A stretch of DNA of 64,000 bases from a virus (Duplodnaviria > Caudoviricetes). Made by a program: the position numbers and the translations under genes. Under the pieces are notes generated by a model, which was not told the DNA's origin, searched no databases, and was given only the letters and a program-made list of their open reading frames with translations. Position 1 is the first letter of the stretch; each line of letters opens with the position of its first letter. The DNA is taken from positions 23,220 through 87,219 of IMG/VR virus record IMGVR_UViG_3300005077_000012; one strand, given 5' to 3'. Shown here one piece after another: positions 1 through 64,000 of this stretch.

Positions 1-824
1 ATCTTGCGACCGACCGCCGCACTCTCATCCTCAGCGGTGAAGTACAACGAATAGTCGTTGATGGTATCGATGATCGCCTGATGTGTCGACTGTGCTGTAT
101 ACGACGTCGCGATACTCTGCGCAGACACACAGTCCAGCTCCAGCGAGCTCGCGTCTTCCTGACCGGCCACCGCAGCAGCAGTAAACGACGTCACCGTGTT
201 GATGTACGCAACAACGGAGTTGATCGTTGGATAACTGTTCAGGTCAAGACTGATCCCGCCAACACTCGTCGTCAGCGTATGCGTCGTGCTGTCGTTGACG
301 ATGGTCATCGTACAGGCACCGCCGCCGTACACGACGCTGAACGAGTTCCGAATGATGTCATCGTGAACTTCGGTTTTCGTCTTGTATACGATCGTGATCT
401 TCTTGCCTGCAGTGGTTCCTGCCTCGATCTTGAAGTTGAGCTGGTTCTGATCGAGACCATAGTCCCGACTTTCCAGCTTTATCATCGGGTCCGTTGAGTT
501 GAGCAGGTGCCCTGATGATTGTACTGCCGAGTTGACCCGCATTGCATAGAGCTTCTGCGGAACATAGCCCGGCCCCGGGTTAAAAGCGAGCCGCATGGCT
601 TCCATGAGTTCCCCGCCCTTGAGTGTCCGGATCGCGTCGCCGAGGGTATTGAACTGGAGAAGGGTCTGGGGCTCACCGCCGGTACACGACCCCATAATCA
701 CGCCATTGTTCGCGCTCGCGAACCCAACGGCCCCCTTAACACTGTCAATCCTTGAGTACGCACCGGGAATGAGATGCTGGCTTATCTGTCCAGCCGATTG
801 AAACGTACGCTTACTAACTCCCAT
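1..824 (-). CDS. Tail sheath protein, N-terminal part (runs off left edge; absent from ORF track)
   Basis: Manual translation from ATG at 824 (RBS AGGAG upstream): MGVSKRTFQSAGQISQHLIPGAYSRIDSVKGAVGFASANNGVIMGSCTGGEPQTLLQFNTLGDAIRTLKGGELMEAMRLAFNPGPGYVPQKLYAMRVN..., open to the edge. The GGEP...GEL.EA..LA..P...AMRV pattern matches recalled Twort/K-like sheath N-termini. It follows the neck genes as in that family. Confidence 0.85.
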   Translation of the reverse strand, partial: MGVSKRTFQSAGQISQHLIPGAYSRIDSVKGAVGFASANNGVIMGSCTGGEPQTLLQFNTLGDAIRTLKGGELMEAMRLAFNPGPGYVPQKLYAMRVNSAVQSSGHLLNSTDPMIKLESRDYGLDQNQLNFKIEAGTTAGKKITIVYKTKTEVHDDIIRNSFSVVYGGGACTMTIVNDSTTHTLTTSVGGISLDLNSYPTINSVVAYINTVTSFTAAAVAGQEDASSLELDCVSAQSIATSYTAQSTHQAIIDTINDYSLYFTAEDESAAVGRK

Positions 825-837
825 AGCTATCTCCTAT

Positions 838-1071
838 TTATAGATTTTTTGCACGCTCATCCCACTCTTCCTTCGTCCGGATAACCAGATCAGGATTCGT
901 GGCGTTAATCCACGCGCGTTGATACTTGTCCCACGTAGGGCAGTAGCGTTCGAGATATTCCCTGAGTGACATCCCTCCCTGCACCGCCTGTGGTGGGCTC
1001 TGGACTTCTTGCTGCACGCCTTCAGACGGTTCAGCGAAGTCATCGAACTCCGTTACCTTTTTCTGCGCCAT
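838..1071 (-). CDS. Small hypothetical protein preceding tail sheath
   Basis: 77-aa ORF fitting the gap between tail-completion and sheath genes; RBS-like GGGG upstream. Confidence 0.7.
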   Translation of the reverse strand: MAQKKVTEFDDFAEPSEGVQQEVQSPPQAVQGGMSLREYLERYCPTWDKYQRAWINATNPDLVIRTKEEWDERAKNL

Positions 1072-1080
1072 ACTAACCCC

Positions 1081-1851
1081 CTATGTAGTGTGGTACGACT
1101 CATCGACGGTCGTCGTGTCAACCGACGCGATCAATCCGTCAGACCGCAGTTCAATCCGCATTGCGCCGGAATGTAAAACACACGGTATAGTTATATTACT
1201 TCCAAACAATAACATCCCAAACTCGACGTTGATATCCCCGGACCGACGACCATCCAGCGTACCGATGACGTCAATCCCCTGTGTATGCAGGTACCCCCGA
1301 CGCGTGTTAATGCAGAGCCGCACCATATCGTACAGGTTAGACACAACCTCACGGTTGTCCCCCCAGATATTGATGTCCACCCGATGCGATGCACTGTACC
1401 ACCCCCGCTCTCCGATCAGGGTCGCCCCCGCAGCCGCCACCTTGAGCCGGGCGAACGCCGCGTCAGACGCCAGCAGCCTGCCCTCAGCCTTGTGACCCTC
1501 CATTTCGGCGACAGACTCCGCAGTCACCAGAACGATCTCATGCTCGCGACCCAGCGTCTCAAACGTTTCATTTTCGACGGTATCTGACACAGTCACACTC
1601 GGGAAGACGTTCAGGTTAAGCTGCTGGCCGAGGACGTCCTGAAACAGGAACATGGCAAACGGGTGCACCGTATCCACACGAACGTCACCGAAGTTCCCGG
1701 CATACATACCGTTGACATCAACCTCCCGGAAAAACTCCCGGAGCAGGCGTACCAGTACAGTCTCAGGGTTCCCGGACTCAATAACCCATACGGGAACCGT
1801 GCTCGCCTGCGGGACAACGTACGCGTTCGCGGTTTTATACATCTTCGTCAT
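1081..1851 (-). CDS. Putative tail-completion/terminator (neck) protein
   Basis: 256 aa; FPSVTVSD...DINIWGDN pattern and position directly before the sheath. Confidence 0.55.
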   Translation of the reverse strand: MTKMYKTANAYVVPQASTVPVWVIESGNPETVLVRLLREFFREVDVNGMYAGNFGDVRVDTVHPFAMFLFQDVLGQQLNLNVFPSVTVSDTVENETFETLGREHEIVLVTAESVAEMEGHKAEGRLLASDAAFARLKVAAAGATLIGERGWYSASHRVDINIWGDNREVVSNLYDMVRLCINTRRGYLHTQGIDVIGTLDGRRSGDINVEFGMLLFGSNITIPCVLHSGAMRIELRSDGLIASVDTTTVDESYHTT

Positions 1852-2726
1852 GCGTCAACCCCCTTCGCCCGGGCAATGTCAGTCTCGAACGCGTCCGCGA
1901 TTGCCTGATCAGTGATCGGCCGCATCGTATCTACAACTGCCTGCCTGATCGGTATCGGGTCTTTCTTCGGAACGATCCACGAAGCAGGATCGCTACGCAT
2001 GGATACCACGCGGAACGTAATGTACGACGAACTCTTCGCCTTCTGCGTATTCGCCTGCATCCGCACCATGCTGGATCGCTTGCCTGCGGTCCATGTATAC
2101 GTGTCGGACACCGGACGGCCGTACGCCTGCGATAGTTTCTTCTGCATCTCCGGGGATATCTTCTTCGTCTCCGGGGCCCCGGACGACCCGAGCCGGTCAC
2201 CCCATCTATAGGTATTTCGCACGACCCCTTTCACGTCGGTATACTGCCCGGTGACCTTACTCTGACTGAATTTATTGACCATATTGTACACGTTCAGGGG
2301 CATCGGTTTGTTGGTCGACAGGGTCCCCGGAACCCCATGACGGAAGGCCACGATATTGTAGGGCCCGTTCGCCCCGGTTCGCGCCTTCGGGCCGGACAAC
2401 AGGCCCGGCTTCAGATCGATCTCTTGATGACCGTCTTCGATGTACTTGTGCGCCTTGTAATCAGTGTAAATCACCTTCTCCAGATCGTTGCTCAGGTCCA
2501 CCTGTATCGACTTCGCGTACTCACCCCTGCTGTTTATCACCCGGGGGCCGCCCGAGGTCGGTATCGGAGCTCCCAGCGCATACCTGCGCCACGTCTCCTG
2601 ATACATCTTCGCGAGATCATTCAATCGATCCACAACCGTCGGGAACGCCTGCCTGACGGTCTTATCAGACATCAGGGCTGCAAACCCGGGGATGTGAACA
2701 CCGACGCCGACCTTCATTTCTGCCAT
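1848..2726 (-). CDS. Putative neck/minor virion protein
   Basis: 292 aa with EDG...DLKPGLL.G.KA...PY.IV.FRH..PG segment; synteny among neck genes. Confidence 0.55.
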   Translation of the reverse strand: MAEMKVGVGVHIPGFAALMSDKTVRQAFPTVVDRLNDLAKMYQETWRRYALGAPIPTSGGPRVINSRGEYAKSIQVDLSNDLEKVIYTDYKAHKYIEDGHQEIDLKPGLLSGPKARTGANGPYNIVAFRHGVPGTLSTNKPMPLNVYNMVNKFSQSKVTGQYTDVKGVVRNTYRWGDRLGSSGAPETKKISPEMQKKLSQAYGRPVSDTYTWTAGKRSSMVRMQANTQKAKSSSYITFRVVSMRSDPASWIVPKKDPIPIRQAVVDTMRPITDQAIADAFETDIARAKGVDA

Positions 2727-3850
2727 CAGAAGGTCCTCTTCGCGTTGATCATATCATACTGCATCAGGTTGATCTTGTTCACAAATTCCTTGTTCTCCGA
2801 CACTCGCATTGACGAGTAATCGCGCAATGCGATGTACGTCGGATTATAGAAAAATTGCACGCTATACTTCTTCGTCGGCTTCGCGGTGACCCAACTGATC
2901 TCATTCCGCCCCACCAGCGTAACCTCGGTATCGACGTCATGCTCCACCCCGTCAAGGTCCACAATCCGCGTAATCCGGACCACATCGAAGTAGTTGTTCA
3001 ACACATCATTCCCAACCGTCAGCGTCGGGTCAACGATCGCGGTGCCATACTGGTCCTTGCTCAATGCGGTGAGCAGATCATCCGGTGACACTTTGCAGTA
3101 GTATGGCGTAATGAGCTGCGCGGATGCCTCGTCCAGTATATACGGTTTCTCATACCGCATCTTCTGACTGATACCGGTCACGATAAAGCTGAATGGCAGC
3201 ACATAATCGTACGACGCCAACAGCTCATCCCCCGACGTATATGTACCCATGCTGCTTAAAAAAATAAAGTCTTTTTCGTACTTTGACACTGTATACGACT
3301 CATTTTTTGTGATGTTCGTCACGGCACGCACCCGGCGGATAGAGCCCACATACCACCGGCCCCGGGTCTGGAACGTCGGGCTGCTGATTTTCAGCACGTT
3401 GGTCGCGATCACCGTCGGTGTCTCATCGAGGGCGTTCTGGATCGGGCTGTAATCATACCGCATATTCAGCAGCTCCCACTCTGCCGGAAAGGGGGCCGCA
3501 AGCTGCACATAACTCCCGTCAGCCGGTTGAACCGACGCCAGCGGTAGCTCCACACCACGCTGGAACACCGATACACTTCCCACAACAACACTGCCCATCT
3601 TCGGGAAGACCTTCCCCATGTTGTTATGCTTCGCCGACTCCCAGCTCACCGTAAACCGATCTGGTGTGGTATACACACGCCCACGGCCCTTACACAAGGA
3701 ACACGACGGGCTCGGTTGATTAGTCGACGTACTCAGACAGGGACAGACCACTGCCCGGGTCCACCGTACCCACTGTCCGTGCCGCCGCAGGGCGGACTCA
3801 TACGCCGCGACGCTCTGGAATGTATTGAAACCGTTCCCGCTCAGTTCCAC
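2726..3850 (-). CDS. Putative head-closure/neck protein with CPC...CxxCxGxG motif
   Basis: W..AVVCPC...PSPSCSLCKGRG at the N-terminus, typical of Twort/K-like neck proteins; synteny. Confidence 0.65.
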   Translation of the reverse strand: MELSGNGFNTFQSVAAYESALRRHGQWVRWTRAVVCPCLSTSTNQPSPSCSLCKGRGRVYTTPDRFTVSWESAKHNNMGKVFPKMGSVVVGSVSVFQRGVELPLASVQPADGSYVQLAAPFPAEWELLNMRYDYSPIQNALDETPTVIATNVLKISSPTFQTRGRWYVGSIRRVRAVTNITKNESYTVSKYEKDFIFLSSMGTYTSGDELLASYDYVLPFSFIVTGISQKMRYEKPYILDEASAQLITPYYCKVSPDDLLTALSKDQYGTAIVDPTLTVGNDVLNNYFDVVRITRIVDLDGVEHDVDTEVTLVGRNEISWVTAKPTKKYSVQFFYNPTYIALRDYSSMRVSENKEFVNKINLMQYDMINAKRTF

Positions 3851-3851
3851 A

Positions 3852-4985
3852 CTATACTCCTACAAACCCGAATGACGGGCCCCGCCCGAATTTATACCGG
3901 TTGCGCTGCAGCCAGTCCTTGATCTCATCCTGATACTGCTTAATCCGGGCACCGAAGAACGCGCTCGTCGCAGACTGCGTCGAACTGAATGACTCTGACA
4001 ACCCATCCAGTGATACCGACTGTGACGAGAACCCTGCCATGAGGCCATCTCCGATAACACTCAGGGCCAGCACCGTCGCCCACTTCGCGATTGCGGCCCG
4101 CAGACCCTCTGGAACAAAGTCCGATGACGAGTACCCGGTTGTATAGTCGAACTCGAACCCTTCCGGATAATGCGATCCAATCAGACGCCACGGATAGGCT
4201 CCGACCGCAAACGGTCCGTACATCATTCCACTGGTCGGAAAGAGCTGGACCTGACCCGTCGCCTTGTTCAATCTGATCCACCCATTCGCGCTCAGGTCAA
4301 TCACCTCGGTTTTGACTTGTGAATACATCACTGCGCGCTCAATCGATATCACCGGAAAGTGCCGCAGCAGAACAAACCCATTATTGCGCCACTCCTCCGG
4401 AAGGAAGTCGTACGGGTCATCTTCGTGTGTGTAGTCAACACCATCACGCCAGAACCGGGAACGAACCAGTTCAGAGTCCGGGTTGGTCTTATAGACCTTG
4501 CGCAGGATATCCATATCAAGATAGGACTCGAATTCCCCGATCGCGGTCATGATGTAATACCGGAGCTGCGCATCCTCCATCGAAGACTGCGCCACGTCGT
4601 CCGCCGTCATGTCCACACCCCACATATAGGAGTAGCGCAGATCATCCGGGGTAATGAGCTCGCCCCACTCTCCCGGCGGCGCGGAGTAGTTGCCGAACGT
4701 ATATCCGATCTTCTCGGTCTCCGTACCACCCTGCCGGGGAGACGACAGATCACTCTCGGTCCCGGTTCCAGAATTATAATAACACGTCTTGTACCACGAC
4801 CCCGACGTCCCGGACGAGTCCGTGTAGTAGTAGACCTCGTCTTCCGGCAGTATGGTAATCCGGGTCGTGGACGTTGTGATCTCAACATACGCACCCGCCA
4901 GCGTCGTCGATCTGAAAACCTTTATCTGATCATACTCCTGCAGAACCAGCCCGACATCATCGACAACTATACTCAGCCTATTCAT
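3852..4985 (-). CDS. Putative head-tail adaptor/connector with N-terminal extension
   Basis: C-terminal GLMAGFSSQSVSLDGLSESFSSTQSATSAFFGARIKQY segment characteristic of adaptor proteins of this phage type; start placed at MNRLS (4985) after a GAGGAGG RBS. Confidence 0.65.
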   Translation of the reverse strand: MNRLSIVVDDVGLVLQEYDQIKVFRSTTLAGAYVEITTSTTRITILPEDEVYYYTDSSGTSGSWYKTCYYNSGTGTESDLSSPRQGGTETEKIGYTFGNYSAPPGEWGELITPDDLRYSYMWGVDMTADDVAQSSMEDAQLRYYIMTAIGEFESYLDMDILRKVYKTNPDSELVRSRFWRDGVDYTHEDDPYDFLPEEWRNNGFVLLRHFPVISIERAVMYSQVKTEVIDLSANGWIRLNKATGQVQLFPTSGMMYGPFAVGAYPWRLIGSHYPEGFEFDYTTGYSSSDFVPEGLRAAIAKWATVLALSVIGDGLMAGFSSQSVSLDGLSESFSSTQSATSAFFGARIKQYQDEIKDWLQRNRYKFGRGPSFGFVGV

Positions 4986-5157
4986 TCCGTCCCCTCCTCG
5001 ATACACTGCGCCCGACTATCGTCGGAAACATATTGACCACCGCGCTTACGATAACCCCGATCCCGGCGTTCGTCGGCCATATACCCCACAGACCTCGCGC
5101 AACGAACTGCGCCGCCTTCTTGTACCCATAGCTCACAATGAAGGACTTGCGCATCAT
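4978..5157 (-). CDS. Small hypothetical protein (59 aa, not in ORF track)
   Basis: Manual translation MMRKSFIVSYGYKKAAQFVARGLWGIWPTNAG...RNE*; fills the gap and overlaps the upstream stop codon. Confidence 0.5.
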   Translation of the reverse strand: MMRKSFIVSYGYKKAAQFVARGLWGIWPTNAGIGVIVSAVVNMFPTIVGRSVSRRGRNE

Positions 5158-7508
5158 ATTCGCACCACCCGGGCAATGTTTTCAAGGGTCGGGTTGTCGT
5201 CGATATCGTAACACGAAAACCGCGCGATCTCCGTGGTCCCGTCCGGTCTATAGAAAATTAGCAGGTTCGGCGTCTGCAGGGACCATGTCCCCAGCGACAC
5301 ATCGTACATATCATCTACCGCAGATACCACCGCAGTTAAAGACTCATCAATCGATCCGGCTGCAGGATCACCCCCGGACGGTGCCAGCTTCATCGAATCC
5401 CTGACCTCCTGAGTGAACCCGAACGCCGAAAGGGTCCGCACAGCCGCCGTCCACACCGCCGTAGCGATGTCCGCAACCAGCGTACCGAACCCGGTCAGGG
5501 TCCGGGTGCCCGCAGCCCACACATCCGCTGCCGTGATATTATTGAGCGCGTCCACCTTGTCCCGCACCTTGTTCAGGCTGTCCGTCTCGGCGTCGAAGCT
5601 CGCGCCGCCGTTGTCGTCTGCCAGTTTAGTGAGCATCCCGGACACGGTCGCGCTCCCGCCGTCTAACGCAACGGGAGTTCCTACGTTGGCCGCAATCGTT
5701 GATATAACTTTCGCTACCGTTCCCGCGTCTTGATGATTGTCCGCATAGATATCTGCCACGGCCATCGGTACGAACTGGTTGACGACATTCAGCTCCCCGG
5801 GAACGCCGTCAACATTCGTCTTCGTAAATTCAGCAACATTGAGGAGTGTCCTTCCCGTCGCTCCGATAATGTTCCCGCTTCCCGTAAAAATGGCCGTCCC
5901 TTTCAACACGGTTGCCCCGAGGTTAACATTGACGGTATCCCCTGAAAAATACAGAACGGCCGCTGCATCATTAAAATTCTGAATGTCCGCCCACCCTGAC
6001 AGCCCCATCATTGCAAAATTCCCGGCGCTGTTCTGAAAATCGATCACACCGTACGTCCCGGTCGTCGAAAAGATATTGCAGTTTGTTCCGGAAACTGCTG
6101 CGGCCGCTTTCTTCGTGATTGAGTCCCCGATCGTGCAGCTATCCATAGACCCGACAAAGTTCGTCATGCTATCAAGGTAACAGGCCACCGTGTATATCCC
6201 TGTACTATTCACCTGCCCCGACAGGGTTAAGTTGGTAAACGTACATCCGTTCGCGCTTTGATTGTTCAAGTCCAGCGACGACACGGAATAATTCTCACCC
6301 TCAAAGATATACCCGTCTACGGCTGCACCCAACGTTACATCGCCCATGATGTATATCTTGTTAAAGTTATATACAGCCGCAATCGTCAGTGCATCCGTGA
6401 TGTTGGACACCGGATAAAATTGAGTCCCGATCGGATATGCGGTTCCTGCGTTACCCGTGGATGTATTGATCCAGACCTTACCGGAGAACCCCATCGTCGC
6501 AAGCGCGTGCCCGCCGGTACCGACAGTCGTATACTCCGTGAGCCCTGCGTTGAAGAAGGCGTCCGGGATTGTCTGGTTGATGTACAGAGACGGCGTCCCG
6601 AGGATCGTCGGATCACCGAGACCCGCGAAGATGATGGTCCCTGCGGTTACTGACGACATAACAGTCGTGTTATGGTTCCCGGTTACCGCGATGTACCCGG
6701 ACGGGTGCCCGAGGTTGCTGAATACGAATATCCCGTCGGCCTCAACGATCCCGACACCACTCACCACATTCATATCAAACGTGATTGGAGACGTCCCCTG
6801 CGCCTTACCATTTGCGCAGGCGAACTGCCCCGTCATCGCCATCGTAAATGCGCCGTATAACTTCGCGAACTCGGCGTGCATATTCAGTCCAGTAATTCCA
6901 TTCAGCCAGCACCCGTACGTATAACAGAGACCAGTCCCCTGCGTCCCGGTCAGGGTCACATCCGTAAACATAGTCGCCGTTACGTCCTGACCGCCGAGTG
7001 TAATTATGTTTGACTCCTTCGCTCCGACACCTTCAAACGAGTACCCCGCAACAGACTGTGCGAGTGTCAGCAAACCGTTCAGCCGGATAACCTTCGTATT
7101 GATCCGGGATGCGATCGTGATTGCATCGGCGAGATTGGATACAGGCTGGAAATCCGTACCCGTAGGATAGGCGGTCCCAGCAGTTCCACCTCCGGTTGTA
7201 TCAAGGTGTACACCACCTTTGTACTTTGCCCGGTCCCAGCTCCAGTCCCACTCGATCCAGACGACCTGCCCATACGTCGTCCCGACGAACTTCGTCGAAT
7301 ACTGGTTGAGTCCATACGTCGGCGGGCTGGAGAACGCCACAGACCACTTCCACCGACCCGACGCTGCCGGGTCCTGAGTCGCAGTGCTCGATGATTGAGA
7401 TACTGTCGCACCTGTGAGTCGGTTATACGTAGTAACCGTAACCCCCGCCTCATCAGTATCGAGAGACGCTTTGAGTACCGGAGTTATTGCAAGGTCAAAA
7501 CTGATCAT
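5154..7508 (-). CDS. Large virion/fibre-like protein with beta-helix-like repeats
   Basis: 784 aa, Gly/Thr/Ala-rich; two copies of G.V..(D/N)T..G.AGTAYP.GT.F.PVSN..DA.TIA, each followed by beta-solenoid-like stretches. Confidence 0.6.
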   Translation of the reverse strand: MISFDLAITPVLKASLDTDEAGVTVTTYNRLTGATVSQSSSTATQDPAASGRWKWSVAFSSPPTYGLNQYSTKFVGTTYGQVVWIEWDWSWDRAKYKGGVHLDTTGGGTAGTAYPTGTDFQPVSNLADAITIASRINTKVIRLNGLLTLAQSVAGYSFEGVGAKESNIITLGGQDVTATMFTDVTLTGTQGTGLCYTYGCWLNGITGLNMHAEFAKLYGAFTMAMTGQFACANGKAQGTSPITFDMNVVSGVGIVEADGIFVFSNLGHPSGYIAVTGNHNTTVMSSVTAGTIIFAGLGDPTILGTPSLYINQTIPDAFFNAGLTEYTTVGTGGHALATMGFSGKVWINTSTGNAGTAYPIGTQFYPVSNITDALTIAAVYNFNKIYIMGDVTLGAAVDGYIFEGENYSVSSLDLNNQSANGCTFTNLTLSGQVNSTGIYTVACYLDSMTNFVGSMDSCTIGDSITKKAAAAVSGTNCNIFSTTGTYGVIDFQNSAGNFAMMGLSGWADIQNFNDAAAVLYFSGDTVNVNLGATVLKGTAIFTGSGNIIGATGRTLLNVAEFTKTNVDGVPGELNVVNQFVPMAVADIYADNHQDAGTVAKVISTIAANVGTPVALDGGSATVSGMLTKLADDNGGASFDAETDSLNKVRDKVDALNNITAADVWAAGTRTLTGFGTLVADIATAVWTAAVRTLSAFGFTQEVRDSMKLAPSGGDPAAGSIDESLTAVVSAVDDMYDVSLGTWSLQTPNLLIFYRPDGTTEIARFSCYDIDDNPTLENIARVVRI

Positions 7509-9778
7509 TATTCATCCTCACTGCGTTCGTCGTTTATTAGCGTGAACTCTAACCGCTTCGGTTCCTGCACCTGAAGATCAAAAACCTTACTCTTCCACCC
7601 CGGCTTTGTAATCACGAACTTGAACGGGTTCAGGTCGACGTCATCGTCTGTATTGTACACCGTCACCAGTTTCTCAGAGCACCACCCTAACGAGTCGGTA
7701 GTTGTGTTTACAACCTCAACCCCGTTCTTGTCATAGACTTTAATGCTGACGTTCGGAACAGCCACACCTTCAGGAGTTATCGCGTTCATGCTCAGTGACT
7801 TTTGATGGATGCAGGTAATCTGGGCGAGATATTGACCAAAACTCAGGCTGACATCACAGTCAATAAACGTCTTTGTCCCACCTGCGGCAAACGCAAACAT
7901 CCCCACGTCGTATGTAGAGTCGACCGTCTCAACATTACGTACCGTTGAGTCCCCACCACTGGCCAAGAAATACACTGACTCCTGCCGGATTTTATAGTTA
8001 ATGTATATACCACTCCAGTCCAGTTCCATTGACGACACTGATATCCTCTGGTTGTTGACCCACGACCGATATACTTTACACGCCTGTCGGTTGCTGAAAA
8101 CGGGAAACCCGCCATAATCTAACGACGCTAACGATGCCGTCATAATATTACACGCACCACACTGTGTCCACGACGCGGCCGGGGCCGCAATCAAACTCCC
8201 CCCGTAAATGTTCATCAGGGAGTCTCTAAACTGAAACAAATCATCGAACAACCAGTTGCACCCGTTAAAATATAAACCCTGATACACCCCAACGCCCGGG
8301 TCAACCCACCCAACGCCAGACTGAAAAATGGTTCCGTACGTCTTATCACCAGCCACGTATAAATTCTGACTGGTCACACGATCTAAAACCGACAACGCGA
8401 TCGTCTTCCCCGTCTGATCCGGCCTACCGACCATAACGTGAGCCCCGATGGAATACTTCCCGGACGACTTATCACAGAGCCCCCACGACTGCGCCGCATC
8501 CTCGATACAGATAGCATCTGCAATATTTTCATTGAGGATGAAAATATCAATATCATCCGCATGGCTCGCAGCAGTCGTCCCGAACATCCCCCGCTTGACC
8601 GTCAGATCGTCCTGAAGGGTAAAGGTGTGTGTCCCGGACCCGGACGGATGCGTGACCGCAACGTCATCCCCGCCCAGCGTTAAACTGACCGTAAAGTAAT
8701 TGTTATCCTGCTTCTTCACGTAATAACCGACCCCGGTTGACAGCCCGGTCGGAAGCGTCCCGGTCGTCGTCAGCCGTATAACCTGACCGGTCGACAACCC
8801 ATGCCCGACCTTATACAAACGATTGGACGATGCCGTCGCGAACGTACTGGACACGCTTCCGTTCACTGCGGCCAAAATAAATATCCATTCAGAGTCCAGC
8901 CTGATGTATCGGAGTGCAGGAAGTACCGAGTAATCGGTTACATACAGGGTCTCAACCGATGAAGAAATCGCCCCGGTCAGATTAGCCGTGGAGTCCGCGT
9001 CATCAGTCCCGTCAACGACAATCGTGTCTTCCGTTGCCGTCGTGGGCGTCCCGTACAAAACAAAGAATCCGCCGTTATTCGTCGTACACTCGTCAAGTGC
9101 AGAAAATGATCCACTGACCACAAGTATCTGCGCCTGATATACGTCACCCATCTGAAACTGTATTCTGTACAACCACGTAATAATTCCCGTGGCCGTAGCC
9201 GTAGCGTTTGTAACCAGATCACCGATGTGGATATACTCATATCCAATCCGAAAAACAAACCAGTGTGTATTCGTTCCGGTCGTGGTTATATCAACCTCAG
9301 CCCCCCCAGACGTTAGCGATACCTTGAATGTATCCGTATCAATATATTTGACGTAGTACGGAGTGCGTGTAACTAACGGTTCCGGAAGCGTTCCGTTCGT
9401 CGCCAGATAGATGATATCACCCTCAACCAGTTTATGCGCGGCAGACGTGATAATATTATCCGTCCCCGCAGTAAAGACTCGATAGTCCCGGCTCCGGTAG
9501 AAACGCTGCGCACCACTACCCACTGCAGTGATATTGATATTCGTACCACCGGGAGTCAGCGCAAGGTAAAACGTATTTGCGTCAATCCGTTTGACGTAAT
9601 AGCACGTCTCCATTGTAAGTGGTGTAGCCAACACCCCCGAGTTCGGATACACCATGATCGTATCGTTGTCTTCGAGGCCGTGAGCTGCGGACGTGAATAT
9701 ATCACTGGTCGCAACGGTATACGCCTTCCAGCAGGCCCACTCCTGATACGAGTTTAATTTTTCAAAGTTGAGTGCCAT
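7508..9778 (-). CDS. Virion protein with three copies of a ~65-aa HGL/HKL...YYVK...TF repeat
   Basis: 756 aa; repeats SAAHGL...TCYYVKRIDANTFYL, SAAHKL...TPYYVKYIDTDTFKV, VGHGL...VGYYVKKQDNNYFTV. Confidence 0.6.
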   Translation of the reverse strand: MALNFEKLNSYQEWACWKAYTVATSDIFTSAAHGLEDNDTIMVYPNSGVLATPLTMETCYYVKRIDANTFYLALTPGGTNINITAVGSGAQRFYRSRDYRVFTAGTDNIITSAAHKLVEGDIIYLATNGTLPEPLVTRTPYYVKYIDTDTFKVSLTSGGAEVDITTTGTNTHWFVFRIGYEYIHIGDLVTNATATATGIITWLYRIQFQMGDVYQAQILVVSGSFSALDECTTNNGGFFVLYGTPTTATEDTIVVDGTDDADSTANLTGAISSSVETLYVTDYSVLPALRYIRLDSEWIFILAAVNGSVSSTFATASSNRLYKVGHGLSTGQVIRLTTTGTLPTGLSTGVGYYVKKQDNNYFTVSLTLGGDDVAVTHPSGSGTHTFTLQDDLTVKRGMFGTTAASHADDIDIFILNENIADAICIEDAAQSWGLCDKSSGKYSIGAHVMVGRPDQTGKTIALSVLDRVTSQNLYVAGDKTYGTIFQSGVGWVDPGVGVYQGLYFNGCNWLFDDLFQFRDSLMNIYGGSLIAAPAASWTQCGACNIMTASLASLDYGGFPVFSNRQACKVYRSWVNNQRISVSSMELDWSGIYINYKIRQESVYFLASGGDSTVRNVETVDSTYDVGMFAFAAGGTKTFIDCDVSLSFGQYLAQITCIHQKSLSMNAITPEGVAVPNVSIKVYDKNGVEVVNTTTDSLGWCSEKLVTVYNTDDDVDLNPFKFVITKPGWKSKVFDLQVQEPKRLEFTLINDERSEDE

Positions 9779-10083
9779 TCCGTATAATCCATGTCGGGTA
9801 ATTCAGTATGAACCTTCTTCGGTTTCATACTCTTGAACGCCTTCTTGATTTCCTTAACCGAGTCCTTGATCCTGCGATCGAGCTCCTTCATGTCTTCCTT
9901 TCCGCCGGACAGGTACCGCAGCAAGAACGCTTCATGCTGCGGACGGGGCTTCTTACCCTCAAACGCCCCGAACTGGTTCATGTACGCCTGAGCCCGGAAC
10001 TCGGTACATGGAAGTGTGAGCCGTCCGTCAGTGCCGGTGAGTGTGTACTGTTTCATTTGCCCAAACCCCCACAATACAAACAA
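9754..10083 (-). CDS. Hypothetical protein
   Basis: ORF in the dense minus-strand gene run; probable start MKQYTL. Confidence 0.6.
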   Translation of the reverse strand: MFVLWGFGQMKQYTLTGTDGRLTLPCTEFRAQAYMNQFGAFEGKKPRPQHEAFLLRYLSGGKEDMKELDRRIKDSVKEIKKAFKSMKPKKVHTELPDMDYTEWHSTLKN

Positions 10084-10128
10084 ACGTGCCCCATGATCGG
10101 ACTACCACACTTCACGCACCGCTTCATG

Positions 10129-10311
10129 TTAACCCTTCGCATCGACCGGTTTTATCGGCGTGACCTTCTCCCCGGTCGGGATCGGCCGTGCCAGCGTTGA
10201 CAAAACGATATCCACGCCCTGCTTGTTCGCCAGCCCCCCCTGCTTCAGTGCGATATCGCACATCTGCGTTATGAGCCCCTTCACGTCGTCACTGATCTCG
10301 TACATAGCCAT
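10129..10311 (-). CDS. Hypothetical protein (60 aa)
   Basis: ORF with RBS GAGAGG upstream. Confidence 0.6.
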   Translation of the reverse strand: MAMYEISDDVKGLITQMCDIALKQGGLANKQGVDIVLSTLARPIPTGEKVTPIKPVDAKG

Positions 10312-10329
10312 TGTAATAACCCTCTCTCG

Positions 10330-10908
10330 TTATTTTAAAATCCGTTGTGGTAAGTCTATCGTCTCGACCACGTTCGCAGCGAAGAACGCGTCAGATGATA
10401 CAATGTTCAGATCAAACCCGTACGCTTCCATGATCGCGTCGTACAGAACCGGACGATCCGGGTACGCTCCGTCAAAGTCCCACCCACCGAGCAGGTAGTG
10501 GAGCCTCGGGGTCTGATACTTGCGCAGCAGCTCCCCCAGAATATCCTTGATCGCTGGAGACCCGTCCTTCAGCTCGATAAACAGGTACAGATCATACCCG
10601 CGATCCTCACATATCTCGCGCATCGGCCGCAGGTACTTCGACTCCAAATGTCCGTAGTGCAGCAGTGAGGTTGTGTACCACGTTGCACCATGCGCCAGTA
10701 CGATCTTCCCGGACAGGCTGAGTACCACGTCGACTTCCACGATCTGACACCCCGCTTCCAATGCCCCGTAGAGTGGAGCCCGGGATGAATAGTCGTTGTG
10801 ACTGTGCCGGAGCACCGTCGGGTCGATATTGATTGTCACCCGATCCGGGTCCGGGGTGTTGCACCCTGCGAACAGGGCGACCAGTATAATTATAATCAAG
10901 TACTTCAT
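10330..10908 (-). CDS. Lipoprotein with PLC-like/GDPD-type phosphodiesterase domain (Aim6-like)
   Basis: Signal peptide with lipobox MKYLIIIILVALFAG-C; HSHNDY...P...AL..G...VEVDV motif; later HG and FIELK motifs. Confidence 0.65.
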   Translation of the reverse strand: MKYLIIIILVALFAGCNTPDPDRVTINIDPTVLRHSHNDYSSRAPLYGALEAGCQIVEVDVVLSLSGKIVLAHGATWYTTSLLHYGHLESKYLRPMREICEDRGYDLYLFIELKDGSPAIKDILGELLRKYQTPRLHYLLGGWDFDGAYPDRPVLYDAIMEAYGFDLNIVSSDAFFAANVVETIDLPQRILK

Positions 10909-10909
10909 G

Positions 10910-11971
10910 TTATTTCTTCTCCAACGCTTCAATGCGTTTGTTCTGTGCGATGATTATATCATTTAGTTCTTTTATAGCATTTGAGAAAACTGGAAGAAGG
11001 GAATGGTACGCAAGGGTCTTATCTCCATTTTGCATCTGCCCAACGGCCTCTGGTATAACAGCTTCAACTCCCTGTGCGGTATATCCCATATATATCCCTA
11101 CGGAATCATATTTCGTCGCAGATTTCCACTTCCATTTTTTACCCACAAGCGAAAGAACCTCATTTAATCCGTATTCGACATCTCCCTGTATATCTTTCAA
11201 TTTTTCATCGGAACTTGCCGTTATATTACCACTGCCATCTGTAACCAAAGTACCAGCACCATAAGCGGGAAATCGAATTGCTCCGGCAGAACTGACAATA
11301 ACTCTGGATGAACCGTTTGTATATATTTCAAAATATCTCGACCCCGGAACAGCAATCGAGGAAGCAGTATTATTTCCCGCAAGCTCGCAAACTTTAGTGT
11401 CTCCTGTACATAAGTCAAGAATCCCTCCGCTTGTTCCATTGATTGTAAGCGATGTGTATCCGGAAGTGGCTTGGGGGGTTACTGTACCTATCCCGACATT
11501 GCCAGCGGATGTGATACGCATTTTTTCAGTATCAGACCAGTTTGTTAACGTCCAGAAAGACATATAACTATTGTTGAGATTTCCTTCAGATTCTATTCCA
11601 GCTTTTATTGCACCTTGCATTACACCACATTTCGAGAAATACATCGCAACGGTGTCGGTTACTGGATACACACCCGAACTGGTTGCGGTATTTTCTATGT
11701 TTAATCCAGTAAACTGACCTGTAACTGATTTTTTAATGTCAAGAAGATACCCCGGACTCGTCGTACCTATTCCGACATATCCTGAATTCAATATCCGCAT
11801 CGCTTCAGTAGCGCCGTTGTTACCAGTCTGGAATATGATATCAGCACCAGTCGTACCAACTCCTGAAGTGGTTTTGAGTATCAGTTGAGAAGTCGTTGTC
11901 GTTCCACCTAATAGAGTAAGTGATGATCCGGACACTGGTTGAACTGTATTGACTTTAAGTATGGATGACAT
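10910..11971 (-). CDS. Fibre protein with C-terminal intramolecular chaperone (peptidase S74)
   Basis: G(Y/N)VGIGT repeats; SSDEKLKDI...W(K)WK...G..AQ.VE...PEAV...L.Y..L......AIKEL chaperone signature. Confidence 0.8.
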   Translation of the reverse strand: MSSILKVNTVQPVSGSSLTLLGGTTTTSQLILKTTSGVGTTGADIIFQTGNNGATEAMRILNSGYVGIGTTSPGYLLDIKKSVTGQFTGLNIENTATSSGVYPVTDTVAMYFSKCGVMQGAIKAGIESEGNLNNSYMSFWTLTNWSDTEKMRITSAGNVGIGTVTPQATSGYTSLTINGTSGGILDLCTGDTKVCELAGNNTASSIAVPGSRYFEIYTNGSSRVIVSSAGAIRFPAYGAGTLVTDGSGNITASSDEKLKDIQGDVEYGLNEVLSLVGKKWKWKSATKYDSVGIYMGYTAQGVEAVIPEAVGQMQNGDKTLAYHSLLPVFSNAIKELNDIIIAQNKRIEALEKK

Positions 11972-11975
11972 TTAT

Positions 11976-12683
11976 CTATTCCTCATAGAATATAGTAATT
12001 ATAAATGATTGACTTAATATATTTCCACTTTCTGTCGGATGAAGGGTTACTACGATATTTGTTGCACTATAGGTTACTCTCCATCGATACTCCGCTGTAA
12101 ATTCGCCTAATGAAACATATTCAGAAGCAGCGGTACTATAAACGTGTCCTGTTACAGATATAATTTTTGAAGCTGTTAATCCATGAGCAATTTGAACATA
12201 TCCCCCTTCTGCTTCTGCTGTTGTTCCGGTTAATCTTTTCATCTTTATTTTTGGAACAGTTGAATCAACTCCCCCTAATTGAGTATATCCATTGACAGAT
12301 AGTGTAGTTGCCGGACTCGTTGTACCTATCCCGACATTACCCCCGGCCCCATTTAAAATCAGATTATTCGATGACATACCCCCTGCATCAATAACCTGCA
12401 ATCCCCAATATGTATCTCCAGACGTAGCCCCAGAAGATACGACCAGTGCGGACCCAGTGCTTGACGTTACCCAATCCGTATTGAGGAGTGCCAACGCATC
12501 CGACATTCCAGATGCGTTCTTAACCACCAACGTACTCGGCGCAGTTGTCGCATTCGTTACACCGATCCCTAACCTCTGATTGGCAGTATCAATAACCAGA
12601 GTAGTCAATGTCTCCAGATTATTTTTAACAGACAGTATGTCTCCCGTTACTGGTGATATGGTTAGTGTTCTGAGTGTACTCAT
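11976..12683 (-). CDS. Short fibre protein
   Basis: RLGIG and GNVGIGTTSP repeats; C-terminal IAHGL...I...YEE domain; no chaperone. Confidence 0.7.
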   Translation of the reverse strand: MSTLRTLTISPVTGDILSVKNNLETLTTLVIDTANQRLGIGVTNATTAPSTLVVKNASGMSDALALLNTDWVTSSTGSALVVSSGATSGDTYWGLQVIDAGGMSSNNLILNGAGGNVGIGTTSPATTLSVNGYTQLGGVDSTVPKIKMKRLTGTTAEAEGGYVQIAHGLTASKIISVTGHVYSTAASEYVSLGEFTAEYRWRVTYSATNIVVTLHPTESGNILSQSFIITIFYEE

Positions 12684-14143
12684 GGTTTGACCTTTTTGAG
12701 ATTATCTACATCTGTTATCAAATCTTCAATGCGTTTGTTTTGTGCTTCGATTGTTATATTGAGTTCTTTGATTGCATTGACCAAAACAGCGGATAATTTA
12801 TTATAATCAAGCGATAAAGTCCCATCGTTATTCACACCAACTACCTCTGGAATTATGTTCTGTATTGACTGAGCGGTAAATCCAATTTCTCTTTGTTCAC
12901 CCAGATGAGATTTTATTTGTGTCTTTATTTTCGTTATTTCATCTTCAACTTCTTCTTCTTTCCAATTAAACGATATTGGCGACATCAATAATACTTCAGA
13001 TAAACCATAAGATAGTGGGCTTATATTTGTTTTTAATCTCTCGTCTGATGAACTATTTGTTAGAATACCACCTGCGTCTGAATATACTGCTCTATTTCCT
13101 GTCCCTCCCAATTCTCCAAAAGTCGCTCTGTATGAAATTATTTGTACATTATTTCCATATTGCTGAAAACCACCACTTACGGCAGTACCTTGTGCTTCGA
13201 TTATATAAGAACTCGCATTCACTCCGTTAAATTCTGCACCACCAACAACTTCTAATTTACTACTCGGACTATCCGTACCTATACCGACATTGCCAGCGGA
13301 AGTGATTCTCATTTTTTCAGTAAGTGACCCTGTAGTTCTTGTATAAATTACTATATATCCACTCTCAGACCCAGCAGTGTTTGTTGTTACACACCCTGAT
13401 ACGAATCCATACTCTGTTCTGGCATTTGACGAATTATTTAAAAAAAATGGTAGTTTAACGCCGTATCCTGAACCGTTACCTGCTCGGTATAAAGATATAG
13501 CATCATCGGTTGCATCACTTGTTGTTTGTAATTCAAGTTTAGTGTTTGGACTCGCCGTACCTATCCCGACATTGCCAGATTTATCAATAACCATTCGATC
13601 AGTAGTAGTCGCCGCACCATCGGCTGTCGTCGCAAATATCAATTTCCCCGGTATATCGTTTGTGCCGGTTGCACCATCGACTACTGCGTATATTGCCGCT
13701 CCTCCAATATAATTGGCTCCGTCTGCACCGCTGAATCCAATCCATCCAAGATAATCACCGGACTCAACTTTAGTCTTCGACCCGATCGTGGTTCCTCTCG
13801 ATCGTGTTAAAATCAACGATCCTACGCTATAATTTGGACTGGATGCGTTATGAGATAGTTGCGCGAGGACACTGTACCACTCAAAAGCAGTTTCAACTTG
13901 TAACGGAACAGTAGGAACTGACGTACCGATCCCGACATACCCTGAATTCAATATCCGCATTGCTTCGGTCGCACCGGCATTACCCACCTTCAGGATAATG
14001 TCCGCCCCGGTCGTCCCGACGCCCGCTGTCGACTGGAGTATGAGCTGTGAGGTTGTCTGGTCCCCACCGACCAGACTCAATGACGCAGCCCCGGCGAGGG
14101 ACTGGACTTTATTGGTATTCAATGTACTCATATCACCACCCAT
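12680..14143 (-). CDS. Fibre protein with C-terminal intramolecular chaperone (peptidase S74)
   Basis: Three GxVGIGT repeats; SSDERLKTNI...FNWK...GFTAQ...PEVV...LDY..L...LVNAIKEL. Confidence 0.8.
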   Translation of the reverse strand: MGGDMSTLNTNKVQSLAGAASLSLVGGDQTTSQLILQSTAGVGTTGADIILKVGNAGATEAMRILNSGYVGIGTSVPTVPLQVETAFEWYSVLAQLSHNASSPNYSVGSLILTRSRGTTIGSKTKVESGDYLGWIGFSGADGANYIGGAAIYAVVDGATGTNDIPGKLIFATTADGAATTTDRMVIDKSGNVGIGTASPNTKLELQTTSDATDDAISLYRAGNGSGYGVKLPFFLNNSSNARTEYGFVSGCVTTNTAGSESGYIVIYTRTTGSLTEKMRITSAGNVGIGTDSPSSKLEVVGGAEFNGVNASSYIIEAQGTAVSGGFQQYGNNVQIISYRATFGELGGTGNRAVYSDAGGILTNSSSDERLKTNISPLSYGLSEVLLMSPISFNWKEEEVEDEITKIKTQIKSHLGEQREIGFTAQSIQNIIPEVVGVNNDGTLSLDYNKLSAVLVNAIKELNITIEAQNKRIEDLITDVDNLKKVKP

Positions 14144-16287
14144 GACGACCCGGACGGAATACTGACCGTGATCCCGGACGCGATACTGACCGGGCCCGCG
14201 CTGACCCCATTACACGTCGCTGACATCGTAAAGTCTTCCGCCACCTCGATCTGGTGTGTCAGCCATGTCCCGGAGAGCTCACCCCCGAGGAGCTTCCCGT
14301 TCGTATCGATCGTTATGACATTCGCATTGCTGCTGTCCCGGCCCACAAAGATATTCGTCGTTCCGTCCGCCGTCGATCCCTGCACCACCAGAGCCCCTGC
14401 GGCAGGAGACCCGTCGAGGTCGCTCGTCCCGATCCCAACCTTCCCGGTCGTATAGTAGATGTCCGACCCCGAGGTCGTCCACTGACTTGCTGTTCCCCAC
14501 GACAGGTTTCCACTGCCGTCTGAGACCAGCGTCTGACCGGCGTCTCCGTCACTATCCGGAAGTGTCAGTGTATAGGTCCCGGCCGCCGCCTTCACCGTCA
14601 GCGTGACTGTCCCGGACGTCGTTCCCTTTAATAGCACCGCTCCGGTTGTCCCACCCACAACCCCGATCGTCTGTGCTCCGGTAAATGAATTCGCTCCGAG
14701 CCCGGCCTTCCCGTTAAACTTCGACCAGTCCGCCGACGCCAGATACCCCGCCTGTGACCCAGACGCGGCCTGTGTCGCAACGGTATGCTGCGCCAGCGTC
14801 AGGTGATACTCCTCTCCGGCCGTTCCACCCTGCAGGCCCACCAGATCGTTGTGGGCTACCGCAAATGGCGTCGTGATATGACTGTAATGCGTCGTCCCCT
14901 GATACACATAGTTAACGGTCGTCGTGCTGTTCGACGTCGCGAAGATTATTTTCCCGAGCTTGTCCGTCGCCTGTGTCGTAAACGCAGGCTGAACACTGGT
15001 CGTCGAATAGAGGGAGTAATTCGTTGTTAAACTGGTTATCCCCGCCGTCGTCGCGCCGAACAGCTTCTTCCACACACTGAACGCAACCGCGCTCTCATTC
15101 ACATACCCGGTCGGCGTCGCGATCGTCACCTCAGTATCACTGGTCCGGGCCGTGATCTGATAGACCCCCTTCGGAGTCTGAACGAACGACGCGGTCGTAT
15201 TCGTCGCACTGGCATCGATCTCTGCAGTCGAAAACGGCGTCCCGCTCGACGCAGTACAGGTCCGCGAGGTCCCGGTTCCGGTAATCGTCACCGTCGGACT
15301 GGTATAGGGCCGGACCCGGTATATCTGCTTCGTCAGGGTCGATACGCGCCCTCCAACGGTCGAGCTGACCGACGCATAGTACTCGAAGTTCCACACCCCG
15401 GCACTGATTGATGTCGTACCCAGCGCAGTGTCGTACAGATACGCCATACCCAGCTTCGTATTCGACGTACAGGCAATCGAGTCCACAACCTCAGCCGCGC
15501 TCACCGGATACTTGTTCAGAGTCTCCAACGAAAACTCGTTCTCAGCGGATGACGCGATGATCTTCGTGGTATCCGGGAAGAACTCCACCCCGTTCCCGGC
15601 TGACGCACTCACCGGATCAGCGTTGACCCACTCGGTCCCGTTATACCGGAGACGCTGATCCACCGTCGGGTTCGTGATCGTAACGTCTGACAGGTCGGTC
15701 AACCGGGCCTGCGGGCGAACATTGATGTATACCCGCCCGACCGTTTCGCTCTTGATCATCACCCGCCCGACACGCACATCATAGTACGGACCGACCGGCT
15801 GTACGTTAGTCAGAGCCCCGGCAGTATCCGGGGACAGGTAGAGCGGATCACCCACATTCCACGAATTCGTGTCCAGATCGTCGACGTGCCCCCGGATCGT
15901 AGCGTGCCCGTACGCACCCGCGTCGATATTTGTCGTCAGAACACCCAGAACGAATGACGTCGCATCAGACGTCGCGATCGCCAGTGATACCGACGGAATA
16001 CCCTCAACGGTAGCCCCGGATATATACACCACCTGCCCGTTGACCATCGGCGATCCCGTGCCGTTGTACACAAAACATTGCGTTTCCTGACCTACCTGCA
16101 GCGTAATGTCGGCACCGATCTCAACGGCCATCGTCTTGAACGTAGAGTCATAGTACACCTGCCCCTCGGTATGCGATCCGTGGGACGGGCTGGTGTTCAG
16201 CTTCAGGACTTCAACGTCGAGACTGTCGCCCGATTGTATCTGCTGGACAGCCCCGGACGACAGGACCAGTGGCTTCTTCGCGGTCAC
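14128..16287 (-). CDS. Large fibre/decoration protein
   Basis: 719 aa, Thr/Ser/Gly-rich; LTDLSDVTIT, YTLTLP...G..GQTLVSDGSGNLSW and GKVGIGT fibre motifs. Confidence 0.65.
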   Translation of the reverse strand: MTAKKPLVLSSGAVQQIQSGDSLDVEVLKLNTSPSHGSHTEGQVYYDSTFKTMAVEIGADITLQVGQETQCFVYNGTGSPMVNGQVVYISGATVEGIPSVSLAIATSDATSFVLGVLTTNIDAGAYGHATIRGHVDDLDTNSWNVGDPLYLSPDTAGALTNVQPVGPYYDVRVGRVMIKSETVGRVYINVRPQARLTDLSDVTITNPTVDQRLRYNGTEWVNADPVSASAGNGVEFFPDTTKIIASSAENEFSLETLNKYPVSAAEVVDSIACTSNTKLGMAYLYDTALGTTSISAGVWNFEYYASVSSTVGGRVSTLTKQIYRVRPYTSPTVTITGTGTSRTCTASSGTPFSTAEIDASATNTTASFVQTPKGVYQITARTSDTEVTIATPTGYVNESAVAFSVWKKLFGATTAGITSLTTNYSLYSTTSVQPAFTTQATDKLGKIIFATSNSTTTVNYVYQGTTHYSHITTPFAVAHNDLVGLQGGTAGEEYHLTLAQHTVATQAASGSQAGYLASADWSKFNGKAGLGANSFTGAQTIGVVGGTTGAVLLKGTTSGTVTLTVKAAAGTYTLTLPDSDGDAGQTLVSDGSGNLSWGTASQWTTSGSDIYYTTGKVGIGTSDLDGSPAAGALVVQGSTADGTTNIFVGRDSSNANVITIDTNGKLLGGELSGTWLTHQIEVAEDFTMSATCNGVSAGPVSIASGITVSIPSGSSWVVI

Positions 16288-16319
16288 GTGCTACCTCATC
16301 TATAGATTTTTTGCACGGC

Positions 16320-16790
16320 TTACAACTGGATCGGTTGTTCCGGGTTGATGTCGATCATGGTCGTGGACAGTGCGGTCCCAACAACCACCACAAACCCGGT
16401 TGTCGGCGGCGTCGCCGTCAGCATACCCTTCGTTGCTTCACTCAGGTAATACTTCGACCCGGCAGTCAGTGTCGCACTCCCGATAATCGCAGTCCAGTCA
16501 GCCAGCGTGAGCTGCCCGTCAAGCTGAATATCTCCGGACGCGCTCGATGCAATCGACGTCGACCGACAGAGTCCGATGACCAACGTCGACCCCACGGCAT
16601 CCGCCTTCGCCTGCCGGAACGCGCCGGTCGAATACACGTACACCGGCATCCCGATTGTTGTTGTATCACTCGACTCCGCGCTGGTCAACGATACGACATC
16701 TACCTCATTACAGGATGCGTCCAGCGTGTCTCCGGACTGGAGCTGCTGTATCTGTCCCCCATTCAGTACCAACGGTTTTCGTGCTGTCAT
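16320..16790 (-). CDS. Capsid cement/decoration-like protein (DUF2190-like)
   Basis: G.PVY...A.AD......G...G.L......YYLS...G.LT..PP..G..V..G.ALS pattern; N-terminus shared with the 719-aa protein. Confidence 0.5.
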   Translation of the reverse strand: MTARKPLVLNGGQIQQLQSGDTLDASCNEVDVVSLTSAESSDTTTIGMPVYVYSTGAFRQAKADAVGSTLVIGLCRSTSIASSASGDIQLDGQLTLADWTAIIGSATLTAGSKYYLSEATKGMLTATPPTTGFVVVVGTALSTTMIDINPEQPIQL

Positions 16791-16797
16791 ATTTACC

Positions 16798-17436
16798 TCA
16801 CAATAATATACTTTCTGATATCTTCACGCAAAGCTCAGTCGCAGACAGAGCCGTTCCAATAACCACCCGGAACCCGGTTGTCGGCGGCGTTACGCTCAAG
16901 CTCGTACCATTCAAATAAATCACATCTCCCTTCGTCCACGACCACCCTGTGTTGACAATATACCCGGACGTAACGACCGCCCCGGATATCCCGGCGATAA
17001 ACGACTCACTCGCAATCCCGGCGATGATGTTTCGGTGCGTGACATCCGCCGAGTCCGCCATGACTCCGGTCGCGGTCACCACCGTATACGCCGTAATCTC
17101 TTCAACCGCCGGAACCGATATCGTCGTCGACCGTGCAACATCCCCGAACCGGGACCACTCTGTATCATCCAGACCGGACTTGTACCAGACCTCACCGTTC
17201 GTCGCGTCTTCGTAGACACACCCCAGAGGGGCCGCCACCCGTGTCGGGGGACCATACCCCCGCAGCGTGGTGACGATCGTCTCATCGTAAACGTCGCCCT
17301 GATCCTCAACCTCACCCGGAGTCAGGTTTGCAACGTCTGTTATTGACGGACGGATAACCCGGGAAGCTCCCGCTGTCCACGGAACAACGCCGCCACCGAT
17401 GACCTCGGCGTCAGATGTCTTCGTGATTGACGGCAT
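16798..17436 (-). CDS. Decoration-like protein, C-terminal domain paralogous to 16320..16790
   Basis: Ends IYLNGTSLSVTPPTTGFRVVIGTALSATEL versus YYLSEATKGMLTATPPTTGFVVVVGTALSTTMI in the neighbour. Confidence 0.55.
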   Translation of the reverse strand: MPSITKTSDAEVIGGGVVPWTAGASRVIRPSITDVANLTPGEVEDQGDVYDETIVTTLRGYGPPTRVAAPLGCVYEDATNGEVWYKSGLDDTEWSRFGDVARSTTISVPAVEEITAYTVVTATGVMADSADVTHRNIIAGIASESFIAGISGAVVTSGYIVNTGWSWTKGDVIYLNGTSLSVTPPTTGFRVVIGTALSATELCVKISESILL

Positions 17437-17712
17437 TTACATCTTCCGAAGATAGACATATACCTTCTGGTTTGTCGCCAGAGTCGTCGCCTTCACCCCA
17501 TTGACACGCCTGCGGAGCGGAAGATAAAAACCCAGCACCGACGTCGTCAGACTCGCAGACAAGAGTGTGTTTCCCTTTGAGTCCTGCAGCTCAGACGCTC
17601 CTGCTGCGGTCCCGGACAGGAGAATCCCCTCAACTTCAAGGACGTCTGTCACCTCGTCGTTCGCTGCCGCCAGCGTGATTATATCGTTCGATCGATCGTA
17701 TGTTACTGCCAT
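17437..17712 (-). CDS. Hypothetical virion protein
   Basis: 91-aa ORF abutting its neighbours; RBS AGGT/GTAGG. Confidence 0.6.
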   Translation of the reverse strand: MAVTYDRSNDIITLAAANDEVTDVLEVEGILLSGTAAGASELQDSKGNTLLSASLTTSVLGFYLPLRRRVNGVKATTLATNQKVYVYLRKM

Positions 17713-17719
17713 AGGTCAC

Positions 17720-18106
17720 CTACCTGTGATTTTTCCACGTCCAGAATTTACCGTCCCCGGTGATATGTAAAAATAGTTGCTTGCTTGTGTTCTCAATTCC
17801 CAGCAGATACGACACCTCGGGGATCGAGCCAACATCCCCGGAGTTCACTCCGACGCACCGCCGGTTCCGCCGGGCATATAGAACGGTTACAGGGTCGTCG
17901 ATTGGATCGTGAACCGCGATCTTCCGCCCCCCATTGATTATAAAGTACCGCTCCTTGACGTGTACGTGGTATGAGTTGTGATCCCAGAGTAGCGTCATGT
18001 GGACAACGGTCGGCTTTAATGCGTACAGGTCCCGGAATGGGGCAACCCGGGGAACCTGATCATCTGTGGTTGCGACAATGAATACCGGCTCCATGCACTC
18101 TCCCAT
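17720..18106 (-). CDS. Hypothetical protein
   Basis: 128-aa ORF with GGGAGAG RBS. Confidence 0.6.
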   Translation of the reverse strand: MGECMEPVFIVATTDDQVPRVAPFRDLYALKPTVVHMTLLWDHNSYHVHVKERYFIINGGRKIAVHDPIDDPVTVLYARRNRRCVGVNSGDVGSIPEVSYLLGIENTSKQLFLHITGDGKFWTWKNHR

Positions 18107-18126
18107 CTATCTATAGAAAAATTGCA

Positions 18127-18160
18127 CGCCCGGGGAAGGGGTTACCGCCCCCGGACCCGC
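18127..18160 (-). terminator. Possible intrinsic terminator after 18164..18688
   Basis: GC-rich imperfect hairpin (CCGGGGG...CCCCGG) followed on the minus strand by TGCAATTTTTC. Confidence 0.35.
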
Positions 18161-18163
18161 AAC

Positions 18164-18688
18164 TTACTGCTCATCCCATTGGAAGGTCAAGGTCTTCTGG
18201 TTCAAGGACCCTGACGGCGTTGATGCCGTGACATCCAACTGTATAACGATGTAATCGCTGTACCCCGCTGCGGTCAGCGCACCACTCAGGCTGCCACCGA
18301 TACCTATGTTCGGGCCGATCGGCTCACTCTCCGGCATTGCGCTGACCGCAGCCGCAGAGTCTGTATTGACCGGACCCCCTGCGGGGTAGGATGATGCAGA
18401 GTACCCGGACGTTTTTGCGTTGGTACTCAAGCCTTCCCCGGTTTTATACCCACCACCGAGGTTAGATACCCAGACCTTGATGTTATCAATCGAGGTCGTT
18501 GCGCCGAGTTCGGTTACGTGGAGACGGAGCCACTTCTCATAGGAGTGGGCGTCCGCCCCCGCCGTAATCGGATACGACGCAGGGACCAGTTCAGCAGCGT
18601 CGGTACTCCCGAAGTTAACGTTTGAAACGTCCGCCGTCTCCACCCCGGGAGACGCGCCATTCATTTCGTCGAGTTCAACGGTTGCCAT
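18164..18688 (-). CDS. Hypothetical virion protein
   Basis: 174-aa Gly/Ser/Ala-rich beta-type ORF ending ...LTFQWDEQ. Confidence 0.6.
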   Translation of the reverse strand: MATVELDEMNGASPGVETADVSNVNFGSTDAAELVPASYPITAGADAHSYEKWLRLHVTELGATTSIDNIKVWVSNLGGGYKTGEGLSTNAKTSGYSASSYPAGGPVNTDSAAAVSAMPESEPIGPNIGIGGSLSGALTAAGYSDYIVIQLDVTASTPSGSLNQKTLTFQWDEQ

Positions 18689-18696
18689 AGGGCCCC

Positions 18697-20046
18697 CTAC
18701 ATATTGAGATCATCCAGTGCAGTGATTGACAACGCGGTCTCCACTGCCCGGGATATGTGTTCGTTAAACGACGCCTTGATCGCCTTTGCAAGCGTGATCG
18801 AAGTCGCCAGAGTTGTCGCTGCTGCCGCCGATACAGTCATGCTGTTATCGATCGAATAGTGCGACGTCTGCAACAAAATGTGAGCATTGAACTGCGCCTT
18901 CAGGTCCGTCAGATGTGCGTTAACCGCAGTCTGCGGAGCTCCAACAGCGCTCGCTGACACTGTGTTCGTCGCGTCCGCTGATCCGTGCCGCCCCCCGGTA
19001 GTGTATACCCGGTGCGCTTCGTACTTCGTTCGGATCGCGTCCGCCATAACCTGTATCTCGGTCCACGTTGCCGCAACACCCAGATCAGTCGTTGACACGG
19101 TGTTTGTCGTATCAGCAGTCCCTGACACGGTTCCCAGAGCACTCGCGGATACCGCGTTCGTTGAGTCCGCTGCTCCGTGTACCGACCCTGCAGTCAATAC
19201 CCGGTGCGCTTCGTACCCGGTCCGGATCGCGTCCGCCATGTCCGCGATGTCCTGCCACGCTGCGTCAGACGCCAGATCGGTCGCTGAAACCACGTTAGCA
19301 GTATCCGCTGCCCCGTGTACAGACCCGGCAGTCGTCCCGCAGTGTGCGTTGAACTGTGCCTTGATGTCGTTCAGGAGAGCCACCGCGCTCTCCTTTGTCG
19401 TCATGTCAGCAACAGTCACCGCGTTCGTTGCGTCAGCCCCACCATGCTCACCGCCTGCGACCAAAACCCGGTGCGCCTCGTAATCCGCCTTCAGCTCGTT
19501 AACCAACGCCAGAGCGTTCGTCAGGATCGTCGACGTACCGTGAGACTCCGTGTCTGCGCAGTGCGCATTGAAATCAGCCTTGATCTCGTTCAAGAGCGTA
19601 ATCGCACTCGCCTTGCTGGATACCGCAGACGCCGACACAACATGAGTCGAGTCCGCCGCTCCGTGACACGCAGGCGACCCGGATACCAGTACCCGGTGCG
19701 CATTGTAATCAGTCTTCAGCTCATCCGCGAGCGTCTTGATCTTCGTATACACCGACTTCGAGGTCGTCACGTTGGTACTGTCCGCCGCAGGATGATACGA
19801 TGCCGATGCGATGTGCGTCGCATACGACAGCTCCAGAGCCTTTTCGAGATCAATAACAGTTTCGAGGTCACCATCCAAAGGGTCTGCGGTGGTGACCTCA
19901 TCCGCTGTATCGTCTGTTATGTGCGGAGCAGTCCCGGAGAAGACGTGCGACAAGAGTGCGCTCACCGCTGCAGTCAGGCTGTCGATCAGAGCCACGACAT
20001 CCTTCATGAGCGGATCACCGATTGTCATTCTGTCTCTCAGGTTCAT
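18697..20046 (-). CDS. His-pair repeat protein (putative capsid decoration), paralog 2
   Basis: About 9 repeats of [YF]xAH-x(6-10)-HGxADxTN; N- and C-termini homologous to 20056..20982. Confidence 0.7.
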   Translation of the reverse strand: MNLRDRMTIGDPLMKDVVALIDSLTAAVSALLSHVFSGTAPHITDDTADEVTTADPLDGDLETVIDLEKALELSYATHIASASYHPAADSTNVTTSKSVYTKIKTLADELKTDYNAHRVLVSGSPACHGAADSTHVVSASAVSSKASAITLLNEIKADFNAHCADTESHGTSTILTNALALVNELKADYEAHRVLVAGGEHGGADATNAVTVADMTTKESAVALLNDIKAQFNAHCGTTAGSVHGAADTANVVSATDLASDAAWQDIADMADAIRTGYEAHRVLTAGSVHGAADSTNAVSASALGTVSGTADTTNTVSTTDLGVAATWTEIQVMADAIRTKYEAHRVYTTGGRHGSADATNTVSASAVGAPQTAVNAHLTDLKAQFNAHILLQTSHYSIDNSMTVSAAAATTLATSITLAKAIKASFNEHISRAVETALSITALDDLNM

Positions 20047-20055
20047 GATGCCCCC

Positions 20056-20982
20056 CTATGCCAGCTCGTCGAGTGTGCTCACCGTCAGTGCCGCTTCGCT
20101 CGCCATGCTGATGTGATCGTTGAACGCCGCCTTGATGGCCGCCGCCAGCGTCACGGACGTCGCAAGTGTGGTCGCCGCCGCAGCGGTGACCTTCATGCTG
20201 TCATCCTTGACGTAGTGCGATGTCAACAGGATCATGTGCGCGTTCAGGTCCGCCTTGAGCTCGGTCAGATACGCGTTCACGACGGTCTGTACCGATCCAA
20301 CGGCCCCTGCAGTAACCGCATTTGTTGAGTCTGCGCCACCGTGGACGGAGCCTGCAGTCAGAACGCGGTGCGCTGCGTACTTCGTCTTCAGATCGTCCGC
20401 CATTGCCTGTATCTGCGACCATGTTGCCGCCGATGTGAGATCGGCCAGCACACACGGGTTCGTCGTGTCCGCAGCACCGTGGCAGCTTGTCACGTTCGCG
20501 CAGTGCAGATTGAACATCGTCTTGATATCATTCAAGAGAGTAATCGCAGTCGCTTTGTTTGACACTGCCGCTGCAGTCACCGTATTCGCATCGCCGCTTC
20601 CGGCGTGAACCGATCCCGACGTAAATACGTGGTGCGCATTGTACTGAGTCTTCAGATCGTCCGCGAGGGCCTTAACCTTCGCGTACGTCGTTGTCGCCGT
20701 CAGCGTGTTCGTCGTGTCTGCGGCTGAGTGGTACGTGGTCGACCCTATGTGTGCAACATAGGCAACATCGAGCGCGTGTTCCAGATCAGCCACATCATCG
20801 AGGTCATCATCAGCAGGATCAGCGACAGTCACTGTGTTCACACTGTCACTGACCTTGTGCGGATTCTCGCCGACGAATACGGTTTCTGACAGGGCGTTGA
20901 CGGCTGAAATCAGCTCGTCAAGGATAGGGATCAACGCTTGCGTCAGCGAGTTCCCCATTGTAAGCCTGTCTCGTAAACTCAT
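20056..20982 (-). CDS. His-pair repeat protein (putative capsid decoration), paralog 1
   Basis: About 6 of the same repeats; immediately downstream of the major capsid gene with strong RBS AAGGAGG. Confidence 0.7.
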   Translation of the reverse strand: MSLRDRLTMGNSLTQALIPILDELISAVNALSETVFVGENPHKVSDSVNTVTVADPADDDLDDVADLEHALDVAYVAHIGSTTYHSAADTTNTLTATTTYAKVKALADDLKTQYNAHHVFTSGSVHAGSGDANTVTAAAVSNKATAITLLNDIKTMFNLHCANVTSCHGAADTTNPCVLADLTSAATWSQIQAMADDLKTKYAAHRVLTAGSVHGGADSTNAVTAGAVGSVQTVVNAYLTELKADLNAHMILLTSHYVKDDSMKVTAAAATTLATSVTLAAAIKAAFNDHISMASEAALTVSTLDELA

Positions 20983-21015
20983 CGTGTTCCTCCTTCGTTA
21001 TTTTTTATCGGATGG

Positions 21016-22401
21016 TTAGAACCAGCCGAGAGTCGAAGGAGCAACGTTCTTAATCCTGATGTGCTGCACGCCCTTCTTCACTGCCATTGTCCCGAAGAGA
21101 AGCATGAGGAACGGATACACGGCCGCGTTGGTCGGGTACAGATCGAACTTCATCATCGGAAGGAACTGCGCCCACTCGATCGCGTCGTACATCGGGTCCA
21201 TCGTCAGCATGAACACATCCGAACATCCCGGAAGGTTGCTGTTGTAGTCGTAGACGTCTCCGGTGGTTGCCGGAGCTGCCGTGGTAAACGCGTACCGGAC
21301 AGTCGCACCAGTCACGCCACCCTTGATCGACCGATAAATCTTGATACCAGTCGATGCCGGGGAACCGTTGGTAATGTTGAAGATGACGCGATCGCCAGCA
21401 GCAACCCCAGTCACGATCTGCTCGGCAGTCGCCGTACCATCACCGTACTTGTTGACGCCGACGAGCTTGTACACATAGTCGCCAGCGTCAGTCGACGCAA
21501 ACTCAGAGCTTGCGTGTGTGGTATGAGTCACCGAGTTGACTGTGAGGGCACCGGGCCTGCTTGCGGTAATCGACGACGCTGAGGGAGTTGATCCTTCAGC
21601 AATGAAGATGTCCGCGCGGAGCTTCGGGGTACCGAACGGAGTCGGATAATCCTCGAATACGGTGCTACCCGCGTTTGCGCTCCCGGGAGTAAACCGGATG
21701 CGGTCCCTGAGCATCCTTTGAACGTCTGCCATGACCATTGTCGAGCAGAAGAGATCGGTCACCTTACCGAATGACTCGCGGATGTTCCGGGCACCGAGCT
21801 CGATCTTGTTGACGAAGTCCGCGCTGGTGGCGTCCTTGCCTCTGAGGTCGAGAACGTTGGTTGACGGTATCTGAGCGATCAGACCGTCAGGCTGCTCGGC
21901 AACGATTGAGCTGTCCCCGTAAAACAGGGCCTTCTCAAGGTTCCGAATGATCCAGAGCGCGCCTGCGTTTTTCTCCAGAGCCATCGCGTCTTCGATCATG
22001 TTCGAGACGCTGGCCTGCAGCGTAACCTTCCTGAGAGTCTGAAGGTACTTCGCAGTCGCATACGCGCGGGCGATCGTCTGTTCGCCTTCGATTGAGTCGC
22101 CACCTTCAGCAACCCACGCGCCGTCGTTTGCACCGACGTCGGTGCGCTTGTCCCACTGGTGGACCGGCGACTTGATCGGTTGTTTTTTGAGTCTCTGAAA
22201 GAGAACCGCGTCTTCCTGTGAGTGCAGGACGTTGACAAGAGTCGAGTCCAGACTCTCAGGGATGAGTGCCCGGCCACCGGTGAACGCCGCAGCGTCAACA
22301 CCGGAACCAGCAGAGAGGGCCTTGCTGAGGTAATCCAGAGTCTCCTCATTCGCCCGGGAAAAACCCTCGTAGCCGAGGTCTAATTGATTGAGAATATCCA
22401 T
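21016..22401 (-). CDS. Major capsid protein (Herelleviridae/Twort-K-like)
   Basis: 461 aa; propeptide ending LSKA followed by LSAGSG...GGRAL.PESLD, ...AKYL...RKV..., KNA..WI...LEKALFYGD..., C-terminal MPMMK.DL...LLFG...K; synteny protease-scaffold-capsid. Confidence 0.9.
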   Translation of the reverse strand: MDILNQLDLGYEGFSRANEETLDYLSKALSAGSGVDAAAFTGGRALIPESLDSTLVNVLHSQEDAVLFQRLKKQPIKSPVHQWDKRTDVGANDGAWVAEGGDSIEGEQTIARAYATAKYLQTLRKVTLQASVSNMIEDAMALEKNAGALWIIRNLEKALFYGDSSIVAEQPDGLIAQIPSTNVLDLRGKDATSADFVNKIELGARNIRESFGKVTDLFCSTMVMADVQRMLRDRIRFTPGSANAGSTVFEDYPTPFGTPKLRADIFIAEGSTPSASSITASRPGALTVNSVTHTTHASSEFASTDAGDYVYKLVGVNKYGDGTATAEQIVTGVAAGDRVIFNITNGSPASTGIKIYRSIKGGVTGATVRYAFTTAAPATTGDVYDYNSNLPGCSDVFMLTMDPMYDAIEWAQFLPMMKFDLYPTNAAVYPFLMLLFGTMAVKKGVQHIRIKNVAPSTLGWF

Positions 22402-22420
22402 GTGTAAGCCTCCTGTTTAC

Positions 22421-23086
22421 TTACTGAACGCTCTTGATCAGGGCAACGTGCCGCTCATCAAGGGGTATGTTTTTATTGAGTCTGCCCTCGATCTTTGTGA
22501 CATCGAGAACGTCGAGCTTGCCTGCTTTGCAGAGCTTCATCGCTTTGTCGAGAATTTCGACACGGGACAGTGCGGAGGCCGCTTCCACAGCCTCAAACCT
22601 GTCACCGGACTTCCTGAGCACGGACCGTGACGGTACCGGCGCATCGCCGATCTTCTCAACGGTGTCCCGGACGGCCTTCTGCATCTCGGCAGACGCCACC
22701 GCGAACTGGACCTGCGCCTTGCTCAGAGCCGCAACGTCCTTAATGCTTTTCTGCATGGTGCTCACTGCCGCGTTCACCGCAGCGAACTTCTCGTCGATCC
22801 CCTTCACCAGTGATCTCAGGAAGGGCTCGATATCCATCGCGGCACCCGCATCTGCATCGTCCTCAGCGACAAACTCTTCGAGAGACTTCATGGTCGGCTT
22901 CTTGCCGTCCTCTTCGTCATCCTCATCGCCTTCTGCTTCCTCTTCTTCGCCGGGGAATTCGTTCGCTTCCTCGTCGTCCTTTTTCGCCTTCTGGAACGAG
23001 TTGAGAGTAGTCTTCAGCGACTCCAAAGAGTCATTGAAGGACTTCTCCATATCCTCAAATCCAACGGCTTCTAATGCCTTTGTCAT
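22421..23086 (-). CDS. Putative scaffold protein
   Basis: Acidic, helical 221-aa protein between protease and capsid genes; 11 [LMF]-x-K-[ASG] motifs. Confidence 0.65.
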   Translation of the reverse strand: MTKALEAVGFEDMEKSFNDSLESLKTTLNSFQKAKKDDEEANEFPGEEEEAEGDEDDEEDGKKPTMKSLEEFVAEDDADAGAAMDIEPFLRSLVKGIDEKFAAVNAAVSTMQKSIKDVAALSKAQVQFAVASAEMQKAVRDTVEKIGDAPVPSRSVLRKSGDRFEAVEAASALSRVEILDKAMKLCKAGKLDVLDVTKIEGRLNKNIPLDERHVALIKSVQ

Positions 23087-23088
23087 TG

Positions 23089-23934
23089 CTATCCTCCAAA
23101 ATAATTTTGTATTGTAGGCAATTTTCTTGTGATATATTGTATCAGCTCTGCTGATATGTTCGACGGGTACCCCCGGGACAGGATGAACTCCATCACGTCG
23201 TTATACGACTTGACCTTCCCGCTGGTGATCGCCGCCAGTAACGCGTCAAACACCCGACGGAGCTCCCCGTACGGGATCGAGTAGCCCTGCGCGTTGAACG
23301 TATCGCTCAGCTCCGATCCCTGTAAACTCTCCGGGGTCAACGCGCGCCCCCCGGTAAACGCCTCCGCATTGACCCCATCGCCTGCCATGAGGGCCTTCGC
23401 GAACTGCGCGAACGGGATGATCGAAACATGACCGAGCGTGCCGTCATTGACCGGCTTGTGTGTGATCGCGGTCTCATCCCAGATCACACGCATTATCATC
23501 CCCTTGACACCACCGGCGGACCCCTTCACTTTTTGGATTATTCCGCCGCCCACCGACGCACCGAGCTTCTTCGCCCCGGACAGGATATTCTGCCAGAGAC
23601 CCTGCGAAATCTTGTTCTCTTTATACAGGAACCCTTTTACCAGTGTTTCATTCCGGTCCGTAAATGCGACGTCACTCGGCTCGCCTATGATGTATTGAGG
23701 ATCGTGAATCTGCTTGTGCTTGTGGTCCCACGACAGGACGCCGTGTGTCAGATAGTAATCTGCCGCCTCCTTCAGGGCTTTACAGAAAACCACCTCAGAG
23801 TCCTGATCACGACTCTCATTCGACGCCTGCAGGTACACGTTCCACTTGCCGTCCTCCTCGACACCCTTAACAAGGGCCGACGCAAACGGAGAGTAAAACT
23901 GATCGCCACCCGCTGCCTGTATTGTCCTGCTCAT
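23089..23934 (-). CDS. Prohead protease
   Basis: AS.E.RD.D.EVV....L......G.L.WDH (catalytic His) and LG.SVGG (catalytic Ser) motifs, AITHKPVN; position upstream of capsid gene. Confidence 0.85.
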   Translation of the reverse strand: MSRTIQAAGGDQFYSPFASALVKGVEEDGKWNVYLQASNESRDQDSEVVFCKALKEAADYYLTHGVLSWDHKHKQIHDPQYIIGEPSDVAFTDRNETLVKGFLYKENKISQGLWQNILSGAKKLGASVGGGIIQKVKGSAGGVKGMIMRVIWDETAITHKPVNDGTLGHVSIIPFAQFAKALMAGDGVNAEAFTGGRALTPESLQGSELSDTFNAQGYSIPYGELRRVFDALLAAITSGKVKSYNDVMEFILSRGYPSNISAELIQYITRKLPTIQNYFGG

Positions 23935-23954
23935 TGCACCCCCTTAAAACAAAA

Positions 23955-24030
23955 GACCCTGAGCTCCGATAATGATTGAGGCCGCCGCTATGCGGTCCAC
24001 CTCAGTCACGCCCGGGGCTCAGGGCCCTCT
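23955..24030 (-). promoter_or_regulatory. Structured RNA leader (nested hairpin) upstream of the prohead protease
   Basis: Minus-strand pairing: outer GGCCCTGAGCCCCG/CGGAGCTCAGGGTC, middle TGACTGAGG/CCTCAATCA, inner CCGC-ATA-GCGG. Confidence 0.55.
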
Positions 24031-24044
24031 CCGTGTATCCGTTG

Positions 24045-24227
24045 TCACAGTCCCCGATGGAGCTTGCCGCACCGGCGGCACTTCACCTCGATGATAGACC
24101 CTGACGACTTATAAAGAACCTTGTACAATAAGGCCCCGCAGTCGGGACAATTCACATCATCCGTATCGGGGCGTCTTACAACTAACTTGTGCTTAATATA
24201 GCCAACTTCCCGTTGTTTGTCAACCAC
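24045..24227 (-). CDS. Mu Com-like zinc-ribbon protein
   Basis: CPDCGALLYKV...IEVKCRRCGK; probable GTG start at 24227 with GAGGT RBS. Confidence 0.55.
   Translation of the reverse strand: MVDKQREVGYIKHKLVVRRPDTDDVNCPDCGALLYKVLYKSSGSIIEVKCRRCGKLHRGL
24195..24223 (-). promoter_or_regulatory. sigma70-like promoter for the protease/capsid operon
   Basis: TTGACA-N17-TATATT on the minus strand. Confidence 0.6.
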
Positions 24228-24228
24228 T

Positions 24229-24687
24229 TTATTCGACCTCGGACTGTAACGCATCCGAGACAGCGTCTGCAAAATTCCTCGAAACGCCCTCCAGCTCCTC
24301 GACCGCAGCCTCAAGATCGGCCTCGGCCTGCGCCTCGATCGGGGCCGTCAGGTGCTCGGGAATACCGAGGTCCTTCGGCTCCGTCAGGTCAGAGGTCCCC
24401 TTCAACATCCCGTCAACCTCCTCCCGGGTCTTCAGCCCGAGACGGACGGCCGCATACTTACTCCACTTCTCAGAATTCGCCGGGTCGTAGAAAACAACCG
24501 TCAGCGATCGCGACCCGTCATCGAAGTAACACTCCACGCCATTCCCGTACGAGTCAGACTTGAAATACGGACAGGCCCCGCACTCCACGTTCAAAAACTC
24601 TTGTGTCAACTTGACGATCTTGTCGACATGGAAGCAGTACACCTGCCCCGACGCATCCGCCAGATTGATATGGTTCGTCCTTGCCAT
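24229..24687 (-). CDS. Hypothetical protein with Cys motifs
   Basis: 152 aa, GGGAGGA RBS, CGACPYF...ECY. Confidence 0.65.
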   Translation of the reverse strand: MARTNHINLADASGQVYCFHVDKIVKLTQEFLNVECGACPYFKSDSYGNGVECYFDDGSRSLTVVFYDPANSEKWSKYAAVRLGLKTREEVDGMLKGTSDLTEPKDLGIPEHLTAPIEAQAEADLEAAVEELEGVSRNFADAVSDALQSEVE

Positions 24688-24698
24688 TGTAGTCCTCC

Positions 24699-27590
24699 CT
24701 ACTTAAACGATACGTCGACCCACGCCACCGGCACGATCGCCTTCGGGTTGCGCACACACCACTCATCATGCTGCAGCGGATTGCCGACCCCCGTATAACT
24801 CATAGACATCCCCTTCTTCCCGTATATTGTATCCCACTGAGAATCGTCCCGCTCACGGACGTGATCCCCGGGAGAGACTTTCCCCATCGACGTCCGGCAC
24901 TGGAGCATAACCCCGGAACCGCTCCGGGAGAATGTCCCGGCCACGTACTGCGCGCTCTTCGAGCTCGACTTCGCGAAGTAGATACCATCCCCGAGCAGAC
25001 GCCCGTTCTTCGCCGAACCGACCCGCATCCCGCCTTTAATGATACTGGCCCCGGCCTGAAAGTCCGTTCCGTGGTACAGGTACTGCTGATTGTCCTTTGC
25101 GTTCTCAATCGCTTTGTAGTCCCCGTAATAGTCGTGGTACATGACCTCCATGACCGCATTGACCTGCAACCGGTCTGAACTGTACCCGGACGACTGGTGA
25201 CTCCAGTCCGCCTTGATCTTGTCCATCCACTCCTTCTTCCCGGAGTCGCCCTTCCCTTTCAGGACGATCGTCGGCATGGTCCGGTTCCCCTTCGTCTTCA
25301 TTCCCATACTGATCGCGAGCTGTTCGGTTCTGATACCCTTGATCGCCGTGTGGTAGGCGTCTGACCCCAGCATGAGCTGATCCTTCTTCACTGGATTGTT
25401 CGGTGCGTGCGGTTTCAGACGACCCCAGCTCCACTCCGGGATAACCCGGGACTTCTTCGCCAGAGACCGCACGTTCCAGTTTGCACCGACCGCATACATC
25501 AGACTGGCCGCAGCAACGCCCTGAACGTACTGTGCATTGTACCGGTGATACTCAGACACTGACGCAACCGTCGTGTGGAACTTTCCCCGCAACAGGTTTT
25601 TTCTTACCGACTCATCGGTCTTCCCGAACTCTATCGCCGTACCAGACCGGTCCTTCTTCCACCCACCATACCCCTTGCTCGACGAACGCCACCGCCGCGT
25701 CGACGGACGAACGGCAGTGCTCATCTTCTTACCCATGTAATACTTGACAAGGCCCATTGACCCCGGCATCGCGTCGCCGTAATCCTTGAACCGGACATCA
25801 AAATTCACGACCGAGTTTGAGTACCGTCGATCGCTATCCCGCACCGCGCCGGTACATATTCGCTCCAACCCATTATCCAAATCTACCAGAGAGTACATCT
25901 CCAGAGACATAGCATCTCGATACGGTGTAAACAAGTTCTTCACCGCCTGCATGGTAGACTTCTCGTTGATTGGATACTTCCCCAACGTCCTGCCCGCATC
26001 GATGATCGAGTCAAAATACTCCATCCCTTTCCCTACATATCCACCGGTATTCGGATAGGAGACGTTGATCCCGTTATTCCACTTCACGGTCTTCGCGCGC
26101 ATCATACTCTTCAGATCGTTCGCAATATCACGCCACGTTGCCTCAGGGTTCAGATGCACCTTTTTACTAACCCCGTTACCCCGCGCGACCGCTCCGAGCT
26201 CAACGTAGTCCCGTGACTGCAACCACGAATCTACGGAGTACGCCGAGTCCGGGACAACCACATACTTCTGCAGGAACGCACTGATCGCCGGGTACTTCTT
26301 CCGAAGGGACTCCCCGGCAGCCTTCAGATCGTCATAACTGTACTGCTTCACCGGACCCGAATACGATGACCCAGACCATCCCGTATTCGCCACCTTCCCG
26401 TACTTCTCAAGCCACGGTTTGATAACCTTCTCACCATAGTCCGGATGCAATGCGCCCATTACAAAAGACGTGTACGTTTCAGAATCCCAATGCTGGTGTG
26501 AATTATAAACAACATCATCGATACCCAGCACCGTAAAAAACTCTTGTACCTTCGACGGCAGGTCCTTGTAAACGTCCCTCCAACGCTCGGTCACAGCAAG
26601 CAACTCCGCTCCCGGAATGATCGTGGAGACCAGTGCCCCCGGGAGCCGGTCAAGACTCTGCGTCCCCCGCAGAGAATAATCCAGCTCGCCCAGCTTCTCC
26701 AGCAGGCGCTTGTCATTTTCTTGCGCCTTCAGCAGGTTGATCCACCGCTGTGCAACCACCTGCGACTCCTCAACCTCACGATCAACGGCCGCATCGATAG
26801 CGCCCTGATTATATCCGTACCAGTTCTTCTGGACATACTCCGTAACGCGCTTCTTGTATGCTGCGGTCTTCGCCTCCGCCAGAAACTCCTCCATCTTCGC
26901 CTGCACCTCTTCGAGAAACAGCGGGTCCTCCAGCCACTTTCCATCGGAGCCCATCGGTATATCCGGGGCGATCTTCCCGAACTCGGTCTGCTGCTCCTTC
27001 GTCATCTTGAATATGTTGTCAAGGTTCTTCGACACATACTCCTCGGCCTCCTTGTTCAAGCAGAGCACACCCGTGATATCACACAGGTCCCGGGCATCAT
27101 CGCTGGCCTCACGCCAGTAGAGCTGGTGCTTCTTCGGTGCCTTGTCCAGCTCGGCGTCAGAGGGCCGATCGGAAGACACCGGGCTCGCCTGCCCGGACTT
27201 GCGCTTCTCTTCCTCCTCCTTCTTCTTTTTCTCCATGTTGTCTTTCATCTTGCCCAGACGTTTCTTGCGGGCCTGCTCGTCTTCGTATGCCTTGACGTCC
27301 GCAGGCGTGACCATGCCGTCGTACACCCACTTGCCGTTTGCGTCCTTCCGGACCCACTGCGCGTGCTTCGTCCCGAACCCGTGTATCTTCCGGGTCCCGA
27401 TCGGGAGCGGAGCCCCTTTCCGCAGCGTTTCGAGAAAAATTACAAGGCGCGCCTTACTTATCCCGGCCATGCGCTTGTATACTCCCATCACATAGGCGTA
27501 GTCGTCACCGCGCCCCTCCCGGGCGGCGGCCTCCTTTGCTTTCTCCCACTTCGCCTCGTCGACCGGCTTCCCGTGTATCTTCTTCGGCAT
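24699..27590 (-). CDS. Tagged large protein with C-terminal PARP-family ADP-ribosyltransferase domain
   Basis: Start MPKKIHG at 27590 after GGAGG; tag KGAPLPIGT...KDANGKW; C-terminal YLYHGT...GIYFAKSSSKSAQYV...HDEWCV (H-Y-E triad). Confidence 0.85.
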   Translation of the reverse strand: MPKKIHGKPVDEAKWEKAKEAAAREGRGDDYAYVMGVYKRMAGISKARLVIFLETLRKGAPLPIGTRKIHGFGTKHAQWVRKDANGKWVYDGMVTPADVKAYEDEQARKKRLGKMKDNMEKKKKEEEEKRKSGQASPVSSDRPSDAELDKAPKKHQLYWREASDDARDLCDITGVLCLNKEAEEYVSKNLDNIFKMTKEQQTEFGKIAPDIPMGSDGKWLEDPLFLEEVQAKMEEFLAEAKTAAYKKRVTEYVQKNWYGYNQGAIDAAVDREVEESQVVAQRWINLLKAQENDKRLLEKLGELDYSLRGTQSLDRLPGALVSTIIPGAELLAVTERWRDVYKDLPSKVQEFFTVLGIDDVVYNSHQHWDSETYTSFVMGALHPDYGEKVIKPWLEKYGKVANTGWSGSSYSGPVKQYSYDDLKAAGESLRKKYPAISAFLQKYVVVPDSAYSVDSWLQSRDYVELGAVARGNGVSKKVHLNPEATWRDIANDLKSMMRAKTVKWNNGINVSYPNTGGYVGKGMEYFDSIIDAGRTLGKYPINEKSTMQAVKNLFTPYRDAMSLEMYSLVDLDNGLERICTGAVRDSDRRYSNSVVNFDVRFKDYGDAMPGSMGLVKYYMGKKMSTAVRPSTRRWRSSSKGYGGWKKDRSGTAIEFGKTDESVRKNLLRGKFHTTVASVSEYHRYNAQYVQGVAAASLMYAVGANWNVRSLAKKSRVIPEWSWGRLKPHAPNNPVKKDQLMLGSDAYHTAIKGIRTEQLAISMGMKTKGNRTMPTIVLKGKGDSGKKEWMDKIKADWSHQSSGYSSDRLQVNAVMEVMYHDYYGDYKAIENAKDNQQYLYHGTDFQAGASIIKGGMRVGSAKNGRLLGDGIYFAKSSSKSAQYVAGTFSRSGSGVMLQCRTSMGKVSPGDHVRERDDSQWDTIYGKKGMSMSYTGVGNPLQHDEWCVRNPKAIVPVAWVDVSFK

Positions 27591-27615
27591 GGCTATACCC
27601 CTCCAGTAATCTTGA

Positions 27616-28749
27616 TCATGCGCCCGCCTGCTTTGCCATCGCAGCGTCGAGCATATCATAGTATTTCTTCATACCCGGCGTATACCGGGTCCATGTACAC
27701 CTGCAGTGCGGGTGTTGCGTCCCGGCAGCAACCCACCACTCCCGGGCCTTCCGTCCAAAATTGTTCTTACCCGGCCAGATCGCGGTATACCGGGTCCCGT
27801 CAACCTCTATCGTATCATCACCACCGGACGGGGCCGCATCCAGCAGCACCACGATCCGTCCGTTGATGTGTGTGGCACAGAACGTACAGGCCCCCGGCCC
27901 GGACACCCCACGCATGAACACGAACTCATCCGGAGACGTCACCTTCTCGGCCACCAGATACCCGTTATTAAAATTCGTCGCGGTCTCGGTCTCCGCGATC
28001 CTGCGCCAGTCCCGGTTGAGTGTTGAGAACGTATCGAACAGCTTCCGCTCGGTCTCCCGGGCCGTCAGGCGGTTCTTCTGCGCGTCCAGTATGGACGACA
28101 CCACCGCCCGGCGCGCGCTGTCCGATATATCCTGTATCAACTCCCCGGTATGCACTTCGGAGAAGTCCCTAATGTTCCGGTAGACCTCGTCGGCCGTCAG
28201 CTTCTTTACCTCGGCGTCGACAGCAGGTTTCAGGTCAGTATACGTCTTGCTGATCTGGTCCTCGACCGGCATCCCCTGTAATATCTTACCCAACGCCATC
28301 GCCCGAAGGACCAGAGACTGCTCGACCTCACCGAACAGGTACCCGAAAACACTGTCCAGATCGTGTGCAATCACCTCCCACTCCGCCCGGGTCAGGGCCT
28401 GCCCGGTCGACGGGTTTATGTACGTCGTCCCGTTCAGGATGAACGGATCATCCCCCACGGCCTTGCGAAATTCATCGAAATGGTCCCCCATCCCCTTCGC
28501 GACATCCAGCCTCAACCACTTCGTCGTAATCTCAGTCAGGACCCGCTGCAGCCCCGCCCGCACCTGATCCCGCAGAATATCGCTGAGCTCCTGCAGGGCC
28601 GGGTAGGGCGTCGGCTCGGTTTTCTCGGTATGGTTGTGTGCAACCTCGGCCGGGACCTTCAGGGCCTTCGACAGGGCCTCGACGACTGCCCGGAGCTTCT
28701 GCTCCGCCTTGTCTTCCGGATTGTGTATCTCAATTATGATCTTTTCCAT
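27616..28749 (-). CDS. MuF/SPP1 gp7-like minor head morphogenesis protein
   Basis: RDWRRIAETET..F..G, G.C.FC and terminal HPHCRC motifs of the MuF family; no C-terminal toxin extension. Confidence 0.85.
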   Translation of the reverse strand: MEKIIIEIHNPEDKAEQKLRAVVEALSKALKVPAEVAHNHTEKTEPTPYPALQELSDILRDQVRAGLQRVLTEITTKWLRLDVAKGMGDHFDEFRKAVGDDPFILNGTTYINPSTGQALTRAEWEVIAHDLDSVFGYLFGEVEQSLVLRAMALGKILQGMPVEDQISKTYTDLKPAVDAEVKKLTADEVYRNIRDFSEVHTGELIQDISDSARRAVVSSILDAQKNRLTARETERKLFDTFSTLNRDWRRIAETETATNFNNGYLVAEKVTSPDEFVFMRGVSGPGACTFCATHINGRIVVLLDAAPSGGDDTIEVDGTRYTAIWPGKNNFGRKAREWWVAAGTQHPHCRCTWTRYTPGMKKYYDMLDAAMAKQAGA

Positions 28750-28869
28750 AGCCCTCGTATTCGCTTCCAGAGGCCCTGTACGGGGCCCGCGCAGGCTCCG
28801 GGTAGGTTACCCCTCCCCGGGCAGATCGGACGCTGCCCCACGCAAAATAACGGCAGTAGCGGCCGACCC

Positions 28870-31221
28870 TCAGAACAGTCTGTGCCGGAGCCCGACCACA
28901 TACGCCAGACGCCGGATCGCTTTCAGCAGTTTCGGCCCGAAATGCTTTTTCAACAGGCCCTCGAACTTCCCGTCCTCAAACATCGCATAGGTCGGATCGA
29001 CCTCCGGGAACCCCCAGCCGAACGGATTGTCCGCCGCGTCCCCCACCGCATCCATACGCTCGTCCGTCGTCGTATACTCCGGCTGCTTCGCCTTGTACCG
29101 GATAAACTGGTCAAAGGTCCGGGCGAACACCTCGTTGACGTCGCCCCAATACCGGGACCGCTTCGAGTAATAGTCGGAGTGTGTCTGCTTGCGGAATGAG
29201 TGTACGGTAACCTCGGACAGGTGCTGTGAATACATCTCGAACGCTCGGTCCACAACCTTTGCCGGTGCAAAACGTACCCGGTCAACGATCGATTTCAGAT
29301 CGTCCACAGAATAGACTCCCTTCGTCTCCGATACGATCGCAGGACCATGCTTGTCCGGGTCATTCAACGCATTGCGCAGCGTCGAAAGGAACTCATCCGG
29401 CGTAACGGTTCCGTACCGATCATCCGCCTGATTAGCGTTGTGGAGCATGGCACGCAGGCTCGGCTCAACGATCTCAACGAACTTCAGGACATCCAGACCC
29501 TTACGCCCGGCAAGGTCCGGGTGCGCCGTCAGGTACCCGCCGATTTCCGACAACGCCACGGCAGACGACTGATCGATGTACGTCTTGAACGCCGCATGAG
29601 ACGGATTGAATGTCTCCTTGATCTTCTGCTCAAGACCAGACGCCTTGACCCACTCCTTGAACTCGTCGACCAACACCTTCCCGCCCCGGTAAAAAAAGTA
29701 ATGTCCCGCTTCGTGTACGATCGCCCCCGGGTACGACGGGGAGATATTCAACGAATGGTCCTTCTCGACGTAGAACCCGGCCGCCTTCTTCGACGCCTTC
29801 GCAATCCGCAGGATCATCTTCTTCCCGTCTGACGGAACGTAGTCCTTGAAATTGACCACGGACGAGATCGTCGAGAACACCTTGAACAATGCCCGCAGGC
29901 TCGGGGCCGACAGCTTCGCCTCCCTCCCGGGGATGATCGCATCGGTTGTGATCTCCAGACCGATCTCATCCCGGAACGCGGTGACGAGCTTCGCAATCTT
30001 CGGATCAGTCGCCATCAGGTGATCTTTATACCCGGCGGTCCCCTTGACGTACTTCATGATCCGCTTCTTTGAACTCTCATCCGCGAACTTGTTCAGGACC
30101 CCCTCGATCTTGTCGTACGGTATCGGAATGTACGGCAGAACGAGGATCGAACGCCGCGTCGGATTGACATCGGAGAACTGGAGTCCAACCCGGCCGTCAG
30201 TCATCACCATCGAACCGGTTATCCCCAACTTCCCGATCGGCTCACGCTGCATCGCATTGTAGGATTGCCTCAACTGCGCAGCGGCGGCAGTCGCATAACG
30301 CAGATTGGATATGGCGTTCCTCGAAGGAACATCCAGACCGGACTGCACACTCTCAAGGGCCATCAGGTCCTGATACAAGGTTCCCGCCGCGCCGATCGAC
30401 TTCGAGTCCAACAGGCCGTCCTCGAAGTCCTTGAGCTGCTTCCACCCGGTATAAAAGTCTGCCGCGTCCGGCGGCTGCACTTTCTCCCGAACCGCGTCCG
30501 GGAGCGCGTCGAGTTTTTGCTGCAGGCTCTCCAGAACGGCCTTCAGCGCATACTCCATCGACGGAGCCGACTCATAATCCCACGTTGCCGACATCGCGGC
30601 CTCGGCGTCCAGCCCGGGAACCTTCTTTTCCTCAGCCTTCTTCGGAACCACCTTCGGTTTCTCCGGCTTCGGCCGCGTCCACATCGCCACCGACGGCCGC
30701 CCCATAATCTTCTCATCATCGTCCAACTGCACCCGGTCCCACGTCACGATCTCAGCGTTGGCGTCCTCCTTGCTCAGGCGGAAGCGTTCCTGCGCCTCCT
30801 CCAGTGTCAGGTTGTCATACTCGGTAACCGGGCTGCCGTCGACGTGCACAACGAACACACGGTGCGTGTTCGCACGCTTCGCCTTCGGAGCATCGGGCTT
30901 CTTCACCTCCGGGGCCTTCGACCCTTCCATGAGCTTGTGCTTCAGTACATATTTGACGATATCGGTGTCGCCCTTCAGGTCGTGCCCGACTTCGGCCTTC
31001 ACCTTCTCGATGATCTCTTTGCGTCGGTCCGCAGTGAGCTTCGCCCACCAGTCGAGAACCTTTGCACGCTCAGGCCACGGCCGGGCACCCTCATGCACCC
31101 CATCAACGACCTCAACCCACTTCTTATCCGACGCCTTCCGATACTTCCGACCCTTCCATTCCCGGATCGTACCAACCGGGTACGCCTTCCCTTTGATCAT
31201 CAGTCTATAGATTTTTAGCAC
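28870..31221 (-). CDS. Tagged large protein with zincin (HExxH)/LPD1-like C-terminal domain
   Basis: N-terminal tag KGKAYPVGTIREWKGRKYRK...W; IVHEAGHYF and YYS...YW...NEVFARTFDQFI. Confidence 0.75.
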   Translation of the reverse strand: MLKIYRLMIKGKAYPVGTIREWKGRKYRKASDKKWVEVVDGVHEGARPWPERAKVLDWWAKLTADRRKEIIEKVKAEVGHDLKGDTDIVKYVLKHKLMEGSKAPEVKKPDAPKAKRANTHRVFVVHVDGSPVTEYDNLTLEEAQERFRLSKEDANAEIVTWDRVQLDDDEKIMGRPSVAMWTRPKPEKPKVVPKKAEEKKVPGLDAEAAMSATWDYESAPSMEYALKAVLESLQQKLDALPDAVREKVQPPDAADFYTGWKQLKDFEDGLLDSKSIGAAGTLYQDLMALESVQSGLDVPSRNAISNLRYATAAAAQLRQSYNAMQREPIGKLGITGSMVMTDGRVGLQFSDVNPTRRSILVLPYIPIPYDKIEGVLNKFADESSKKRIMKYVKGTAGYKDHLMATDPKIAKLVTAFRDEIGLEITTDAIIPGREAKLSAPSLRALFKVFSTISSVVNFKDYVPSDGKKMILRIAKASKKAAGFYVEKDHSLNISPSYPGAIVHEAGHYFFYRGGKVLVDEFKEWVKASGLEQKIKETFNPSHAAFKTYIDQSSAVALSEIGGYLTAHPDLAGRKGLDVLKFVEIVEPSLRAMLHNANQADDRYGTVTPDEFLSTLRNALNDPDKHGPAIVSETKGVYSVDDLKSIVDRVRFAPAKVVDRAFEMYSQHLSEVTVHSFRKQTHSDYYSKRSRYWGDVNEVFARTFDQFIRYKAKQPEYTTTDERMDAVGDAADNPFGWGFPEVDPTYAMFEDGKFEGLLKKHFGPKLLKAIRRLAYVVGLRHRLF

Positions 31222-31222
31222 G

Positions 31223-32005
31223 CTACTCCCCCATCAGATCAGACATCAGCTTCTCCATCTCTCGGTCCAGCCCGCGCAGTTCCTCCGCCGTCGTCTGTGA
31301 AACCTTCCGCGCATGATACAGGATTTCCCGCAGACCCATCTGTATCTTCGTTACCTGCTCCATGTTCGCATCGAATAACTCCTCCCGGGTCACATCCGCC
31401 GCGTAGAAGTACAGATCGTTCAGGATGGAACTCGCCAGCGCAATCAACGACTCGACCTTCCCTTCACTGAAGGTCCGGAACTCCACCTCGTCAAACTCCT
31501 CCATCGGGTGCTCCCGAAACATATTCCGAACCTCACGCAGCAACTGAGTCCGCAATTCAACCAACACCAGACGGTAGATATTAAACGAGTCACACAGAGT
31601 CGCGTGCTGGATGGACTTCCGCTTCAACAGGTCGATGTATATCCCCTGCATCAACAGCAGCAACTGATCACCACGCTCCTCGGCATAACTCATCTGCCCG
31701 CGTAACAGCAGCACGTTCCTGATCTCCAGCTTCCGGGTCAAGAGCTTGACCGTCTGGTTCAGCATCGTCACAACATCCCGGGAATGAGGGCACATCGCGT
31801 GCGGGCTCTTGACAGGCTTCGCCTTCGCCCTTCCCGGAACCCCGTCACCACCGATGTCCAGCTCCTTACCGCCGCTCACGATCCGCAGACCCCGACGGAC
31901 GATCAGGATCGCAGAGTACCCCAGCATGAACGTCAGGCCGGACGCGAATACCATCTGAAACCACTTCGGCAAGTCATTGAGCCAGTCTATAAATGTCGTA
32001 AACAC
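31223..32005 (-). CDS. Membrane-anchored coiled-coil protein
   Basis: One hydrophobic segment (WFQMVFASGLTFMLGYSAILIV) followed by a long helical domain. Confidence 0.65.
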   Translation of the reverse strand: MFTTFIDWLNDLPKWFQMVFASGLTFMLGYSAILIVRRGLRIVSGGKELDIGGDGVPGRAKAKPVKSPHAMCPHSRDVVTMLNQTVKLLTRKLEIRNVLLLRGQMSYAEERGDQLLLLMQGIYIDLLKRKSIQHATLCDSFNIYRLVLVELRTQLLREVRNMFREHPMEEFDEVEFRTFSEGKVESLIALASSILNDLYFYAADVTREELFDANMEQVTKIQMGLREILYHARKVSQTTAEELRGLDREMEKLMSDLMGE

Positions 32006-32041
32006 CGAAACCCCCCGCGCACGATCCCGAACGCCGTCACG

Positions 32042-34783
32042 TTAAATCCGGACCCACTGATCCGCTGCTTCTTTCCTGTAACTCACCCCGGCGCGGGAAC
32101 GCTGCGTCCCGATCGGGAGTGCTCCGCCCCGGTTGAGCTGCCAGTAGCGCTCCTCACGCTTGATACTCTTCGCGAGATCGTCCGGGAGCTCCTGCGACTT
32201 CTTCGCTTTCGCCTCACGGAACTTCTTCGCCACGAACGTCCCGGCGGCGTCAATGCTGGAGAACTCGCCCTGACTCTCCCCACCACGCTCCACGGACACT
32301 TTACCGGAACCGTCGGTGTGCTTCTTCACGGACCACCACTCACCGTCAGGACCTTTTACTGTACCCGATGAATCTCCTTCCATACTCTCAAGGATACCCT
32401 CGGCCTCGGCGGACAACCCGTCGTCCCCGGCAGGCTTCGCATCGGACTCATGTCTCTCTCCAGACGACACACCGTAGTTCTTCACATACTTCTCCACCGC
32501 CTCTTTAACAGTCTTTGACTGCGCCGTCGTCGAAAGGTAATGGAGCCGCTTTGTATCCGGGTCCTTATACCCCAGATCGATCTGTCCGTGATTGGTCTTC
32601 CACCCCTTGATTGTATCCAGATTGATCTGAGGGTCTTTGACTCCCAGCTCCTTCAGCTTGTTTAAAATCGGACGTGCGTTATACTTCGACCCACCACCAG
32701 CAGCGGGCTTGCCCTCTTTCACAGGCTCCCACTTCCCGGCAGCGACCTTCTTGTACTTCTTCCCCTTCCAGTCACGGATTGTCCCGGGCGGAAGTCCTCG
32801 GCCTTTGTTCAGCCAGACCACCGTGTCCTCCTTGCGCAGCTCCTCGATCGCCTTGCTCATGTCTTCCGTTTCGAGAAATTTTGCAGGCGTCTCTGCAACC
32901 TCAAGCTCCGCATCCGGAGTCGTCGTCCCCAGCCCGATATTCCGCTTCGCGTTCAACGTCAATTTCCACTCGTTCATAAATTTCCTCGCCTTAAATAGTT
33001 TGCCCTGCCCTTCTGCCTCCATCGCAGCATCCCGGAGCTTCGACAGGTTTTTCTTCGCCTCTATATGTGTTTGTATCGCCTTCAGATCATCCGGATCAAG
33101 CTCCGACCGCAATGCCGCTTCAGGGACTTCCTTCCATCCCCCGGTCCTCGATGAATGATCATAGTACTCGGCCTCGACTTTGCCCTCGGCAGTCACCCGG
33201 TACCCATTCGCGTCCAGTATGTCCTTGATTGACTCAGGGTCCGCATCTGCCTTCGCCTGATCGTACCGCTCCTGCGCCGACCCGCCGCGCTTCTTCTCCG
33301 CACGCTTCCCGGACTCATGCTTCTCGCGCTCGGCAGCCAGCTCCTTCTCCATCCGGGCCTTGTCATCCGCATCGCGCTTCGCCTGCGCTGCGTCGCGCTC
33401 GGCCTGCGCCTTCTTACCCGCCTCGTATTCCCCGGGAAGCTCGTCGATCCTCTTGCTGACCTTGTCCGCACCCTGCTTCTCGACGATCTTACCCAGCGCA
33501 TTGATCGCCTTCTGCCTGCCCCCCAGCTCCCGGACAACCAGCATCCCGGTCTTCTTGTCAACCAGAGCGTACCCGGCCTTCCCGGACGGGAACGTCATGT
33601 CAAACCCCCAGAACTCCCGGTCAAGGTCCTTCACCTTCGCGGGTTTCATCGACGTACCCTCGGGGACCTTCACCACATTCCCCATGTGATCCGACACCTC
33701 GGTCGGGGCCTTCTCACCTTTCGCTGCGCCCTTGTCCGATTTCTTCACGGCAGCACCGGCCTGCTTGCTTGCCTCGGCAGCCCCGGCCACACCGCCGCCT
33801 TCGCTCGTCGCCTCGACGGTCTTCGCCGCGCCCTTGACGGCGGCCTCACCTTTGCCCGCAGCCTCTTTGATCCCACCCGCAATGTCCTTAACCGAATCAG
33901 ATATGCTCTGTGAACTCGACGTCGACGCCTGCTTCTTTAACCGCTCCAGCATCGCGTCCAGATTGGACTTGTCCTCACTGTCCGGCAGGTTCTTAATGTC
34001 CGACTTCAGCTTCTCATACGTCGCATCCCCGAGCTTCCCGCCCGTCTTCGGGGCCGCATCAGAATCACGCCCTCCCGTACGCACCGCCTTTACCGCAGCC
34101 TTCACCTGCTCATCAGAGGCCCCGGGCTTCAACTTCCCCGTAATTTTGTTAAGTGTATCCACGTCGAGTCCGATATAGTCATTGCTCGCAGAATCCTCCG
34201 CGCTCCACGCCCGCATAACACGGTTCTCCAAAACCGTCTTTTCACCTTTATCCATCTGGGGCTCCCCAGCCTGCGCATCACCTTCAGGCTCGCCCTTCGC
34301 TGCACCCTTGCCACTCTTCACGCGCACCCAGCCGGTGTCTCCCTTGCGGTACTTCTTTCCCTTCCATTCCCGGATAGTCCCGACCGGCAACGCCTTCCCC
34401 TTCTCCAGAGACTCCAGCTCTCGCAGACTCTTCGCTGCACTCTCCATCCTATCAAGACGGGTGTAATAGTCCGGTATCTCGGCCAGATGATCCCGCGCAA
34501 TCTTCTCGGCCAGCTTCGGGTCATCGGTGTGCTCGGCCTCGACCTCGATCCCACGCTTCAACTGCTCCGGGTCCGGGCTCGTCTTCGCGGTCTGACTCCG
34601 GCCCTTACCAATGAAAGACCCCAGAATCGCATAGATCATCTCCTCGACCCCGTGCTTGTTCCACCCATGCGCCTCGGCCCACTCATGGACCTCGTAGTCC
34701 TCCGGCTTCGGGTTCTCACTCAAGAATCGCTCAACCTGCAGCCTGCTCGGGCGTGCCTTATCGAGTTTTTGTACGCGTATCAT
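32042..34783 (-). CDS. Tagged large protein (three tag copies) with N-terminal DUF5661-like domain
   Basis: EQLKRGIEVEAEHTDDP..AEKIARDHL.EIPDYYTRL (DUF5661-like); tags near 34320-34410, 32720-32810 and 32045-32140; low-complexity K/A/E/G linkers. Confidence 0.8.
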   Translation of the reverse strand: MIRVQKLDKARPSRLQVERFLSENPKPEDYEVHEWAEAHGWNKHGVEEMIYAILGSFIGKGRSQTAKTSPDPEQLKRGIEVEAEHTDDPKLAEKIARDHLAEIPDYYTRLDRMESAAKSLRELESLEKGKALPVGTIREWKGKKYRKGDTGWVRVKSGKGAAKGEPEGDAQAGEPQMDKGEKTVLENRVMRAWSAEDSASNDYIGLDVDTLNKITGKLKPGASDEQVKAAVKAVRTGGRDSDAAPKTGGKLGDATYEKLKSDIKNLPDSEDKSNLDAMLERLKKQASTSSSQSISDSVKDIAGGIKEAAGKGEAAVKGAAKTVEATSEGGGVAGAAEASKQAGAAVKKSDKGAAKGEKAPTEVSDHMGNVVKVPEGTSMKPAKVKDLDREFWGFDMTFPSGKAGYALVDKKTGMLVVRELGGRQKAINALGKIVEKQGADKVSKRIDELPGEYEAGKKAQAERDAAQAKRDADDKARMEKELAAEREKHESGKRAEKKRGGSAQERYDQAKADADPESIKDILDANGYRVTAEGKVEAEYYDHSSRTGGWKEVPEAALRSELDPDDLKAIQTHIEAKKNLSKLRDAAMEAEGQGKLFKARKFMNEWKLTLNAKRNIGLGTTTPDAELEVAETPAKFLETEDMSKAIEELRKEDTVVWLNKGRGLPPGTIRDWKGKKYKKVAAGKWEPVKEGKPAAGGGSKYNARPILNKLKELGVKDPQINLDTIKGWKTNHGQIDLGYKDPDTKRLHYLSTTAQSKTVKEAVEKYVKNYGVSSGERHESDAKPAGDDGLSAEAEGILESMEGDSSGTVKGPDGEWWSVKKHTDGSGKVSVERGGESQGEFSSIDAAGTFVAKKFREAKAKKSQELPDDLAKSIKREERYWQLNRGGALPIGTQRSRAGVSYRKEAADQWVRI

Positions 34784-35021
34784 GTTTCTTGCCTCGCTTT
34801 GATTTTTTCATGCTTGAACCTGTATGACTAACGAGTGCCAGAACCTCCGGGATCGGAGAGCACCTGAGACACCCGTAAATATAATTCCCAACACCGCCAT
34901 GCCACGGACCAACTTCCACCCTGAACATCCACTCCCAGCGGAACGAACGCTCACACAACACACACCGTCTCCTCCGAAACGTGAACACCCTGTGCACCCG
35001 GGTCGGCCCACCAGCACGCAC
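34758..35021 (-). CDS. Small Cys-containing hypothetical protein
   Basis: CVLCERSF...CLRC pairs; exact start uncertain. Confidence 0.4.
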   Translation of the reverse strand: MRAGGPTRVHRVFTFRRRRCVLCERSFRWEWMFRVEVGPWHGGVGNYIYGCLRCSPIPEVLALVSHTGSSMKKSKRGKKHDTRTKTR

Positions 35022-35287
35022 TACAGGACCTCCATCAATATCCCGCAGTACTGACCCACGTACAGCTCGCGCTCCACCGGTCCCTCGAACGGGCTATCGT
35101 ACGTCAAGACCCGCTGCTTGTCCGACTCGACAAGGTCCTCGGGCCCGACCTGATCCCCATCCACATCACAATTCGCTCCGACATAAAACGCATCCGGGTC
35201 CAGCGTCTCATACCATGCACCCATCCCGATCAGCGTGCGATTTTCCTCGATACCGCGCCAGTACTCCACAATGTTATACGCCATCAC
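35021..35287 (-). CDS. Hypothetical protein
   Basis: 88-aa acidic ORF overlapping the upstream stop codon. Confidence 0.6.
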   Translation of the reverse strand: MMAYNIVEYWRGIEENRTLIGMGAWYETLDPDAFYVGANCDVDGDQVGPEDLVESDKQRVLTYDSPFEGPVERELYVGQYCGILMEVL

Positions 35288-37317
35288 CGCAACTCCCGCA
35301 TTATAGTCTGATAGATCGTCTCGAAGTGTCCGTTCCAGATCGCTCCACCCTGATCGTACTTCATGAAATTGGCCTTGAACTTCTTCATGCCTTCAACCCC
35401 GTCCTTCTGGACGACCTGATTTTCAAGGAACCGCTTTTTCTGTTCAGGCTTCAGCTTGTATACATACTGCAGGTTGTCCCGTATATGCTGATCAGTCTCC
35501 GGCGTCGTCTTATATCCCCGGGCAAGGAACTTGAACGACCTGAGCGTATAGCGCGGAGAGTGTGGTAACATCTTCGGATTGCAGAACTCCAGCGTCTTGC
35601 CCTCCAGTGCCGAGAGACCCTTCCCGGTCGCATCAATCATCACCCCGGTCAACGGGTCCAACTGCAGCGAGTTGATCGTGAAGTCCCGGGACTCAGCGTC
35701 GCCCTTCAGCCGCCAGCCCTTGACCTGCCACGATGGAACGTCGTCAGAGTGTTTGTGGACCGGCGTGATATCCACATCGACCCCGGCGTCCTTGATAGTC
35801 ACCAACCCCAGCCGGTCATTCAACGACCACGTATTCGCCCACGCCGGATTGAGTCCCTTGACTATGTGCTGCAGCTCGCCGTCAGAGCAGTTCGCAATGA
35901 AGTCAACATCCTTCGAGTCCCCGCCCTGCAGGAAGTCCCGGACGGTCCCACCCACGATCGTCAACGTGAACCCGGCAGCCTTGAACGTCTCACACAGCTT
36001 CCGGTACGTCACCTTCGATTTACCAATACGCGTCTCCATGACCTTCGCCACCGACGCGGCCATCTCCCCAGAGATATGAAACAGGTTTTTATCTTCCAAA
36101 CCATCATACAGCGAGTGCTCCTGTATTACCCCGTCAGGCTTAACGTTCTGCCAGCGTGAGTCGATCACCCGGCCATCGCTCATCTTGATCAGTGCAGTTC
36201 CCTTGTTCCCCAGAGCAACCAGCTTCCCACGCTGACCGGAATACTTCTGGTGCCCCTGCCCGGTATAGACCACACTCTGCCCCTCGATCATCCGGTCCCG
36301 ACGCGTGGTATCCTTTATCAACTGCTGCGCGGCCCCGGCGGCCACATCCTGCAGCTTCCCCACCTTGACACTGACCGCATGGTCCTGTAGCGCCTGCGCC
36401 GCTGCCTTGTTCTGCGCCGGTGTCGGGGCCTTCGCGCCCGGGTTTACCACACCGTCGTACAGCCACTTCCCGTCTGCACCCTTCTTGTACCAATAGTTCC
36501 CGTACTGCTTGCGTGTCCCGATCGGATCGCCGCCCTTCTGCATTTCGAGATATTTTGCAGGCCCGAACCGCATCGTCCTGAAATTAAACAAAGGGACCAT
36601 CATCCCGATCCCCTTCGATAGATCATCCAGATCATCAGCACTCTTCTTGTACCCCAGCCGCTCGCTCAGGGCTTCCTTCGCGGCCTGCTTGCGCTGCGCA
36701 TCCCGCTCAGCCCACTGCGAACCCTTTGCGCTCTCGTCCGGGCCCTTCGCCGGAGCTTCGCCATCCTTCACCTTAACAATCTTCACCGCGCCCTTGATCG
36801 ACTGGACGTTCCCCTGACCTTCCGGGGCTTCAGGATTGAAACGGGTCTGCCACTGCATCGCGAACTTGCCATCCCGGGAATACAGCCGCTTCTGCTCATG
36901 GTCCAGACGCCCACCCCGGAACAACTTCCGGGACTCGTCCCCCAGCTCGCCCATCGCCTCCTCAAACCGGTGCGACAGCTTCGCAGGCGTGTTCACGTAC
37001 GCCGTCGCCATGTCTTCCTTGTCCTCAGTGGACATCTCCCCGGACGACGGGTCCCCGGGCTTGTCCGATCCACCCCCGGGACGCTCGGCACCCTTTTCCT
37101 TCCCAGCACCCAGCGGGGACCACTGCCCCTCGGCAACCTTCCGATACTTTGTTCCACCCCAATCAGCAACGGTCCCGACAGGCATCCGCTTGCCCGCCTT
37201 CACGAACGCCTCCGCGTCAACGCAGTTAACCCCGTGGTACACAGGGCCAGACAGGTCGTCTATCATTTCGAGAATTTTTGCAGGTGCCACAACCGGAAAG
37301 TCTAATATTCGTGCCAT
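35284..37317 (-). CDS. Tagged protein (two tag copies) with C-terminal class II nucleotidyltransferase (CCA-adding/poly(A) polymerase fold)
   Basis: IVGGTVRDFL...KDVDF (motif A, DxD), VDIT (motif C), ESRDFTINSL (motif B), G...D..G.G...L, SPRYTLR (altered motif D). Confidence 0.85.
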   Translation of the reverse strand: MARILDFPVVAPAKILEMIDDLSGPVYHGVNCVDAEAFVKAGKRMPVGTVADWGGTKYRKVAEGQWSPLGAGKEKGAERPGGGSDKPGDPSSGEMSTEDKEDMATAYVNTPAKLSHRFEEAMGELGDESRKLFRGGRLDHEQKRLYSRDGKFAMQWQTRFNPEAPEGQGNVQSIKGAVKIVKVKDGEAPAKGPDESAKGSQWAERDAQRKQAAKEALSERLGYKKSADDLDDLSKGIGMMVPLFNFRTMRFGPAKYLEMQKGGDPIGTRKQYGNYWYKKGADGKWLYDGVVNPGAKAPTPAQNKAAAQALQDHAVSVKVGKLQDVAAGAAQQLIKDTTRRDRMIEGQSVVYTGQGHQKYSGQRGKLVALGNKGTALIKMSDGRVIDSRWQNVKPDGVIQEHSLYDGLEDKNLFHISGEMAASVAKVMETRIGKSKVTYRKLCETFKAAGFTLTIVGGTVRDFLQGGDSKDVDFIANCSDGELQHIVKGLNPAWANTWSLNDRLGLVTIKDAGVDVDITPVHKHSDDVPSWQVKGWRLKGDAESRDFTINSLQLDPLTGVMIDATGKGLSALEGKTLEFCNPKMLPHSPRYTLRSFKFLARGYKTTPETDQHIRDNLQYVYKLKPEQKKRFLENQVVQKDGVEGMKKFKANFMKYDQGGAIWNGHFETIYQTIMRELR

Positions 37318-37428
37318 AAAATACCCACCACTAACCTACAGAACTGATACATCACCAGAATGAAAAACAGCGTGCCAATCACCAGCATATAAATACGGTC
37401 GCGATCAGGACGGTTCCACATACGCAGG

Positions 37429-39012
37429 TCACTGGACGATTATACGCAGGACGCGCTCGTCTCCCATTGACTTCTCAAACGCGGCCCGCCAGTCTTCTCC
37501 GGGCTCCTGCCCATCTTCAGCACCATCGCCACCCGGCTCTCCGCCGTCCCCCGGCAGCATCTCCTCACCGGGGACGCCTCCAGCTTCCGGAAGAGCTCCC
37601 TCATCTCCGCCATCGTCAGGCGCGCCTCCGGGCCCCCCCATCGTCTCGGCCTGCTTCGACTGTGCGTATATCTGAACAGCCTGCGGATTGAGAACAACAT
37701 TCGCGTAATCGTCTTCGATCGGATCATCACCGTCCTCCTCCCGCAGCTCATTGATAGTCTTCGTTGTCTCGATCATCTGCCGCCGTATCTGCATCCGCTG
37801 GAGCTCGTCTTCCCGCTCGATCCCGGTGAACTCAAACGACCACTCCGTCGTGACCTTGCGTATGATCTTACCGACGTGCTGCTCAGCGAACGCCAGCAGT
37901 GAACTCAGGCCGCGATCCCGGGACGCCTTAATCCTCGGCTCCCCACTCTCCCCGATGATCGACTGACTGTCATCCGCCTTGATCCCGATCTCAGCAAGGT
38001 CGATCGAGAACACCGCACCGATAACCGACGACAGGAACATCATGAGCTTGTGATATTCCATGTCCCGGTTCGACTGCCCGAGATTTTTGAAGTCCATGCC
38101 GACGCCCTCTTTCCCGCTCGGCAGGATCGGGATATTCCACGCTCCCCCGGCCCCGCTCATGGCCGCGTACCAGTACCGGCGGATTGAGTCCATCTGCGTC
38201 TGCCCGATGTCCCCCATTACCGATATGAACCCCTTCGGCACCCGGTCCCGGACGAGCTGGTCCCGGATGTAGTTATACCCGAACAGCAGCGTCGTGATCA
38301 GGTCAATGCACTGCTCAACCGGAGAGTAACCCCAGCCACGGAACCGCAGGTCCACCCGCTTGTTCTTGTAGTCGAACAGCAGGTCCTCGGACGTGTACTG
38401 GTTGTAAATTTTGTTGTCGATCTCTTGAACGAACCTGATGTCCTTCTTGAATGGACTCTGGTCCACCTCGGTAGTCACGCGCTTGATGTACGCCCCGTCC
38501 AGCAACCAGAACGCGATCGCCTCGCCCTTCCGGTTGTACTGTATCTCGGTCGCCACCTGATCGATGACCAGCGTCTCCCGGATCAGCATCGACAGGTAGT
38601 CGCTGAAGTCGTCCTCGCGGTCTGCATCATACTTGAACCCGGTCTGATCTATGAAGTTATGCAGCTCCCGGATCAGGGCCTGATCCCCCTTGACCGACTC
38701 CTTCCCGTCCCCGTCCATCGTCCGGATCAAATGAAACCCGCGCTTGCCACGCTCCTCGGTGAACTTCGTGAACGGCAGGCACTGGTCGATCCGTGCGTTG
38801 ACGATTGCGTTGATCAGCGGAATACGGTCCACGGTGTTGCGGATCGTAATGTAATTTATTCGGAGCAGCTTCTCCCGGACTCCCCGGAGTGCCCCTGACT
38901 GGACGAACGACATATACTCGGGCATACTCAGCAGTGATTGGAGCTTCGCTGCAGTCGCCTCCATGTTGATCAAGGCCGACCGCCTCTCTCCACGCTTCGT
39001 ACGCTTCGCCAT
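37429..39012 (-). CDS. Portal protein
   Basis: Twort/K-like portal motifs (LVIDQVA.E...R.G....F..LDG..I, GYSPVEQ, NRDME(Y/F)..L......F.ID..EIG, S.D.GL..LL); start MAKRT after GGAG. Confidence 0.9.
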   Translation of the reverse strand: MAKRTKRGERRSALINMEATAAKLQSLLSMPEYMSFVQSGALRGVREKLLRINYITIRNTVDRIPLINAIVNARIDQCLPFTKFTEERGKRGFHLIRTMDGDGKESVKGDQALIRELHNFIDQTGFKYDADREDDFSDYLSMLIRETLVIDQVATEIQYNRKGEAIAFWLLDGAYIKRVTTEVDQSPFKKDIRFVQEIDNKIYNQYTSEDLLFDYKNKRVDLRFRGWGYSPVEQCIDLITTLLFGYNYIRDQLVRDRVPKGFISVMGDIGQTQMDSIRRYWYAAMSGAGGAWNIPILPSGKEGVGMDFKNLGQSNRDMEYHKLMMFLSSVIGAVFSIDLAEIGIKADDSQSIIGESGEPRIKASRDRGLSSLLAFAEQHVGKIIRKVTTEWSFEFTGIEREDELQRMQIRRQMIETTKTINELREEDGDDPIEDDYANVVLNPQAVQIYAQSKQAETMGGPGGAPDDGGDEGALPEAGGVPGEEMLPGDGGEPGGDGAEDGQEPGEDWRAAFEKSMGDERVLRIIVQ

Positions 39013-39065
39013 TCGTTTCTCCGATGTGTGTGTAGTGTGTGAGCCTTCCCTCTCTCTCACCATCT

Positions 39066-39094
39066 ATAATATATTATGTCGCCTGAAAAAGCAA
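39066..39094 (-). promoter_or_regulatory. Possible sigma70-like promoter for the portal gene
   Basis: TTGCTT-N17-TATTAT in an AT-rich intergenic stretch. Confidence 0.4.
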
Positions 39095-39238
39095 GTACTT
39101 TTTCTGTACGCGCCGTTCCACCACCTGCACCTATATAATAACGAGAGCGATACAACCACGTATCGCCCCCTACTGACCCACCCATGAGACACAATACCCC
39201 TTGTGTCTCACATACCGTCCCCCGTGAGACGCAATCCG

Positions 39239-39466
39239 TCACGTACAGACCGGGGACGACGTCACCACGTATCCCGGGCTGCATCGCCAGCACTCCGTCA
39301 CGGTCGGACTGTACACGGAACCGCACCGGGGGCACTGCCACCCGAACTGCAGCGGCACCGACGGCACCCTGTTCTTACAGGGCCAGCACACCCCGTCCAC
39401 GTCCGCGCTCGTCAATTCCTTCCCGCATATCCTACACCCTGACATCACTTCCCTCCGCGCCCGCAT
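39239..39466 (-). CDS. Small multi-CxxC zinc-finger protein
   Basis: CRIC, CWPC, CPRC, CWRC pairs in 75 aa. Confidence 0.55.
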   Translation of the reverse strand: MRARREVMSGCRICGKELTSADVDGVCWPCKNRVPSVPLQFGWQCPRCGSVYSPTVTECWRCSPGYVVTSSPVCT

Positions 39467-39513
39467 ACCCGATAGTAATTCTCGTTGTATAACCTTCTGA
39501 CTTAATTTGTTTT

Positions 39514-40272
39514 TTAATTTTTACGCACTTGACTCGTCATCCGTGCCTCGCAAGCCGTCTTAATGCGCTCTTCCGCAATTTCAAAATACTTATACTCTTT
39601 CTCTATTCCGATAAATCCCCTGCTTGTATTGACACAAGCAACACCGGTTGAACCGCTCCCCATTGCATTATCTAAAACACAGTCATTATCCATCGAATAA
39701 GTTCGGATGAGATATTCTAAAAGCTCAACTGGCTTTTGCGTAGGATGGACTGGTGGGTGGGGCACTGGAAATTTTAATAGAGTTCTCGGATATTTTATAT
39801 TGTCCACCAGATTCCCGTTTACATTTGTTCGCCTGCCCTGTGTAGAACCATCAAACACTTTACCCTTTGATTTTCCGATTGAATGACTCGGTTCCCCATA
39901 CCTCTCCATAATCGGATTATACTTTTTTGCCATAAACACAGAGATACACTCAATATTTCTCATCGGCTGTTTTTTAGCATTAAGAAAATTACTTGCCCTA
40001 TCTCTCTGCCAATACCAGTCATATTTGTAATCTTTTATGTTACTCATTCGTGTAGCTGACGCAAATGGCTCGCCACCAAAAAGGACAACCGCACCTCCGT
40101 CTTTAATTATTCGTTTGTAGTTTTTCCATAGCAATTCAAACGGAATAACAACGTCCCACTTACACGCAGTTTTTCCATACGGTAAATCAGCCAATACCAT
40201 ATCAATACTTTTATCCGGTATTGACGGCATAATCTCCAAACAATCGCCGCGATATAACTGTATTTTTTTCAT
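39514..40272 (-). CDS. DNA N4-C/N6-A methyltransferase, beta class
   Basis: GDCLEIM, DLPYG (motif IV), HPTQKPVELLEYLI, VLDNAMGSGSTGVA, FIGIE; markedly AT-rich. Confidence 0.9.
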   Translation of the reverse strand: MKKIQLYRGDCLEIMPSIPDKSIDMVLADLPYGKTACKWDVVIPFELLWKNYKRIIKDGGAVVLFGGEPFASATRMSNIKDYKYDWYWQRDRASNFLNAKKQPMRNIECISVFMAKKYNPIMERYGEPSHSIGKSKGKVFDGSTQGRRTNVNGNLVDNIKYPRTLLKFPVPHPPVHPTQKPVELLEYLIRTYSMDNDCVLDNAMGSGSTGVACVNTSRGFIGIEKEYKYFEIAEERIKTACEARMTSQVRKN

Positions 40273-40300
40273 GTCGCTCATACATTTGCACATTACATTT

Positions 40301-40510
40301 TTACACTCCATCACTTCCCTCCAGCCACCGCCTTTGATACCTATCCGGGAACTTCACACCGCGCTTCCGCTCGATATCCGCCATACGAAAATACCCGTAT
40401 GACGGAACGCCCGCAGTTTTCGGAACAATGTTATATAAAGCACACTGATCCCCCACAGCAACCCTGAGATAGTAATCATACTTATCGTCACTATGGACTC
40501 TCGTCATCAC
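40301..40510 (-). CDS. Hypothetical protein
   Basis: 69-aa ORF in a tightly packed run. Confidence 0.55.
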   Translation of the reverse strand: MMTRVHSDDKYDYYLRVAVGDQCALYNIVPKTAGVPSYGYFRMADIERKRGVKFPDRYQRRWLEGSDGV

Positions 40511-40716
40511 TCCCCTCCCGCATACCCGAACGCTAAAAAACCCCCGTCATACTTGTTCCCACACGCCCGGAGCTCAAACTCTTTGCCCCCCTTCGTTATG
40601 ACATACAGCTCGCCATTCCCGAAGTCAACGTATCTGATCTTATCCGCACCTATAAACTCCCCGAACTCCTGCAACTGCTCCCTGTGCCGATCGGACCCCG
40701 CGTTCTCAATTACCAT
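40507..40716 (-). CDS. Hypothetical protein
   Basis: Start MVIENAG at 40716 after GGAGG; the longer track ORF overlaps the upstream gene. Confidence 0.55.
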   Translation of the reverse strand: MVIENAGSDRHREQLQEFGEFIGADKIRYVDFGNGELYVITKGGKEFELRACGNKYDGGFLAFGYAGGE

Positions 40717-41159
40717 CACTTCCCTCCGGCATAATCGTCCAGCTTCCGCCAGCGAACGTCGCCGACCTCGCTGAACGCCACCCGCTTCCCCCGAAACCCG
40801 AGAACCGTCCCCCGGTATGTCTGGACCCCTTCCCGGACCCGGAGCTTCCCGGCCACGAACTTCCGCCCAACATCCGTGACCGACCACGCCCCTGACTCCC
40901 GGCCCTTCACGACCATCCCCCAATAGACCAGCTTCTGAATATTGCACATCTGCTCATGCGTGAACAACCCGGAATTCCGTAAATGCACCCCATTCCGGGA
41001 CGACTTCCCCTCAGTCTTTGCCAGCAGCTCCAACGCCTGACAGAGCGGCCGGTTCAACCGGTGCCAGTACTTCACCATCTTTGCGCCGCAATGCGGACAA
41101 ACCTCGGATTCAACTTGTGTAACGTCTTCCATCGCAACCCCCATATTATGAAACATCAT
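40716..41159 (-). CDS. Zn-ribbon plus winged-helix-like hypothetical protein
   Basis: CPHCG followed by a helical domain ending in the G.W..T..G..F pattern. Confidence 0.55.
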   Translation of the reverse strand: MMFHNMGVAMEDVTQVESEVCPHCGAKMVKYWHRLNRPLCQALELLAKTEGKSSRNGVHLRNSGLFTHEQMCNIQKLVYWGMVVKGRESGAWSVTDVGRKFVAGKLRVREGVQTYRGTVLGFRGKRVAFSEVGDVRWRKLDDYAGGK

Positions 41160-41202
41160 TCCCTGCCACCCACCCTTTCCGTATTTCTCCTCTCCCGAGC
41201 CC

Positions 41203-41382
41203 TTACTTCTTCACATCTACCGGCGCAACCGCAGCCGACGCGTCAACTACCGCATCCACGACCGGCGCAACACAGCCGAGCTTCTGCTTCAGACCGAACG
41301 CACCGGCCAGTATCACCAGCGCGCTGATAATCGCAGACATCTTCTTCGGGTTACCCGTAACCCACTCGATAATTTTGGTCAT
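41203..41382 (-). CDS. Small membrane protein
   Basis: MTKIIEW...MSAIISALVILAGAFGL, one TM segment; GGAGG RBS. Confidence 0.55.
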   Translation of the reverse strand: MTKIIEWVTGNPKKMSAIISALVILAGAFGLKQKLGCVAPVVDAVVDASAAVAPVDVKK

Positions 41383-41446
41383 TCCATGACCTCCTGCTAT
41401 TGATACCCGGCAGACGACCGCCGGGAATGAGACCCCTGCAAAATTC

Positions 41447-41617
41447 CTATAAACGCAAACCGCCACCCCGAAACAGGAACCCGCCGATCAGAACACCAAC
41501 CGACAGGATTCCCAGATGGAGCCAGATCGGAACCGCAACTGACAGCACCACGGCCCCCATCAGACCGACCGCCCACCAGAACAACAGTCCGAATAAGAAC
41601 GCCGGTATGATCCGCAT
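41447..41617 (-). CDS. Small two-TM membrane protein (not in ORF track)
   Basis: Manual translation MRIIPAFLFGLLFWWAVGLMGAVVLSVAVPIWLHLGILSVGVLIGGFLFRGGGLRL*. Confidence 0.55.
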   Translation of the reverse strand: MRIIPAFLFGLLFWWAVGLMGAVVLSVAVPIWLHLGILSVGVLIGGFLFRGGGLRL

Positions 41618-41799
41618 CACTTTTTCCTCGGACGCCCCGGCCCGGGCTGCACTTCCCGGCGGAGCTTGTCCATGACCTGCGTCGTAATCATGTAATCCCG
41701 TCCGAAGCGATCCACGCCGATCCGGTTACAGTGCATCTGGACCGCCCGTATGGACACCTTCAGCTCCTTCGCCGCCTGACTGCTCGTAATAATAGCCAT
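41617..41799 (-). CDS. HTH DNA-binding protein with AT-hook-like tail
   Basis: TSSQAAKELKVSIRAVQMHC...G...GRDY.I and terminal PGRPRKK. Confidence 0.65.
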   Translation of the reverse strand: MAIITSSQAAKELKVSIRAVQMHCNRIGVDRFGRDYMITTQVMDKLRREVQPGPGRPRKK

Positions 41800-41856
41800 C
41801 ACATTACCTCCTTTTTCTTTATGGCGTAAATATACACGCCCATGAGCCCCCGTCAA

Positions 41857-42066
41857 CTAATTTTCAAGCCACTCCGCTTCCATCTCCCTCAGATACTCCT
41901 TCGCGGAGTCCGGCAGCACCCGAACCTCCAGCAACCGATCGAAGTGCTCCTCCGCCCGGTTACACGTCAGACAGACGTACACCCCGGGCCTCCTGCGGGA
42001 CTCAAACGTCGTATCCCCCAGAACCCCGCCACATCTCGGACACTTACACTTCTCCTTCATACACAA
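41857..42066 (-). CDS. Small zinc-finger protein
   Basis: CPRCGG...SRR...YVCLTC. Confidence 0.55.
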   Translation of the reverse strand: MCMKEKCKCPRCGGVLGDTTFESRRRPGVYVCLTCNRAEEHFDRLLEVRVLPDSAKEYLREMEAEWLEN

Positions 42067-42071
42067 CCTCC

Positions 42072-42293
42072 TTATCGGATCAAGTCCACATAGTCACCAA
42101 AATACTTGTCGAAGACCTGCAGCAGGTTCTCGTAGTCCCCCGCCGTCATCTCCGCACGTATCACACCCCATTCAAGGCCGAGCTGCTTCGCAAGGCCCCT
42201 CGCCCGGACCATCAGGACGAACGCATTACCGTCAGGACCACACAGATCAATCACCTCACGGCGGTCCGGAACATCCTCTCTACACAGAATCAT
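42072..42293 (-). CDS. Conserved phage hypothetical protein (GPDGNAF motif)
   Basis: IDLCGPDGNAF.L....M..GDYE.L...F..YF, a recurrent small phage family. Confidence 0.65.
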   Translation of the reverse strand: MILCREDVPDRREVIDLCGPDGNAFVLMVRARGLAKQLGLEWGVIRAEMTAGDYENLLQVFDKYFGDYVDLIR

Positions 42294-42475
42294 ACTTCCC
42301 TCCTCTCCAACCTCCCGGTATTCAACAACGCCTCAGCAACGCGCTGATAATCCCGGGGCAGCTCCGGCAGCACCCCGGCATCGAGAATGAGCTGGAACCC
42401 ATCAATGAACTCCAGCTCAGACATCACGCGTCCGGTCTCGTAGCGATCCATAAACGCTCGTACTTCGGGAGTCAT
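42290..42475 (-). CDS. Hypothetical protein
   Basis: 61-aa ORF with overlapping start/stop codons on both sides. Confidence 0.55.
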   Translation of the reverse strand: MTPEVRAFMDRYETGRVMSELEFIDGFQLILDAGVLPELPRDYQRVAEALLNTGRLERREV

Positions 42476-42846
42476 ACGGCCACCACCTTCAGCGGCCGGT
42501 ACTGAACCAGATCAAGGTCCTCCGGCGTCAGTTCGAGCTTGTCGAACCCGCACGGAGCCACGATCAGGACTTCATTCTCCTCGTAGTCGACCAGTATGTC
42601 GCCCACGCTCATGCTCGTATGGTGAACCCCGGCGTCCTTCGCTGCCGTGCGCTTGTCATGCCACCCGGCCCAGCGGTCAGCCTGCAACCGCTCCCACGCC
42701 GCGTCCGGCCCCTCGGCCGTGACATACGACACCAGCGCATACTGCGCCTCGAACTCCTCGCGGGTCCTCGGCACTGACTTGTCCCACATCCCGTATCCGA
42801 ACCTCGGCTCACGGGCGTAATACCCAGCAAATAATCTCGTTTCCAT
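42472..42846 (-). CDS. YodL-like domain protein
   Basis: HTSMSVGDILV...V.PCGF matches the YodL (H/R)S(L/M)SVSD...GF signature. Confidence 0.55.
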   Translation of the reverse strand: METRLFAGYYAREPRFGYGMWDKSVPRTREEFEAQYALVSYVTAEGPDAAWERLQADRWAGWHDKRTAAKDAGVHHTSMSVGDILVDYEENEVLIVAPCGFDKLELTPEDLDLVQYRPLKVVAV

Positions 42847-42847
42847 G

Positions 42848-43114
42848 CTATCCCTCCACTTCGTCTTCATACTGGTCTATGACACAGCTCGTTATGTACT
42901 TGTACTTCGCTTCGTCCGCATTGTACGCGTTACCCTTCCAGACCACCTCGCTTCCCTGCCACACCTCGAACCACGGGTTCCTTCCCAAGTCGCTCCTCCA
43001 GACCGTCAGGCCCTTCACATGGTCGCCCATCCCGAACGCCCGGGCCCGCGCCTTCGCGTCCCTCAGCATCAACCGGCAGAAGAGCCTGCTCGTTTTAGTT
43101 TGTTTTGTTCTCAT
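42848..43114 (-). CDS. Hypothetical early protein
   Basis: Start MRTKQ at 43114 after AGGAG-like RBS. Confidence 0.55.
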   Translation of the reverse strand: MRTKQTKTSRLFCRLMLRDAKARARAFGMGDHVKGLTVWRSDLGRNPWFEVWQGSEVVWKGNAYNADEAKYKYITSCVIDQYEDEVEG

Positions 43115-43124
43115 CTCAATCCTC

Positions 43125-43694
43125 CTACTTGTTGTACTCTTTGAACTTCCGACTGTATGTCGCCAGCGTCGCCTTGCGCCGTTTCTCGATGTACGCCACC
43201 CGGTCAGCATCGCTGCTGAACGTGTTATCCGGCTGCGCGGCTCCGAACCCATTCCCGTTCCGGGTAGCCTTCGCACACACCGTGTACTCCGTTATCACCG
43301 CATCACCTTCAACAACAAAGTGTTCGTACAGGTGAACGTTGAGTCCGATCCTGCGTCCCTTGTTATCTACAAGACCCAGATCGATAGCAACGTTCCGGGA
43401 CTTCGTGTATGCCAGCTCATTATACTCCTTTTCCGCTGCGGCGCATACGGCATACGCCGCATCCGCTTCGGCATTCAACCGCTGATACTCGGCGTTTTCT
43501 GCGAGACGCTTGTCGTTGATCTTGTGGTTGTCTGCCAACCACCACCGATCTCCATACTTCGCCTTCAGGTCTGCGTAGACCTGAGTCATTGACGCATGGT
43601 ACACTTCGTACCTCGCGTCGGCGGATGTGCGGTACACTTCGTACACTTCGTTCATCCGTTTCTCGGCTGCCTGTAGTTTGTCTTTAAGTTCCAT
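43125..43694 (-). CDS. Hypothetical early protein
   Basis: Start MELKDK after GGAGG, directly downstream of the promoter at 43724-43752. Confidence 0.7.
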   Translation of the reverse strand: MELKDKLQAAEKRMNEVYEVYRTSADARYEVYHASMTQVYADLKAKYGDRWWLADNHKINDKRLAENAEYQRLNAEADAAYAVCAAAEKEYNELAYTKSRNVAIDLGLVDNKGRRIGLNVHLYEHFVVEGDAVITEYTVCAKATRNGNGFGAAQPDNTFSSDADRVAYIEKRRKATLATYSRKFKEYNK

Positions 43695-43723
43695 CTTGTT
43701 ACCTCCACTCTCAATCTGTAAAC

Positions 43724-43752
43724 AATATACGCACAAGCGCAGAATAAGTCAA
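43724..43752 (-). promoter_or_regulatory. sigma70-like early promoter
   Basis: TTGACT-tattctgcgcttgtgcg(17)-TATATT. Confidence 0.75.
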
Positions 43753-43790
43753 GCGTTTTCTACTATTTTTTTCGTTTTTCCGTAAATTTT

Positions 43791-44204
43791 TCAATTTTCA
43801 CGGATACCCTTCCGGGCCCGCTTCGCAGCGTACAGCATCCCGGTAGACTGAATGGACACCAGCCGCCGGTCCAGCGTCTTGACATCGATCGAATAACGTT
43901 TCGACTCAAGGTACTTCCCGCGTGACCCCTGCGGATACACCACCATCCGCAACTCCGGCCCGTCTTCGGTCGAGTAACCGAAGAAGCTCACAACCTTGAC
44001 CCACTCCCCACCGGTCAGCTCAATGACGTACCCTTCCCGAACACCCCGCTCTTCCGCACACTCCCGGGCATACCGCTCCAGAAGCATCTGCACCACCTTC
44101 TCCGCCGACCTCCGTCTCTCGGTAGCCACCTTCTCCGCTGCGTCGGCCTCTTTGTAGTCCTCAATCGACCGCCTTACCATATCCAGTGTTATTGCACTCG
44201 CCAT
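43791..44204 (-). CDS. Hypothetical protein
   Basis: Start MASAIT after GGAGG. Confidence 0.6.
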   Translation of the reverse strand: MASAITLDMVRRSIEDYKEADAAEKVATERRRSAEKVVQMLLERYARECAEERGVREGYVIELTGGEWVKVVSFFGYSTEDGPELRMVVYPQGSRGKYLESKRYSIDVKTLDRRLVSIQSTGMLYAAKRARKGIREN

Positions 44205-44214
44205 GACCGTCCTC

Positions 44215-44523
44215 CTACCTGTTCCCGAAAAAGAAGTCGTATACCGCGTTATCGCGGGTCGCGTCCTTCTTCCCCGGACCCCAATTCGACCGGTCCGTAT
44301 AACAATTCGCACGAACCACCCGGTATACATTCTCAAGTCCCCACGCACACCAGTACGACCGCGTCGCGGACTCCTGCTTCTGCACGAACCCGATGTGTCT
44401 GCCGTTGAACCAGACCGCGTACGATCCATCATCCGCCTTAACATACTTGATCAGGTCCATGTCTATGTCATGGACTGTCAGTCTGACTCTCAGGGCCTCA
44501 TCCCTGCCACACACCACAGTCAC
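44215..44523 (-). CDS. Hypothetical protein
   Basis: 102-aa ORF in the early run. Confidence 0.55.
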   Translation of the reverse strand: MTVVCGRDEALRVRLTVHDIDMDLIKYVKADDGSYAVWFNGRHIGFVQKQESATRSYWCAWGLENVYRVVRANCYTDRSNWGPGKKDATRDNAVYDFFFGNR

Positions 44524-44818
44524 CCGATCCAGTATCGACTTTTCGACACACTCCAGATCGAACGCCAGTGTATCTATAGAATTTCCGCAACCGCCTGATC
44601 CTCTCGTTCCGGAGCGTATCCATCAGGACCGATCCCTCAAATATTCCAATCTTCCCCGCCTGATCCTTGACGTACGCCGCAGCAGCCTCCTCCACCGCTT
44701 CCTGCTTCTGCGCGATCCGCTCCTCCAACTTCTTCAAATCATCCTGAAGAACCCGGCGGATCATGTCCCGACCTTCCAGAACTTTGTACAGTTTCCCGCT
44801 CGTTTCCATCTCAATCAC
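44498..44818 (-). CDS. Hypothetical coiled-coil protein
   Basis: First ORF after the promoter at 44857-44885; GAGG RBS. Confidence 0.6.
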   Translation of the reverse strand: MIEMETSGKLYKVLEGRDMIRRVLQDDLKKLEERIAQKQEAVEEAAAAYVKDQAGKIGIFEGSVLMDTLRNERIRRLRKFYRYTGVRSGVCRKVDTGSGDCGVWQG

Positions 44819-44856
44819 CTCGTTTTTAGTTCGGCGTTATCCGCCTTGTTGTATGT

Positions 44857-44885
44857 AATATACGCACAGGCGCAAAATAAGTCAA
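44857..44885 (-). promoter_or_regulatory. sigma70-like early promoter
   Basis: TTGACT-tattttgcgcctgtgcg(17)-TATATT; spacer differs from that at 43724 by 2 nt. Confidence 0.75.
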
Positions 44886-44981
44886 GTATTTTTTCTCGAA
44901 AACGATAATTTTTTTCAAAAAGCAGGCCGATCCAGCACCCCTACCAGACCGGCCCGAATGGCATGGCACAATCCTACGCCA

Positions 44982-45626
44982 TTATATCCGCATCGACACC
45001 ACCGCATCGATCCGGGTCGGATTATACCGCGTGAACAGCCTCACCGGATACCGCATCTCCTTCGCCGCGTTCGGGGCCGGAAACCCACGGAGCCCGTCCC
45101 CATACGGGTCATGCGTAATGATCTCCGCCAGACCCTTCCGATCGAACCCGACGGCACAGTTAACGTGCCCCCCAACCCGGGAGACGGAACTGAAGTTCCC
45201 GGCCAGCATCATCGGCAACCCGGTTTCGAGAATTTTTGCACAGTACGCGTCATAGTTCGGAAACGCCACATACTCGGCCCGGAACCCGTGTTCCTCCATC
45301 AACCGGGTGAACGCATACGCCTCAACCGCAAATATCTGCCTGCGCGCGTTCCCCCGCTTAACGTAATCCACCATCCAGCTCCCGAACTTCTGATCGTTTG
45401 CAACCATCCACTGCCACGTCTCATCGTCATCGATCAGATGGTTGATGTAATCCTCCAACTGCGTCGTCCCCCGACACCCAACAGCCGTCTTATCATACCC
45501 GAGCTGGCCCAGACAATACGCCATCATCATCGCATTACTGGTCGGCGCACACGAATACGCCGGAGCGTACTGGTTGTCCGCCTGCGTATACAGAGGGACC
45601 CCGTCAATTATGAACTCGCTTTCCAT
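44982..45626 (-). CDS. C39-like (papain-fold) cysteine peptidase
   Basis: Y.Q.DN......SCAPTS..M (catalytic Cys), GHV..AVG (His), ITHDPYG (Asp). Confidence 0.75.
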   Translation of the reverse strand: MESEFIIDGVPLYTQADNQYAPAYSCAPTSNAMMMAYCLGQLGYDKTAVGCRGTTQLEDYINHLIDDDETWQWMVANDQKFGSWMVDYVKRGNARRQIFAVEAYAFTRLMEEHGFRAEYVAFPNYDAYCAKILETGLPMMLAGNFSSVSRVGGHVNCAVGFDRKGLAEIITHDPYGDGLRGFPAPNAAKEMRYPVRLFTRYNPTRIDAVVSMRI

Positions 45627-45635
45627 AGTACCTCA

Positions 45636-46127
45636 CTATTGTAATTTCTGCCCGCTAACCGGGCCGTAGAAGGGCGGCATATCCTGAGTCCCGGAGACGT
45701 CCGCAAACATCGACATCACCGCACTCACGGCAGGGAACCTCCAGCAAGACCCGGCCGGGTCCCCTTCCAGATTTCCATAATACCCGCTAAACGGGCGGAC
45801 GCCGTGCCCCTCAGAGTCCAGCAGCAGCATCCGAAACATGGTAACCTTGCCGGACGCCGTAGCCTGCACTCCACGGGCAACCACCATCAGATAATCCCCG
45901 GGGTCCGCATGAACCGCCAGCGGTCTCCCGGCACGGACAACAACGTCGTCGCAGACTTCGCTGGCAACGACACCATCCAACGACAGGGATACAATATCAC
46001 CCGCCGCACACAACAAATACGCAACCATGACCTTGAACTCAGTCCCGGCCATGCTATCCTTAACATCAAAAACATTTACAACCATCAAAACTCCATTGCA
46101 GGCCCGGAAGAGGGCTCCCGTGAGCAT
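45636..46127 (-). CDS. Hypothetical protein
   Basis: 163-aa ORF; start may be MVVNVF. Confidence 0.55.
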   Translation of the reverse strand: MLTGALFRACNGVLMVVNVFDVKDSMAGTEFKVMVAYLLCAAGDIVSLSLDGVVASEVCDDVVVRAGRPLAVHADPGDYLMVVARGVQATASGKVTMFRMLLLDSEGHGVRPFSGYYGNLEGDPAGSCWRFPAVSAVMSMFADVSGTQDMPPFYGPVSGQKLQ

Positions 46128-46252
46128 CCGGGCGGCACCCTTTTGTCCGGCCGGAACCCAGACCCTACTAACCGGTCGACGCGTTACGTGTTCGGGCCAT
46201 CGGTCGACTCTCCCGGGAACGCCCCTTCAGGGCCTGCAAAATTTCTATAAAC

Positions 46253-46678
46253 TCACCGGCCGTCCTCCAGAGCCTTCAGCTTATCCCGGGCATCGGCCTC
46301 GATCCCCAGCAGGCTCCCAGACAACTTCGCCAGCATATCCCGGAGCGCGGTTACCTGAACCGCGATCTCGGACGCGATGTGCAGGTTCCCCTGCGCACCT
46401 TTGACCGCACAGAACCGCAACTCCTCTGCGTCTCTGATCTTCTTCTTGAACTCCTCAATCTCCTTCCCCTTCCTGCGGAGCTGATTTTCGGTCTCTGTCA
46501 GGATCAAGTGTGTCGCACGCTCCATCCTGATCCGTTCGGACTCCATCCGGTCCTCCCACTCACAGTCCTTCGCTGCAGACTCGTCCCGGCGTACCCGGTC
46601 ACATAACTCTTTCAGCTCGTCTTTGTGAAAATAATCCCGGCCCCAGAATTTCCGAACATACCAGTCAACTAAACCCAT
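46253..46678 (-). CDS. Coiled-coil hypothetical protein
   Basis: Start MGLVDW after GAGG; heptad-rich sequence. Confidence 0.6.
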   Translation of the reverse strand: MGLVDWYVRKFWGRDYFHKDELKELCDRVRRDESAAKDCEWEDRMESERIRMERATHLILTETENQLRRKGKEIEEFKKKIRDAEELRFCAVKGAQGNLHIASEIAVQVTALRDMLAKLSGSLLGIEADARDKLKALEDGR

Positions 46679-46896
46679 CACGCACCTCGCTTCATCTTCT
46701 TCCGCGCCTCGCGCAGCTTCCGCGCCCCGGCGGCACCCTTCGTCACGTTCCTCTCGGACAGAACCCGCAGATCGCGCGCATTGAAAAACCACCGCCCGGC
46801 GATCTTGCGCCCGACCCCGTGCTTCTGCGCATACACCCGGATTGAATTGATACTCAACTGCAGTTTATCTGCAACAGCTTCAGATGACAATAACAT
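46678..46896 (-). CDS. HTH DNA-binding protein (excisionase/MerR-like)
   Basis: SSEAVADKLQLSINSIRVYA...G.K..GRW.F...DL; paralog-like to 41617..41799. Confidence 0.65.
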   Translation of the reverse strand: MLLSSEAVADKLQLSINSIRVYAQKHGVGRKIAGRWFFNARDLRVLSERNVTKGAAGARKLREARKKMKRGA

Positions 46897-46908
46897 CCTT
46901 CCCTCCTC

Positions 46909-47238
46909 CTACCGTAGACTGTCGATGTACTGGATCATCGGCTCGTAGTACAGCGGGACCTTAACAACACCCCGCCGTGTCTCCATGTCCACGACCTTTA
47001 CTTCATCAAACTTAAACGCCAGCGCGGCCCCGGCATCCAGTAAATAGGTACGCCCATGCTTCCGCAGCACCATCCGCGCGTCAGACTCAAGAACCTGATT
47101 AGCCAGCTCCAGCGTCATCTTCCCCTCAAGGATCGCCAGTGAAACTTTAAGAACCGACTTCGCCAGACTCTTCTTCGTCCGCTCGTACTTCGTCCGATTG
47201 CTTCCGCTCATAGACACACCTCCGCAACGCATCCACAT
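46909..47238 (-). CDS. Hypothetical protein
   Basis: Probable start MSGSNR after GGAGG. Confidence 0.55.
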   Translation of the reverse strand: MWMRCGGVSMSGSNRTKYERTKKSLAKSVLKVSLAILEGKMTLELANQVLESDARMVLRKHGRTYLLDAGAALAFKFDEVKVVDMETRRGVVKVPLYYEPMIQYIDSLR

Positions 47239-47425
47239 ACTCCTTCGGTACCTTCACCCGCCTCGGCCTCGGGTTTACCCCCTTCGCCGCGAACACCCGG
47301 TCCCACACCGGTTTCAGTCGCTTCTCCGTACACCCGAGAAACTTCGCGAGCCCCTTCAAACTGATCTCCCCCTCCCTCTCCATGTAATTGACGAGCGCTA
47401 ACTCGACGGTCCTTCCCCGCGTCAC
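47147..47425 (-). CDS. Possible winged-helix protein
   Basis: EGEISLKGLAKFLGCTEKRL helix-turn-helix-like segment. Confidence 0.45.
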   Translation of the reverse strand: MTRGRTVELALVNYMEREGEISLKGLAKFLGCTEKRLKPVWDRVFAAKGVNPRPRRVKVPKEYVDALRRCVYERKQSDEVRADEEESGEVGS

Positions 47426-47558
47426 TCACCACCTCCGGTATCCTGTAATGCAGACGGTCGTCAAACTCCGCCTGTTTCCCCTTATTCCACTGATTCACCG
47501 GACGGTAGTAACCGACGACCCGGGAATACACCTCCGCTGGAACTTTAATCATCCACAC
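47208..47558 (-). CDS. Stand-alone NrdD C-terminal (glycyl-radical) domain peptide
   Basis: EVYSRVVGYYRPVNQWNKGKQAEFDDR is the conserved C-terminal motif of class III RNR NrdD; only the first ~45 aa are conserved. Confidence 0.65.
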   Translation of the reverse strand: MWMIKVPAEVYSRVVGYYRPVNQWNKGKQAEFDDRLHYRIPEVVSDAGKDRRVSARQLHGEGGGDQFEGAREVSRVYGEATETGVGPGVRGEGGKPEAEAGEGTEGVCGCVAEVCL

Positions 47559-47929
47559 ACCTCATCTATATATTTATCACGCAATTTCAGCCTCCTATTA
47601 GACGTGGCCTTCGCGGACCTGCACGCCGCACACCGACAACCGCGAGAATACATCGCCCGGGAACCATGCCGGTGTGCTCCGTGTCGTTTAGCATGGCACG
47701 ACCGACACACGATATCACACTTCTCCAACTCCGCAAGGATACGACTCAGCTTCCATGACCATATTCTATGCGACACCTTCTCTTCAGGGTTCCGATGGTG
47801 TATACACAACCCAACCGAAGACCCACAGTCAACACATACCTTACCTTCAAAAAACCGCGCCTTCCGCGTCCGTAGCCACGTACGCTGATACGCCACTTGC
47901 TTGTCCCTGTCCTTATACATACTCACCAT
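47549..47929 (-). CDS. HNH endonuclease
   Basis: CVDCG...L.IHH.NP..K...C...CRSCHAKRH. Confidence 0.8.
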   Translation of the reverse strand: MVSMYKDRDKQVAYQRTWLRTRKARFFEGKVCVDCGSSVGLCIHHRNPEEKVSHRIWSWKLSRILAELEKCDIVCRSCHAKRHGAHRHGSRAMYSRGCRCAACRSAKATSNRRLKLRDKYIDEVCG

Positions 47930-47946
47930 AACCCAATCATATATAC

Positions 47947-48014
47947 TGTGGAGAGTGGGAGACTCGAACTCCCAGCCACCCCTTCACTTGAGAGCTACCT
48001 CAAGCTGACTCCCC
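47947..48014 (-). ncRNA. tRNA-like element lacking a D-arm (acceptor stem with G3-U70, canonical T arm)
   Basis: Minus strand: GGGGAGT-CAG-CTTGAG-GTAGCT-CTCAAG-TGAAGGGGTGGCT-GGGAG-TTCGAGT-CTCCC-ACTCTCC-A-CA. Confidence 0.6.
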
Positions 48015-48020
48015 AAACAC

Positions 48021-48049
48021 GAAGAGCCCCGGCATCACCGGAGCCCTTC
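48021..48049 (-). terminator. Hairpin after the DUF932 gene (terminator or processing signal)
   Basis: 12-bp stem with two G-U pairs that form only on the minus strand, followed by GTGTTT. Confidence 0.55.
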
Positions 48050-48063
48050 TGGTTTCGTCCAAC

Positions 48064-49143
48064 CTACGCCGCCTCGTTAACCACCGCCCAATCCTTCGGG
48101 CTGAGGTCGACGATTTTCCCGCCGAGCTGTTCGTACTCGAACGCCTTGACCGGGTCATCGGTCTTGTGCGCCAGCGCGGTTATCGCATTGAAGAGTCCGT
48201 ACCTGTTCAGGTTCTTCTCTTCAACCATGTTTGCGATGAGCGCTTCGCGGTCGTCCTGTGTCAGGACGTCGTTGTACTTGACCGTGATATTCTGGACAAC
48301 CAAGTCCGGCCTGACCACTTCATCGTACAGCATCGCTTTCACCCGGTTGAACTCCTCGGTCCACGTCTCTTCGGTGAAGGTGTACGCCAGCATATCCCTG
48401 ACCTTCAGCCCGAGCGCGTTCATCTCCGCCTGCACCGCCTGATTCGTGAGAATCCTGTGGTCGGTGTCATCCGACTCCTGCGCCTTGCCGAGGTGCGTCT
48501 GCGCAACGATGATGTTACGGCTTGCGCCGTTGTTGCACCAGATAAACCTGAGCCATGCGACCAGCGACCAGCGTCCCTTTCCAACTTCGCTGTTTTGCAG
48601 CGTAGCGCCGTACCCGATGATGTCACCCTTGCGGCCGTTCTTCGGATCATCCAGCTCCCTGCGGAACTGCGTGAACTCGAACTGCATGATCAGCTTGCTG
48701 TCCGTGAGCGAGCTCGATACCAGCTCGAAGTCCTGCCTGTCCCGGATCACCGGGAGCGTCGCTTCGAGGACGAACGCGTCGTCCCACCGCTTGTAGTTCT
48801 TGCTCAGGAAGGCCCTCGCGTTACCGTCGAGGGTCCTGACCATGCGCTTCTCAGCGCGGTCCGGAGCGTGCAGCCATGCGTTGACGTTCTGCGCCCTGAG
48901 ACCCGGGACCTTCGCGGTCGCGTCGTAGTACGCCTTCGGTATCCCCGCCCACTCGGCGAGCTGCCCGTGGGTGTTACCGTTGACCGAGAACTGCCCGACT
49001 CCCGATATCTCGATGGTGTTGTTATCCGGCAGCATCTCAATGCTGCGCGTATCCGGCAGGTAGTCCTGCTTTGCTGCTTCCTTCCGCATTACTTCCGCTG
49101 CGAAGGCTTCGATGTTTGTGTAGTTCCCTTTCATTTTGGACAC
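48064..49143 (-). CDS. DUF932-family protein
   Basis: R.LDG.ARAFLS..Y...D, L.NSEVG.G...L....R..C.NG...H.G pattern; directly behind the promoter at 49167. Confidence 0.75.
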   Translation of the reverse strand: MSKMKGNYTNIEAFAAEVMRKEAAKQDYLPDTRSIEMLPDNNTIEISGVGQFSVNGNTHGQLAEWAGIPKAYYDATAKVPGLRAQNVNAWLHAPDRAEKRMVRTLDGNARAFLSKNYKRWDDAFVLEATLPVIRDRQDFELVSSSLTDSKLIMQFEFTQFRRELDDPKNGRKGDIIGYGATLQNSEVGKGRWSLVAWLRFIWCNNGASRNIIVAQTHLGKAQESDDTDHRILTNQAVQAEMNALGLKVRDMLAYTFTEETWTEEFNRVKAMLYDEVVRPDLVVQNITVKYNDVLTQDDREALIANMVEEKNLNRYGLFNAITALAHKTDDPVKAFEYEQLGGKIVDLSPKDWAVVNEAA

Positions 49144-49166
49144 TCCTTGTTTATCAATCTACACAC

Positions 49167-49195
49167 AATATATATCGCTACCGCAACAAAGTCAA
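49167..49195 (-). promoter_or_regulatory. sigma70-like early promoter
   Basis: TTGACT-N17-TATATT, same hexamers as the promoters at 43724 and 44857. Confidence 0.7.
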
Positions 49196-49224
49196 GTATT
49201 ATTTTCTCAAAAATGAAAATTTTC

Positions 49225-51045
49225 TCATTTTTTTCCTTCCCCGTACCTATCCTTTATCCCACGCAGAAACTCCTCAGAACTTACCTTCTGCAAACGATCC
49301 AGTTCAGCACGCTCAGCCTCAGACATCCCCTTGATATCCCGGATAGACGGGCCCATCATCCGCGCGGCCTCAGCGTCGAAGAACTCGAACGCATCCATGT
49401 TCGGCAACAGCAGACCCGCCTGAAAGCAATACGCTTCAGCCAGAAAGTAGTGGTCCGGGTTCGTATGCACCCACACAAACCGCGACTTCTCCGGGTTGTT
49501 CTCATTGACGTCAAGGATGCGGGTACTCTCGCACACCTGATTGACGTACTGCCCACCATCAATAAACTCCACCGCCTGCGGCAGCAGAAACGACTGCAAG
49601 TCAAACCCCTGCTTGACGTAGTCCAGCAACGCCGTCCGGTCCATCCGAAGCTCCCGATTATCCCGGTTCACGGAGATCACCCGGGTCCCGTCCTGAAAAT
49701 ACGAGCTGTACACGTTCGAGAACGCCGCTTTGAGCTCCATGACCTTGTGTATCTCCGGCATGGCATCCACCACAACGAACCGAGGGCCCCACTCCCGGAT
49801 CACATCTCCCAGCAGACCGAATGACGGCACCGTCATGGCAGCCAGCAACCGGAAATACGTCGCCCCGGACTGCCTGATCACATCACGCACGACAATGTTC
49901 ATCTCAGCCCCGACATCCACACCCATAATACGAATGTTCTGCGTCTTCCCCGGGGTCATCGGCCAGTCATACGGTCGGCAGCACGCCAGCAGCATCGACC
50001 GACTGATCTTCGCCCCGGATGCGGTATACGGCAGCCCGAGGTCGGAGTTATAGAAGACCTGTATCTTCAGGTCATTCCCCTGCGCCTTCTCCCACTTCCG
50101 AACCATATCCGACAGACGGGCCGTCTTACAAAACAGTCGACTGATCCGTCGCCCGGTCCACTCCCGGCCCGGGTAGCCATCGATCCAACGTCCGGGCATC
50201 AGTCTATCTATAGGTTTTCCGCAATCATGTATAACCGCAGGCTCCCGCCCATCAGACCACTCCGGGTCCCGAACCGTGAACCGATGCACCCCCTCCTCCC
50301 GGACAACGTGCCGGAACCAGTCCAACACAAACCACTTCCCGCAGTGCGGACACTTCAGCGTCCAGAGGCCCTGCGAACTTTCTATAAATCGCTCATCAAT
50401 CCCGAACCCTTCGACCGTCGGGTTACTGATCTCCCGGTGATACTGATAGGGGCTGGCGGAATACCGGTCCGGCAGGAGCAACAGGTTCGCCATGTTACAC
50501 CGATCCTTCTCATCAACATACGCCGAGTCCACGGGTATCTCGATGAACTCGTCCTCAACGTTACTCCCCACATACGCGAGCGTCCCCCGGCCGATATGGA
50601 TCAGACTGGTACGATGCGTCCCCCCGGCCACGGACTTCACCAGATCGCGGTACGCCGCCACGCGCCGGTGCAGCTTGAACACCCGGTTATTGACGAACCT
50701 GTTCCGCAGCTCGTACTTCGGAAGAACGTACATGACCGTGTATCCCAGATGCGCGGCCTCCAGATGAGACTGCACAATGAACAGCTCAGACAAACCAGTC
50801 TGAACCGCCTTCTCGACGACATACCGGTGCTTGTTCCCTATCTCATGGTACATCGATACAAGATAGGGCATATCCATGAAGTTCATAGACTCGCCGCGAC
50901 TGTTAACGTGTGACGACTTTGCCCACTGCAGCGCGGGCGTACTGGACTCACTCAACCGAGTCCGGTACGCCGTCATCTGCTTCTGTAACTCCGATATCTT
51001 CGCCTGCATCATCGTCACCCTCACTCGATTGTATGATCGACGCAA
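49225..51045 (-). CDS. terL: Terminase large subunit (GpA/Twort-like)
   Basis: VVEKAVQTGLSE (Walker A variant), YVDEKD (Walker B), SNPT...GID, CPHCG..F.L, N..LG.PY, MGVDVG, VVDAMPE, PDHY..AEAY; start probably MMQAK. Confidence 0.9.
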   Translation of the reverse strand: MRRSYNRVRVTMMQAKISELQKQMTAYRTRLSESSTPALQWAKSSHVNSRGESMNFMDMPYLVSMYHEIGNKHRYVVEKAVQTGLSELFIVQSHLEAAHLGYTVMYVLPKYELRNRFVNNRVFKLHRRVAAYRDLVKSVAGGTHRTSLIHIGRGTLAYVGSNVEDEFIEIPVDSAYVDEKDRCNMANLLLLPDRYSASPYQYHREISNPTVEGFGIDERFIESSQGLWTLKCPHCGKWFVLDWFRHVVREEGVHRFTVRDPEWSDGREPAVIHDCGKPIDRLMPGRWIDGYPGREWTGRRISRLFCKTARLSDMVRKWEKAQGNDLKIQVFYNSDLGLPYTASGAKISRSMLLACCRPYDWPMTPGKTQNIRIMGVDVGAEMNIVVRDVIRQSGATYFRLLAAMTVPSFGLLGDVIREWGPRFVVVDAMPEIHKVMELKAAFSNVYSSYFQDGTRVISVNRDNRELRMDRTALLDYVKQGFDLQSFLLPQAVEFIDGGQYVNQVCESTRILDVNENNPEKSRFVWVHTNPDHYFLAEAYCFQAGLLLPNMDAFEFFDAEAARMMGPSIRDIKGMSEAERAELDRLQKVSSEEFLRGIKDRYGEGKK

Positions 51046-51637
51046 TCTGCTCCATCTCTATAATCTCATCCCGCATCCTGCGCAAGGTCAATGACATATC
51101 ACCCTCACCAATGGGAGACGGGCCCTCCTGTAACCCGGAGTTGATATTCACCTGAACAAGCTCACTATTGTCTCCGGACTGATTGGATTTATACCAGAAA
51201 CTCAGAACGTCATTCGCGGCCCGGCGGATCGTATCCATGTTCTCGTCCGTCATCGTCCTGCTCATGATCTTCGCATACACCTCATGCGCCATGCGCACCA
51301 GCTTGACCTGATTGGCAACGACGTACGATGTGAAATTGTACCGCACGTCCTCAATGATCTTCTGAACCTCCGGCTTATTGAGCGTCCGGTACAACGACGT
51401 CAAACCAACCCCATAAATACGACTCCACTCCGGCATCGAATGATACTCCAACGCATACCGGAGCGCGAAGTCACGATCCCGAAGACTCAACTCCGTGTGC
51501 TCTGAGACGATATCCGTTATCTTCTGAACCGCGCGCTCCTTCTCAAGAAACCGATATACGTCAGCCTCCATCGCCTTTGCCTCGATCTGACGCGCCCGAT
51601 ATCTCTTCCCGGGGTTCCCCTTATTTAACTTTGACAA
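50948..51637 (-). CDS. Putative terminase small subunit
   Basis: HTH-like segment (EWSRIYGVGLTSLYRTL) followed by helical region and VQVNIN; immediately upstream of terL. Confidence 0.55.
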   Translation of the reverse strand: MSKLNKGNPGKRYRARQIEAKAMEADVYRFLEKERAVQKITDIVSEHTELSLRDRDFALRYALEYHSMPEWSRIYGVGLTSLYRTLNKPEVQKIIEDVRYNFTSYVVANQVKLVRMAHEVYAKIMSRTMTDENMDTIRRAANDVLSFWYKSNQSGDNSELVQVNINSGLQEGPSPIGEGDMSLTLRRMRDEIIEMEQIASIIQSSEGDDDAGEDIGVTEADDGVPDSVE

Positions 51638-51938
51638 GACCCAACACCTTTAAAATCAATTCTGACTGCTTCGGCGTCAACGGCAACAGATACGACCGTT
51701 CCTCAGTCTGAACCTCAACCGTAATCAGCGTCGAATAAAACACCTGCCCGAACGCATCAACCACAACCTCAGGCGACTCCAGAGGTCCCGTCGCCGCAAC
51801 CTGCACCAGACTCCCACTCACCTGCAGCATCCCCGTCAAAGAGTACCCCATACCGTCCATCATCTGCACCGGGAGACTCGACTCCACCTTCGGCTTGCGC
51901 CCTCGTTTTTCTTTGCGTTCCAACCGCAACCTCCGCAT
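51621..51938 (-). CDS. Hypothetical protein
   Basis: 105-aa ORF in run. Confidence 0.5.
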   Translation of the reverse strand: MRRLRLERKEKRGRKPKVESSLPVQMMDGMGYSLTGMLQVSGSLVQVAATGPLESPEVVVDAFGQVFYSTLITVEVQTEERSYLLPLTPKQSELILKVLGLVKVK

Positions 51939-52260
51939 CTATAGATATTTCGCACAGCCCTACCGCCACTGCATCCAGACGAGACAACATCCAGCGTTTG
52001 ATCTGATAACTTGACCAGCTCCACAAACGTCTGTAATACCTGCAATCATTCTCAACGTTCCGCCGAACCGCAAACTCAGGCCCAACAACATCAATCTTGT
52101 CCCGTAACGGACCCCCTACCCACCGGCACGTCGCCACACACAGCAGCAGGGCGTCCCCTTCCGAAGACGCCTTCGCAATAAGCAAATGCGTACACGACCG
52201 ACAGTACACGCTATTCCGCTTCATGATCAACCCCCTCCGGAGCAGGCAGCTCGATAACAA
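51769..52260 (-). CDS. Cys-rich hypothetical protein
   Basis: CRSC.H...C...N..NDC.YY; 3' end overlaps the next ORF, so boundaries are uncertain. Confidence 0.45.
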   Translation of the reverse strand: MLSSCLLRRGLIMKRNSVYCRSCTHLLIAKASSEGDALLLCVATCRWVGGPLRDKIDVVGPEFAVRRNVENDCRYYRRLWSWSSYQIKRWMLSRLDAVAVGLCEISIDAEVAVGTQRKTRAQAEGGVESPGADDGRYGVLFDGDAAGEWESGAGCGDGTSGVA

Positions 52261-52471
52261 CAGAACAACGATCTACCGGACACCGATATCGATACCGTCC
52301 CCGAGACTTCACATACTCCCCGGACATCTCTACGTTATGGATCGGACACCTAACCTTCGGCATTATCAGCCACCACAACCGGCGGAAGTACCATACCTTC
52401 ACCGTACATCTCAGAGAACCGGAGACCGGCAATACGAGAATCCTCCCCATCCACAACGAACGACACGCCAT
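52211..52471 (-). CDS. Small zinc-finger protein
   Basis: Probable start MPKVRCPIH...YRCPVDRC. Confidence 0.45.
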   Translation of the reverse strand: MACRSLWMGRILVLPVSGSLRCTVKVWYFRRLWWLIMPKVRCPIHNVEMSGEYVKSRGRYRYRCPVDRCSVVIELPAPEGVDHEAE

Positions 52472-52679
52472 CCAGCGACCCTGAGACCTTGACCGGTAAC
52501 CCGTTGAGCTCCGTCAAATACTTCGGGGCATCCGGGAGCCTGCGCTCGAAGTAGTCCCGGTTCAACTTAAAATTTGCTTTCCGCGACAGGGTAATCGACT
52601 TAACCAGTTTACCCCGCTTCGCGTGCGACTTCAACACACACGCAATGATGTCATTGATATCCACCTTGAGCCTCCACAC
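52350..52679 (-). CDS. Hypothetical protein
   Basis: 109-aa ORF in run. Confidence 0.5.
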   Translation of the reverse strand: MWRLKVDINDIIACVLKSHAKRGKLVKSITLSRKANFKLNRDYFERRLPDAPKYLTELNGLPVKVSGSLDGVSFVVDGEDSRIAGLRFSEMYGEGMVLPPVVVADNAEG

Positions 52680-53178
52680 CGGTCTTCTTCACCACCTTCT
52701 TCGGCTTCGCGTCATTCGACTCAACAACACGACCACTCAATTCGTTGACCGAAAGCAACGCCACCGGGAACCCGACAACAACCTCTGTCCGGAACACCGG
52801 GGTAACGAACAGTACGATCAGGCCGTCCTCCAGAACCTCACTGGACAACAGGATCATACTCGACCGCAGCGCGCTCCACAACGCAACGCCAACATCGCAT
52901 CCTCCGCGAGCCCCCGGGTCCATTCTGACGTGCAGCGTAATCCGATACACAGACCCCTGCCGCAGAAAGAACGGATCATACTTAATCGACTCCAGCGTAC
53001 TCGGCAACCGCAACATCGGGGCCCCGTTCATTACCTGCAACCGGGCAACCCCCTCCAGCTCACACACCTCGCACACCTTACCATACAACGCGCCGTCCGG
53101 AGCCGTCTCAAACGGGGCAGCCCCCTTGTACGTCTCCAGCACCTTGAAAATTTTCTCGAAACTCATACTCGCCTCCAT
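52651..53178 (-). CDS. Hypothetical protein
   Basis: 175-aa ORF directly downstream of the polymerase. Confidence 0.6.
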   Translation of the reverse strand: MEASMSFEKIFKVLETYKGAAPFETAPDGALYGKVCEVCELEGVARLQVMNGAPMLRLPSTLESIKYDPFFLRQGSVYRITLHVRMDPGARGGCDVGVALWSALRSSMILLSSEVLEDGLIVLFVTPVFRTEVVVGFPVALLSVNELSGRVVESNDAKPKKVVKKTGVEAQGGYQ

Positions 53179-53180
53179 TG

Positions 53181-55613
53181 CTACACTTTTATATCCTGAA
53201 ACAACCGCTCCAGATTAGACTCATTCTCTTCACCCCATGCAGCCCCGACAACAACGTCCACCTCCATCTTCAGCGGAAACGCCGTCACCGGGGTCTCAAA
53301 CGCCGTCAGAATAATCTCACGGACTACATCGACCTCATCCGCAGGTGTATCGACGACGATACAGTCATGAACCGTATGCACGATCTTTGCCCGAAGTCCA
53401 GCATTTTTTATCGCCCGCGCAACCCGAACCAACCCGATATACGTATAATCAGCCGCCGCACTCTGGATCGGGGCGTTACACGCCTGCCGTGAACACCGGC
53501 GCACGACCGACTCATCATCACCCTGTATGTCCGGGAGCCTGCGCCGCCGTTTGAACAACGACTCGACATACCCGGTCTTCTTCGCGTCACGAACAACACG
53601 GCGCAACCATGCCGCGATCATGGGAAGACGCTCAAAATACTGCCTCATAAAATCCTGCGCCTGAACCTTCGTGAGTCCGGTCCTCCCGGCCAACCCCACG
53701 GGACTGATACCATAGATCAGACCGAAGTTAATGGTCTTCGCGAGCCGGTACTCATCCTGCGTCGGCTCGTAGTCATCAGCCTTCCCGAAGATCGTCCTGT
53801 ACGTAACCTTGTGGATATTCTCACCCCGGGCAAACGCATCGAGGAACACCTGCTCCCCACTATACAGAGCAACTGCACGAAGCTCCGCCGCCTTGATATC
53901 CGCCTCAACCAACACACACCCATCAGACGCCCGATACAAACTGCGTATGAGCTGATCCTTCGGAATGTTATGGGTACACGGGTCCGCATTACTCGCACGG
54001 CCCGTCACCGTCCCGGTCATCCGGAACGACGATCGAACGCGCCGGTCACTCCACACGTTCTTCTGTACCGGAACGATATAGGTCCCTCGCAACTTCTCAA
54101 TGTATTTATATTTCAGGATGTACTCCGCGATCTTCGCCCCACGCTTCCGCTGCGTCGCAACTGCCCGCAGCGTCGCCGCGTCAACACTACGCTGTCCAGT
54201 CTTCGTCTCCCCGATCGGCGTCAGGCCCAACTCATCAAACAGAACAGTCCCGAGCTGCTTCGCAGACGCGATGTCGAACTCACGCCCGGCATACGCATAT
54301 ATCTTCTGGATCAAAACCTCTTTCGCCCGCACGCACCGGTCCTCGATCACACGCGCCTGATCCAGATTGACCGCAAACCCGGTTATCTCAACCTGTGTCA
54401 GTATCCGTCGCACCGGGATCAAAACCTTATTGAACAGAGAGAACGACCCCTCTTCCCGGAGCTTCGGCTCCAGTACCTCCCACAACTGATACGTCGCAAG
54501 CGCATCCATAGCTGCATACGGAGCCATGATATCAACAGGAATCCCGGCGTAACTCTGCCCCTTCTTGAACTTCTGGTCATACTTATACATATCAAGGCCG
54601 ATGTCATACCCACCGACCGCCAGATACCTCCACGCGTTCTCCTTCAGACCCGCACTAAAGTTCTCATCCAGCAAGTGTGCGGCCATCATTGTATCCACAA
54701 CATTCTCACCAACCGGGCACCCGTGATAATGCAGGAACTTCTCATCGAACGCAACGTTATGGAACACCTTCCGAACCGCTGCATCCTGCAAAATTTCTAT
54801 AAATGCTGCTTTGACATCAGCAGCCGATACCAGCAGAGGCCATTCAATATACACAGAATAGTACCGGGACAGCTCCGACTTGTAACACATGGACACCCCG
54901 AGAATGTCATTCGTCGGCCGGAACCCATCGGTCTCAAGGTCCACCGACACCATCCCCGACACCCTCGCCGCCGCAAGGAACTTCCGAACGTGCCATACAT
55001 CAGAAAGGTGCCGAGTCTTCCAACGATCCCCACCTTGAACCGGCGGCTTCCGGGATACCAACTGCACTGCCAGCTCAAGATCATCGACCGCAAGGTCATG
55101 CCGATACGATATACCCATACCCTTATCCCGCATCAGGGCCGAAGGATGAAACGTCGCAATGATCCAACAGCCGAACTCCCGGGACCACATCGGCTTCCCA
55201 CGCCACTTCGTAATCCCCCCAACCTTATCCATATACAACAACGACGCCAGCGGAGCGTTCCCCAACAGAACAATGACCTTCGGCCTGACCCGCTTAATAT
55301 CCTCAACCAGCTTGTCCCGACAGTTCCGCAGCTCAACCTTCGTCGGCGTCTTATTCCCCGGCGGCCTGCAGCGACAGGCGTTCGTCATGAACACCGCATC
55401 CTGATCAATCCCAGCCGCCATGAGCATCTGTTTACGCAGCCACCGCCCCGCACGTCCGACAAATGGACGCCCGCACTCATCCTCCTCGCGTCCCGGAGCC
55501 TCCCCGACAAACATCAAGTCCGCACCGACCGGCCCGTCTCCGGCCATGTTCACCGTCGTCGCGTTCTTACACAACTTGTCACATCGATCACAATTAGTGA
55601 GTACTTTCTTCAT
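53181..55613 (-). CDS. Family A DNA polymerase with N-terminal family-4 uracil-DNA glycosylase domain and 3'-5' exonuclease
   Basis: UDG4: CxxC..., VGEAPG..ED..GRPFVG.AG, TNA..CRPPGN..P...E...C, TFHPSA. Exo: DLETDG, HN..FD, YA..DA. Pol: ADIKAAELR, AK.INFG..YG, TVHD. Confidence 0.95.
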   Translation of the reverse strand: MKKVLTNCDRCDKLCKNATTVNMAGDGPVGADLMFVGEAPGREEDECGRPFVGRAGRWLRKQMLMAAGIDQDAVFMTNACRCRPPGNKTPTKVELRNCRDKLVEDIKRVRPKVIVLLGNAPLASLLYMDKVGGITKWRGKPMWSREFGCWIIATFHPSALMRDKGMGISYRHDLAVDDLELAVQLVSRKPPVQGGDRWKTRHLSDVWHVRKFLAAARVSGMVSVDLETDGFRPTNDILGVSMCYKSELSRYYSVYIEWPLLVSAADVKAAFIEILQDAAVRKVFHNVAFDEKFLHYHGCPVGENVVDTMMAAHLLDENFSAGLKENAWRYLAVGGYDIGLDMYKYDQKFKKGQSYAGIPVDIMAPYAAMDALATYQLWEVLEPKLREEGSFSLFNKVLIPVRRILTQVEITGFAVNLDQARVIEDRCVRAKEVLIQKIYAYAGREFDIASAKQLGTVLFDELGLTPIGETKTGQRSVDAATLRAVATQRKRGAKIAEYILKYKYIEKLRGTYIVPVQKNVWSDRRVRSSFRMTGTVTGRASNADPCTHNIPKDQLIRSLYRASDGCVLVEADIKAAELRAVALYSGEQVFLDAFARGENIHKVTYRTIFGKADDYEPTQDEYRLAKTINFGLIYGISPVGLAGRTGLTKVQAQDFMRQYFERLPMIAAWLRRVVRDAKKTGYVESLFKRRRRLPDIQGDDESVVRRCSRQACNAPIQSAAADYTYIGLVRVARAIKNAGLRAKIVHTVHDCIVVDTPADEVDVVREIILTAFETPVTAFPLKMEVDVVVGAAWGEENESNLERLFQDIKV

Positions 55614-55971
55614 AACATTCAGTGTTCTGTAGTATAGCGATCAATGTATCCACGTCTTCCCGGCACAGACGGAAAACGAAGTCACTCACTGCATCGATAA
55701 CCCCGGACCGAAACCCGTCATCGCTGAACAACCCATCCAACGCAAACGACGCAAGGAACGAAACCATGTCCGGCGCACACACCGCAACGATAGACCCGTG
55801 CACCTGATCCCCCTGCATACTCTCCATCCCCTCAACAGTATTCGCGTGGAGACGCACCATCAAAAACGGCTTATCATCCCCGGAAATAATCCCGGAAACT
55901 AATTCACGCACCGCCTCCGGGCACGCGTCATACAACCGAACAAACTCATCCCTGTTTATCGACATAACCAT
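55594..55971 (-). CDS. Hypothetical protein
   Basis: Start MVMSINR after GGAG; the longer track ORF overlaps the exonuclease gene. Confidence 0.55.
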   Translation of the reverse strand: MVMSINRDEFVRLYDACPEAVRELVSGIISGDDKPFLMVRLHANTVEGMESMQGDQVHGSIVAVCAPDMVSFLASFALDGLFSDDGFRSGVIDAVSDFVFRLCREDVDTLIAILQNTECYEESTH

Positions 55972-56836
55972 AATTCTCCAGCTTTTCCAGCATAGCCACC
56001 ATTCCATTCTCCTCGACCAAGTCACGGAGCCTCCCGGAGTCCCGTACACCCCGGGTACGCACCAACAACGTCTCATCCACCCACTCCGGATGGAACAACA
56101 CCAGCTCCGCATTACGCTCAACGACATCCCACGACGCCTTGATCTCTTCCAGCACTGCATCCCAACCCGGGACAACAGCGGACAGGTCCTCATCAATCAT
56201 GGCCATATACCCGGAACACGCTGACACAATCGACTTCGCAACCCGCACACGCATCCCCGGAATACCGGGTACCCCGTCAGACTTGTCCCCACAGAGAACC
56301 TTGAACAGTCCGATCCTCTCCGGGGGATACCCGAGCGTGCGCTGGATGTCCGCATACGTCTCAATCAGTTCACGCCGAAATATATCAACGCGCGGCCCCA
56401 GACACTGAAACCAGTCCTCATCCGTAGATACCAGCAGTACGGCCTCATCCTCGAACGTCTGCTGCGTATACCAATACGCAAGATCGTCCGCTTCCAGACC
56501 AACGTGGTGAACCTGCGTACACCCCATCCACCCAACTGCCTGCCGGACAGACATCAAACTCTCCTCAAATGACCCATCGGACACCTTTCCCTCACGACTC
56601 GCCTTGTACAACGGATACGCGCGTTTCCTCCGATTGCTGCCCCCCTCCCAAAGGAATACAACCTCAGCCTTCGGGAACTGCTCACGCATATTGACGACGA
56701 ACCGTATAACACCGTACAACATCCCGGTCGGCCTGCCCTGCCACGACAGTCTGATACCGTGGTGACTCCGGGACGCAAGGTTCATGGCATCAACCAGTAT
56801 CGTCGAATACGCCTTGATATCATGCAAACACTTCAT
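55946..56836 (-). CDS. 5'-3' exonuclease / flap endonuclease (PolA N-terminal, T5 D15-like)
   Basis: VDAMNL..R, YK..R, EADDL, STDEDW.Q, L.GDKSDG.PG.PG. Confidence 0.9.
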   Translation of the reverse strand: MKCLHDIKAYSTILVDAMNLASRSHHGIRLSWQGRPTGMLYGVIRFVVNMREQFPKAEVVFLWEGGSNRRKRAYPLYKASREGKVSDGSFEESLMSVRQAVGWMGCTQVHHVGLEADDLAYWYTQQTFEDEAVLLVSTDEDWFQCLGPRVDIFRRELIETYADIQRTLGYPPERIGLFKVLCGDKSDGVPGIPGMRVRVAKSIVSACSGYMAMIDEDLSAVVPGWDAVLEEIKASWDVVERNAELVLFHPEWVDETLLVRTRGVRDSGRLRDLVEENGMVAMLEKLENYGYVDKQG

Positions 56837-57174
56837 AACTCAACCCCGTCAACAGCAGCCTGAAGAACCCGCTCACGGACCTGCGCCACAGAGACCAGAT
56901 CATCACAATGCACAACAACAAAGAACCCGGGCCTGCTCTTCTGAACCAGCGCAACAACCGGAGTCTTCCCCTCCTCCGCAGCGATCTCCCGCGCACGGTC
57001 CCAGATGGACACCACAGCAAACGGCTTCGAGGACTGCTTTACTTCCAGAAACAAAACCGAGTGCAGGGTATCGCTCCCACTGTGCCTCGAATTACTCCCG
57101 GACAGCGGGTTCCGACACGTCCCGAACCACTTCGCAACCTTCCTCTCAGCCACCTTCCAAATCTTGTCTGCCAT
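56833..57174 (-). CDS. PD-(D/E)XK Holliday-junction resolvase-like nuclease
   Basis: WK.AER.VA......R...SG......D......EVK. Confidence 0.65.
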   Translation of the reverse strand: MADKIWKVAERKVAKWFGTCRNPLSGSNSRHSGSDTLHSVLFLEVKQSSKPFAVVSIWDRAREIAAEEGKTPVVALVQKSRPGFFVVVHCDDLVSVAQVRERVLQAAVDGVEL

Positions 57175-57223
57175 CACTCCCCCCACATAGTTATACAATC
57201 GACATCGTCTGCGTATTACCCAT

Positions 57224-58879
57224 CTATAGATTTTTTTCACGCGGCCACACCAGTGCTGCCTTAATATACCCCGGAACAAAGTACTTACCGCCGAGGTTCC
57301 AGAATGTCATGAAGTCCGCATCCAAAACATACGTCCGGGCGTAGTCCGTCTCACTCCGCACAGACCTCCCGAGCATCTGAACGAAGGCCAGAGACGTCAT
57401 ATAACTGGACCACAGACGATCCAACTCCATCAAACGCTTAACCCGTGCGTCCCGCATATCCGGGAACGGTATCTTACATATCACCTGCACCCGGGACAGG
57501 TCATCCCGCAGGTCAATCCCCTCGCGCATACCGGCAGCAACCAGAAAACTCCCCGGCTTCGCTGCGTGCGCCGCCAGAACCTCGTCCGCCGTAGCGTAGT
57601 CACTCCTGTACGTCAGACGCGGATCGGTCAATACCCGGTGCAGGTAATCCATGATGTACGTCGTATGTGTCTGGATAATCCCGCGACTGTCCGGGTAATG
57701 GTCCAGTATCTTCTTGATCCGATCCGCCATAACCGGCAGCGTCACCGTCTGGTGACTGCGCGGATCATCCTTTGATATCCGGGACGAGCTCATCTTACCC
57801 GCATACCGCAGGTACACCGGACGGTTCTCCGGGGGAAAGGAACTTCCCAGACGTATGAACGCACACTCAGACTCCCGGATACCGGTCAGAGAACAGAACA
57901 ACCGCTTGTCGAGGATCGTCGCACTCATCATCAGGACACGCTTCGCCTTTTTCAGCAGGTACTTGTTCACGAAATCCCCAACCATGACCGGGCGGATGGT
58001 CAGCACCTGTACGCCGCGCCCGTCGTCATCATACCCAACGACATACTCAATACCGCGATCCCGATACAGGAAATAGTTCCGGAGCCTCCCGATAACGTTG
58101 TTCAATCGATTGATCTCCTGCATGATCTCTTTTACCGATTTATCCGTACACTGCTGCATTACTTCTAATGCAGCTTCAGACTCACGAAGGTACACCGCAA
58201 GGAACCCGTCATACTCAGCAGCCTTCGCGTACTTCGGGATGCGCAGCGTCTTGTCTCGTCTGTTACTGATCACGATCTCCATGAACGACAAGAACTTCGT
58301 CGGGATATTATGGGCCTCATCAATAACCATCAACTCCCGGTACCCGAAATCGGTCCGCAACGACTGATAATAGAATGAATCGAAGTTATGAATAATCACA
58401 GGCCGCTGCATCGCCTCCGAGAGCACGCGCTGATACGGACAGTCCGTATGCAATGGTCCGGACTTTTTAATCCGACAGGGACCATGCTCGCACGTCCCAC
58501 CCTCACGACAGGCATACGCAGACCGACCCTTCACCACATACATATCAGGGAAGTCGACCTGATACTGACTCTGAAGTCCCTTGTCAACCGTCAGGATATA
58601 CGCATACCCGAACTTATACGCCAGCGCACGCGCAATGTGCGACTTACCCAACCCGGTCGGTGCCTCGACTATAACGTATCGCGATCCGCCGAGGAAGGCG
58701 GCGTCCACTCGTTCGAGAGCTTCCCGTTGTCCGGGTCGGTATCCGGGTGCGATCCAGTAGTCGGTAGCTGGTCGAGCAAACGCTGATACATGATCCTCCC
58801 GATTAGCAGGCCCATGATCTTCTCGTACGCAACTCCCGTCTTCGGCAAACATTCGACCCTGCGATGGTGCGTCACACAT
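57224..58879 (-). CDS. XPD/DinG-family SF2 helicase with Fe-S cluster cysteines
   Basis: YRPGQ (Q motif), EAPTGLGKS, KGR..Y.C...C...C...CPY, IDEAHN, MSAT, EGID...D, K.PFP, QMLGR.VR...D; start uncertain. Confidence 0.85.
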   Translation of the reverse strand: MCDAPSQGRMFAEDGSCVREDHGPANREDHVSAFARPATDYWIAPGYRPGQREALERVDAAFLGGSRYVIVEAPTGLGKSHIARALAYKFGYAYILTVDKGLQSQYQVDFPDMYVVKGRSAYACREGGTCEHGPCRIKKSGPLHTDCPYQRVLSEAMQRPVIIHNFDSFYYQSLRTDFGYRELMVIDEAHNIPTKFLSFMEIVISNRRDKTLRIPKYAKAAEYDGFLAVYLRESEAALEVMQQCTDKSVKEIMQEINRLNNVIGRLRNYFLYRDRGIEYVVGYDDDGRGVQVLTIRPVMVGDFVNKYLLKKAKRVLMMSATILDKRLFCSLTGIRESECAFIRLGSSFPPENRPVYLRYAGKMSSSRISKDDPRSHQTVTLPVMADRIKKILDHYPDSRGIIQTHTTYIMDYLHRVLTDPRLTYRSDYATADEVLAAHAAKPGSFLVAAGMREGIDLRDDLSRVQVICKIPFPDMRDARVKRLMELDRLWSSYMTSLAFVQMLGRSVRSETDYARTYVLDADFMTFWNLGGKYFVPGYIKAALVWPREKNL

Positions 58880-59076
58880 AGATACACTCCAGCCTGAACG
58901 ATGTGCCGTGTCTCCTGATACCGGCGCGGAACCGCGTGGTGTGCCTCACACCCGTACGTCGATCGACACCCCGGCCAACCGCAAAACCCACCGTAATGCT
59001 CGCGGACACGTCGACTCCAGTCGCTATCGTCCGTCGCATAAATAAAATCATCTACGACCCCCTCTGATCTCAGCAT
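58669..59076 (-). CDS. HNH-like nuclease
   Basis: CGWPGC.....EAHH...R..........LC..HH; overlaps the helicase 5' end. Confidence 0.6.
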   Translation of the reverse strand: MLRSEGVVDDFIYATDDSDWSRRVREHYGGFCGWPGCRSTYGCEAHHAVPRRYQETRHIVQAGVYLCVTHHRRVECLPKTGVAYEKIMGLLIGRIMYQRLLDQLPTTGSHPDTDPDNGKLSNEWTPPSSADRDTL

Positions 59077-59296
59077 CCCTGATCCTCCGCCCCGTCTCCC
59101 GGTCAATCGCATGACCCGTCGAAATGTACTGCCCACACTTACGACAGAATATATCAAATAAATCTTTTCCGCCCTGACCCAACACCTTCGTCTGTTCAGC
59201 GCGCAGGTCCATGCTACCACAGAACGGACAGCTATTATTCGCCACGGTCAACCTCCAGCACTGATCCAATATATCCATGCTCCGGACAGTAGACAT
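59048..59296 (-). CDS. Lar-like zinc-ribbon protein
   Basis: CPFCGS.....F.I.CRKCG. Confidence 0.5.
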   Translation of the reverse strand: MSTVRSMDILDQCWRLTVANNSCPFCGSMDLRAEQTKVLGQGGKDLFDIFCRKCGQYISTGHAIDRETGRRIRDAEIRGGRR

Positions 59297-59355
59297 CTAT
59301 TAAGACCCATCCCGGACGCACGGCCCCCATCAAAACGCTCTGACGCCGCAGCAGG

Positions 59356-59928
59356 TCACTTCTTCGGCACTTCGGGCATCGCTTTAGTTTCCGGTTCCCC
59401 AACATCCCTATACTCCCCGAGCATACGTACGCGCTCCTGTAACTCGATTATGTCTCCTCGAAATTTAGTCAACTGACGACTGATATCAGATAACACCTGT
59501 AACGCAGAGAACAGCATACTCAACACTATTACCAATACAGAAAACTGAATAATCCCCCAATGAACCCCGGACGGGACACCCCGCATATTCCGACAATCCT
59601 TACGAACCCGGGCCCGGGATAGCGCGGCGAAGGCCCACGGAAATAATCCCCTGAGCCTCGCACACCTAACCCGCACACGCGGTTCCTCCTTCATTCTCCA
59701 TTCCGCATCCGCAATCTCCTCGATACTCTCCACCGGGACATCAGACGGACACTCATCAAATGGATACCCATGAAGGGCCACGTTATACTGCCCCCTGATC
59801 AACGACACCAGTACCTGCATCAGATACCGAACGCACTGCCGCGATATACTGCGCACCGACTTTCGTATCGATGCACTTGCCTGCCTGCGCGTTGCACAAC
59901 TCATGCGCAGCCTTCCGGTCGATCGCAC
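59356..59928 (-). CDS. Hypothetical protein with one TM segment (start uncertain)
   Basis: IIQFSVLVIVLSMLFSAL hydrophobic segment followed by a coiled coil; true start likely near MQVLVS. Confidence 0.45.
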   Translation of the reverse strand: MRSTGRLRMSCATRRQASASIRKSVRSISRQCVRYLMQVLVSLIRGQYNVALHGYPFDECPSDVPVESIEEIADAEWRMKEEPRVRVRCARLRGLFPWAFAALSRARVRKDCRNMRGVPSGVHWGIIQFSVLVIVLSMLFSALQVLSDISRQLTKFRGDIIELQERVRMLGEYRDVGEPETKAMPEVPKK

Positions 59929-59983
59929 GTACTTCTATAACGTGCACCACCTTCTTGACAATCGTGTAAATTTTTTCGTCCAT
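59783..59983 (-). CDS. Hypothetical protein
   Basis: 66-aa ORF after AGGAG RBS. Confidence 0.55.
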   Translation of the reverse strand: MDEKIYTIVKKVVHVIEVRAIDRKAAHELCNAQAGKCIDTKVGAQYIAAVRSVSDAGTGVVDQGAV

Positions 59984-60018
59984 GCCAATACTCCTTTTAT
60001 ATTTATAAATTTTGAGTC

Positions 60019-61995
60019 CTACGTCACGGAAACCCGCGACACACCGCCCACCTTCGCAACCTCAAGTGTGCGTGAAAAGATGTCCCGCATCGGTACGTGA
60101 GACACCATAAATATCTGCCTGAAATACTTTTTCAGTATCGTCTGGATCACCAGAGTCAAACTGTCCCGCTTTGCCGGGGACAGATGCCCGGACACCTCGT
60201 CCAACACCAGAAAATCAACCTTGCTGTCCCGAGCCTTATTCTCCCGCTGCGTAACCGCAACCCGGACCGCGAGCGAGAACATAACCTTCTCCCCCTCACT
60301 CAACCCGGAGTACTCACGCTCACCATTACCGTCAACCAGAACAAACTCAACCCCCGGACGAGCTCCGGCCGTATCCCGGATCACGATAGACCCGGATGTA
60401 AAATTCCTATAGATGTCAGATGCCCGCGCTTCAAGATCAGCCCGGAGCCTCCGCAACATCTCCAACGGGATCGCATACCGGGAAAACGCCTCGGCCACCA
60501 GCGCAGTCGCGCGAACCAACTTCCGCAAGGTATTCACCTCACTGGTAACCAGTTCGATCTTACCCCGAAGCTGATCTACCCGGGCAATCTCAGCCTGAAT
60601 ATGCTTCAACTCACTCTGCAACTCAGCAATAGACGACACCACACGGGACAGGTCCTTGTCGACAGACTCACGCTCCACGCTCAGATCAGGAAGCTCTTTG
60701 AGCTCATCCCCGACCGCGTCCAGTTCCCGATCGTACGCGGTCCGCAAATTGACCAGACGAACCTGCTCGTCTTCAATCTCCTCGCGCTGCTTGACATACC
60801 CTGACAATTCGGTATGCAGTAGCGCACTTTTCGTCTCTAATGATCTACGCTTCGCATCCGCATCTCGCACCGTCTTGATCTCGTTAACGAGCGTGCTCTC
60901 CTCAATGGACAGGCTATCCACGCGCTCAGTCAACGCATCAACCCGTGACCCCCACGCATCCCGGATACCATCAGAGAGAGGACCGCCACACAGCGGGCAC
61001 TCCGTCGCCTGCACATCCGAAGACGCCTGAAGCAGCCGAACCTCAACCAACAGGGCAGACTTCTCCGCCCGGGCCGTATCCAGACGATCCTGCAACGCAT
61101 CTACGTCTACCCCGGCAGCATCACACAGCACACCACGCACTGCAGAGATATCCGCCGTAATCGCCGCGATCCGTTGCTGCACCTTAACCATACGATCTTC
61201 ATTCCGCTGGACGTTCGCCGCAACCTCCGACCGCAGACCCTGTATAGTCATAACCCGAGCCAGCATAGCACTCCGCTTACTGTCCCGGGCAACCAGATCG
61301 TCCCTCCGAAGACTGAGCTGCACCTGCGCTTCAGATGCCCGGCGCAGCGTATCCCGTATCGACTCCCGTTTACCATCGAGATCATCCACGTCAGGCAGCA
61401 TCCCCTTGAAGACCTCAAGAGCCCGCTCCTCAGCCTGTAGACGACCCTCATACTGACGCTGCTCCTTCACTGCCTCAGCATTGATATCCCGGCACGCGCT
61501 GGCCCCAGCAAGACGCTGCAGCGTCTCCAACTTCTCACTCGGACCAACCCGCATCAGTGAGTCAGCGCCACCTAACCCAAAAAAAGACGTCAACATAAAC
61601 GTCGTCGCGTCCACGCCGAGCGTCCCGTTGATATACTCCTGAGCGCGGTTGTTCGCCGGAGACGCGCCACCCTTCGCAACCACCGACCCGTTCACTGTCA
61701 CGGTCAGGTGCCCGGCCTCCTTCTTCACACTGTACCCGCGCACAACCTCCATTGTATCAGACGGCATCGGCAGGCCGGACAAAACAATCGACACGGCCAT
61801 CTCAGAACTCCCGATACGTACGAGAGACCCCAGAGACTTATACCGCCCAACCCCGTACAGAGCAAACGCGATCGCCTCCAGCAGCGACGACTTCCCCTGA
61901 CCATTGTCACCTACGACAGCCACCGTATCAGAACCAAACGTGACAGTCTCCTGCTCAAAACTCAAATAATTCGTCAATGTTATAGATTGTATCAC
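60019..61995 (-). CDS. sbcC: SbcC/Rad50 (T4 gp46-like) ATPase
   Basis: GDNGQGKSS Walker A, coiled coils, CPLCG zinc hook, LSEGEK signature, LVLDE Walker B, VSH. Confidence 0.92.
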   Translation of the reverse strand: MIQSITLTNYLSFEQETVTFGSDTVAVVGDNGQGKSSLLEAIAFALYGVGRYKSLGSLVRIGSSEMAVSIVLSGLPMPSDTMEVVRGYSVKKEAGHLTVTVNGSVVAKGGASPANNRAQEYINGTLGVDATTFMLTSFFGLGGADSLMRVGPSEKLETLQRLAGASACRDINAEAVKEQRQYEGRLQAEERALEVFKGMLPDVDDLDGKRESIRDTLRRASEAQVQLSLRRDDLVARDSKRSAMLARVMTIQGLRSEVAANVQRNEDRMVKVQQRIAAITADISAVRGVLCDAAGVDVDALQDRLDTARAEKSALLVEVRLLQASSDVQATECPLCGGPLSDGIRDAWGSRVDALTERVDSLSIEESTLVNEIKTVRDADAKRRSLETKSALLHTELSGYVKQREEIEDEQVRLVNLRTAYDRELDAVGDELKELPDLSVERESVDKDLSRVVSSIAELQSELKHIQAEIARVDQLRGKIELVTSEVNTLRKLVRATALVAEAFSRYAIPLEMLRRLRADLEARASDIYRNFTSGSIVIRDTAGARPGVEFVLVDGNGEREYSGLSEGEKVMFSLAVRVAVTQRENKARDSKVDFLVLDEVSGHLSPAKRDSLTLVIQTILKKYFRQIFMVSHVPMRDIFSRTLEVAKVGGVSRVSVT

Positions 61996-63116
61996 GCCAA
62001 CACCTTCGCTATCAGCTTCGTCCCTATCCGTAACGCTTCCGAACGAATATCCTCCGGGACTCCATCCTTGTTACTCAACCACGTCTCAAATAAACGATCG
62101 TACGACACCGGCTCATCCTCATCGTACTCCGCATCAGACTCCTCGCGCTGCACAACGGTCTCAAACCGAGTCACATACCCGTACTTGTTAAACACGGCCC
62201 GGATTGCCCACTCGTTCACCTTCAGAGGATCATCAGTATACACGGTAACCTTCACCAGCTTATCATTCACCAGACTCTTGACTTTATCATCAGGGAACTC
62301 AACCTGATCCTTTGTCATCAGATCAACCCTGACGTGCCGGTACCCAACGCCTTCATGCAAAAATTCTATAAACCGGGGCCCGGACTCAACCGACGTCAGC
62401 TCAATATACCCCTTCGGATCACCGGCCTCCGAGTAATCACACACCACGACACTCCCCGGGTACGATACATTTCCAACCGTCTGCGCCCTGTGGATATGCC
62501 CGAACAACGCATACGAACACTTCGGGAAGAGCTGCGGGTCATAGGCAATCGCATCACCACACTCAACCTCCACATCCGAGCTGTTCTTGACACCCTGAGC
62601 GTGCGCATGACTGATCAGAACATCAACACTATCCCCAACCGCAGCCATGTACGCGTTCTGGTACAAACCATCGCGGGACACCGCATCGAGGACAGCCCGG
62701 GGCAGGTGCGGAATGAACCCAACCTCCATACCGTCAATCGTATACCGGTCAGGGCGATTGATATAATGCACATATACCCACCCGGAATGTCCCAGCAACT
62801 CAGGACCCCAGACAACATCACAATCGTGGTTTCCGGGAATAACCCAGACCGGGACTTCCTGCGCCTGCGCCTGACCGAACGCATCAAACAACAACCCGGC
62901 AACCCACAGCGGCGGCCGGGCCATGTCAAACACGTCTCCACCGATAACAACCGACTGACGCAACCGTGCCGCCTCAGCAATAACCTCACGCAGCCGCATC
63001 AGAGTATCCGCCGTCCTCGACGGTATGGTAACCTCAGTCTGGTCCACGTATGTCGTATACAGTACAGGGCGTGAGTCAGAGACTCGACCAAGATGTAAAT
63101 CAGCAATGAACAGCAT
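61992..63116 (-). CDS. sbcD: SbcD/Mre11 (T4 gp47-like) nuclease
   Basis: ADLHLG, GGDVFD, PGNHD, SHAH, GHIH, YPGS metallophosphoesterase motifs. Confidence 0.92.
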   Translation of the reverse strand: MLFIADLHLGRVSDSRPVLYTTYVDQTEVTIPSRTADTLMRLREVIAEAARLRQSVVIGGDVFDMARPPLWVAGLLFDAFGQAQAQEVPVWVIPGNHDCDVVWGPELLGHSGWVYVHYINRPDRYTIDGMEVGFIPHLPRAVLDAVSRDGLYQNAYMAAVGDSVDVLISHAHAQGVKNSSDVEVECGDAIAYDPQLFPKCSYALFGHIHRAQTVGNVSYPGSVVVCDYSEAGDPKGYIELTSVESGPRFIEFLHEGVGYRHVRVDLMTKDQVEFPDDKVKSLVNDKLVKVTVYTDDPLKVNEWAIRAVFNKYGYVTRFETVVQREESDAEYDEDEPVSYDRLFETWLSNKDGVPEDIRSEALRIGTKLIAKVLA

Positions 63117-64000
63117 TATTTTAATAGCCCCTTTATCAATGATAGCGCGGCCTTCCGCAGCGCCGCATCCTCATGTAACGCCTTCACCAGTGTATTAAGC
63201 GTATACTTCCCACCGTTCAGCTCCAGACGTTTCACACCCTTCGCGTCAGGGACGAACCCACCGAGACGGTCTATACACGCAACCGCATCCGACATCTGAT
63301 CAATCCCGGTCCCGTACGTCAGGTTGAACGACGCTTTCCGAAACGGCGGATACACCTTATTTTTGACAACCGTCACGTTAACCCGCTTCCCGGTCTCAAC
63401 GTCTCCGCACAGGTCCTTCGTCACTACCTTCCCCTCACGGGGTGCGCGCATATCCAGACGATACGACGCGTAGAATTTCAGTGCGTTCCCACCCGGCGTA
63501 GTCTCCGGGTTACCGAACATGACCCCAACCTTCATGCGGAGCTGATTTATAAAGAATACGATCGCCTTCTGCCGCTGCACAACACCGACGAGCTTCCGCA
63601 TCGCCTGACCCATCATCCGGGCCTGCAGACCGACGTGAGCATCACCGATATTCCCCTCGATCTCCGACTTCGGTACCAGCGCAGCCACTGAGTCGACAAC
63701 GACCAACTTGTACCCCCCATGCACGGCAGCCTCAGCCACCTCCAGTGCCTGCTCACCATGATCCGGCTGAATGAATGACATACGGGACAGATCAACCCCG
63801 ATCGCACTGGCATACGCCGGATCAAGGACGTGCTCCGCGTCAACGTACATCGTCGGAACGCCCAGCTTCTGACCCTCGGCAACCGCGTGCAGAGCCAGCG
63901 TCGTCTTACCGCAAGACTCGGGACCGTACGCCTCCACCATGCGGCCCCACACGTAACCCACTAACGGATTCCCGGACAGGGCCGCATTGAGCTCCATTGA
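63116..64000 (-). CDS. recA: RecA recombinase (5' end beyond the window)
   Basis: GR.VE.YGPESCGKTT, DAEH.LDP.YA, SQPD-like QPDHGEQALE, VDSVAALVPK.E, G..ARMM.QA.RKL, NQLR.K.GV.FG.PETT.GGNALKFY; the frame is open at the window edge. Confidence 0.97.
   Translation of the reverse strand, partial: SMELNAALSGNPLVGYVWGRMVEAYGPESCGKTTLALHAVAEGQKLGVPTMYVDAEHVLDPAYASAIGVDLSRMSFIQPDHGEQALEVAEAAVHGGYKLVVVDSVAALVPKSEIEGNIGDAHVGLQARMMGQAMRKLVGVVQRQKAIVFFINQLRMKVGVMFGNPETTPGGNALKFYASYRLDMRAPREGKVVTKDLCGDVETGKRVNVTVVKNKVYPPFRKASFNLTYGTGIDQMSDAVACIDRLGGFVPDAKGVKRLELNGGKYTLNTLVKALHEDAALRKAALSLIKGLLK

Follow-up and report, generated by a model that had tools for sequence, protein, structure and literature searches.

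The window analysed here is a 64,000-nucleotide stretch of the 87,219-bp genome of an uncultured tailed phage. It carries a group of large genes, which we call the cargo cassette, between the portal gene and the genes encoding the prohead protease, scaffold and major capsid protein. All of these genes lie on the minus strand, and from the minus-strand gene calls their order is read as portal, 677-aa protein, 913-aa protein, 260-aa ORF, 783-aa protein, MuF, PARP protein, 152-aa ORF, protease, scaffold and major capsid protein.

37429..39063, minus strand: portal protein, 544 aa (Pfam Phage_portal, E 2.8e-14), with an acidic C-terminal tail; upstream boundary of the cassette
35284..37317, minus strand: 677-aa putative cargo protein; a leader and tag 1, then a segment without a family match, tag 2 and a head domain of class II nucleotidyltransferase type
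32042..34783, minus strand: 913-aa putative cargo protein; DUF5661, tag 1, low-complexity/coiled segment of ~500 aa, tag 2, ~195-aa segment, tag 3 at the C-terminus
31223..32005, minus strand: 260-aa untagged ORF with a hydrophobic N-terminal segment; no significant family found
28870..31221, minus strand: 783-aa putative cargo protein; tag right at the N-terminus, zincin-type HEAGH motif and a weak match to LPD1
27616..28749, minus strand: MuF-like minor head protein, 377 aa, stand-alone; conserved L-S-K-A-L site near the N-terminus (N-terminal alignment)
24699..27659, minus strand: PARP protein, 986-aa ORF; leader, tag, ~700-aa unknown segment, C-terminal PARP-type ADP-ribosyltransferase
23089..23934, minus strand: prohead protease, 281 aa (phrog_1028, E 9.6e-15)
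22421..23086, minus strand: scaffold protein, 221 aa; acidic stretch, 11 sites of the form h-x-K-[SAG]; homologue in the relative L007
21016..22401, minus strand: major capsid protein, 461 aa (SU10_MCP, E 9.3e-7)

The four large proteins and MuF do lie between portal and protease, as had been read from the sequence originally, but the interval also holds the 260-aa ORF, the 152-aa ORF (between the PARP protein and the protease) and two ORFs of ~88 aa. Each of the four putative cargo proteins has a single effector domain recognised by Pfam, and none matches MuF in Pfam or PHROG. The 677-aa protein has a PolyA_pol head domain (E 2.8e-17, residues 453-576) and also matches phrog_2244, a tRNA nucleotidyltransferase family; the 913-aa protein has DUF5661 (Pfam, E 2.6e-14), placed before tag 1; and the PARP domain (E 2.5e-14) covers residues 829-928 of the 986-aa ORF. 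The PARP protein probably starts at Met24 (position 27590), giving the 963-aa form that both the gene caller and the protein database report. In the 783-aa protein the HEAGH motif was read in the translation, and its LPD1 match is weak (E 7.7e-4, under Pfam's cut-off). Tag-delimited segments of 188, 502 and 691 aa in the window proteins gave no family match, and residues 154-655 of the 913-aa protein no Pfam match. In the relative L007, DUF5661 is fused to InPase and ART-PolyVal.

Among the head genes, the portal has homologues, 29-34% identical, in the equivalent position of related loci, and the major capsid protein is ~29% identical to the capsid proteins of SPO1-like phages. The protease has F-A-K-A-L and, after it, a block copying the one at the N-terminus of the capsid protein. 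The assignment of MuF comes from weak PHROG matches to head-morphogenesis families and from Phage_Mu_F matches in 7 of 10 homologues, four of these seven being fused to InPase.

A repeated tag in the cassette proteins

The four putative cargo proteins share a tag of ~30 residues, h-x-K-[GAS]-x(1-3)-P-x-G-T...Y-[RK]-K...W, in seven copies, all on the minus strand.

37120..37206, minus strand: tag 1 of the 677-aa protein, residues 38-66; begins F-V-K-A
36463..36543, minus strand: tag 2 of the 677-aa protein, residues 259-285; begins M-Q-K-G; divergent 'PIGTRK' subtype, followed by W-L-Y-D-G-V-V
34328..34408, minus strand: tag 1 of the 913-aa protein, residues 126-152
32729..32812, minus strand: tag 2 of the 913-aa protein, residues 658-685; M-S-K-A site 16 residues upstream
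32054..32137, minus strand: tag 3 of the 913-aa protein, residues 883-910; degenerate, Arg replacing the edge Lys; L-A-K-S site 13 residues upstream
31117..31200, minus strand: tag of the 783-aa protein, residues 8-35
27327..27425, minus strand: tag of the PARP protein, at residues 79-111 in 986-aa ORF numbering; belongs to the 'PIGTRK' subtype and has 5 inserted residues

When the whole window was scanned in six frames with a regular expression, exactly the seven tags originally noticed came up, all in frame, and a profile of the tags found no eighth copy in the whole genome. The [LMF]-x-K-[AG] start that had been described for six of the seven is present in those six, the seventh having Arg for Lys. 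In three of the four proteins the first tag starts within the 75 N-terminal residues; there are also internal copies, and tag 3 of the 913-aa protein sits right at the C-terminal end, where no cargo follows it. The tag of the 783-aa protein is 64-82% identical at the DNA level to two tags of the 913-aa protein. A 19-nt DNA motif upstream of some tags was considered as a tag-specific element and rejected, since the window has nine copies on its two strands, of which six fall outside the cassette.

AlphaFold2 models the tag as a helix and a three-stranded sheet (sheet pLDDT about 80), and a 135-residue extended form taken from relatives has a mean pLDDT of 80.7, with 88-93 over residues 50-130, so that the tag is predicted to be a folded module rather than a linker. 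It is strongly basic, with conserved aromatic residues on the predicted sheet (W-K-G-K-K-Y-x-K...G-K-W). Foldseek against the PDB gave no match at E<=0.001 for either the 60-residue or the 135-residue model; the best Z scores by VIA-align were 3.5 and 7.9 respectively, the latter reflecting only generic three-helix arrangements over residues 70-135. A sequence profile search of the PDB returned nothing under E 0.8, and the ESM Atlas held no usable match for the tag. WW domains, whose Pfam signature is two Trp residues 20-22 apart with a conserved Pro and a three-stranded sheet, were considered and rejected: despite the predicted sheet, the two Trp residues of the tag are only 13 apart and there is no Pfam match even at E<=10. 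A complex prediction of tag with MuF scored 0.00, which is no answer and counts neither for nor against binding.

Spread, partners and lineage of the module

With the tag profile, 1,323 protein clusters were found at E<=1e-3 and 274 at E<=1e-10; the likeness is far beyond chance, because independent proteins of other phages match at E down to 1e-36. The tag core is ~55-85% identical between phages, as against 25-40% for their portal, MuF, protease and capsid proteins. Neither the tag nor its extended form matches Pfam (E<=10), NCBIfam or PHROGs (E<=1), none of these three collections has a model for it, and the motif string drew no match in the literature. As a shared tag it appears to be new.

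Among the top 150 profile matches, the first tag starts within residues 1-75 in 133, and the number of copies per protein climbs with length, from 1.1 (<300 aa) to 2.65 (>1,300 aa). Most tagged proteins are a single unit with one N-terminal tag. Internal copies bring their own leader helix and look as if whole leader-tag-cargo genes had fused. In 110 tagged proteins scanned for partner domains we found ddrB-ParB (17), LPD3 (11), PBECR1 (8), PBECR3 (7), PBECR2 (6), LPD1 (6), SAM lyase (5) and InPase (4), and also ART-PolyVal, Topo IB, Zeta toxin, RelA_SpoT, NUDIX, LPD13 and methylase-helicase domains; relatives clearly join several domains in one protein. Judged from sequence comparison, the tag is a genuine domain that is attached, as a portable module, to enzyme domains of many kinds, and the portability proposed for it at the outset holds across phages. 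Since the partner enzymes act on unrelated targets, the part they share is more easily seen as serving trafficking than catalysis. The proposed decoupling of cargo from MuF is also borne out: neither Phage_Mu_F nor ArdC occurs in any of the 110 proteins, and the MuF of the window is a separate gene.

The genomic context was taken from 33 IMG/VR records and 30 genome loci, a sample that, coming from a pattern search, favours close relatives. A homologue of the window capsid protein (32-52% identity) is present in 27 of the 33 tag-bearing IMG/VR records, the other six being fragments of at most 43% completeness, and the prohead protease in 12 of 15. The order portal, MuF (or MuF fusion), cargo, protease (or protease-scaffold), capsid is kept in related loci, and the distance from tag to capsid gene is no more than about 10.5 kb for 10 of the 11 tags in five fuller genomes. 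The original prediction expected profile matches to fall in portal-MuF-protease loci with variable enzymes, and among the loci examined they do; the module does not behave as a generic domain without a link to head genes. The view that the tagged genes belong to the head/late module of one phage lineage is thus supported by gene content and order. Among tag-bearing phage contigs, all that are complete enough share one lineage of capsid and protease and this gene order. SPO1-like phages have a related head module, but there the portal abuts the protease, with no MuF and no cassette. By tblastn, no match to the tag was found in 72,556 plasmids and 50,697 isolated phages. The cargo domains, unlike the tag, are widespread, and a lineage-specific trafficking part with promiscuous payloads would resemble the pattern known from delivery systems.

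Of the 30 genome matches, 25 are Treponema assemblies and one more comes from another spirochaete. The window phage has 56% G+C, a composition unlike that of typical Treponema, and may infect a non-Treponema host, the tag being kept nonetheless.

The motif h-x-K-[SAG] recurs at the head proteins and at the tags. In the window scaffold there are 11 such sites against 1.6 expected, a count reached by none of 500 shuffles, and all scaffold and protease-scaffold proteins of the lineage, like those of the SPO1-like outgroup, show a 5-9-fold enrichment of the motif, again with no shuffle reaching the counts. Capsid bodies, portals and cargo proteins taken as a whole show none; for the four window cargo proteins a global enrichment was rejected (5 vs 3.8, 9 vs 6.0, 3 vs 4.4 and 8 vs 5.4 expected; not significant). 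In an N-terminal comparison, conservation of the capsid protein starts sharply at L-S-K-A-L, residue 25, and the motif likewise marks the start of conservation in the capsid-like block of the protease and at the MuF N-terminus. Among 208 tags outside the window, 95% have h-x-K-[SAG] within 10 residues before P-x-G-T, against 5% at random, and 63% have a second site, h-x-K-[SA], 8-34 residues upstream, against 12% at random. From this distribution we infer that the prohead protease is specific for h-x-K-[SAG] and cuts after Lys; the literature on the cut site of SPO1-like prohead proteases offered nothing usable. The likeness of the tag edge to the capsid propeptide site, part of the original prediction, therefore stands as to the pattern and its places in the head proteins, but the window edge sites are K-G in five of six, as against K-S or K-A in 10 of the 11 scaffold sites, and the tag edge motif could be structural.

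What the tag may do

What the sequences show is a module that is conserved and portable, accompanies one head lineage, is encoded among its late genes and carries the motif. We propose that it probably marks proteins for loading into the capsid, cutting by the head protease and injection with the DNA; the packaging, cleavage, injection and docking partner of the tagged proteins are what we infer from these properties. Four polyvalent proteins, with nucleotidyltransferase, DUF5661, zincin/LPD1 and PARP-type ADP-ribosyltransferase payloads, would be made alongside the head proteins, travel inside the capsid and be delivered with the DNA. The tag, predicted as a small basic and aromatic module of a helix followed by a three-stranded beta-meander, would be the trafficking part, bringing single proteins, and each unit of fused ones, into the procapsid of a particular head type. 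Its N-terminal edge, and often a second site 8-34 residues upstream, would offer h-x-K-[SAG] to the same prohead protease that may cut this motif in the scaffold, the capsid protein, the protease itself and MuF, and the tag would probably stay on the cargo after a cut at that edge. We give about even chances to this account of the stretch as a cargo cassette, in which the tag both loads cargo into the procapsid and carries the protease site.

Several observations pull the other way. Two or three loading signals per protein count against the tag as a loading label, and its link with one head lineage could be mere common descent. A tag core more conserved than the head proteins is unusual for docking on fast-evolving heads, an invariant ligand such as DNA being the better fit. 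The original idea that the proteins are cut into tag-cargo units retains the protease-type motif at the tag edges, but a strict unit of tag then cargo fails in the window because, in the 913-aa protein, tag 3 is C-terminal and DUF5661 lies ahead of tag 1.

The tag could instead be a small nucleic-acid-binding module, tethering cargo to the packaged genome or, once inside the cell, to nucleic acid of the host or the phage, with no part in procapsid recruitment. Its basic, aromatic sheet and its conservation beyond that of any head protein of the same phages would be expected of such a module, the presence of several tags in one protein suggests a ligand that is repetitive and bound multivalently, and many partners (ddrB-ParB, PBECR, Topo IB, methylase-helicase) act on DNA or RNA. 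We nevertheless think it unlikely, though a serious rival: the tag is also carried by SAM lyase, InPase, Zeta toxin, RelA_SpoT and ADP-ribosyltransferases, which have no obvious need to bind DNA; searches of Pfam, the PDB and structures returned no known DNA-binding domain; and nucleic-acid binding leaves unexplained the N-terminal bias (133 of 150), the single head lineage and the built-in protease-type motif. That motif, and the position of tags at unit boundaries, would suit markers of processing alone, cut by the zincin metallopeptidase of the cassette or by the prohead protease while leader helices or MuF, for example, see to loading. The HEAGH motif and weak LPD1 match of the 783-aa protein are consistent with this, as are the leader helices ahead of most tags, which a cut at the upstream K-[SA] would remove in the manner of the T4 targeting sequence; and in the main text of Iyer et al. 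it is a zincin-like peptidase domain, not the prohead protease, that is proposed to process polyvalent proteins (PMC5512222). We consider such a restricted role quite improbable, as a cut site needs few residues and not a conserved, predicted-folded module of 30 to 130 residues, the single-unit proteins that form the majority have nothing to separate, and LPD1 or zincin is found in only a minority of tagged proteins.

A role during or after ejection, as a handle for translocation through tail or membrane or as an adaptor to a conserved host component that gathers the effectors, seems to us very unlikely. High conservation of the tag across phages with diverged proteins would agree with it, and the apparently narrow, mostly Treponema range of hosts makes a conserved host ligand conceivable; the N4 virion RNA polymerase is described as having a separate injection region (main text of PMC5512222). 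It explains neither the protease-type motif nor a module common to cargoes with different targets, and the window phage, perhaps of another host, still has the tag.

Comparison with known packaged proteins

The original prediction spoke of a candidate new system, which overstates the case, as virion-packaged polyvalent effectors and the capsid-targeting signals of T4 and P1 are already known. The T4 internal proteins IPI-III and Alt carry an N-terminal capsid-targeting sequence that is removed by the prohead protease, and the injected cargo counters host defences. The first 30 residues of P1 DarB suffice to load a reporter into capsids, although no recognisable consensus among the Dar proteins was seen by the authors of that work (PMC9024508). 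By analogy, the mostly N-terminal tag may be such an address for unrelated proteins, but we found no sequence relationship to the T4 or P1 signals; those are short peptides of about 10-30 residues, whereas the tag is a conserved, predicted-folded module in over 1,300 clusters, repeated inside proteins and probably kept on the cargo after an edge cut.

Polyvalent proteins, as set out in the main text of Iyer, Burroughs, Anand, de Souza and Aravind (2017; PMC5512222), are large multi-enzyme proteins encoded near MuF and late genes and predicted to be packaged in the head and injected. The tagged proteins across the lineage carry exactly their domain set (LPD1/zincin, ART, NTase, ddrB-ParB, PBECR, InPase), and hallmark domains are found in the window (weak LPD1 with HEAGH, DUF5661, PARP, PolyA_pol), with others in relatives; the window genes also lie between portal and prohead protease/capsid, an arrangement shared by relatives. 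They differ in that one conserved small module heads the proteins of the lineage and their internal units, and no trafficking or packaging module common to such proteins is named in the main text of that paper. With one recognisable effector domain each, the window proteins are less 'polyvalent' than the archetypes.

Like MuF toxins and other MuF-effector fusions, the cassette has variable effectors in a portal-MuF phage and would be delivered from inside the head, and relatives of the window phage do have MuF-InPase fusions; unlike them, the window MuF is bare and its putative cargo is encoded in separate genes. In phiKZ- and SPN3US-like giant phages, head-internal ejection proteins share a protease cut motif and are trimmed in maturation (PMC7411985, PMC10052503), but that protease cuts after Glu and the cargo has no shared folded tag, whereas in the lineage of the window the cut would fall after Lys and the tag is a conserved domain.

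It is difficult to tell from sequence which phage proteins are injected, the T4 and P1 DarB signals being short and without a usable consensus. If the tag does direct loading, one could list the anti-defence and takeover enzymes that an entire uncultured phage lineage injects, the swapping of cargo between related phages would become visible, and there would be a handle for putting foreign proteins into capsids. Tagging would then be a third route, beside MuF fusion and untagged packaging, within the polyvalent-protein theme. A rule for cutting, after Lys in h-x-K-[SAG], can also be tested for the head protease family that the lineage shares with SPO1-like phages. In its strongest form, which we hold only tentatively and regard as rather doubtful, the tag would be the universal, sequence-recognisable loading label of one large, mostly spirochaete-associated lineage, any protein bearing it being recruited, clipped at h-x-K-[SAG] and injected. 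Were the tag such a loading label, the whole injected effector repertoire of these phages could be read from their sequence.

Gene order and the seven tags of the window phage

The source virus record, of which the window is part, is 87,219 bp long and judged 96% complete, and every gene of the stretch lies on the minus strand. Four large tagged cargo proteins are encoded between portal and prohead protease:

Genes of the head region in transcription order (window positions where given)
37429-39063, minus: portal (Phage_portal), first in transcription order
minus, after the portal: 677-aa protein with a C-terminal class II nucleotidyltransferase head domain (PolyA_pol, E 2.8e-17)
minus: two ORFs of ~88 aa each, between the 677-aa and 913-aa proteins
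minus, after the ~88-aa ORFs: 913-aa protein, DUF5661 at its start
minus: 260-aa ORF, between the 913-aa and 783-aa proteins
minus, before the MuF-like protein: 783-aa protein with a HEAGH zincin motif and a weak LPD1 match
27616-28749, minus: MuF-like protein, 377 aa (weak PHROG matches and homologues)
24699-27659, minus: 986-aa ORF (963 aa from Met24) with a C-terminal PARP-type ADP-ribosyltransferase
minus: 152-aa ORF, between the PARP protein and the prohead protease
23089-23934, minus: prohead protease, after the 152-aa ORF
22421-23086, minus: scaffold, 221 aa, between protease and major capsid protein
21016-22401, minus: major capsid protein, last of this order

The MuF assignment draws on the window protein's own weak PHROG matches and on its homologues, Phage_Mu_F matching 7 of the 10. 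At 24699-27659 the longest ORF begins 23 codons 5′ of the protein-database start (963 aa, Met24 at 27590); the longer 986-aa form would overlap the 3′ end of the MuF gene. G+C falls to 0.41-0.48 at window positions 10001-14000, against 0.55-0.59 elsewhere in the window, and this segment may have been recently acquired.

A six-frame scan recovers exactly the seven tags originally predicted; each is read in the frame of one of the four large ORFs. Searched with their profile, the entire 87,219-bp genome shows no eighth tag. Because the best DNA identity among them is only 64-82%, we regard them as old paralogous segments kept by protein-level selection. Two of the seven belong to a divergent subtype (P-I-G-T-R-K ... 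K-W-[LV]-Y-D-G): tag 2 of the 677-aa protein and the PARP protein's tag. All window copies consist of the core only, followed by Gly/Lys/Pro-rich linkers.

A 19-nt DNA motif, CCTGCAAAATTTCTCGAAA, occurs in the window in nine copies with up to 3 mismatches, on both strands (24266, 32869, 36543, 37266, 41435, 45224, 46233, 53143 and 54785), where 0.01 would be expected. Its three best copies fall within the cassette and read in coding sense, encoding P-A-K-[FYI]-L-E upstream of tags; since the other six fall outside it, the motif is genome-wide and not tag-specific.

Distribution, fold and partners of the tag

The tag is a real module, widespread and unannotated: Pfam (even at E<=10), NCBIfam, PHROGs and PDB sequences yielded no match. 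Word-indexed searching with the profile of the seven tags returned 161 proteins, and exhaustive profile comparison with 1.84 billion representatives returned 1,323 clusters at E<=1e-3 (274 at E<=1e-10), with the family consensus L-x-K-G-x-G-[YL]-P-V-G-T-[IV]-R-E-W-K-G-K-K-[YF]-x-K-x-A-P-G-K-W. In most relatives the tag is central to a ~130-residue N-terminal module of two leader helices, a beta-meander and three further helices with an R-F-S-D-x-x-G-x-P-L-P signature; this extended form was seen at the N-termini of tagged ORFs in related loci L002, L003, L005, L009, L012 and L018-L081. It too has no match in the three family libraries. AlphaFold2 predicts a helix and three-stranded sheet for the core (sheet pLDDT ~80) and gives a confident model of the extended form (mean pLDDT 80.7; 88-93 over residues 50-130); comparison of both models with solved folds gave no convincing match.

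Among the best 150 of the 1,323 clusters, the first tag begins within 75 residues of the N-terminus in 133, and tags become more numerous with length, averaging 1.1 in proteins shorter than 300 aa and 2.65 in those longer than 1,300 aa. The leader helix before internal tags is of the same kind as that before N-terminal ones, so a long protein gives the impression of several complete leader-tag-cargo units joined into one chain. In the window the simple form of the proposed tag-cargo unit fails, because the 913-aa protein has its third tag at the C-terminus and DUF5661 ahead of its first.

The partner domains are those of the polyvalent-protein repertoire. Among 110 tagged representatives, scanning with Pfam found ddrB-ParB (17), LPD3 (11), PBECR1 (8), PBECR3 (7), PBECR2 (6), LPD1 (6), SAM lyase (5) and InPase (4), together with ART-PolyVal, topoisomerase IB, Zeta toxin, RelA_SpoT, NUDIX, ADP-ribosyl exoenzyme, methylase-helicase and RadC. 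Searches of 72,556 plasmids and of 50,697 isolated phage genomes found no copy of the module. Of 30 reference-genome matches to the extended tag (loci L053-L082), 25 are in Treponema assemblies (metagenome-assembled) and one is in another spirochaete. One contig of this set carries three tagged genes inside 20 kb, which suggests that the main reservoir is prophages in spirochaetes of gut, rumen or termites.

MuF is bare in the window phage; in 4 of 10 homologues (those compared include L005:2150-3985, L009:1699-3963 and L002:1685-4237) InPase or other C-terminal domains are fused to it, so MuF-fused and tag-headed cargo coexist in the lineage.

Head lineage and the putative protease site

The tag is specific to one lineage and its head module, while its payloads are promiscuous. 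A homologue of the window capsid protein (32-52% identity) is present in 27 of 33 tag-bearing IMG/VR records, the other six being fragments of at most 43% completeness, and the window protease is found in 12 of 15 records; the tag is thus not a generic domain unlinked to head genes. Tagged genes recur in the order portal, MuF (often InPase-fused), polyvalent and tagged proteins, protease (mostly scaffold-fused) and capsid protein; in some relatives they also follow directly after the capsid gene. The distance from this gene is at most ~10.5 kb for 10 of the 11 tags in five fuller genomes. The head module of SPO1-like phages is a distant relation (capsid identity ~29%) but, unlike in the window phage, the portal there abuts the protease, with neither MuF nor cassette.

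Capsid protein and protease share a ~28-residue block, K-A-L-x-A-G-x-G-x-D-x-x-x-F-x-G-G-R-A-x-x-P-E (in the window, N-terminal capsid residues ~25-52 and C-terminal protease residues ~178-207), kept across the lineage and in SPO1-like phages (seen also in Bacillus phage Goe2, L017, and in loci L003 and L013). Both proteins may be cut or recognised at this block, or it may mimic the capsid arm and so carry the protease into the procapsid. In both proteins conservation starts at h-x-K-A-L (h, hydrophobic), and MuF has a conserved h-x-K-A-L close to its N-terminus.

The window scaffold contains 11 h-x-K-[SAG] sites against 1.6 expected, a count reached in 0 of 500 shuffles. Every scaffold or protease-scaffold protein examined (window 22421-23086; L017 5186-5920, from the SPO1-like Bacillus phage; ORFs of L002, L003, L005, L012 and L013) is 5-9-fold enriched, with 11-16 sites against 1.2-3 expected and no shuffle reaching the observed count; capsid bodies, portals and whole cargo proteins show no enrichment. 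The T4 scaffold is dense in protease sites and, by this analogy, h-x-K-[SAG] is probably the recognition site of the prohead protease, cut after Lys. The scaffold enrichment suggests a cut-after-Lys rule for the protease family including Herelleviridae; a cut site for this family did not turn up in our literature search.

In 95% of 208 tags from other phages, h-x-K-[SAG] lies within 10 residues before P-x-G-T (5% at random positions), and a second site, h-x-K-[SA], lies 8-34 residues upstream in 63% (12% at random). In the window the [LMF]-x-K-[AG] start claimed for six of the seven tags is indeed present in six. The idea that tags begin at protease cut sites thus gains real, though indirect, support from scaffold enrichment, conserved boundaries and the frequency of the edge motif; against it, the window edges are K-G in 5 of 6, whereas scaffold sites are K-S or K-A in 10 of 11. 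Closer to the scaffold sites are the upstream K-[SA]-h sites of the 913-aa and PARP proteins (M-S-K-A, L-A-K-S, I-S-K-A), where a cut would strip the leader and leave the tag as new N-terminus.

Possible roles of the tag

We propose that the four cargo proteins would be made together with head proteins, taken into the procapsid, trimmed during head maturation and then injected, as in the scheme that Iyer et al. 2017 (PMC5512222) set out for polyvalent proteins. Judging from sequence, we give an even chance that the tag is the trafficking part of these proteins, because it is N-terminal or unit-initial, heads enzymes of unrelated targets, keeps to one head lineage, is absent from plasmids and MuF fusions, and bears a protease-type motif. 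Precedents are the targeting sequence of T4 and, in P1, the first 30 DarB residues (PMC9024508). Against a trafficking role stands the failure of the simple unit model in the window, and several tags per protein are superfluous for loading. The main rival, which we think rather unlikely, is a DNA-escort role, with the tag binding an invariant ligand such as DNA: between phages the tag core is ~55-85% identical, against 25-40% for portal, MuF, protease and capsid proteins, and its make-up is basic and aromatic. Somewhat less probable again is a role in processing only, possibly via the cassette's own zincin, a processing enzyme in the proposal of Iyer et al.; action during or after ejection seems improbable.

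In function the cassette would group with the phage-type polyvalent proteins, and the trafficking reading likens its working to the T4 and P1 capsid-targeting systems. A MuF-fusion system was considered and rejected, because testing did not find the MuF-fusion feature. The tag was not found in family libraries or searchable papers, although an unnamed LPD among the LPD1-40 of Iyer et al. might overlap with it. What appears to be new is a conserved, predicted-folded and profile-detectable module common to more than 1,000 cargo protein clusters.

Follow-up and report, generated by a model that had tools for sequence, protein, structure and literature searches.

What does a PARP-type catalytic domain do at the end of a large protein encoded among the head genes of a bacteriophage? 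The question is raised by a 64,000-nt window of the 87-kb genome (55% GC) of an uncultured, contractile-tailed phage (myovirus), where a first-pass annotation had placed a tankyrase-like PARP domain with an intact H-Y-E triad at 24699-25130. The longest open frame around this domain spans 986 codons (24699-27659, minus strand), the first 23 of which overlap the upstream MuF-like gene. The true start is most likely the ATG at 27588-27590, which we prefer because it follows GGAGGGG at a distance of 7 nt, because the MuF-like gene stops at 27616, and because homologues begin MPKxI. From this start the ORF translation gives a protein of 963 aa ending at a TAG stop, and the database gene call is also 963 aa. 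Four parts can be distinguished, in order from the N-terminal side: a tag of ~30 aa, a linker rich in Lys and Glu, a helical region of ~600 residues and, at the C-terminus, an ADP-ribosyltransferase (ART) domain of the PARP family (Table 1). The annotated interval constitutes the final 143 codons of the 986-codon frame, and its translation contains every motif that had been quoted (YLYHGTDF, IIKGG, GRLLGDGIYFAKSSSKSAQYV, LQC and HDEWCVRNP, followed by the stop). It lies inside the ART domain and is too short for it, since the domain runs from about 25280 to 24702.

Table 1. Features of the PARP-domain gene and its surroundings, in gene order (positions in the window).
Feature	Position	Strand	Basis
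Portal protein, upstream limit of the tagged-protein block	37429..39063	-	phrog_12, E 8.6e-38
Three other large tagged proteins and an untagged 260-aa gene	28870..37317	-	Pfam, tag copies
MuF/SPP1-gp7-like minor head protein, next gene upstream of PARP	27616..28749	-	PHROG minor head protein and head morphogenesis, E 2e-4 to 5e-4
PARP-domain gene	24699..27590	-	ORF list and translation; Shine-Dalgarno GGAGGGG 7 nt before ATG; homologue starts MPKxI
~30-aa N-terminal tag KG..LPIGT.R...G...W.RK...GKW, then Lys/Glu-rich linker	27327..27419	-	Repeat copies, blastp
Middle region, predominantly alpha-helical (residues 180-790 in the numbering of the 986-residue frame)	25290..27122	-	AF2, Foldseek, VIA
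C-terminal PARP-family ART domain, about aa 771-963 (last ~190 residues)	24702..25280	-	Pfam, AF2, structure matches, profile
His840 of the H-Y-E triad (HG motif; PARP1 H862)	25071..25073	-	Codon check, profile alignment
Tyr871 of the triad (GIYFA; PARP1 Y896)	24978..24980	-	Codon check, profile alignment
Glu943, predicted catalytic Glu (HDEWCV; PARP1 E988 in YNEYIV)	24762..24764	-	Codon check, profile alignment
152-aa Cys4 partner gene	24229..24687	-	Start 11 nt after the PARP stop, own Shine-Dalgarno; alignments A4, A5
Prohead maturation protease	23089..23934	-	phrog_1028, E 9.6e-15
Major capsid protein (SU10/SPO1-like)	21016..22401	-	phrog_752, E 5.5e-66; PF17236

Profile searches and structure comparison agreed on the identity of the domain, at a level that chance does not explain. 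Pfam PF00644 (PARP) matched the 963-aa protein at E 2.5e-14 (53.7 bits, against a cut-off of 26.7) and scored 57.9 bits in a six-frame search of the genome. The best phmmer matches in the PDB were PARP3, tankyrase-2, tankyrase-1 and PARP2, and a 50-sequence family profile aligned with PARP1 over the whole ART domain (E 9e-33). The AF2 model of the domain (pLDDT 91.8, pTM 0.87) gave a Foldseek E of 7e-12 and matched tankyrase-2 at Z 19.9 (rmsd 2.9, 183 of 200 residues aligned), tankyrase-1 at Z 18.4, PARP1 at Z 18.2 and PARP2 at Z 18.0; the tankyrase-2 and PARP1 alignments begin at model residue 8 or 1 and run to residue 200. Further matches were PARP13 (Z 17.3), PARP4 (Z 16.8) and TASOR (Z 16.3). 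This is the structural comparison that the first-pass annotation had proposed, and it supports the assignment to the PARP family: the best non-PARP ART, diphtheria toxin, reached only Z 7.4. At Z 5.4, the VIA match with a chain of the cyanophage A4 pre-ejectosome was too weak for use. We conclude, from sequence and model together, that the C-terminal domain is a genuine PARP fold and an ART of the H-Y-E clade.

The predicted active site is complete. The profile-to-PARP1 alignment places the HG, GiYlA and ndEwcV motifs, and with them His840, Tyr871 and Glu943, on PARP1 H862, Y896 and E988, so that the triad is intact as annotated and the Glu of HDEW corresponds to E988. After Tyr871, the residues K878, S879 and Y882 (SKSAQY) correspond to PARP1 K903, S904 and Y907. 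Among 150 aligned domains (the query and 149 relatives, taken as cluster representatives), the His was retained in 147, the Lys in 148, and the Tyr, the second Tyr and the Glu in 149 each; all five are invariant in alignment A1, and His840 is also invariant in alignment A3. The full set of predicted NAD+-binding and catalytic residues (His840-Gly, Tyr871, Lys878, Ser879, Tyr882 and Glu943) is present here and strongly conserved across the family.

The label "tankyrase-like", by comparison, had to be given up. We rejected a specific tankyrase assignment because PARP1 and PARP2 are better by profile (E 1e-32 to 1e-31, versus 7e-24 for tankyrase-1), the structural Z values are nearly tied, and the ankyrin and SAM modules of tankyrases were not found. 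There are no cysteines between the central sheet and the catalytic Glu in the translated domain, and the tankyrase zinc site is therefore absent; gaps in the profile alignment also indicate a loop from the central sheet to this Glu that is shorter than in PARP1. Eukaryotic PARP1, PARP2 and tankyrase-1/-2 share with the phage domain the fold (Z 18-20), the donor-site motifs HG, GIYFA and SKSxxY, and a catalytic Glu in the same strand, yet the phage domain is only about 20% identical to eukaryotic PARPs. A Pfam scan of the 963-aa protein (E up to 1) found only PF00644 and no WGR, PARP_reg, zinc-finger, ankyrin or SAM domain; the ART domain is instead joined to a phage-specific N-terminal part of ~770 residues. 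Tankyrases likewise lack the helical regulatory domain that is missing by Pfam in the phage protein, whereas DNA-dependent PARPs (PARP1-3 and the HaPARP/CdPARP type) carry WGR and PARP_reg before the ART. The bacterial enzymes HaPARP (Herpetosiphon aurantiacus) and CdPARP (Clostridioides difficile) make poly(ADP-ribose) in vitro (PMC5966428). They resemble the phage domain as prokaryote-borne PF00644 with an H-Y-E triad, but are cellular, activated-DNA-dependent enzymes of WGR-(PARP_reg)-PARP_cat architecture (PMC5966428).

Polymer synthesis requires an H-Y-E triad, but the triad does not guarantee it, and the sequence fits either a mono- or a poly-ADP-ribose product. PARP3 and PARP4, for example, are H-Y-E enzymes whose product is limited to mono-ADP-ribose, and PARP4, one of the matches of the phage domain, is deposited in the PDB as a mono-ADP-ribosyltransferase. 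The existence of such mono-only enzymes counts against the reading favored below, as does the residue two before the catalytic Glu, which is His here and Asn in most relatives, versus Tyr986 in PARP1.

PF00644 is the only recognisable enzymatic domain in the protein; the other ~770 residues have no family or fold match. The middle region was modelled by AF2 from alignment A2 with pLDDT 78.5 and pTM 0.76, and its best hits among known folds were a Foldseek E of 0.25 and a VIA Z of 5.2 to designed helical bundles, although at 611 residues a single domain may be missed. Neither Foldseek nor VIA matched this ~600-aa helical region to an ejection or internal protein of known structure, Pfam and PHROG gave no match, and the ESM Atlas gave no usable one. 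Nor was a PARP-related match found in the model of residues 180-790, a length at which a helical subdomain could escape detection. The middle region is common to about 20 of the 149 cluster representatives. The PARP domain forms the extreme C-terminus in 132 of the 149 and in this placement resembles MuF- and portal-fused effectors. A weak precomputed label on the distant homologue P0117, "Phage_SPO1_gp51", was dropped, as a direct Pfam scan did not reproduce it.

The N-terminal tag links the protein to its neighbors. Between portal and protease, four proteins carry seven copies in all, which match each other by pairwise blastp at E 6e-9 to 4e-7, and the tag stands at the extreme N-terminus of the homologues P0012, P0014, P0015 and P0018. 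Copies are also found internally and at one C-terminus, in which the tag differs from a T4-type capsid-targeting peptide. The other tagged proteins are of 783 aa, of 913 aa with a DUF5661 domain, and of 677 aa with a PolyA_pol-type nucleotidyltransferase head.

We then considered the genes around the block. The location in a head region, as originally described, is confirmed by the position of the PARP gene between the MuF-like head gene and the prohead protease. The gene order is portal, tagged proteins, MuF-like, PARP, Cys4, protease, scaffold-like and major capsid protein (MCP), and it is kept in five related loci (L002, L004, L005, L006 and L014), with synteny of the tagged-protein block in L002, L004 and L005. 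Relatives that keep PARP between MuF and protease share 41-84% identity with the window in their MuF-like, protease and MCP proteins. The MuF-like protein has an HPHCRC motif near its C-terminus, and its orthologue at the same position in L002 is 60% identical. Among distant relatives, the PARP gene lies beside portal, terminase, protease or MCP genes in L003 (Bacillus phage YungSlug), L010, L012 and L013, and the N-terminus of the YungSlug protein matches a "virion structural protein" PHROG (E 6e-4). In four other distant loci (L009, L015, L016 and L017), the PARP and Cys4 genes are part of an InPase/HD cassette, and the stretches retrieved contain no gene recognised as a head gene. The 87-kb genome holds no other NAD+/ADP-ribose gene among those sought (ART-PolyVal, Macro, ARH, PARG, NADAR, NUDIX and NAPRTase), and the window holds no tRNA.

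The most constant neighbor is the small Cys4 gene. In 16 of 16 loci examined, a Cys4-family member adjoins the PARP gene or lies one gene away, as checked in both directions; the two genes overlap in L010 and L011, and the partner copy is upstream of the PARP gene in YungSlug and L013. The Cys4 protein has invariant C18, C36, C39 and C53, near-invariant H6, N8, Y17 and D57, and an acidic tail, and its sequence has no match in Pfam, PHROG or PDB. Most likely it either inhibits the enzyme, silencing it inside the cell that produces it, or serves as a cofactor for specificity or activation.

The domain belongs to a kind that is already catalogued. Iyer et al. 2022 (PMC9503650) count PARP-type (PART) ARTs among the commonest viral ARTs and predict their packaging in heads; in the same survey, the contexts of about 44% of phage ARTs point to head packaging. 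The novelty implied by the first-pass annotation was therefore overstated: phage PARP-type ARTs and their linkage to head genes are described in that survey and annotated in GenBank. The member described here represents this kind in a new phage lineage with a clean and intact copy, and what this analysis adds is the linkage to the Cys4 partner. Megablast found no close DNA relative among 50,697 phage records. A scan of IMG/VR with the ART domain alone gave no match, and one with alignment A3 gave four loci. Scanning GTDB representative genomes with the A3 patterns gave no relative; consequently no prophage copy was found and no host was assigned.

Taken together, we favor the reading that the protein is a head-packaged, injected PARP-type ART acting on host macromolecules, with the Cys4 partner as inhibitor or cofactor, and consider it rather probable. 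Synthesised late, alongside the head proteins, the 963-aa protein would enter the procapsid, probably by way of the tag that it has in common with three neighboring large proteins. At infection it would exit the capsid together with the DNA and, in the early phase, spend host NAD+ on the ADP-ribosylation of host macromolecules. Packaging is inferred from gene order, the shared tag and the C-terminal placement of the effector. The role would be functionally like that of T4 Alt, an ART that is synthesised late, enters the head and reaches the host along with the DNA, where it modifies host proteins. The catalytic domain differs: Alt belongs to the R-S-E clade, with packaging and processing shown experimentally, whereas here the domain is PARP-type (H-Y-E) and packaging is read from genes. 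The Alt family proper was excluded by this motif. A second parallel is offered by MuF-fused effectors and polyvalent proteins with ART-PolyVal/N4-ART (Iyer et al. 2017, PMC5512222), which are likewise large, lie in a portal/MuF neighborhood and carry a C-terminal host-modifying enzyme; an ART-PolyVal protein is found in the same block of the relatives L014 and L002. Here, by contrast, the ART is PF00644 and not PF18760 (none in the genome), MuF is a separate gene, and one enzymatic domain is recognisable. Polyvalent proteins combine two or more domains of disparate activity in a virion or transfer gene context (PMC5512222), and it is the context that agrees here.

Three observations run against packaging and injection: the helical region matches no internal protein, the tag also occurs internally and C-terminally, and several distant PARP-Cys4 loci have no recognised head gene. 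The first and third of these are also what an active but unpackaged enzyme would explain, one co-expressed with the late genes and working inside the already infected cell under regulation by the Cys4 protein. Such an enzyme could modify host or phage proteins in assembly, blunt an NAD+- or ADPr-based defence, or halt host metabolism before lysis, and what the order of the structural genes attests is late co-expression only. We regard this alternative as unlikely, though worth keeping in mind, given that the MuF-protease position is kept across relatives, the tag is common to three other proteins of the same block, and the C-terminal placement parallels MuF- and portal-fused cargo (PMC9503650).

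Within the packaged reading, a more ambitious version is doubtful: that PARP and Cys4 form a two-component, virion-delivered system making poly(ADP-ribose), or ADP-ribosylating nucleic-acid ends, in the bacterial host, with the partner as an HPF1-type active-site or specificity factor or a trans-acting zinc-finger sensor. If true, this would be the first PAR-type modification system shown in phage use against a bacterium. The bench-characterised phage ARTs encountered in this analysis, T4 Alt, ModA and ModB, are of the R-S-E clade (PMC9503650); phage PARP-type enzymes are known from comparative genomics only, and the literature searched yielded no test of their product (mono or poly), targets or packaging. 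The member described here provides two handles, the strictly co-inherited Cys4 gene and the tag common to three other portal-to-protease proteins. An enzyme that is delivered with the DNA and makes PAR would expose bacteria to a modification usually thought eukaryotic; one that behaves like T4 Alt would be one more ordinary host-takeover enzyme.

A packaged PARP domain could also target nucleic acid instead of protein. By ADP-ribosylating DNA ends or RNA, it might shield the termini of the incoming linear phage genome from exonucleases of the host, or it might label host DNA or RNA. PARP1-3 are active on DNA breaks, as DarT is on DNA. Modification of DNA or RNA by PARP1-3 and by certain other PARPs is a precedent, for which PMC9458441 and PMC8190142 provide part of the basis. 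The closest sequence relatives by profile are PARP1 and PARP2, small Cys4 proteins such as the partner often bind nucleic acid, and a neighboring tagged protein is a predicted nucleotidyltransferase. Pfam nevertheless detects no WGR, zinc-finger or other DNA-sensing domain in the PARP protein, and the sequence holds nothing that separates protein from nucleic-acid acceptors; we consider this reading improbable. Still less credible is a toxin-immunity-like pair, in which the PARP domain would chiefly consume NAD+ (by runaway automodification or hydrolysis) and Cys4, as its cognate inhibitor, would keep the producing cell safe. Such pairs are usually arranged with a small gene directly behind the ART gene and closely coupled to it, consistent with the 11-nt spacing here, the overlap in L010/L011 and the linkage in all 16 loci, but the conserved Lys878, Ser879 and Tyr882 with the catalytic Glu are a transferase set, and in YungSlug and L013 a copy of the partner precedes the PARP gene. 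That the domain is a structural relic without catalytic activity is most improbable of all: pseudo-PARPs such as PARP13 and TASOR exist and match the model well, yet all NAD+-binding and catalytic positions are kept and are almost invariant across 149 diverse relatives.

The annotated "PARP polymerase" of Bacillus phage YungSlug (QKE56383.1) is 33-34% identical over the ART domain (tblastn E 9e-15; blastp E 5e-21). It too is a large protein with a C-terminal PARP domain, encoded near a MuF-like gene and a portal/protease/MCP block, with a Cys4-family gene adjacent. Besides YungSlug, cultured relatives with this gene pair are Bacillus phage Nachito and the Lysinibacillus phages LysYB1 and LysYB2. 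The N-terminal 700-800 residues of the YungSlug protein, however, are unrelated in sequence to the protein studied here, and YungSlug is a 150-kb Herelleviridae phage, as opposed to an 87-kb uncultured myovirus. The MCP of the window is about 29% identical to MCPs of Herelleviridae (Bacillus SPO1-like phages) and of Pseudomonas phage Touem01. The PARP gene of YungSlug lies just before the portal gene, whereas here it lies between MuF and protease.

The window encodes a genuine PARP-family domain within a head module, strictly accompanied by a Cys4 partner gene. Minus-strand translation of 24699-25130 yields exactly the motifs quoted in the first-pass annotation, followed by a stop codon, and this interval comprises the final 143 codons of an open frame at 24699-27659. 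The opening 23 codons of that longest frame (27591-27659, minus strand) overlap the 3' end of the MuF-like gene, with no ribosome-binding site upstream of the start. An ATG at 27588-27590, with GGAGGGG 7 nt upstream, agrees with the MPKxI N-terminus of homologues and with the database gene call. This ATG is therefore the likely start, the longest frame being 23 codons too long, and the PARP protein is 963 aa. The window spans bases 23220-87219 of an IMG/VR virus contig of 87,219 bp, whose completeness is estimated at 96%.

Three independent routes (sequence, profile and structure) identify the C-terminal domain as a PARP domain. Pfam PF00644 matched the protein with an E-value of 2.5e-14 and a score twice the curated cut-off, and the best phmmer matches in the PDB were PARP3, tankyrase-2, tankyrase-1 and PARP2. 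A profile built from the 50-member family alignment matched the entire ART domain of PARP1 (E 9e-33), PARP2 (~1e-31) and tankyrase-1 (7e-24). The AF2 model of the ART domain (pLDDT 91.8, pTM 0.87) placed tankyrase and PARP1 ART domains at the top of the Foldseek search (E ~1e-11). Structural alignment against structure representatives ranked tankyrase-2 first (Z 19.9, rmsd 2.9, 183 residues), then tankyrase-1 (18.4), PARP1 (18.2), PARP2 (18.0) and PARP3 (17.2); diphtheria toxin, after a clear gap, scored only 7.4. The closest structural match is thus itself a PARP, and the outcome that the first-pass annotation named as refuting its reading, a best match to a non-PARP ART, did not occur.

The proposed H-Y-E triad is intact, with verified codons for H840, Y871 and E943. 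The family motifs HG, GiYlA, SKSaQY and ndEwcV align to PARP1 H862, Y896, K903/S904/Y907 and E988, respectively, and H840, Y871, K878, Y882 and E943 are each kept in 147-149 of 150 sequences across the 149 cluster representatives. This near-invariance argues for a working enzyme and against a pseudo-PARP; the domain is very probably active. The residue two positions before the catalytic Glu is His here, Asn in most relatives and Tyr986 in PARP1.

The description of the domain as tankyrase-like held only for the local motif GIYFAxxSSKSxQYV and for the lack of any helical regulatory domain that can be recognised. In the profile search PARP1 and PARP2 were the stronger matches, and by structure the PARPs scored almost equally. 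Tankyrases carry ankyrin and SAM domains, whereas a Pfam search of the phage protein found no ankyrin, SAM, WGR or PARP_reg domain. Its translation has no cysteines in the loop before the catalytic Glu, and the tankyrase zinc site is therefore absent. The architecture also differs from the WGR-reg-cat arrangement of PAR-making bacterial PARPs (PMC5966428).

The head-region placement was borne out: the PARP gene lies between the MuF/gp7-like gene and the prohead protease in the portal-to-major capsid protein (MCP) block. A tail-sheath gene just outside the window makes the phage a myovirus. A relative with 51% identity (L002, from an 86-kb contig) retains the whole arrangement, as do four IMG/VR loci (L004-L006 and L014).

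Features of the head module, the tag and the Cys4 family
Feature	Position	Strand	Remark
Portal	37429-39063	-	first in order
677-aa protein, PolyA_pol-type nucleotidyltransferase head	35284-37317	-	second; PF01743 E 2.8e-17; two tag copies
913-aa DUF5661 protein		-	third
260-aa protein		-	fourth
783-aa protein	28870-31221	-	fifth
377-aa MuF/gp7-like protein		-	sixth, directly before PARP gene
PARP protein		-	seventh
152-aa Cys4 protein	24229-24687	-	eighth
Prohead protease	23089-23934	-	ninth
221-aa scaffold-like protein		-	tenth
SU10/SPO1-like MCP	21016-22401	-	eleventh
Tail fibres		-	twelfth, further on
Tag copies	27327-27419, 31117-31194, 32054-32131, 32729-32806, 34328-34402, 36463-36537, 37120-37200	-	
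~30-aa tag in PARP protein	residues 58-88 of 963		then Lys/Glu-rich linker and ~600 mostly helical residues
Cys4, L002	12932-13339		
Cys4, L010	4126-4407		
Cys4, L012	9916-10218		
Cys4, L013	1259-1549 and 5111-5413		
Cys4, L003	6673-6936		

The N-terminal part of the PARP protein had no match in Pfam, PHROG, Atlas or fold searches; its mostly helical region was modelled by AF2 at pLDDT 78.5. This part is common to ~20 of the 149 representatives; in the rest, other N-terminal sequences precede the same C-terminal domain. The PARP domain lies at the very C-terminus in 132 of 149 (median protein length 735 aa). Seven copies of the tag, KG..LP[VI]GT.R.W.G..Y.K...G.W (also KG..LPVGT.R.W.GKKY.K...GKW), occur in four large portal-to-protease proteins, including one in the PARP protein, with pairwise blastp E-values of 6e-9 to 4e-7; in homologues the tag forms the extreme N-terminus. 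The tag may serve for capsid loading or as a common-binding module. [quoted passage not shown] No eraser or NAD+ salvage gene was detectable in the genome, so nothing points to a phage-encoded reversible PAR cycle.

The nucleotidyltransferase-head protein could be a second enzymatic cargo. In close relatives the portal-to-protease block encodes an ART-PolyVal (PF18760) protein (L014 1-907; L002 5915-7657), and some phages of the group therefore carry two different ARTs; its positional counterpart here, the 783-aa protein, had no ART match. Locus L006 has two tandem PARP-domain matches (6828-7169 and 9335-10087). A segment of 65 residues is common to the N-terminus of the MCP (residues 18-73) and the C-terminal part of the protease (residues 163-227), with 43% identity (E 3e-8), and this cross-match recurs in L002, L004, L005 and L006. 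In both proteins it may bind the scaffold or core.

A survey of viral ARTs ranks PART (PARP) with the commonest families and, on the basis of fusions and gene neighbourhoods, infers head packaging for ~44% of the ARTs of phages (Iyer et al. 2022, PMC9503650). In Bacillus phage YungSlug (L003), an 869-aa protein whose gene is flanked by the portal gene and a MuF-like gene already bears the GenBank label "PARP polymerase". The literature searched yielded no assay of any phage PARP. The PARP gene is a further instance of a catalogued kind, and the fresh element is its partner; a search of PMC9503650 for zinc-ribbon and cysteine-rich terms gave no match, and its two mentions of 'immunity protein' concern other toxins.

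The partner gene starts 11 nt past the PARP stop with its own SD. Its family comprises small proteins of about 90-170 aa with four invariant Cys and near-invariant H6, N8, Y17 and D57; Pfam, PHROG and PDB sequence searches gave no match. The Cys4 gene lies directly downstream of the PARP gene in the window, L002, L004-L007, L010, L011 and L012, is the second gene downstream in L009, directly upstream in YungSlug, and present as paralogues on both sides of the single PARP gene in L013. Overall, a member stands beside the PARP gene or one gene away in 16/16 loci, examined in both directions. In the reverse check, the gene directly upstream of four independent Cys4 members encoded a PARP domain in 4/4, one of them unannotated and found by the family HMM (E 1.4e-70). 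The Cys4 protein may inhibit the enzyme or serve as its cofactor. In a distant branch (L009, L012, L015, L016 and L017) two further genes follow the pair, for an HD-domain protein (PF01966) and for a ~680-aa protein, and in L009, L012 and L016 an InPase (PF18823) gene precedes it, an arrangement that suggests a larger conserved cassette.

Follow-up and report, generated by a model that had tools for sequence, protein, structure and literature searches.

Nucleotidyltransferase (NTase) toxins of the MenT/AbiEii type, which belong to bacterial toxin-antitoxin modules, block the 3' ends of tRNAs. In class II tRNA NTases, the choice of CTP and ATP relies on an amino-acid template, the EDxxR signature of motif D, whose Asp and Arg were irreplaceable in a selection for CCA repair (PMC11784652); in E. 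coli poly(A) polymerase (PAP), the R215A substitution results in random incorporation of A, C and U (PMC2532741). Polyvalent proteins are predicted to be packaged in phage heads, and in the available portion of the survey describing them (Iyer et al. 2017, PMC5512222) the Pol-beta NTases comprise only a minimal NTase limited to conjugative elements, RelA/SpoT and GGDEF, the term 'CCA' being absent from that text.

Here we report the computational analysis of a 64,000-nucleotide stretch (the window) of an 87-kb phage genome, in which a 677-aa open reading frame (ORF) located directly after the portal gene encodes a truncated class II NTase. Our best explanation, which we put forward tentatively and at somewhat less than an even chance, is that this protein is a toxin-like RNA 3'-end NTase carried as virion cargo, injected into the host and provided with its own inhibitor or chaperone. 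It would probably be an RNA-modifying injected effector rather than a tRNA repair enzyme. The ORF, its modules and its neighbours are, in window coordinates:

37429-39063, portal gene (Pfam Phage_portal)
35284..37317, (-) strand, whole ORF (P0001), 677 aa: tag, 170-aa module, tag, KOW-like barrel, truncated NTase
36574..37317, (-) strand, N-terminal module, aa 1-248, of no known family
37105..37212, (-) strand, tag copy 1, aa 36-71, core PVGTVADWGGTKYRKVAEGQW
36445..36552, (-) strand, tag copy 2, aa 256-291, core PIGTRKQYGNYWYKKGADGKW
36130..36300, (-) strand, KOW/Tudor-like SH3 barrel, aa ~340-396, conserved together with the NTase in the family alignment
35287..36093, (-) strand, class II NTase, head and neck only, aa 409-677 (Pfam PF01743, AF2, VIA)
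35021..35284, (-) strand, small acidic partner ORF, 87 aa, pI 4.05, its ATG overlapping the NTase stop codon (TGATG)

The range to which the NTase had originally been assigned (35284-36050) corresponds to aa 423-677 plus the stop codon of this ORF. In the nearest relative, a separate 484-aa gene (L001:6175-7629) carries a homologue of the N-terminal module in its first ~230 aa (BLASTP 62% identity, E 2e-85), and on the strength of this match the 677-aa ORF fuses two tagged modules, each of which has a gene of its own in that relative. The module itself had no Pfam or PHROG match, and a Pfam search at E up to 10 with this module, the tag/KOW region and the small ORFs returned only a chance-level L21e match (E 0.085). 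Members of the family cluster are annotated only as 'hypothetical protein' or with generic names, and our literature searches retrieved no paper on this NTase family.

The original prediction had the NTase fused to two tags, and both are indeed found, with tag-profile domain E values of 6e-15 (copy 1, also a regex match) and 7e-16 (copy 2) that are partly circular because both copies are in the profile's own alignment. The matches in three other proteins are independent. In the whole genome the profile matches only four ORFs, all located between the portal and prohead protease genes. In the AF2 model the second copy forms a beta meander of three strands, which span model residues 21-24, 27-31 and 37-43. 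Part of the tag (PAKxLEM) coincides with a DNA motif spread across the genome.

Assignment of the C-terminal domain to the PolyA_pol superfamily (class II Pol-beta NTase head, PF01743) is indicated by its GGxVRD and DxD carboxylates and by a Pfam score well above the cut-off (aa 453-576, E 2.8e-17, 63.7 bits versus 23); HMMER comparison with solved A-adding, CCA-adding and PAP enzymes gave E 5e-7 and weaker. The AF2 model of the domain (mean pLDDT 92.7) is a compact enzyme fold, which in VIA matched the T. maritima CCA-adding enzyme 3h38 (Z 20.5, 239 aa, rmsd 2.9, residues 1-281 of 424), residues 17-311 of E. coli PAP (Z 18.2) and also TENT5 (Z 17-18), all solved structures with Z > 14 being RNA 3'-end polymerases. 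The model thus predicts the head and neck fold of class II NTases, in agreement with the CCA/poly(A)-polymerase fold first proposed. The motifs are distributed as follows:

35899..35952, (-) strand, motif A GGTVRD...DVD, catalytic carboxylates (GGTVRD, aa 456-461, 35935-35952; DVDF, aa 470-473, 35899-35910)
35761-35781, (-) strand, VDVDITP strand, aa 513-519, between motifs A and B
35671..35694, (-) strand, motif B, ESRDFTIN (canonical RRDFTIN), aa 542-549
aa 554-567, motif C equivalent, DPLTGVMIDATGKG
35539..35562, (-) strand, motif D position, HSPRYTLR versus EDPxRxLR, aa 586-593

Motif A was predicted to be intact, and in the alignment it is so. The VDIT strand, which had been taken for motif C, is likewise intact, but that label does not hold, as the strand lies between motifs A and B and aligns with the canonical (E/D)hxT. 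The two sequence differences pointed out originally were upheld by alignment to the Aquifex enzyme 4wby, in which 'phsprytlr' falls under 'iedpvrilr' and 'aesrdftin' under 'lirrdftin': in the template E is replaced by H, D by S and R by Y, and the first R of RRD by S. The domain thereby departs from strict CCA- or A-adding enzymes and PAP I in motif B (SRD here, [S/A]RD in the family, the first Arg being gone family-wide) and in the template (HSPRY aligned with EDPVR; family pattern x-[small]-P-x-[Y/N]-x-L-R). An ED..R sequence was also looked for elsewhere and is found nowhere in the 677-aa protein or its 16 relatives. Since the EDxxR template is absent and its loss is fixed family-wide, canonical CTP/ATP selection cannot, judging from these alignments, operate in this NTase family. 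The possibility that a conserved C-terminal 'Q..KDG..GL' replaces the template was considered and dropped, since this stretch lines up with 'EL.K.L....GL', the helix with which the body of canonical enzymes begins.

The polypeptide stops after the neck, at a point corresponding in VIA to about residues 256-311 of enzymes of 390-424 residues. The tRNA/RNA-binding body and tail domains are absent, and there is no PF12627 (PolyA_pol_RNAbd) match. Sequence and model together thus describe a domain that keeps the metal- and triphosphate-binding core but has lost EDxxR and the initial Arg of RRD, along with the body and tail by which the tRNA elbow is docked. Searches for similar proteins returned only ordinary phage and giant-virus CCA-type enzymes (BFVD fold search); among 50,697 phage records searched with tblastn, the matches were limited to remote phage tRNA NTases of full length (24-32% identity), none with the architecture of this ORF; a search of genome contigs with the single NTase domain found no relative.

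The 17 representatives of the NTase family form a monophyletic, phage-only group, in which the NTase domain is always C-terminal and is preceded by the KOW/Tudor-like barrel in at least 16 and accompanied by the ~30-aa beta-hairpin tag in at least 14. Although family members are only 40-70% identical, GG.xRD, DxD, the D of VDIT, RD..N and LR..KF are invariant, so that the metal-binding carboxylates and some 28 other positions are constant throughout; because the catalytic motifs are invariant in all 17, the family appears to be under selection as an enzyme. More widely, ED..R is missing from 95 of the 158 domain copies in the 150 best-matching representatives, which indicates that the superfamily includes a large, uncharacterised radiation in which template loss is common. 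Template-less cellular NTases of the adjoining clade occur in two-gene cassettes with NACHT proteins in all five loci sampled (one such cassette is L044 6001-9305), the sister relation of the phage family to this clade having a weak support value (0.54), and other relatives are fused to the EndoU toxin. By gene content, NACHT pairing and EndoU fusion are both conflict-system contexts. Literature searches retrieved no paper on NTase-NACHT pairs.

A small acidic ORF (pI ~4) lies directly after the NTase gene, overlapping its stop codon, in each of eight loci, an arrangement like that of an effector with its cognate inhibitor, and reciprocal searches starting from the partner led to NTase loci only. 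The partner had no match in Pfam, PHROGs or PADLOC and no usable match in the ESM Atlas; PADLOC likewise gave none for the NTase or the sister-clade NTases. The partner could be an inhibitor, or instead a packaging chaperone or a specificity subunit. In VIA, the barrel encoded upstream of the NTase matched 5ohq KOW6-KOW7 (Z 8.9) and NusG 2xhc (Z 8.8) over 52-56 residues with rmsd 1.4-2.0, a generic fold match (Z 7-9). Domain truncation, the constant KOW-like barrel with the acidic partner gene and the wide loss of the template had all gone unseen in the original prediction.

The NTase gene lies inside the head-morphogenesis cluster, as genes of polyvalent, head-packaged effectors do, and the order of head genes is the same in three homologous loci (L001, L006 and L048). 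Further members of the cluster in the window are:

27616-28749, weak MuF/gp7-like ORF
23089-23934, prohead protease
21016-22401, major capsid protein

Neighbouring genes and homologous loci encode ART-PolyVal, LPD1, InPase, Zeta-toxin kinase, DUF5661, a PARP-like ART and zincin HExxH motifs; co-occurrence or fusion with typical polyvalent domains (MPTase, ART-PolyVal, LPD, InPase, Zeta) is thus found, such domains being typical of polyvalent proteins in the available text of the survey (PMC5512222). Given the adjacency to the portal gene, the confinement of the tag to four proteins encoded between portal and protease, and the polyvalent-type domains nearby, the head-cargo context originally suggested for the NTase gene is plausible from gene order and domain content. 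The adjacent InPase would suit any pyrophosphate-releasing reaction, and not RNA tailing alone. ARAGORN, and Rfam at gathering thresholds, detected no tRNA genes or RNA families in the window or the genome; a tRNA-like minihelix without encoded CCA is present at 47949-48015 on the (-) strand.

According to the mechanism we propose, the 677-aa protein would be produced late in infection, when the small acidic protein encoded downstream would restrain or escort the NTase in the producing cell; the beta-hairpin tags would load the protein into the head, from which it would enter the next host together with the DNA. There the NTase would add nucleotides, without CCA specificity, to RNA 3'-OH ends, most likely those of host tRNA or other host RNAs, and thereby contribute a toxin-like means of host takeover. 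The conserved KOW-like barrel and the basic character of the modelled domain (pI ~9) are a lead towards RNA as the target, and RNA-tailing TENT5 enzymes span the same extent as the NTase domain in VIA.

Membership of the CCA/PAP superfamily is equally what would be expected if the head carried a tRNA 3'-end repair enzyme, CCA- or A-adding, that undoes host attack on tRNA ends, as the original prediction allowed. In P0008 the NTase domain is fused to a Zeta/AAA_33 P-loop kinase, and such a kinase is encoded nearby in locus L007. The AAA_33 profile can also pick up polynucleotide kinases from repair systems. The CCA-less minihelix could be read in the same sense, and a role in tRNA repair is ascribed to the CCA-adding enzymes of phages (PMC7824862). 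However, the template Asp and Arg on which CCA repair depended in selection are replaced in all members, body and tail are missing, the phage has no tRNA gene, and both the cognate acidic partner and the relatives in conflict systems suggest that the activity harms rather than restores. Canonical CCA repair by this protein is therefore unlikely, and we regard the CCA- or A-adding repair role as decidedly so. Loss of the base template and of the tRNA-binding parts would also fit nucleotide transfer to an acceptor other than an RNA end. Host proteins could be nucleotidylylated, or the acceptor could be a small molecule or nucleotide, in which case a signalling molecule would be made or capped and host immune signalling thereby disturbed. 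The available text of the polyvalent-protein survey predicts that the Pol-beta NTases of polyvalent proteins modify proteins (PMC5512222), the neighbours here are protein- or NAD-directed enzymes (ARTs, kinase, InPase), and the relatives linked to NACHT proteins might produce signals instead of acting as effectors. Yet the closest solved structures are without exception RNA 3'-end polymerases, and the RD..N ribose/primer motif, the basic surface and the KOW-like barrel suit a nucleic-acid acceptor, which leaves this alternative unlikely, if worth keeping in view.

The RRD motif helps to read the ribose 2'-OH, and loss of its first Arg, together with a portal-adjacent gene position that would suit a protein meeting the first DNA end to enter, might point to action on DNA ends, for instance by lengthening or capping the injected phage genome at its 3' termini, perhaps from dNTPs. 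We know of no PolyA_pol superfamily member that acts on DNA, however; the same SRD/xRD change is seen in NACHT-linked and tandem-repeat relatives that have no link to virions, and nothing in the locus points to DNA ends, so that we consider this very improbable. We give least credence to a binding module without catalytic activity or a head protein with a purely structural role: changes in the template and in part of motif B might suggest it, but the constancy of the carboxylates and other positions in so divergent a family, and the confidently modelled enzyme fold, argue against it.

If the preferred reading of an injected RNA 3'-end NTase is correct, phage-delivered effectors would gain an activity that is unlisted in the available text of surveys of polyvalent and head-packaged proteins, and the family would constitute a natural experiment on a class II enzyme without its protein template and tRNA ruler. 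Its counterpart would be the template-less radiation counted above, and the NTase-NACHT gene pair would be a candidate bacterial immune system. A broader proposal, which we consider doubtful, is that template-less, truncated class II NTases form a so far unrecognised effector class to which both parties in the phage-host conflict resort. On the phage side, one such enzyme, equipped with a KOW-like RNA-binding barrel and an inhibitor of its own, would be injected and would tail or cap the 3' ends of host tRNA or other RNAs at entry; on the bacterial side, related enzymes coupled to NACHT sensors would do the killing or the signalling in an immune system not yet described. Enzyme, small partner and ~30-aa tag alike are short and lend themselves to easy testing.

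With polyvalent and MuF-type head-packaged effectors, as far as the available text describes them (Iyer et al. 2017, PMC5512222), the locus shares portal-adjacent genes of the head cluster, modular effector domains, and the presence in the same loci or polypeptides of ART-PolyVal, LPD1, InPase, Zeta toxin, zincin HExxH and DUF5661, whereas its own modules are distributed among several genes, each with a short beta-hairpin tag. The NTase domain resembles class II tRNA NTases (CCA-, CC- and A-adding) and bacterial PAP I in the fold of head and neck (Z 17-20.5 over 220-240 aligned residues), GGxVRD...DxD, RD..N, a D..G turn resembling motif C and the LRxxxF helix that follows motif D, and differs from them in that EDxxR has become x-small-P-x-Y, RRD [S/A]RD and TT(F/Y)R TPxH, and in that it lacks body and tail and stands at the C-terminus of tagged phage proteins, where a KOW-like barrel precedes it. 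Like the TENT5/FAM46 non-canonical poly(A) polymerases, which are two-lobed RNA-tailing NTases, it is compact, and the whole ~330-residue TENT5 structure superposes over ~250 aa; those enzymes are, however, eukaryotic, with 10-13% sequence identity and no relationship detected at the sequence level. Finally, although MenT/AbiEii toxins belong to a different NTase family and are not virion cargo, they offer a parallel in proposed action: an untemplated, harmful addition to RNA 3' ends by an enzyme that is accompanied by a cognate neutralising protein.

The C-terminal part (aa 409-677) of the 677-aa ORF is a class II nucleotidyltransferase (NTase). Pfam assigns its aa 453-576 to the PolyA_pol head (E 2.8e-17), and its HMMER matches among PDB sequences include the A-adding enzyme of Aquifex, CCA-adding enzymes of human and bacterial origin and E. 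coli poly(A) polymerase (PAP). In the HMMER alignment HSPRYTLR falls opposite EDPVRILR, and ESRDFTIN opposite IRRDFTIN. Comparison with solved class II enzymes shows the GGTVRD, DVD and RD..N core to be retained and, as the original prediction held, the EDxxR template of motif D to be replaced (E by H, D by S and R by Y); in motif B the first Arg of RRD has become Ser. A search of the 677-aa protein for ED..R elsewhere, the refuting condition set with the original prediction, found none. VDIT had been mislabelled as motif C; this strand lies between motifs A and B, and the motif C equivalent is DPLTGVMIDATGKG.

A structure model of aa 249-677, built with a 62-sequence alignment, had a mean pLDDT of 92.7. 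Residues 409-677 of the model superposed on residues 1-281 of the 424-residue T. maritima CCA-adding enzyme (Z 20.5, 239 aa aligned, rmsd 2.9), residues 17-311 of E. coli PAP (Z 18.2), residues 1-256 of the B. stearothermophilus CCA-adding enzyme (Z 17.4) and the whole catalytic unit of TENT5/FAM46 (Z ~18). These spans indicate that the protein ends after the neck and the first body helices; as modelled, it lacks the portion which grips the elbow of the tRNA. Upstream of the NTase, aa ~340-396 fold into a KOW/Tudor-type SH3-like barrel, whose structural matches to Spt5 KOW6-7 (Z 8.9) and NusG (Z 8.8) are generic.

Scanned exhaustively with HMMER, 1.84 billion representatives yielded 16 relatives at E < 1e-47, the next matches following after a gap at E 6e-30 and weaker. 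The NTase is C-terminal in all 17 family proteins, behind N-terminal parts of 138 to 674 aa, and the KOW-like region is alignable in at least 16 of the 17, the homologue P0017 having diverged too far in that region for a verdict. Among the positions that do not vary are GG, RD, DxD, VDIT (its D and T) and RD..N, together with DATG, LR..KF and Q...KDG..G. The template position never reads ED..R in the 17 proteins; it reads x-[S/A/T/C/N/E]-P-x-[Y/N]. The NTase is a member of a family and not a decayed copy. In the tree this family is monophyletic (support 0.996); its grouping with other template-less NTases, and not with the canonical enzymes, is weakly supported (0.54). Among the best 150 hits, 95 of 158 domain copies lack D..R, 82 of them also lacking the first Arg of RRD, and 58 of the 63 copies that have D..R have RRD. 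By these counts template loss recurs within a large radiation of uncharacterised enzymes, and the motif B change accompanies it.

Template-less NTases sharing the motif B RDF[A/T]CN are short (275-447 aa) and without EDxxR, and in five of five sampled a NACHT protein of 640-660 aa follows, overlapping or at most 12 nt away. Such NTase-NACHT loci are L044:6001-9305, L045, L046:6001-8753, L047:4001-7008 and the contigs of the homologues P0024 and P0047. Where flanks were readable, three of the loci had mobile-element or restriction-type genes, with integrases, HsdM and HNH nucleases around the pair in L044/L045 and HTH regulators in L047. PADLOC returned no match for proteins of the NTase-NACHT clade, and the pair is a candidate for an undescribed defence cassette. 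In further relatives, among them the giant or multi-copy proteins P0018 (7704 aa, Sorangium sp.), P0022 and P0028, a single polypeptide holds from two to four PolyA_pol domains that lack the template; SLH domains accompany them in one protein, and a C-terminal EndoU nuclease toxin in another. The NACHT-linked and EndoU-type settings are those of conflict systems and not of housekeeping.

The source virus record (IMG/VR) comprises 87,219 bp and is 96% complete by CheckV. The 677-aa ORF starts ~110 nt after the portal gene and is the first gene of a 12.6-kb minus-strand run:

37429-39063, portal gene (Pfam Phage_portal)
35284-37317, minus strand, 677-aa ORF encoding the NTase
34758-35021, minus strand, small ORF with two CxxC pairs (zinc-ribbon-like), between the acidic partner described below and the DUF5661 gene
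minus strand, 913-aa DUF5661 protein, in the run after the 677-aa ORF
minus strand, 260-aa protein, in the run, listed after the DUF5661 protein
28870-31221, minus strand, 783-aa tagged protein (zincin HEAGH motif, aa 503; weak match to LPD1)
minus strand, 377-aa protein with weak minor-head/MuF-type matches
24699-27659, minus strand, 986-aa tagged protein with a C-terminal PARP-type ADP-ribosyltransferase (ART) domain (Pfam PARP, E 2.5e-14)
23089-23934, prohead protease, beyond the run
scaffold-like gene and then major capsid protein, listed after the protease

The two-CxxC ORF is kept in the nearest relative (L001:9461-9676), and homologues of the 986-aa protein occupy the same position in L001 and the related locus L006. 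The 783-aa protein is similar to the hub metallopeptidase of polyvalent proteins, and it may be the one that processes the cargo. Elsewhere, downstream of the large terminase gene (49225-51045), a tRNA-like element (47949-48015, minus strand) combines an acceptor stem of 7 bp with a long hairpin and a T arm whose loop is GUUCGAGUC; a D arm and an encoded CCA are lacking, A-CAG following the acceptor, and the element lies below the Rfam threshold (tRNA-Sec 17 bits, E 0.67) and is not called by ARAGORN.

By sequence comparison the 677-aa ORF is a fusion. Its aa 1-248 share 62% identity with the beginning of a 484-aa protein that the nearest relative, a ~86-kb Logan contig, encodes in a gene of its own; the NTase gene of that contig (63% protein identity) starts at the equivalent of M249. 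The module before the second tag varies among homologues: a Zeta-toxin/AAA_33 kinase in P0008, zincin HExxH modules in P0005 and P0007, a zinc finger in P0015. The tag, modelled as a three-stranded beta meander, follows the motif L-E-K-G-R-K-x-L-P-x-G-T-x-R-x-Y-x-G-x-x-Y-x-K-x-x-x-G-x-W in at least 14 of the 17 family members (a narrower pattern matched 12). A profile built from the family's tag copies and run on all six-frame ORFs of the 87-kb genome matched four ORFs only, all between portal and protease, with two copies in the 677-aa ORF, two to three in the 913-aa protein, and matches in the 783-aa and 986-aa proteins; the profile recovers seven tag copies in total. The tag peptides PAKILEM and PAKYLEM (37261-37281 and 36542-36562, minus strand) are encoded by near-identical DNA, CCTGCAAAA(ATT/TAT)CTCGAAATG, a copy of a genome-wide TGCA-N7-TCGA/TATA motif, so that part of the "tag" may be a DNA-level signal; L001 has GTGCAAAAAATCTTGAAATG at this place.

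An acidic ORF (85-104 aa, pI 4.05-4.43) starts on the NTase stop codon or a few bases away from it. It was first seen in the window, L001 and L004-L007; a profile search with this ORF's protein over 5.8 billion proteins returned 10 sequences only, and the two new finds with usable context (L048, L049) again followed a family NTase, giving eight of eight loci. The NTase domain itself is basic, with a pI of ~9 in most family proteins. To find such a nucleic-acid enzyme ahead of a small acidic protein of its own is usual for an effector and its inhibitor, yet the small protein could equally well be a chaperone or a subunit.

The order portal, NTase, DUF5661 protein is repeated in related loci, which also carry ART-PolyVal, LPD1, Zeta kinase and PARP-like ART. 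In two, a polyvalent-type InPase (Pfam) lies directly upstream of the NTase gene (L006:7897-8715, L048:3551-4786), a placement that suits clearance of the pyrophosphate set free by the NTase. All these domains, PARP-like ART included, are typical of the "polyvalent" proteins for which Iyer et al. (PMC5512222) predicted packaging in the head and injection.

Strong selection on the catalytic core suggests that the 677-aa protein is an enzyme, and an inactive module is highly improbable. Two template residues (D, R) are irreplaceable in selection for CCA repair (PMC11784652); with these and the tRNA ruler gone, the protein is probably not a CCA-adding enzyme, and we regard tRNA repair as unlikely. 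E. coli PAP without the template Arg adds A, C and U at random (PMC2532741). The TENT5-like span of the head-plus-neck unit, the basic surface and the KOW-like barrel fit untemplated addition to RNA 3' ends; action on DNA ends seems less probable still than tRNA repair, and transfer of a nucleotide onto a protein or a small molecule is a minor possibility, if the likeliest of these alternatives. A small share of the probability falls to none of the readings.

We therefore tentatively favour, at somewhat under even chances, a head-delivered, harmful, untemplated RNA 3'-end nucleotidyltransferase with a restraining partner. The NTase would add nucleotides to RNA 3' ends, its choice of base being relaxed or altered; gene order and tags fit delivery from the phage head, and the partner gene, like the relatives, suits a harmful activity in need of restraint within the producing cell.

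In the accessible text of the polyvalent-protein survey (PMC5512222) the sole Pol-beta NTases are a minimal NTase restricted to conjugative elements and the domains RelA/SpoT and GGDEF, and the term "CCA" does not occur. A truncated, template-less, KOW-linked and tagged enzyme with a private partner was not found in the searchable literature. The finding is entirely computational, and what appears new in it is this combination, in a known superfamily and a known kind of phage locus.
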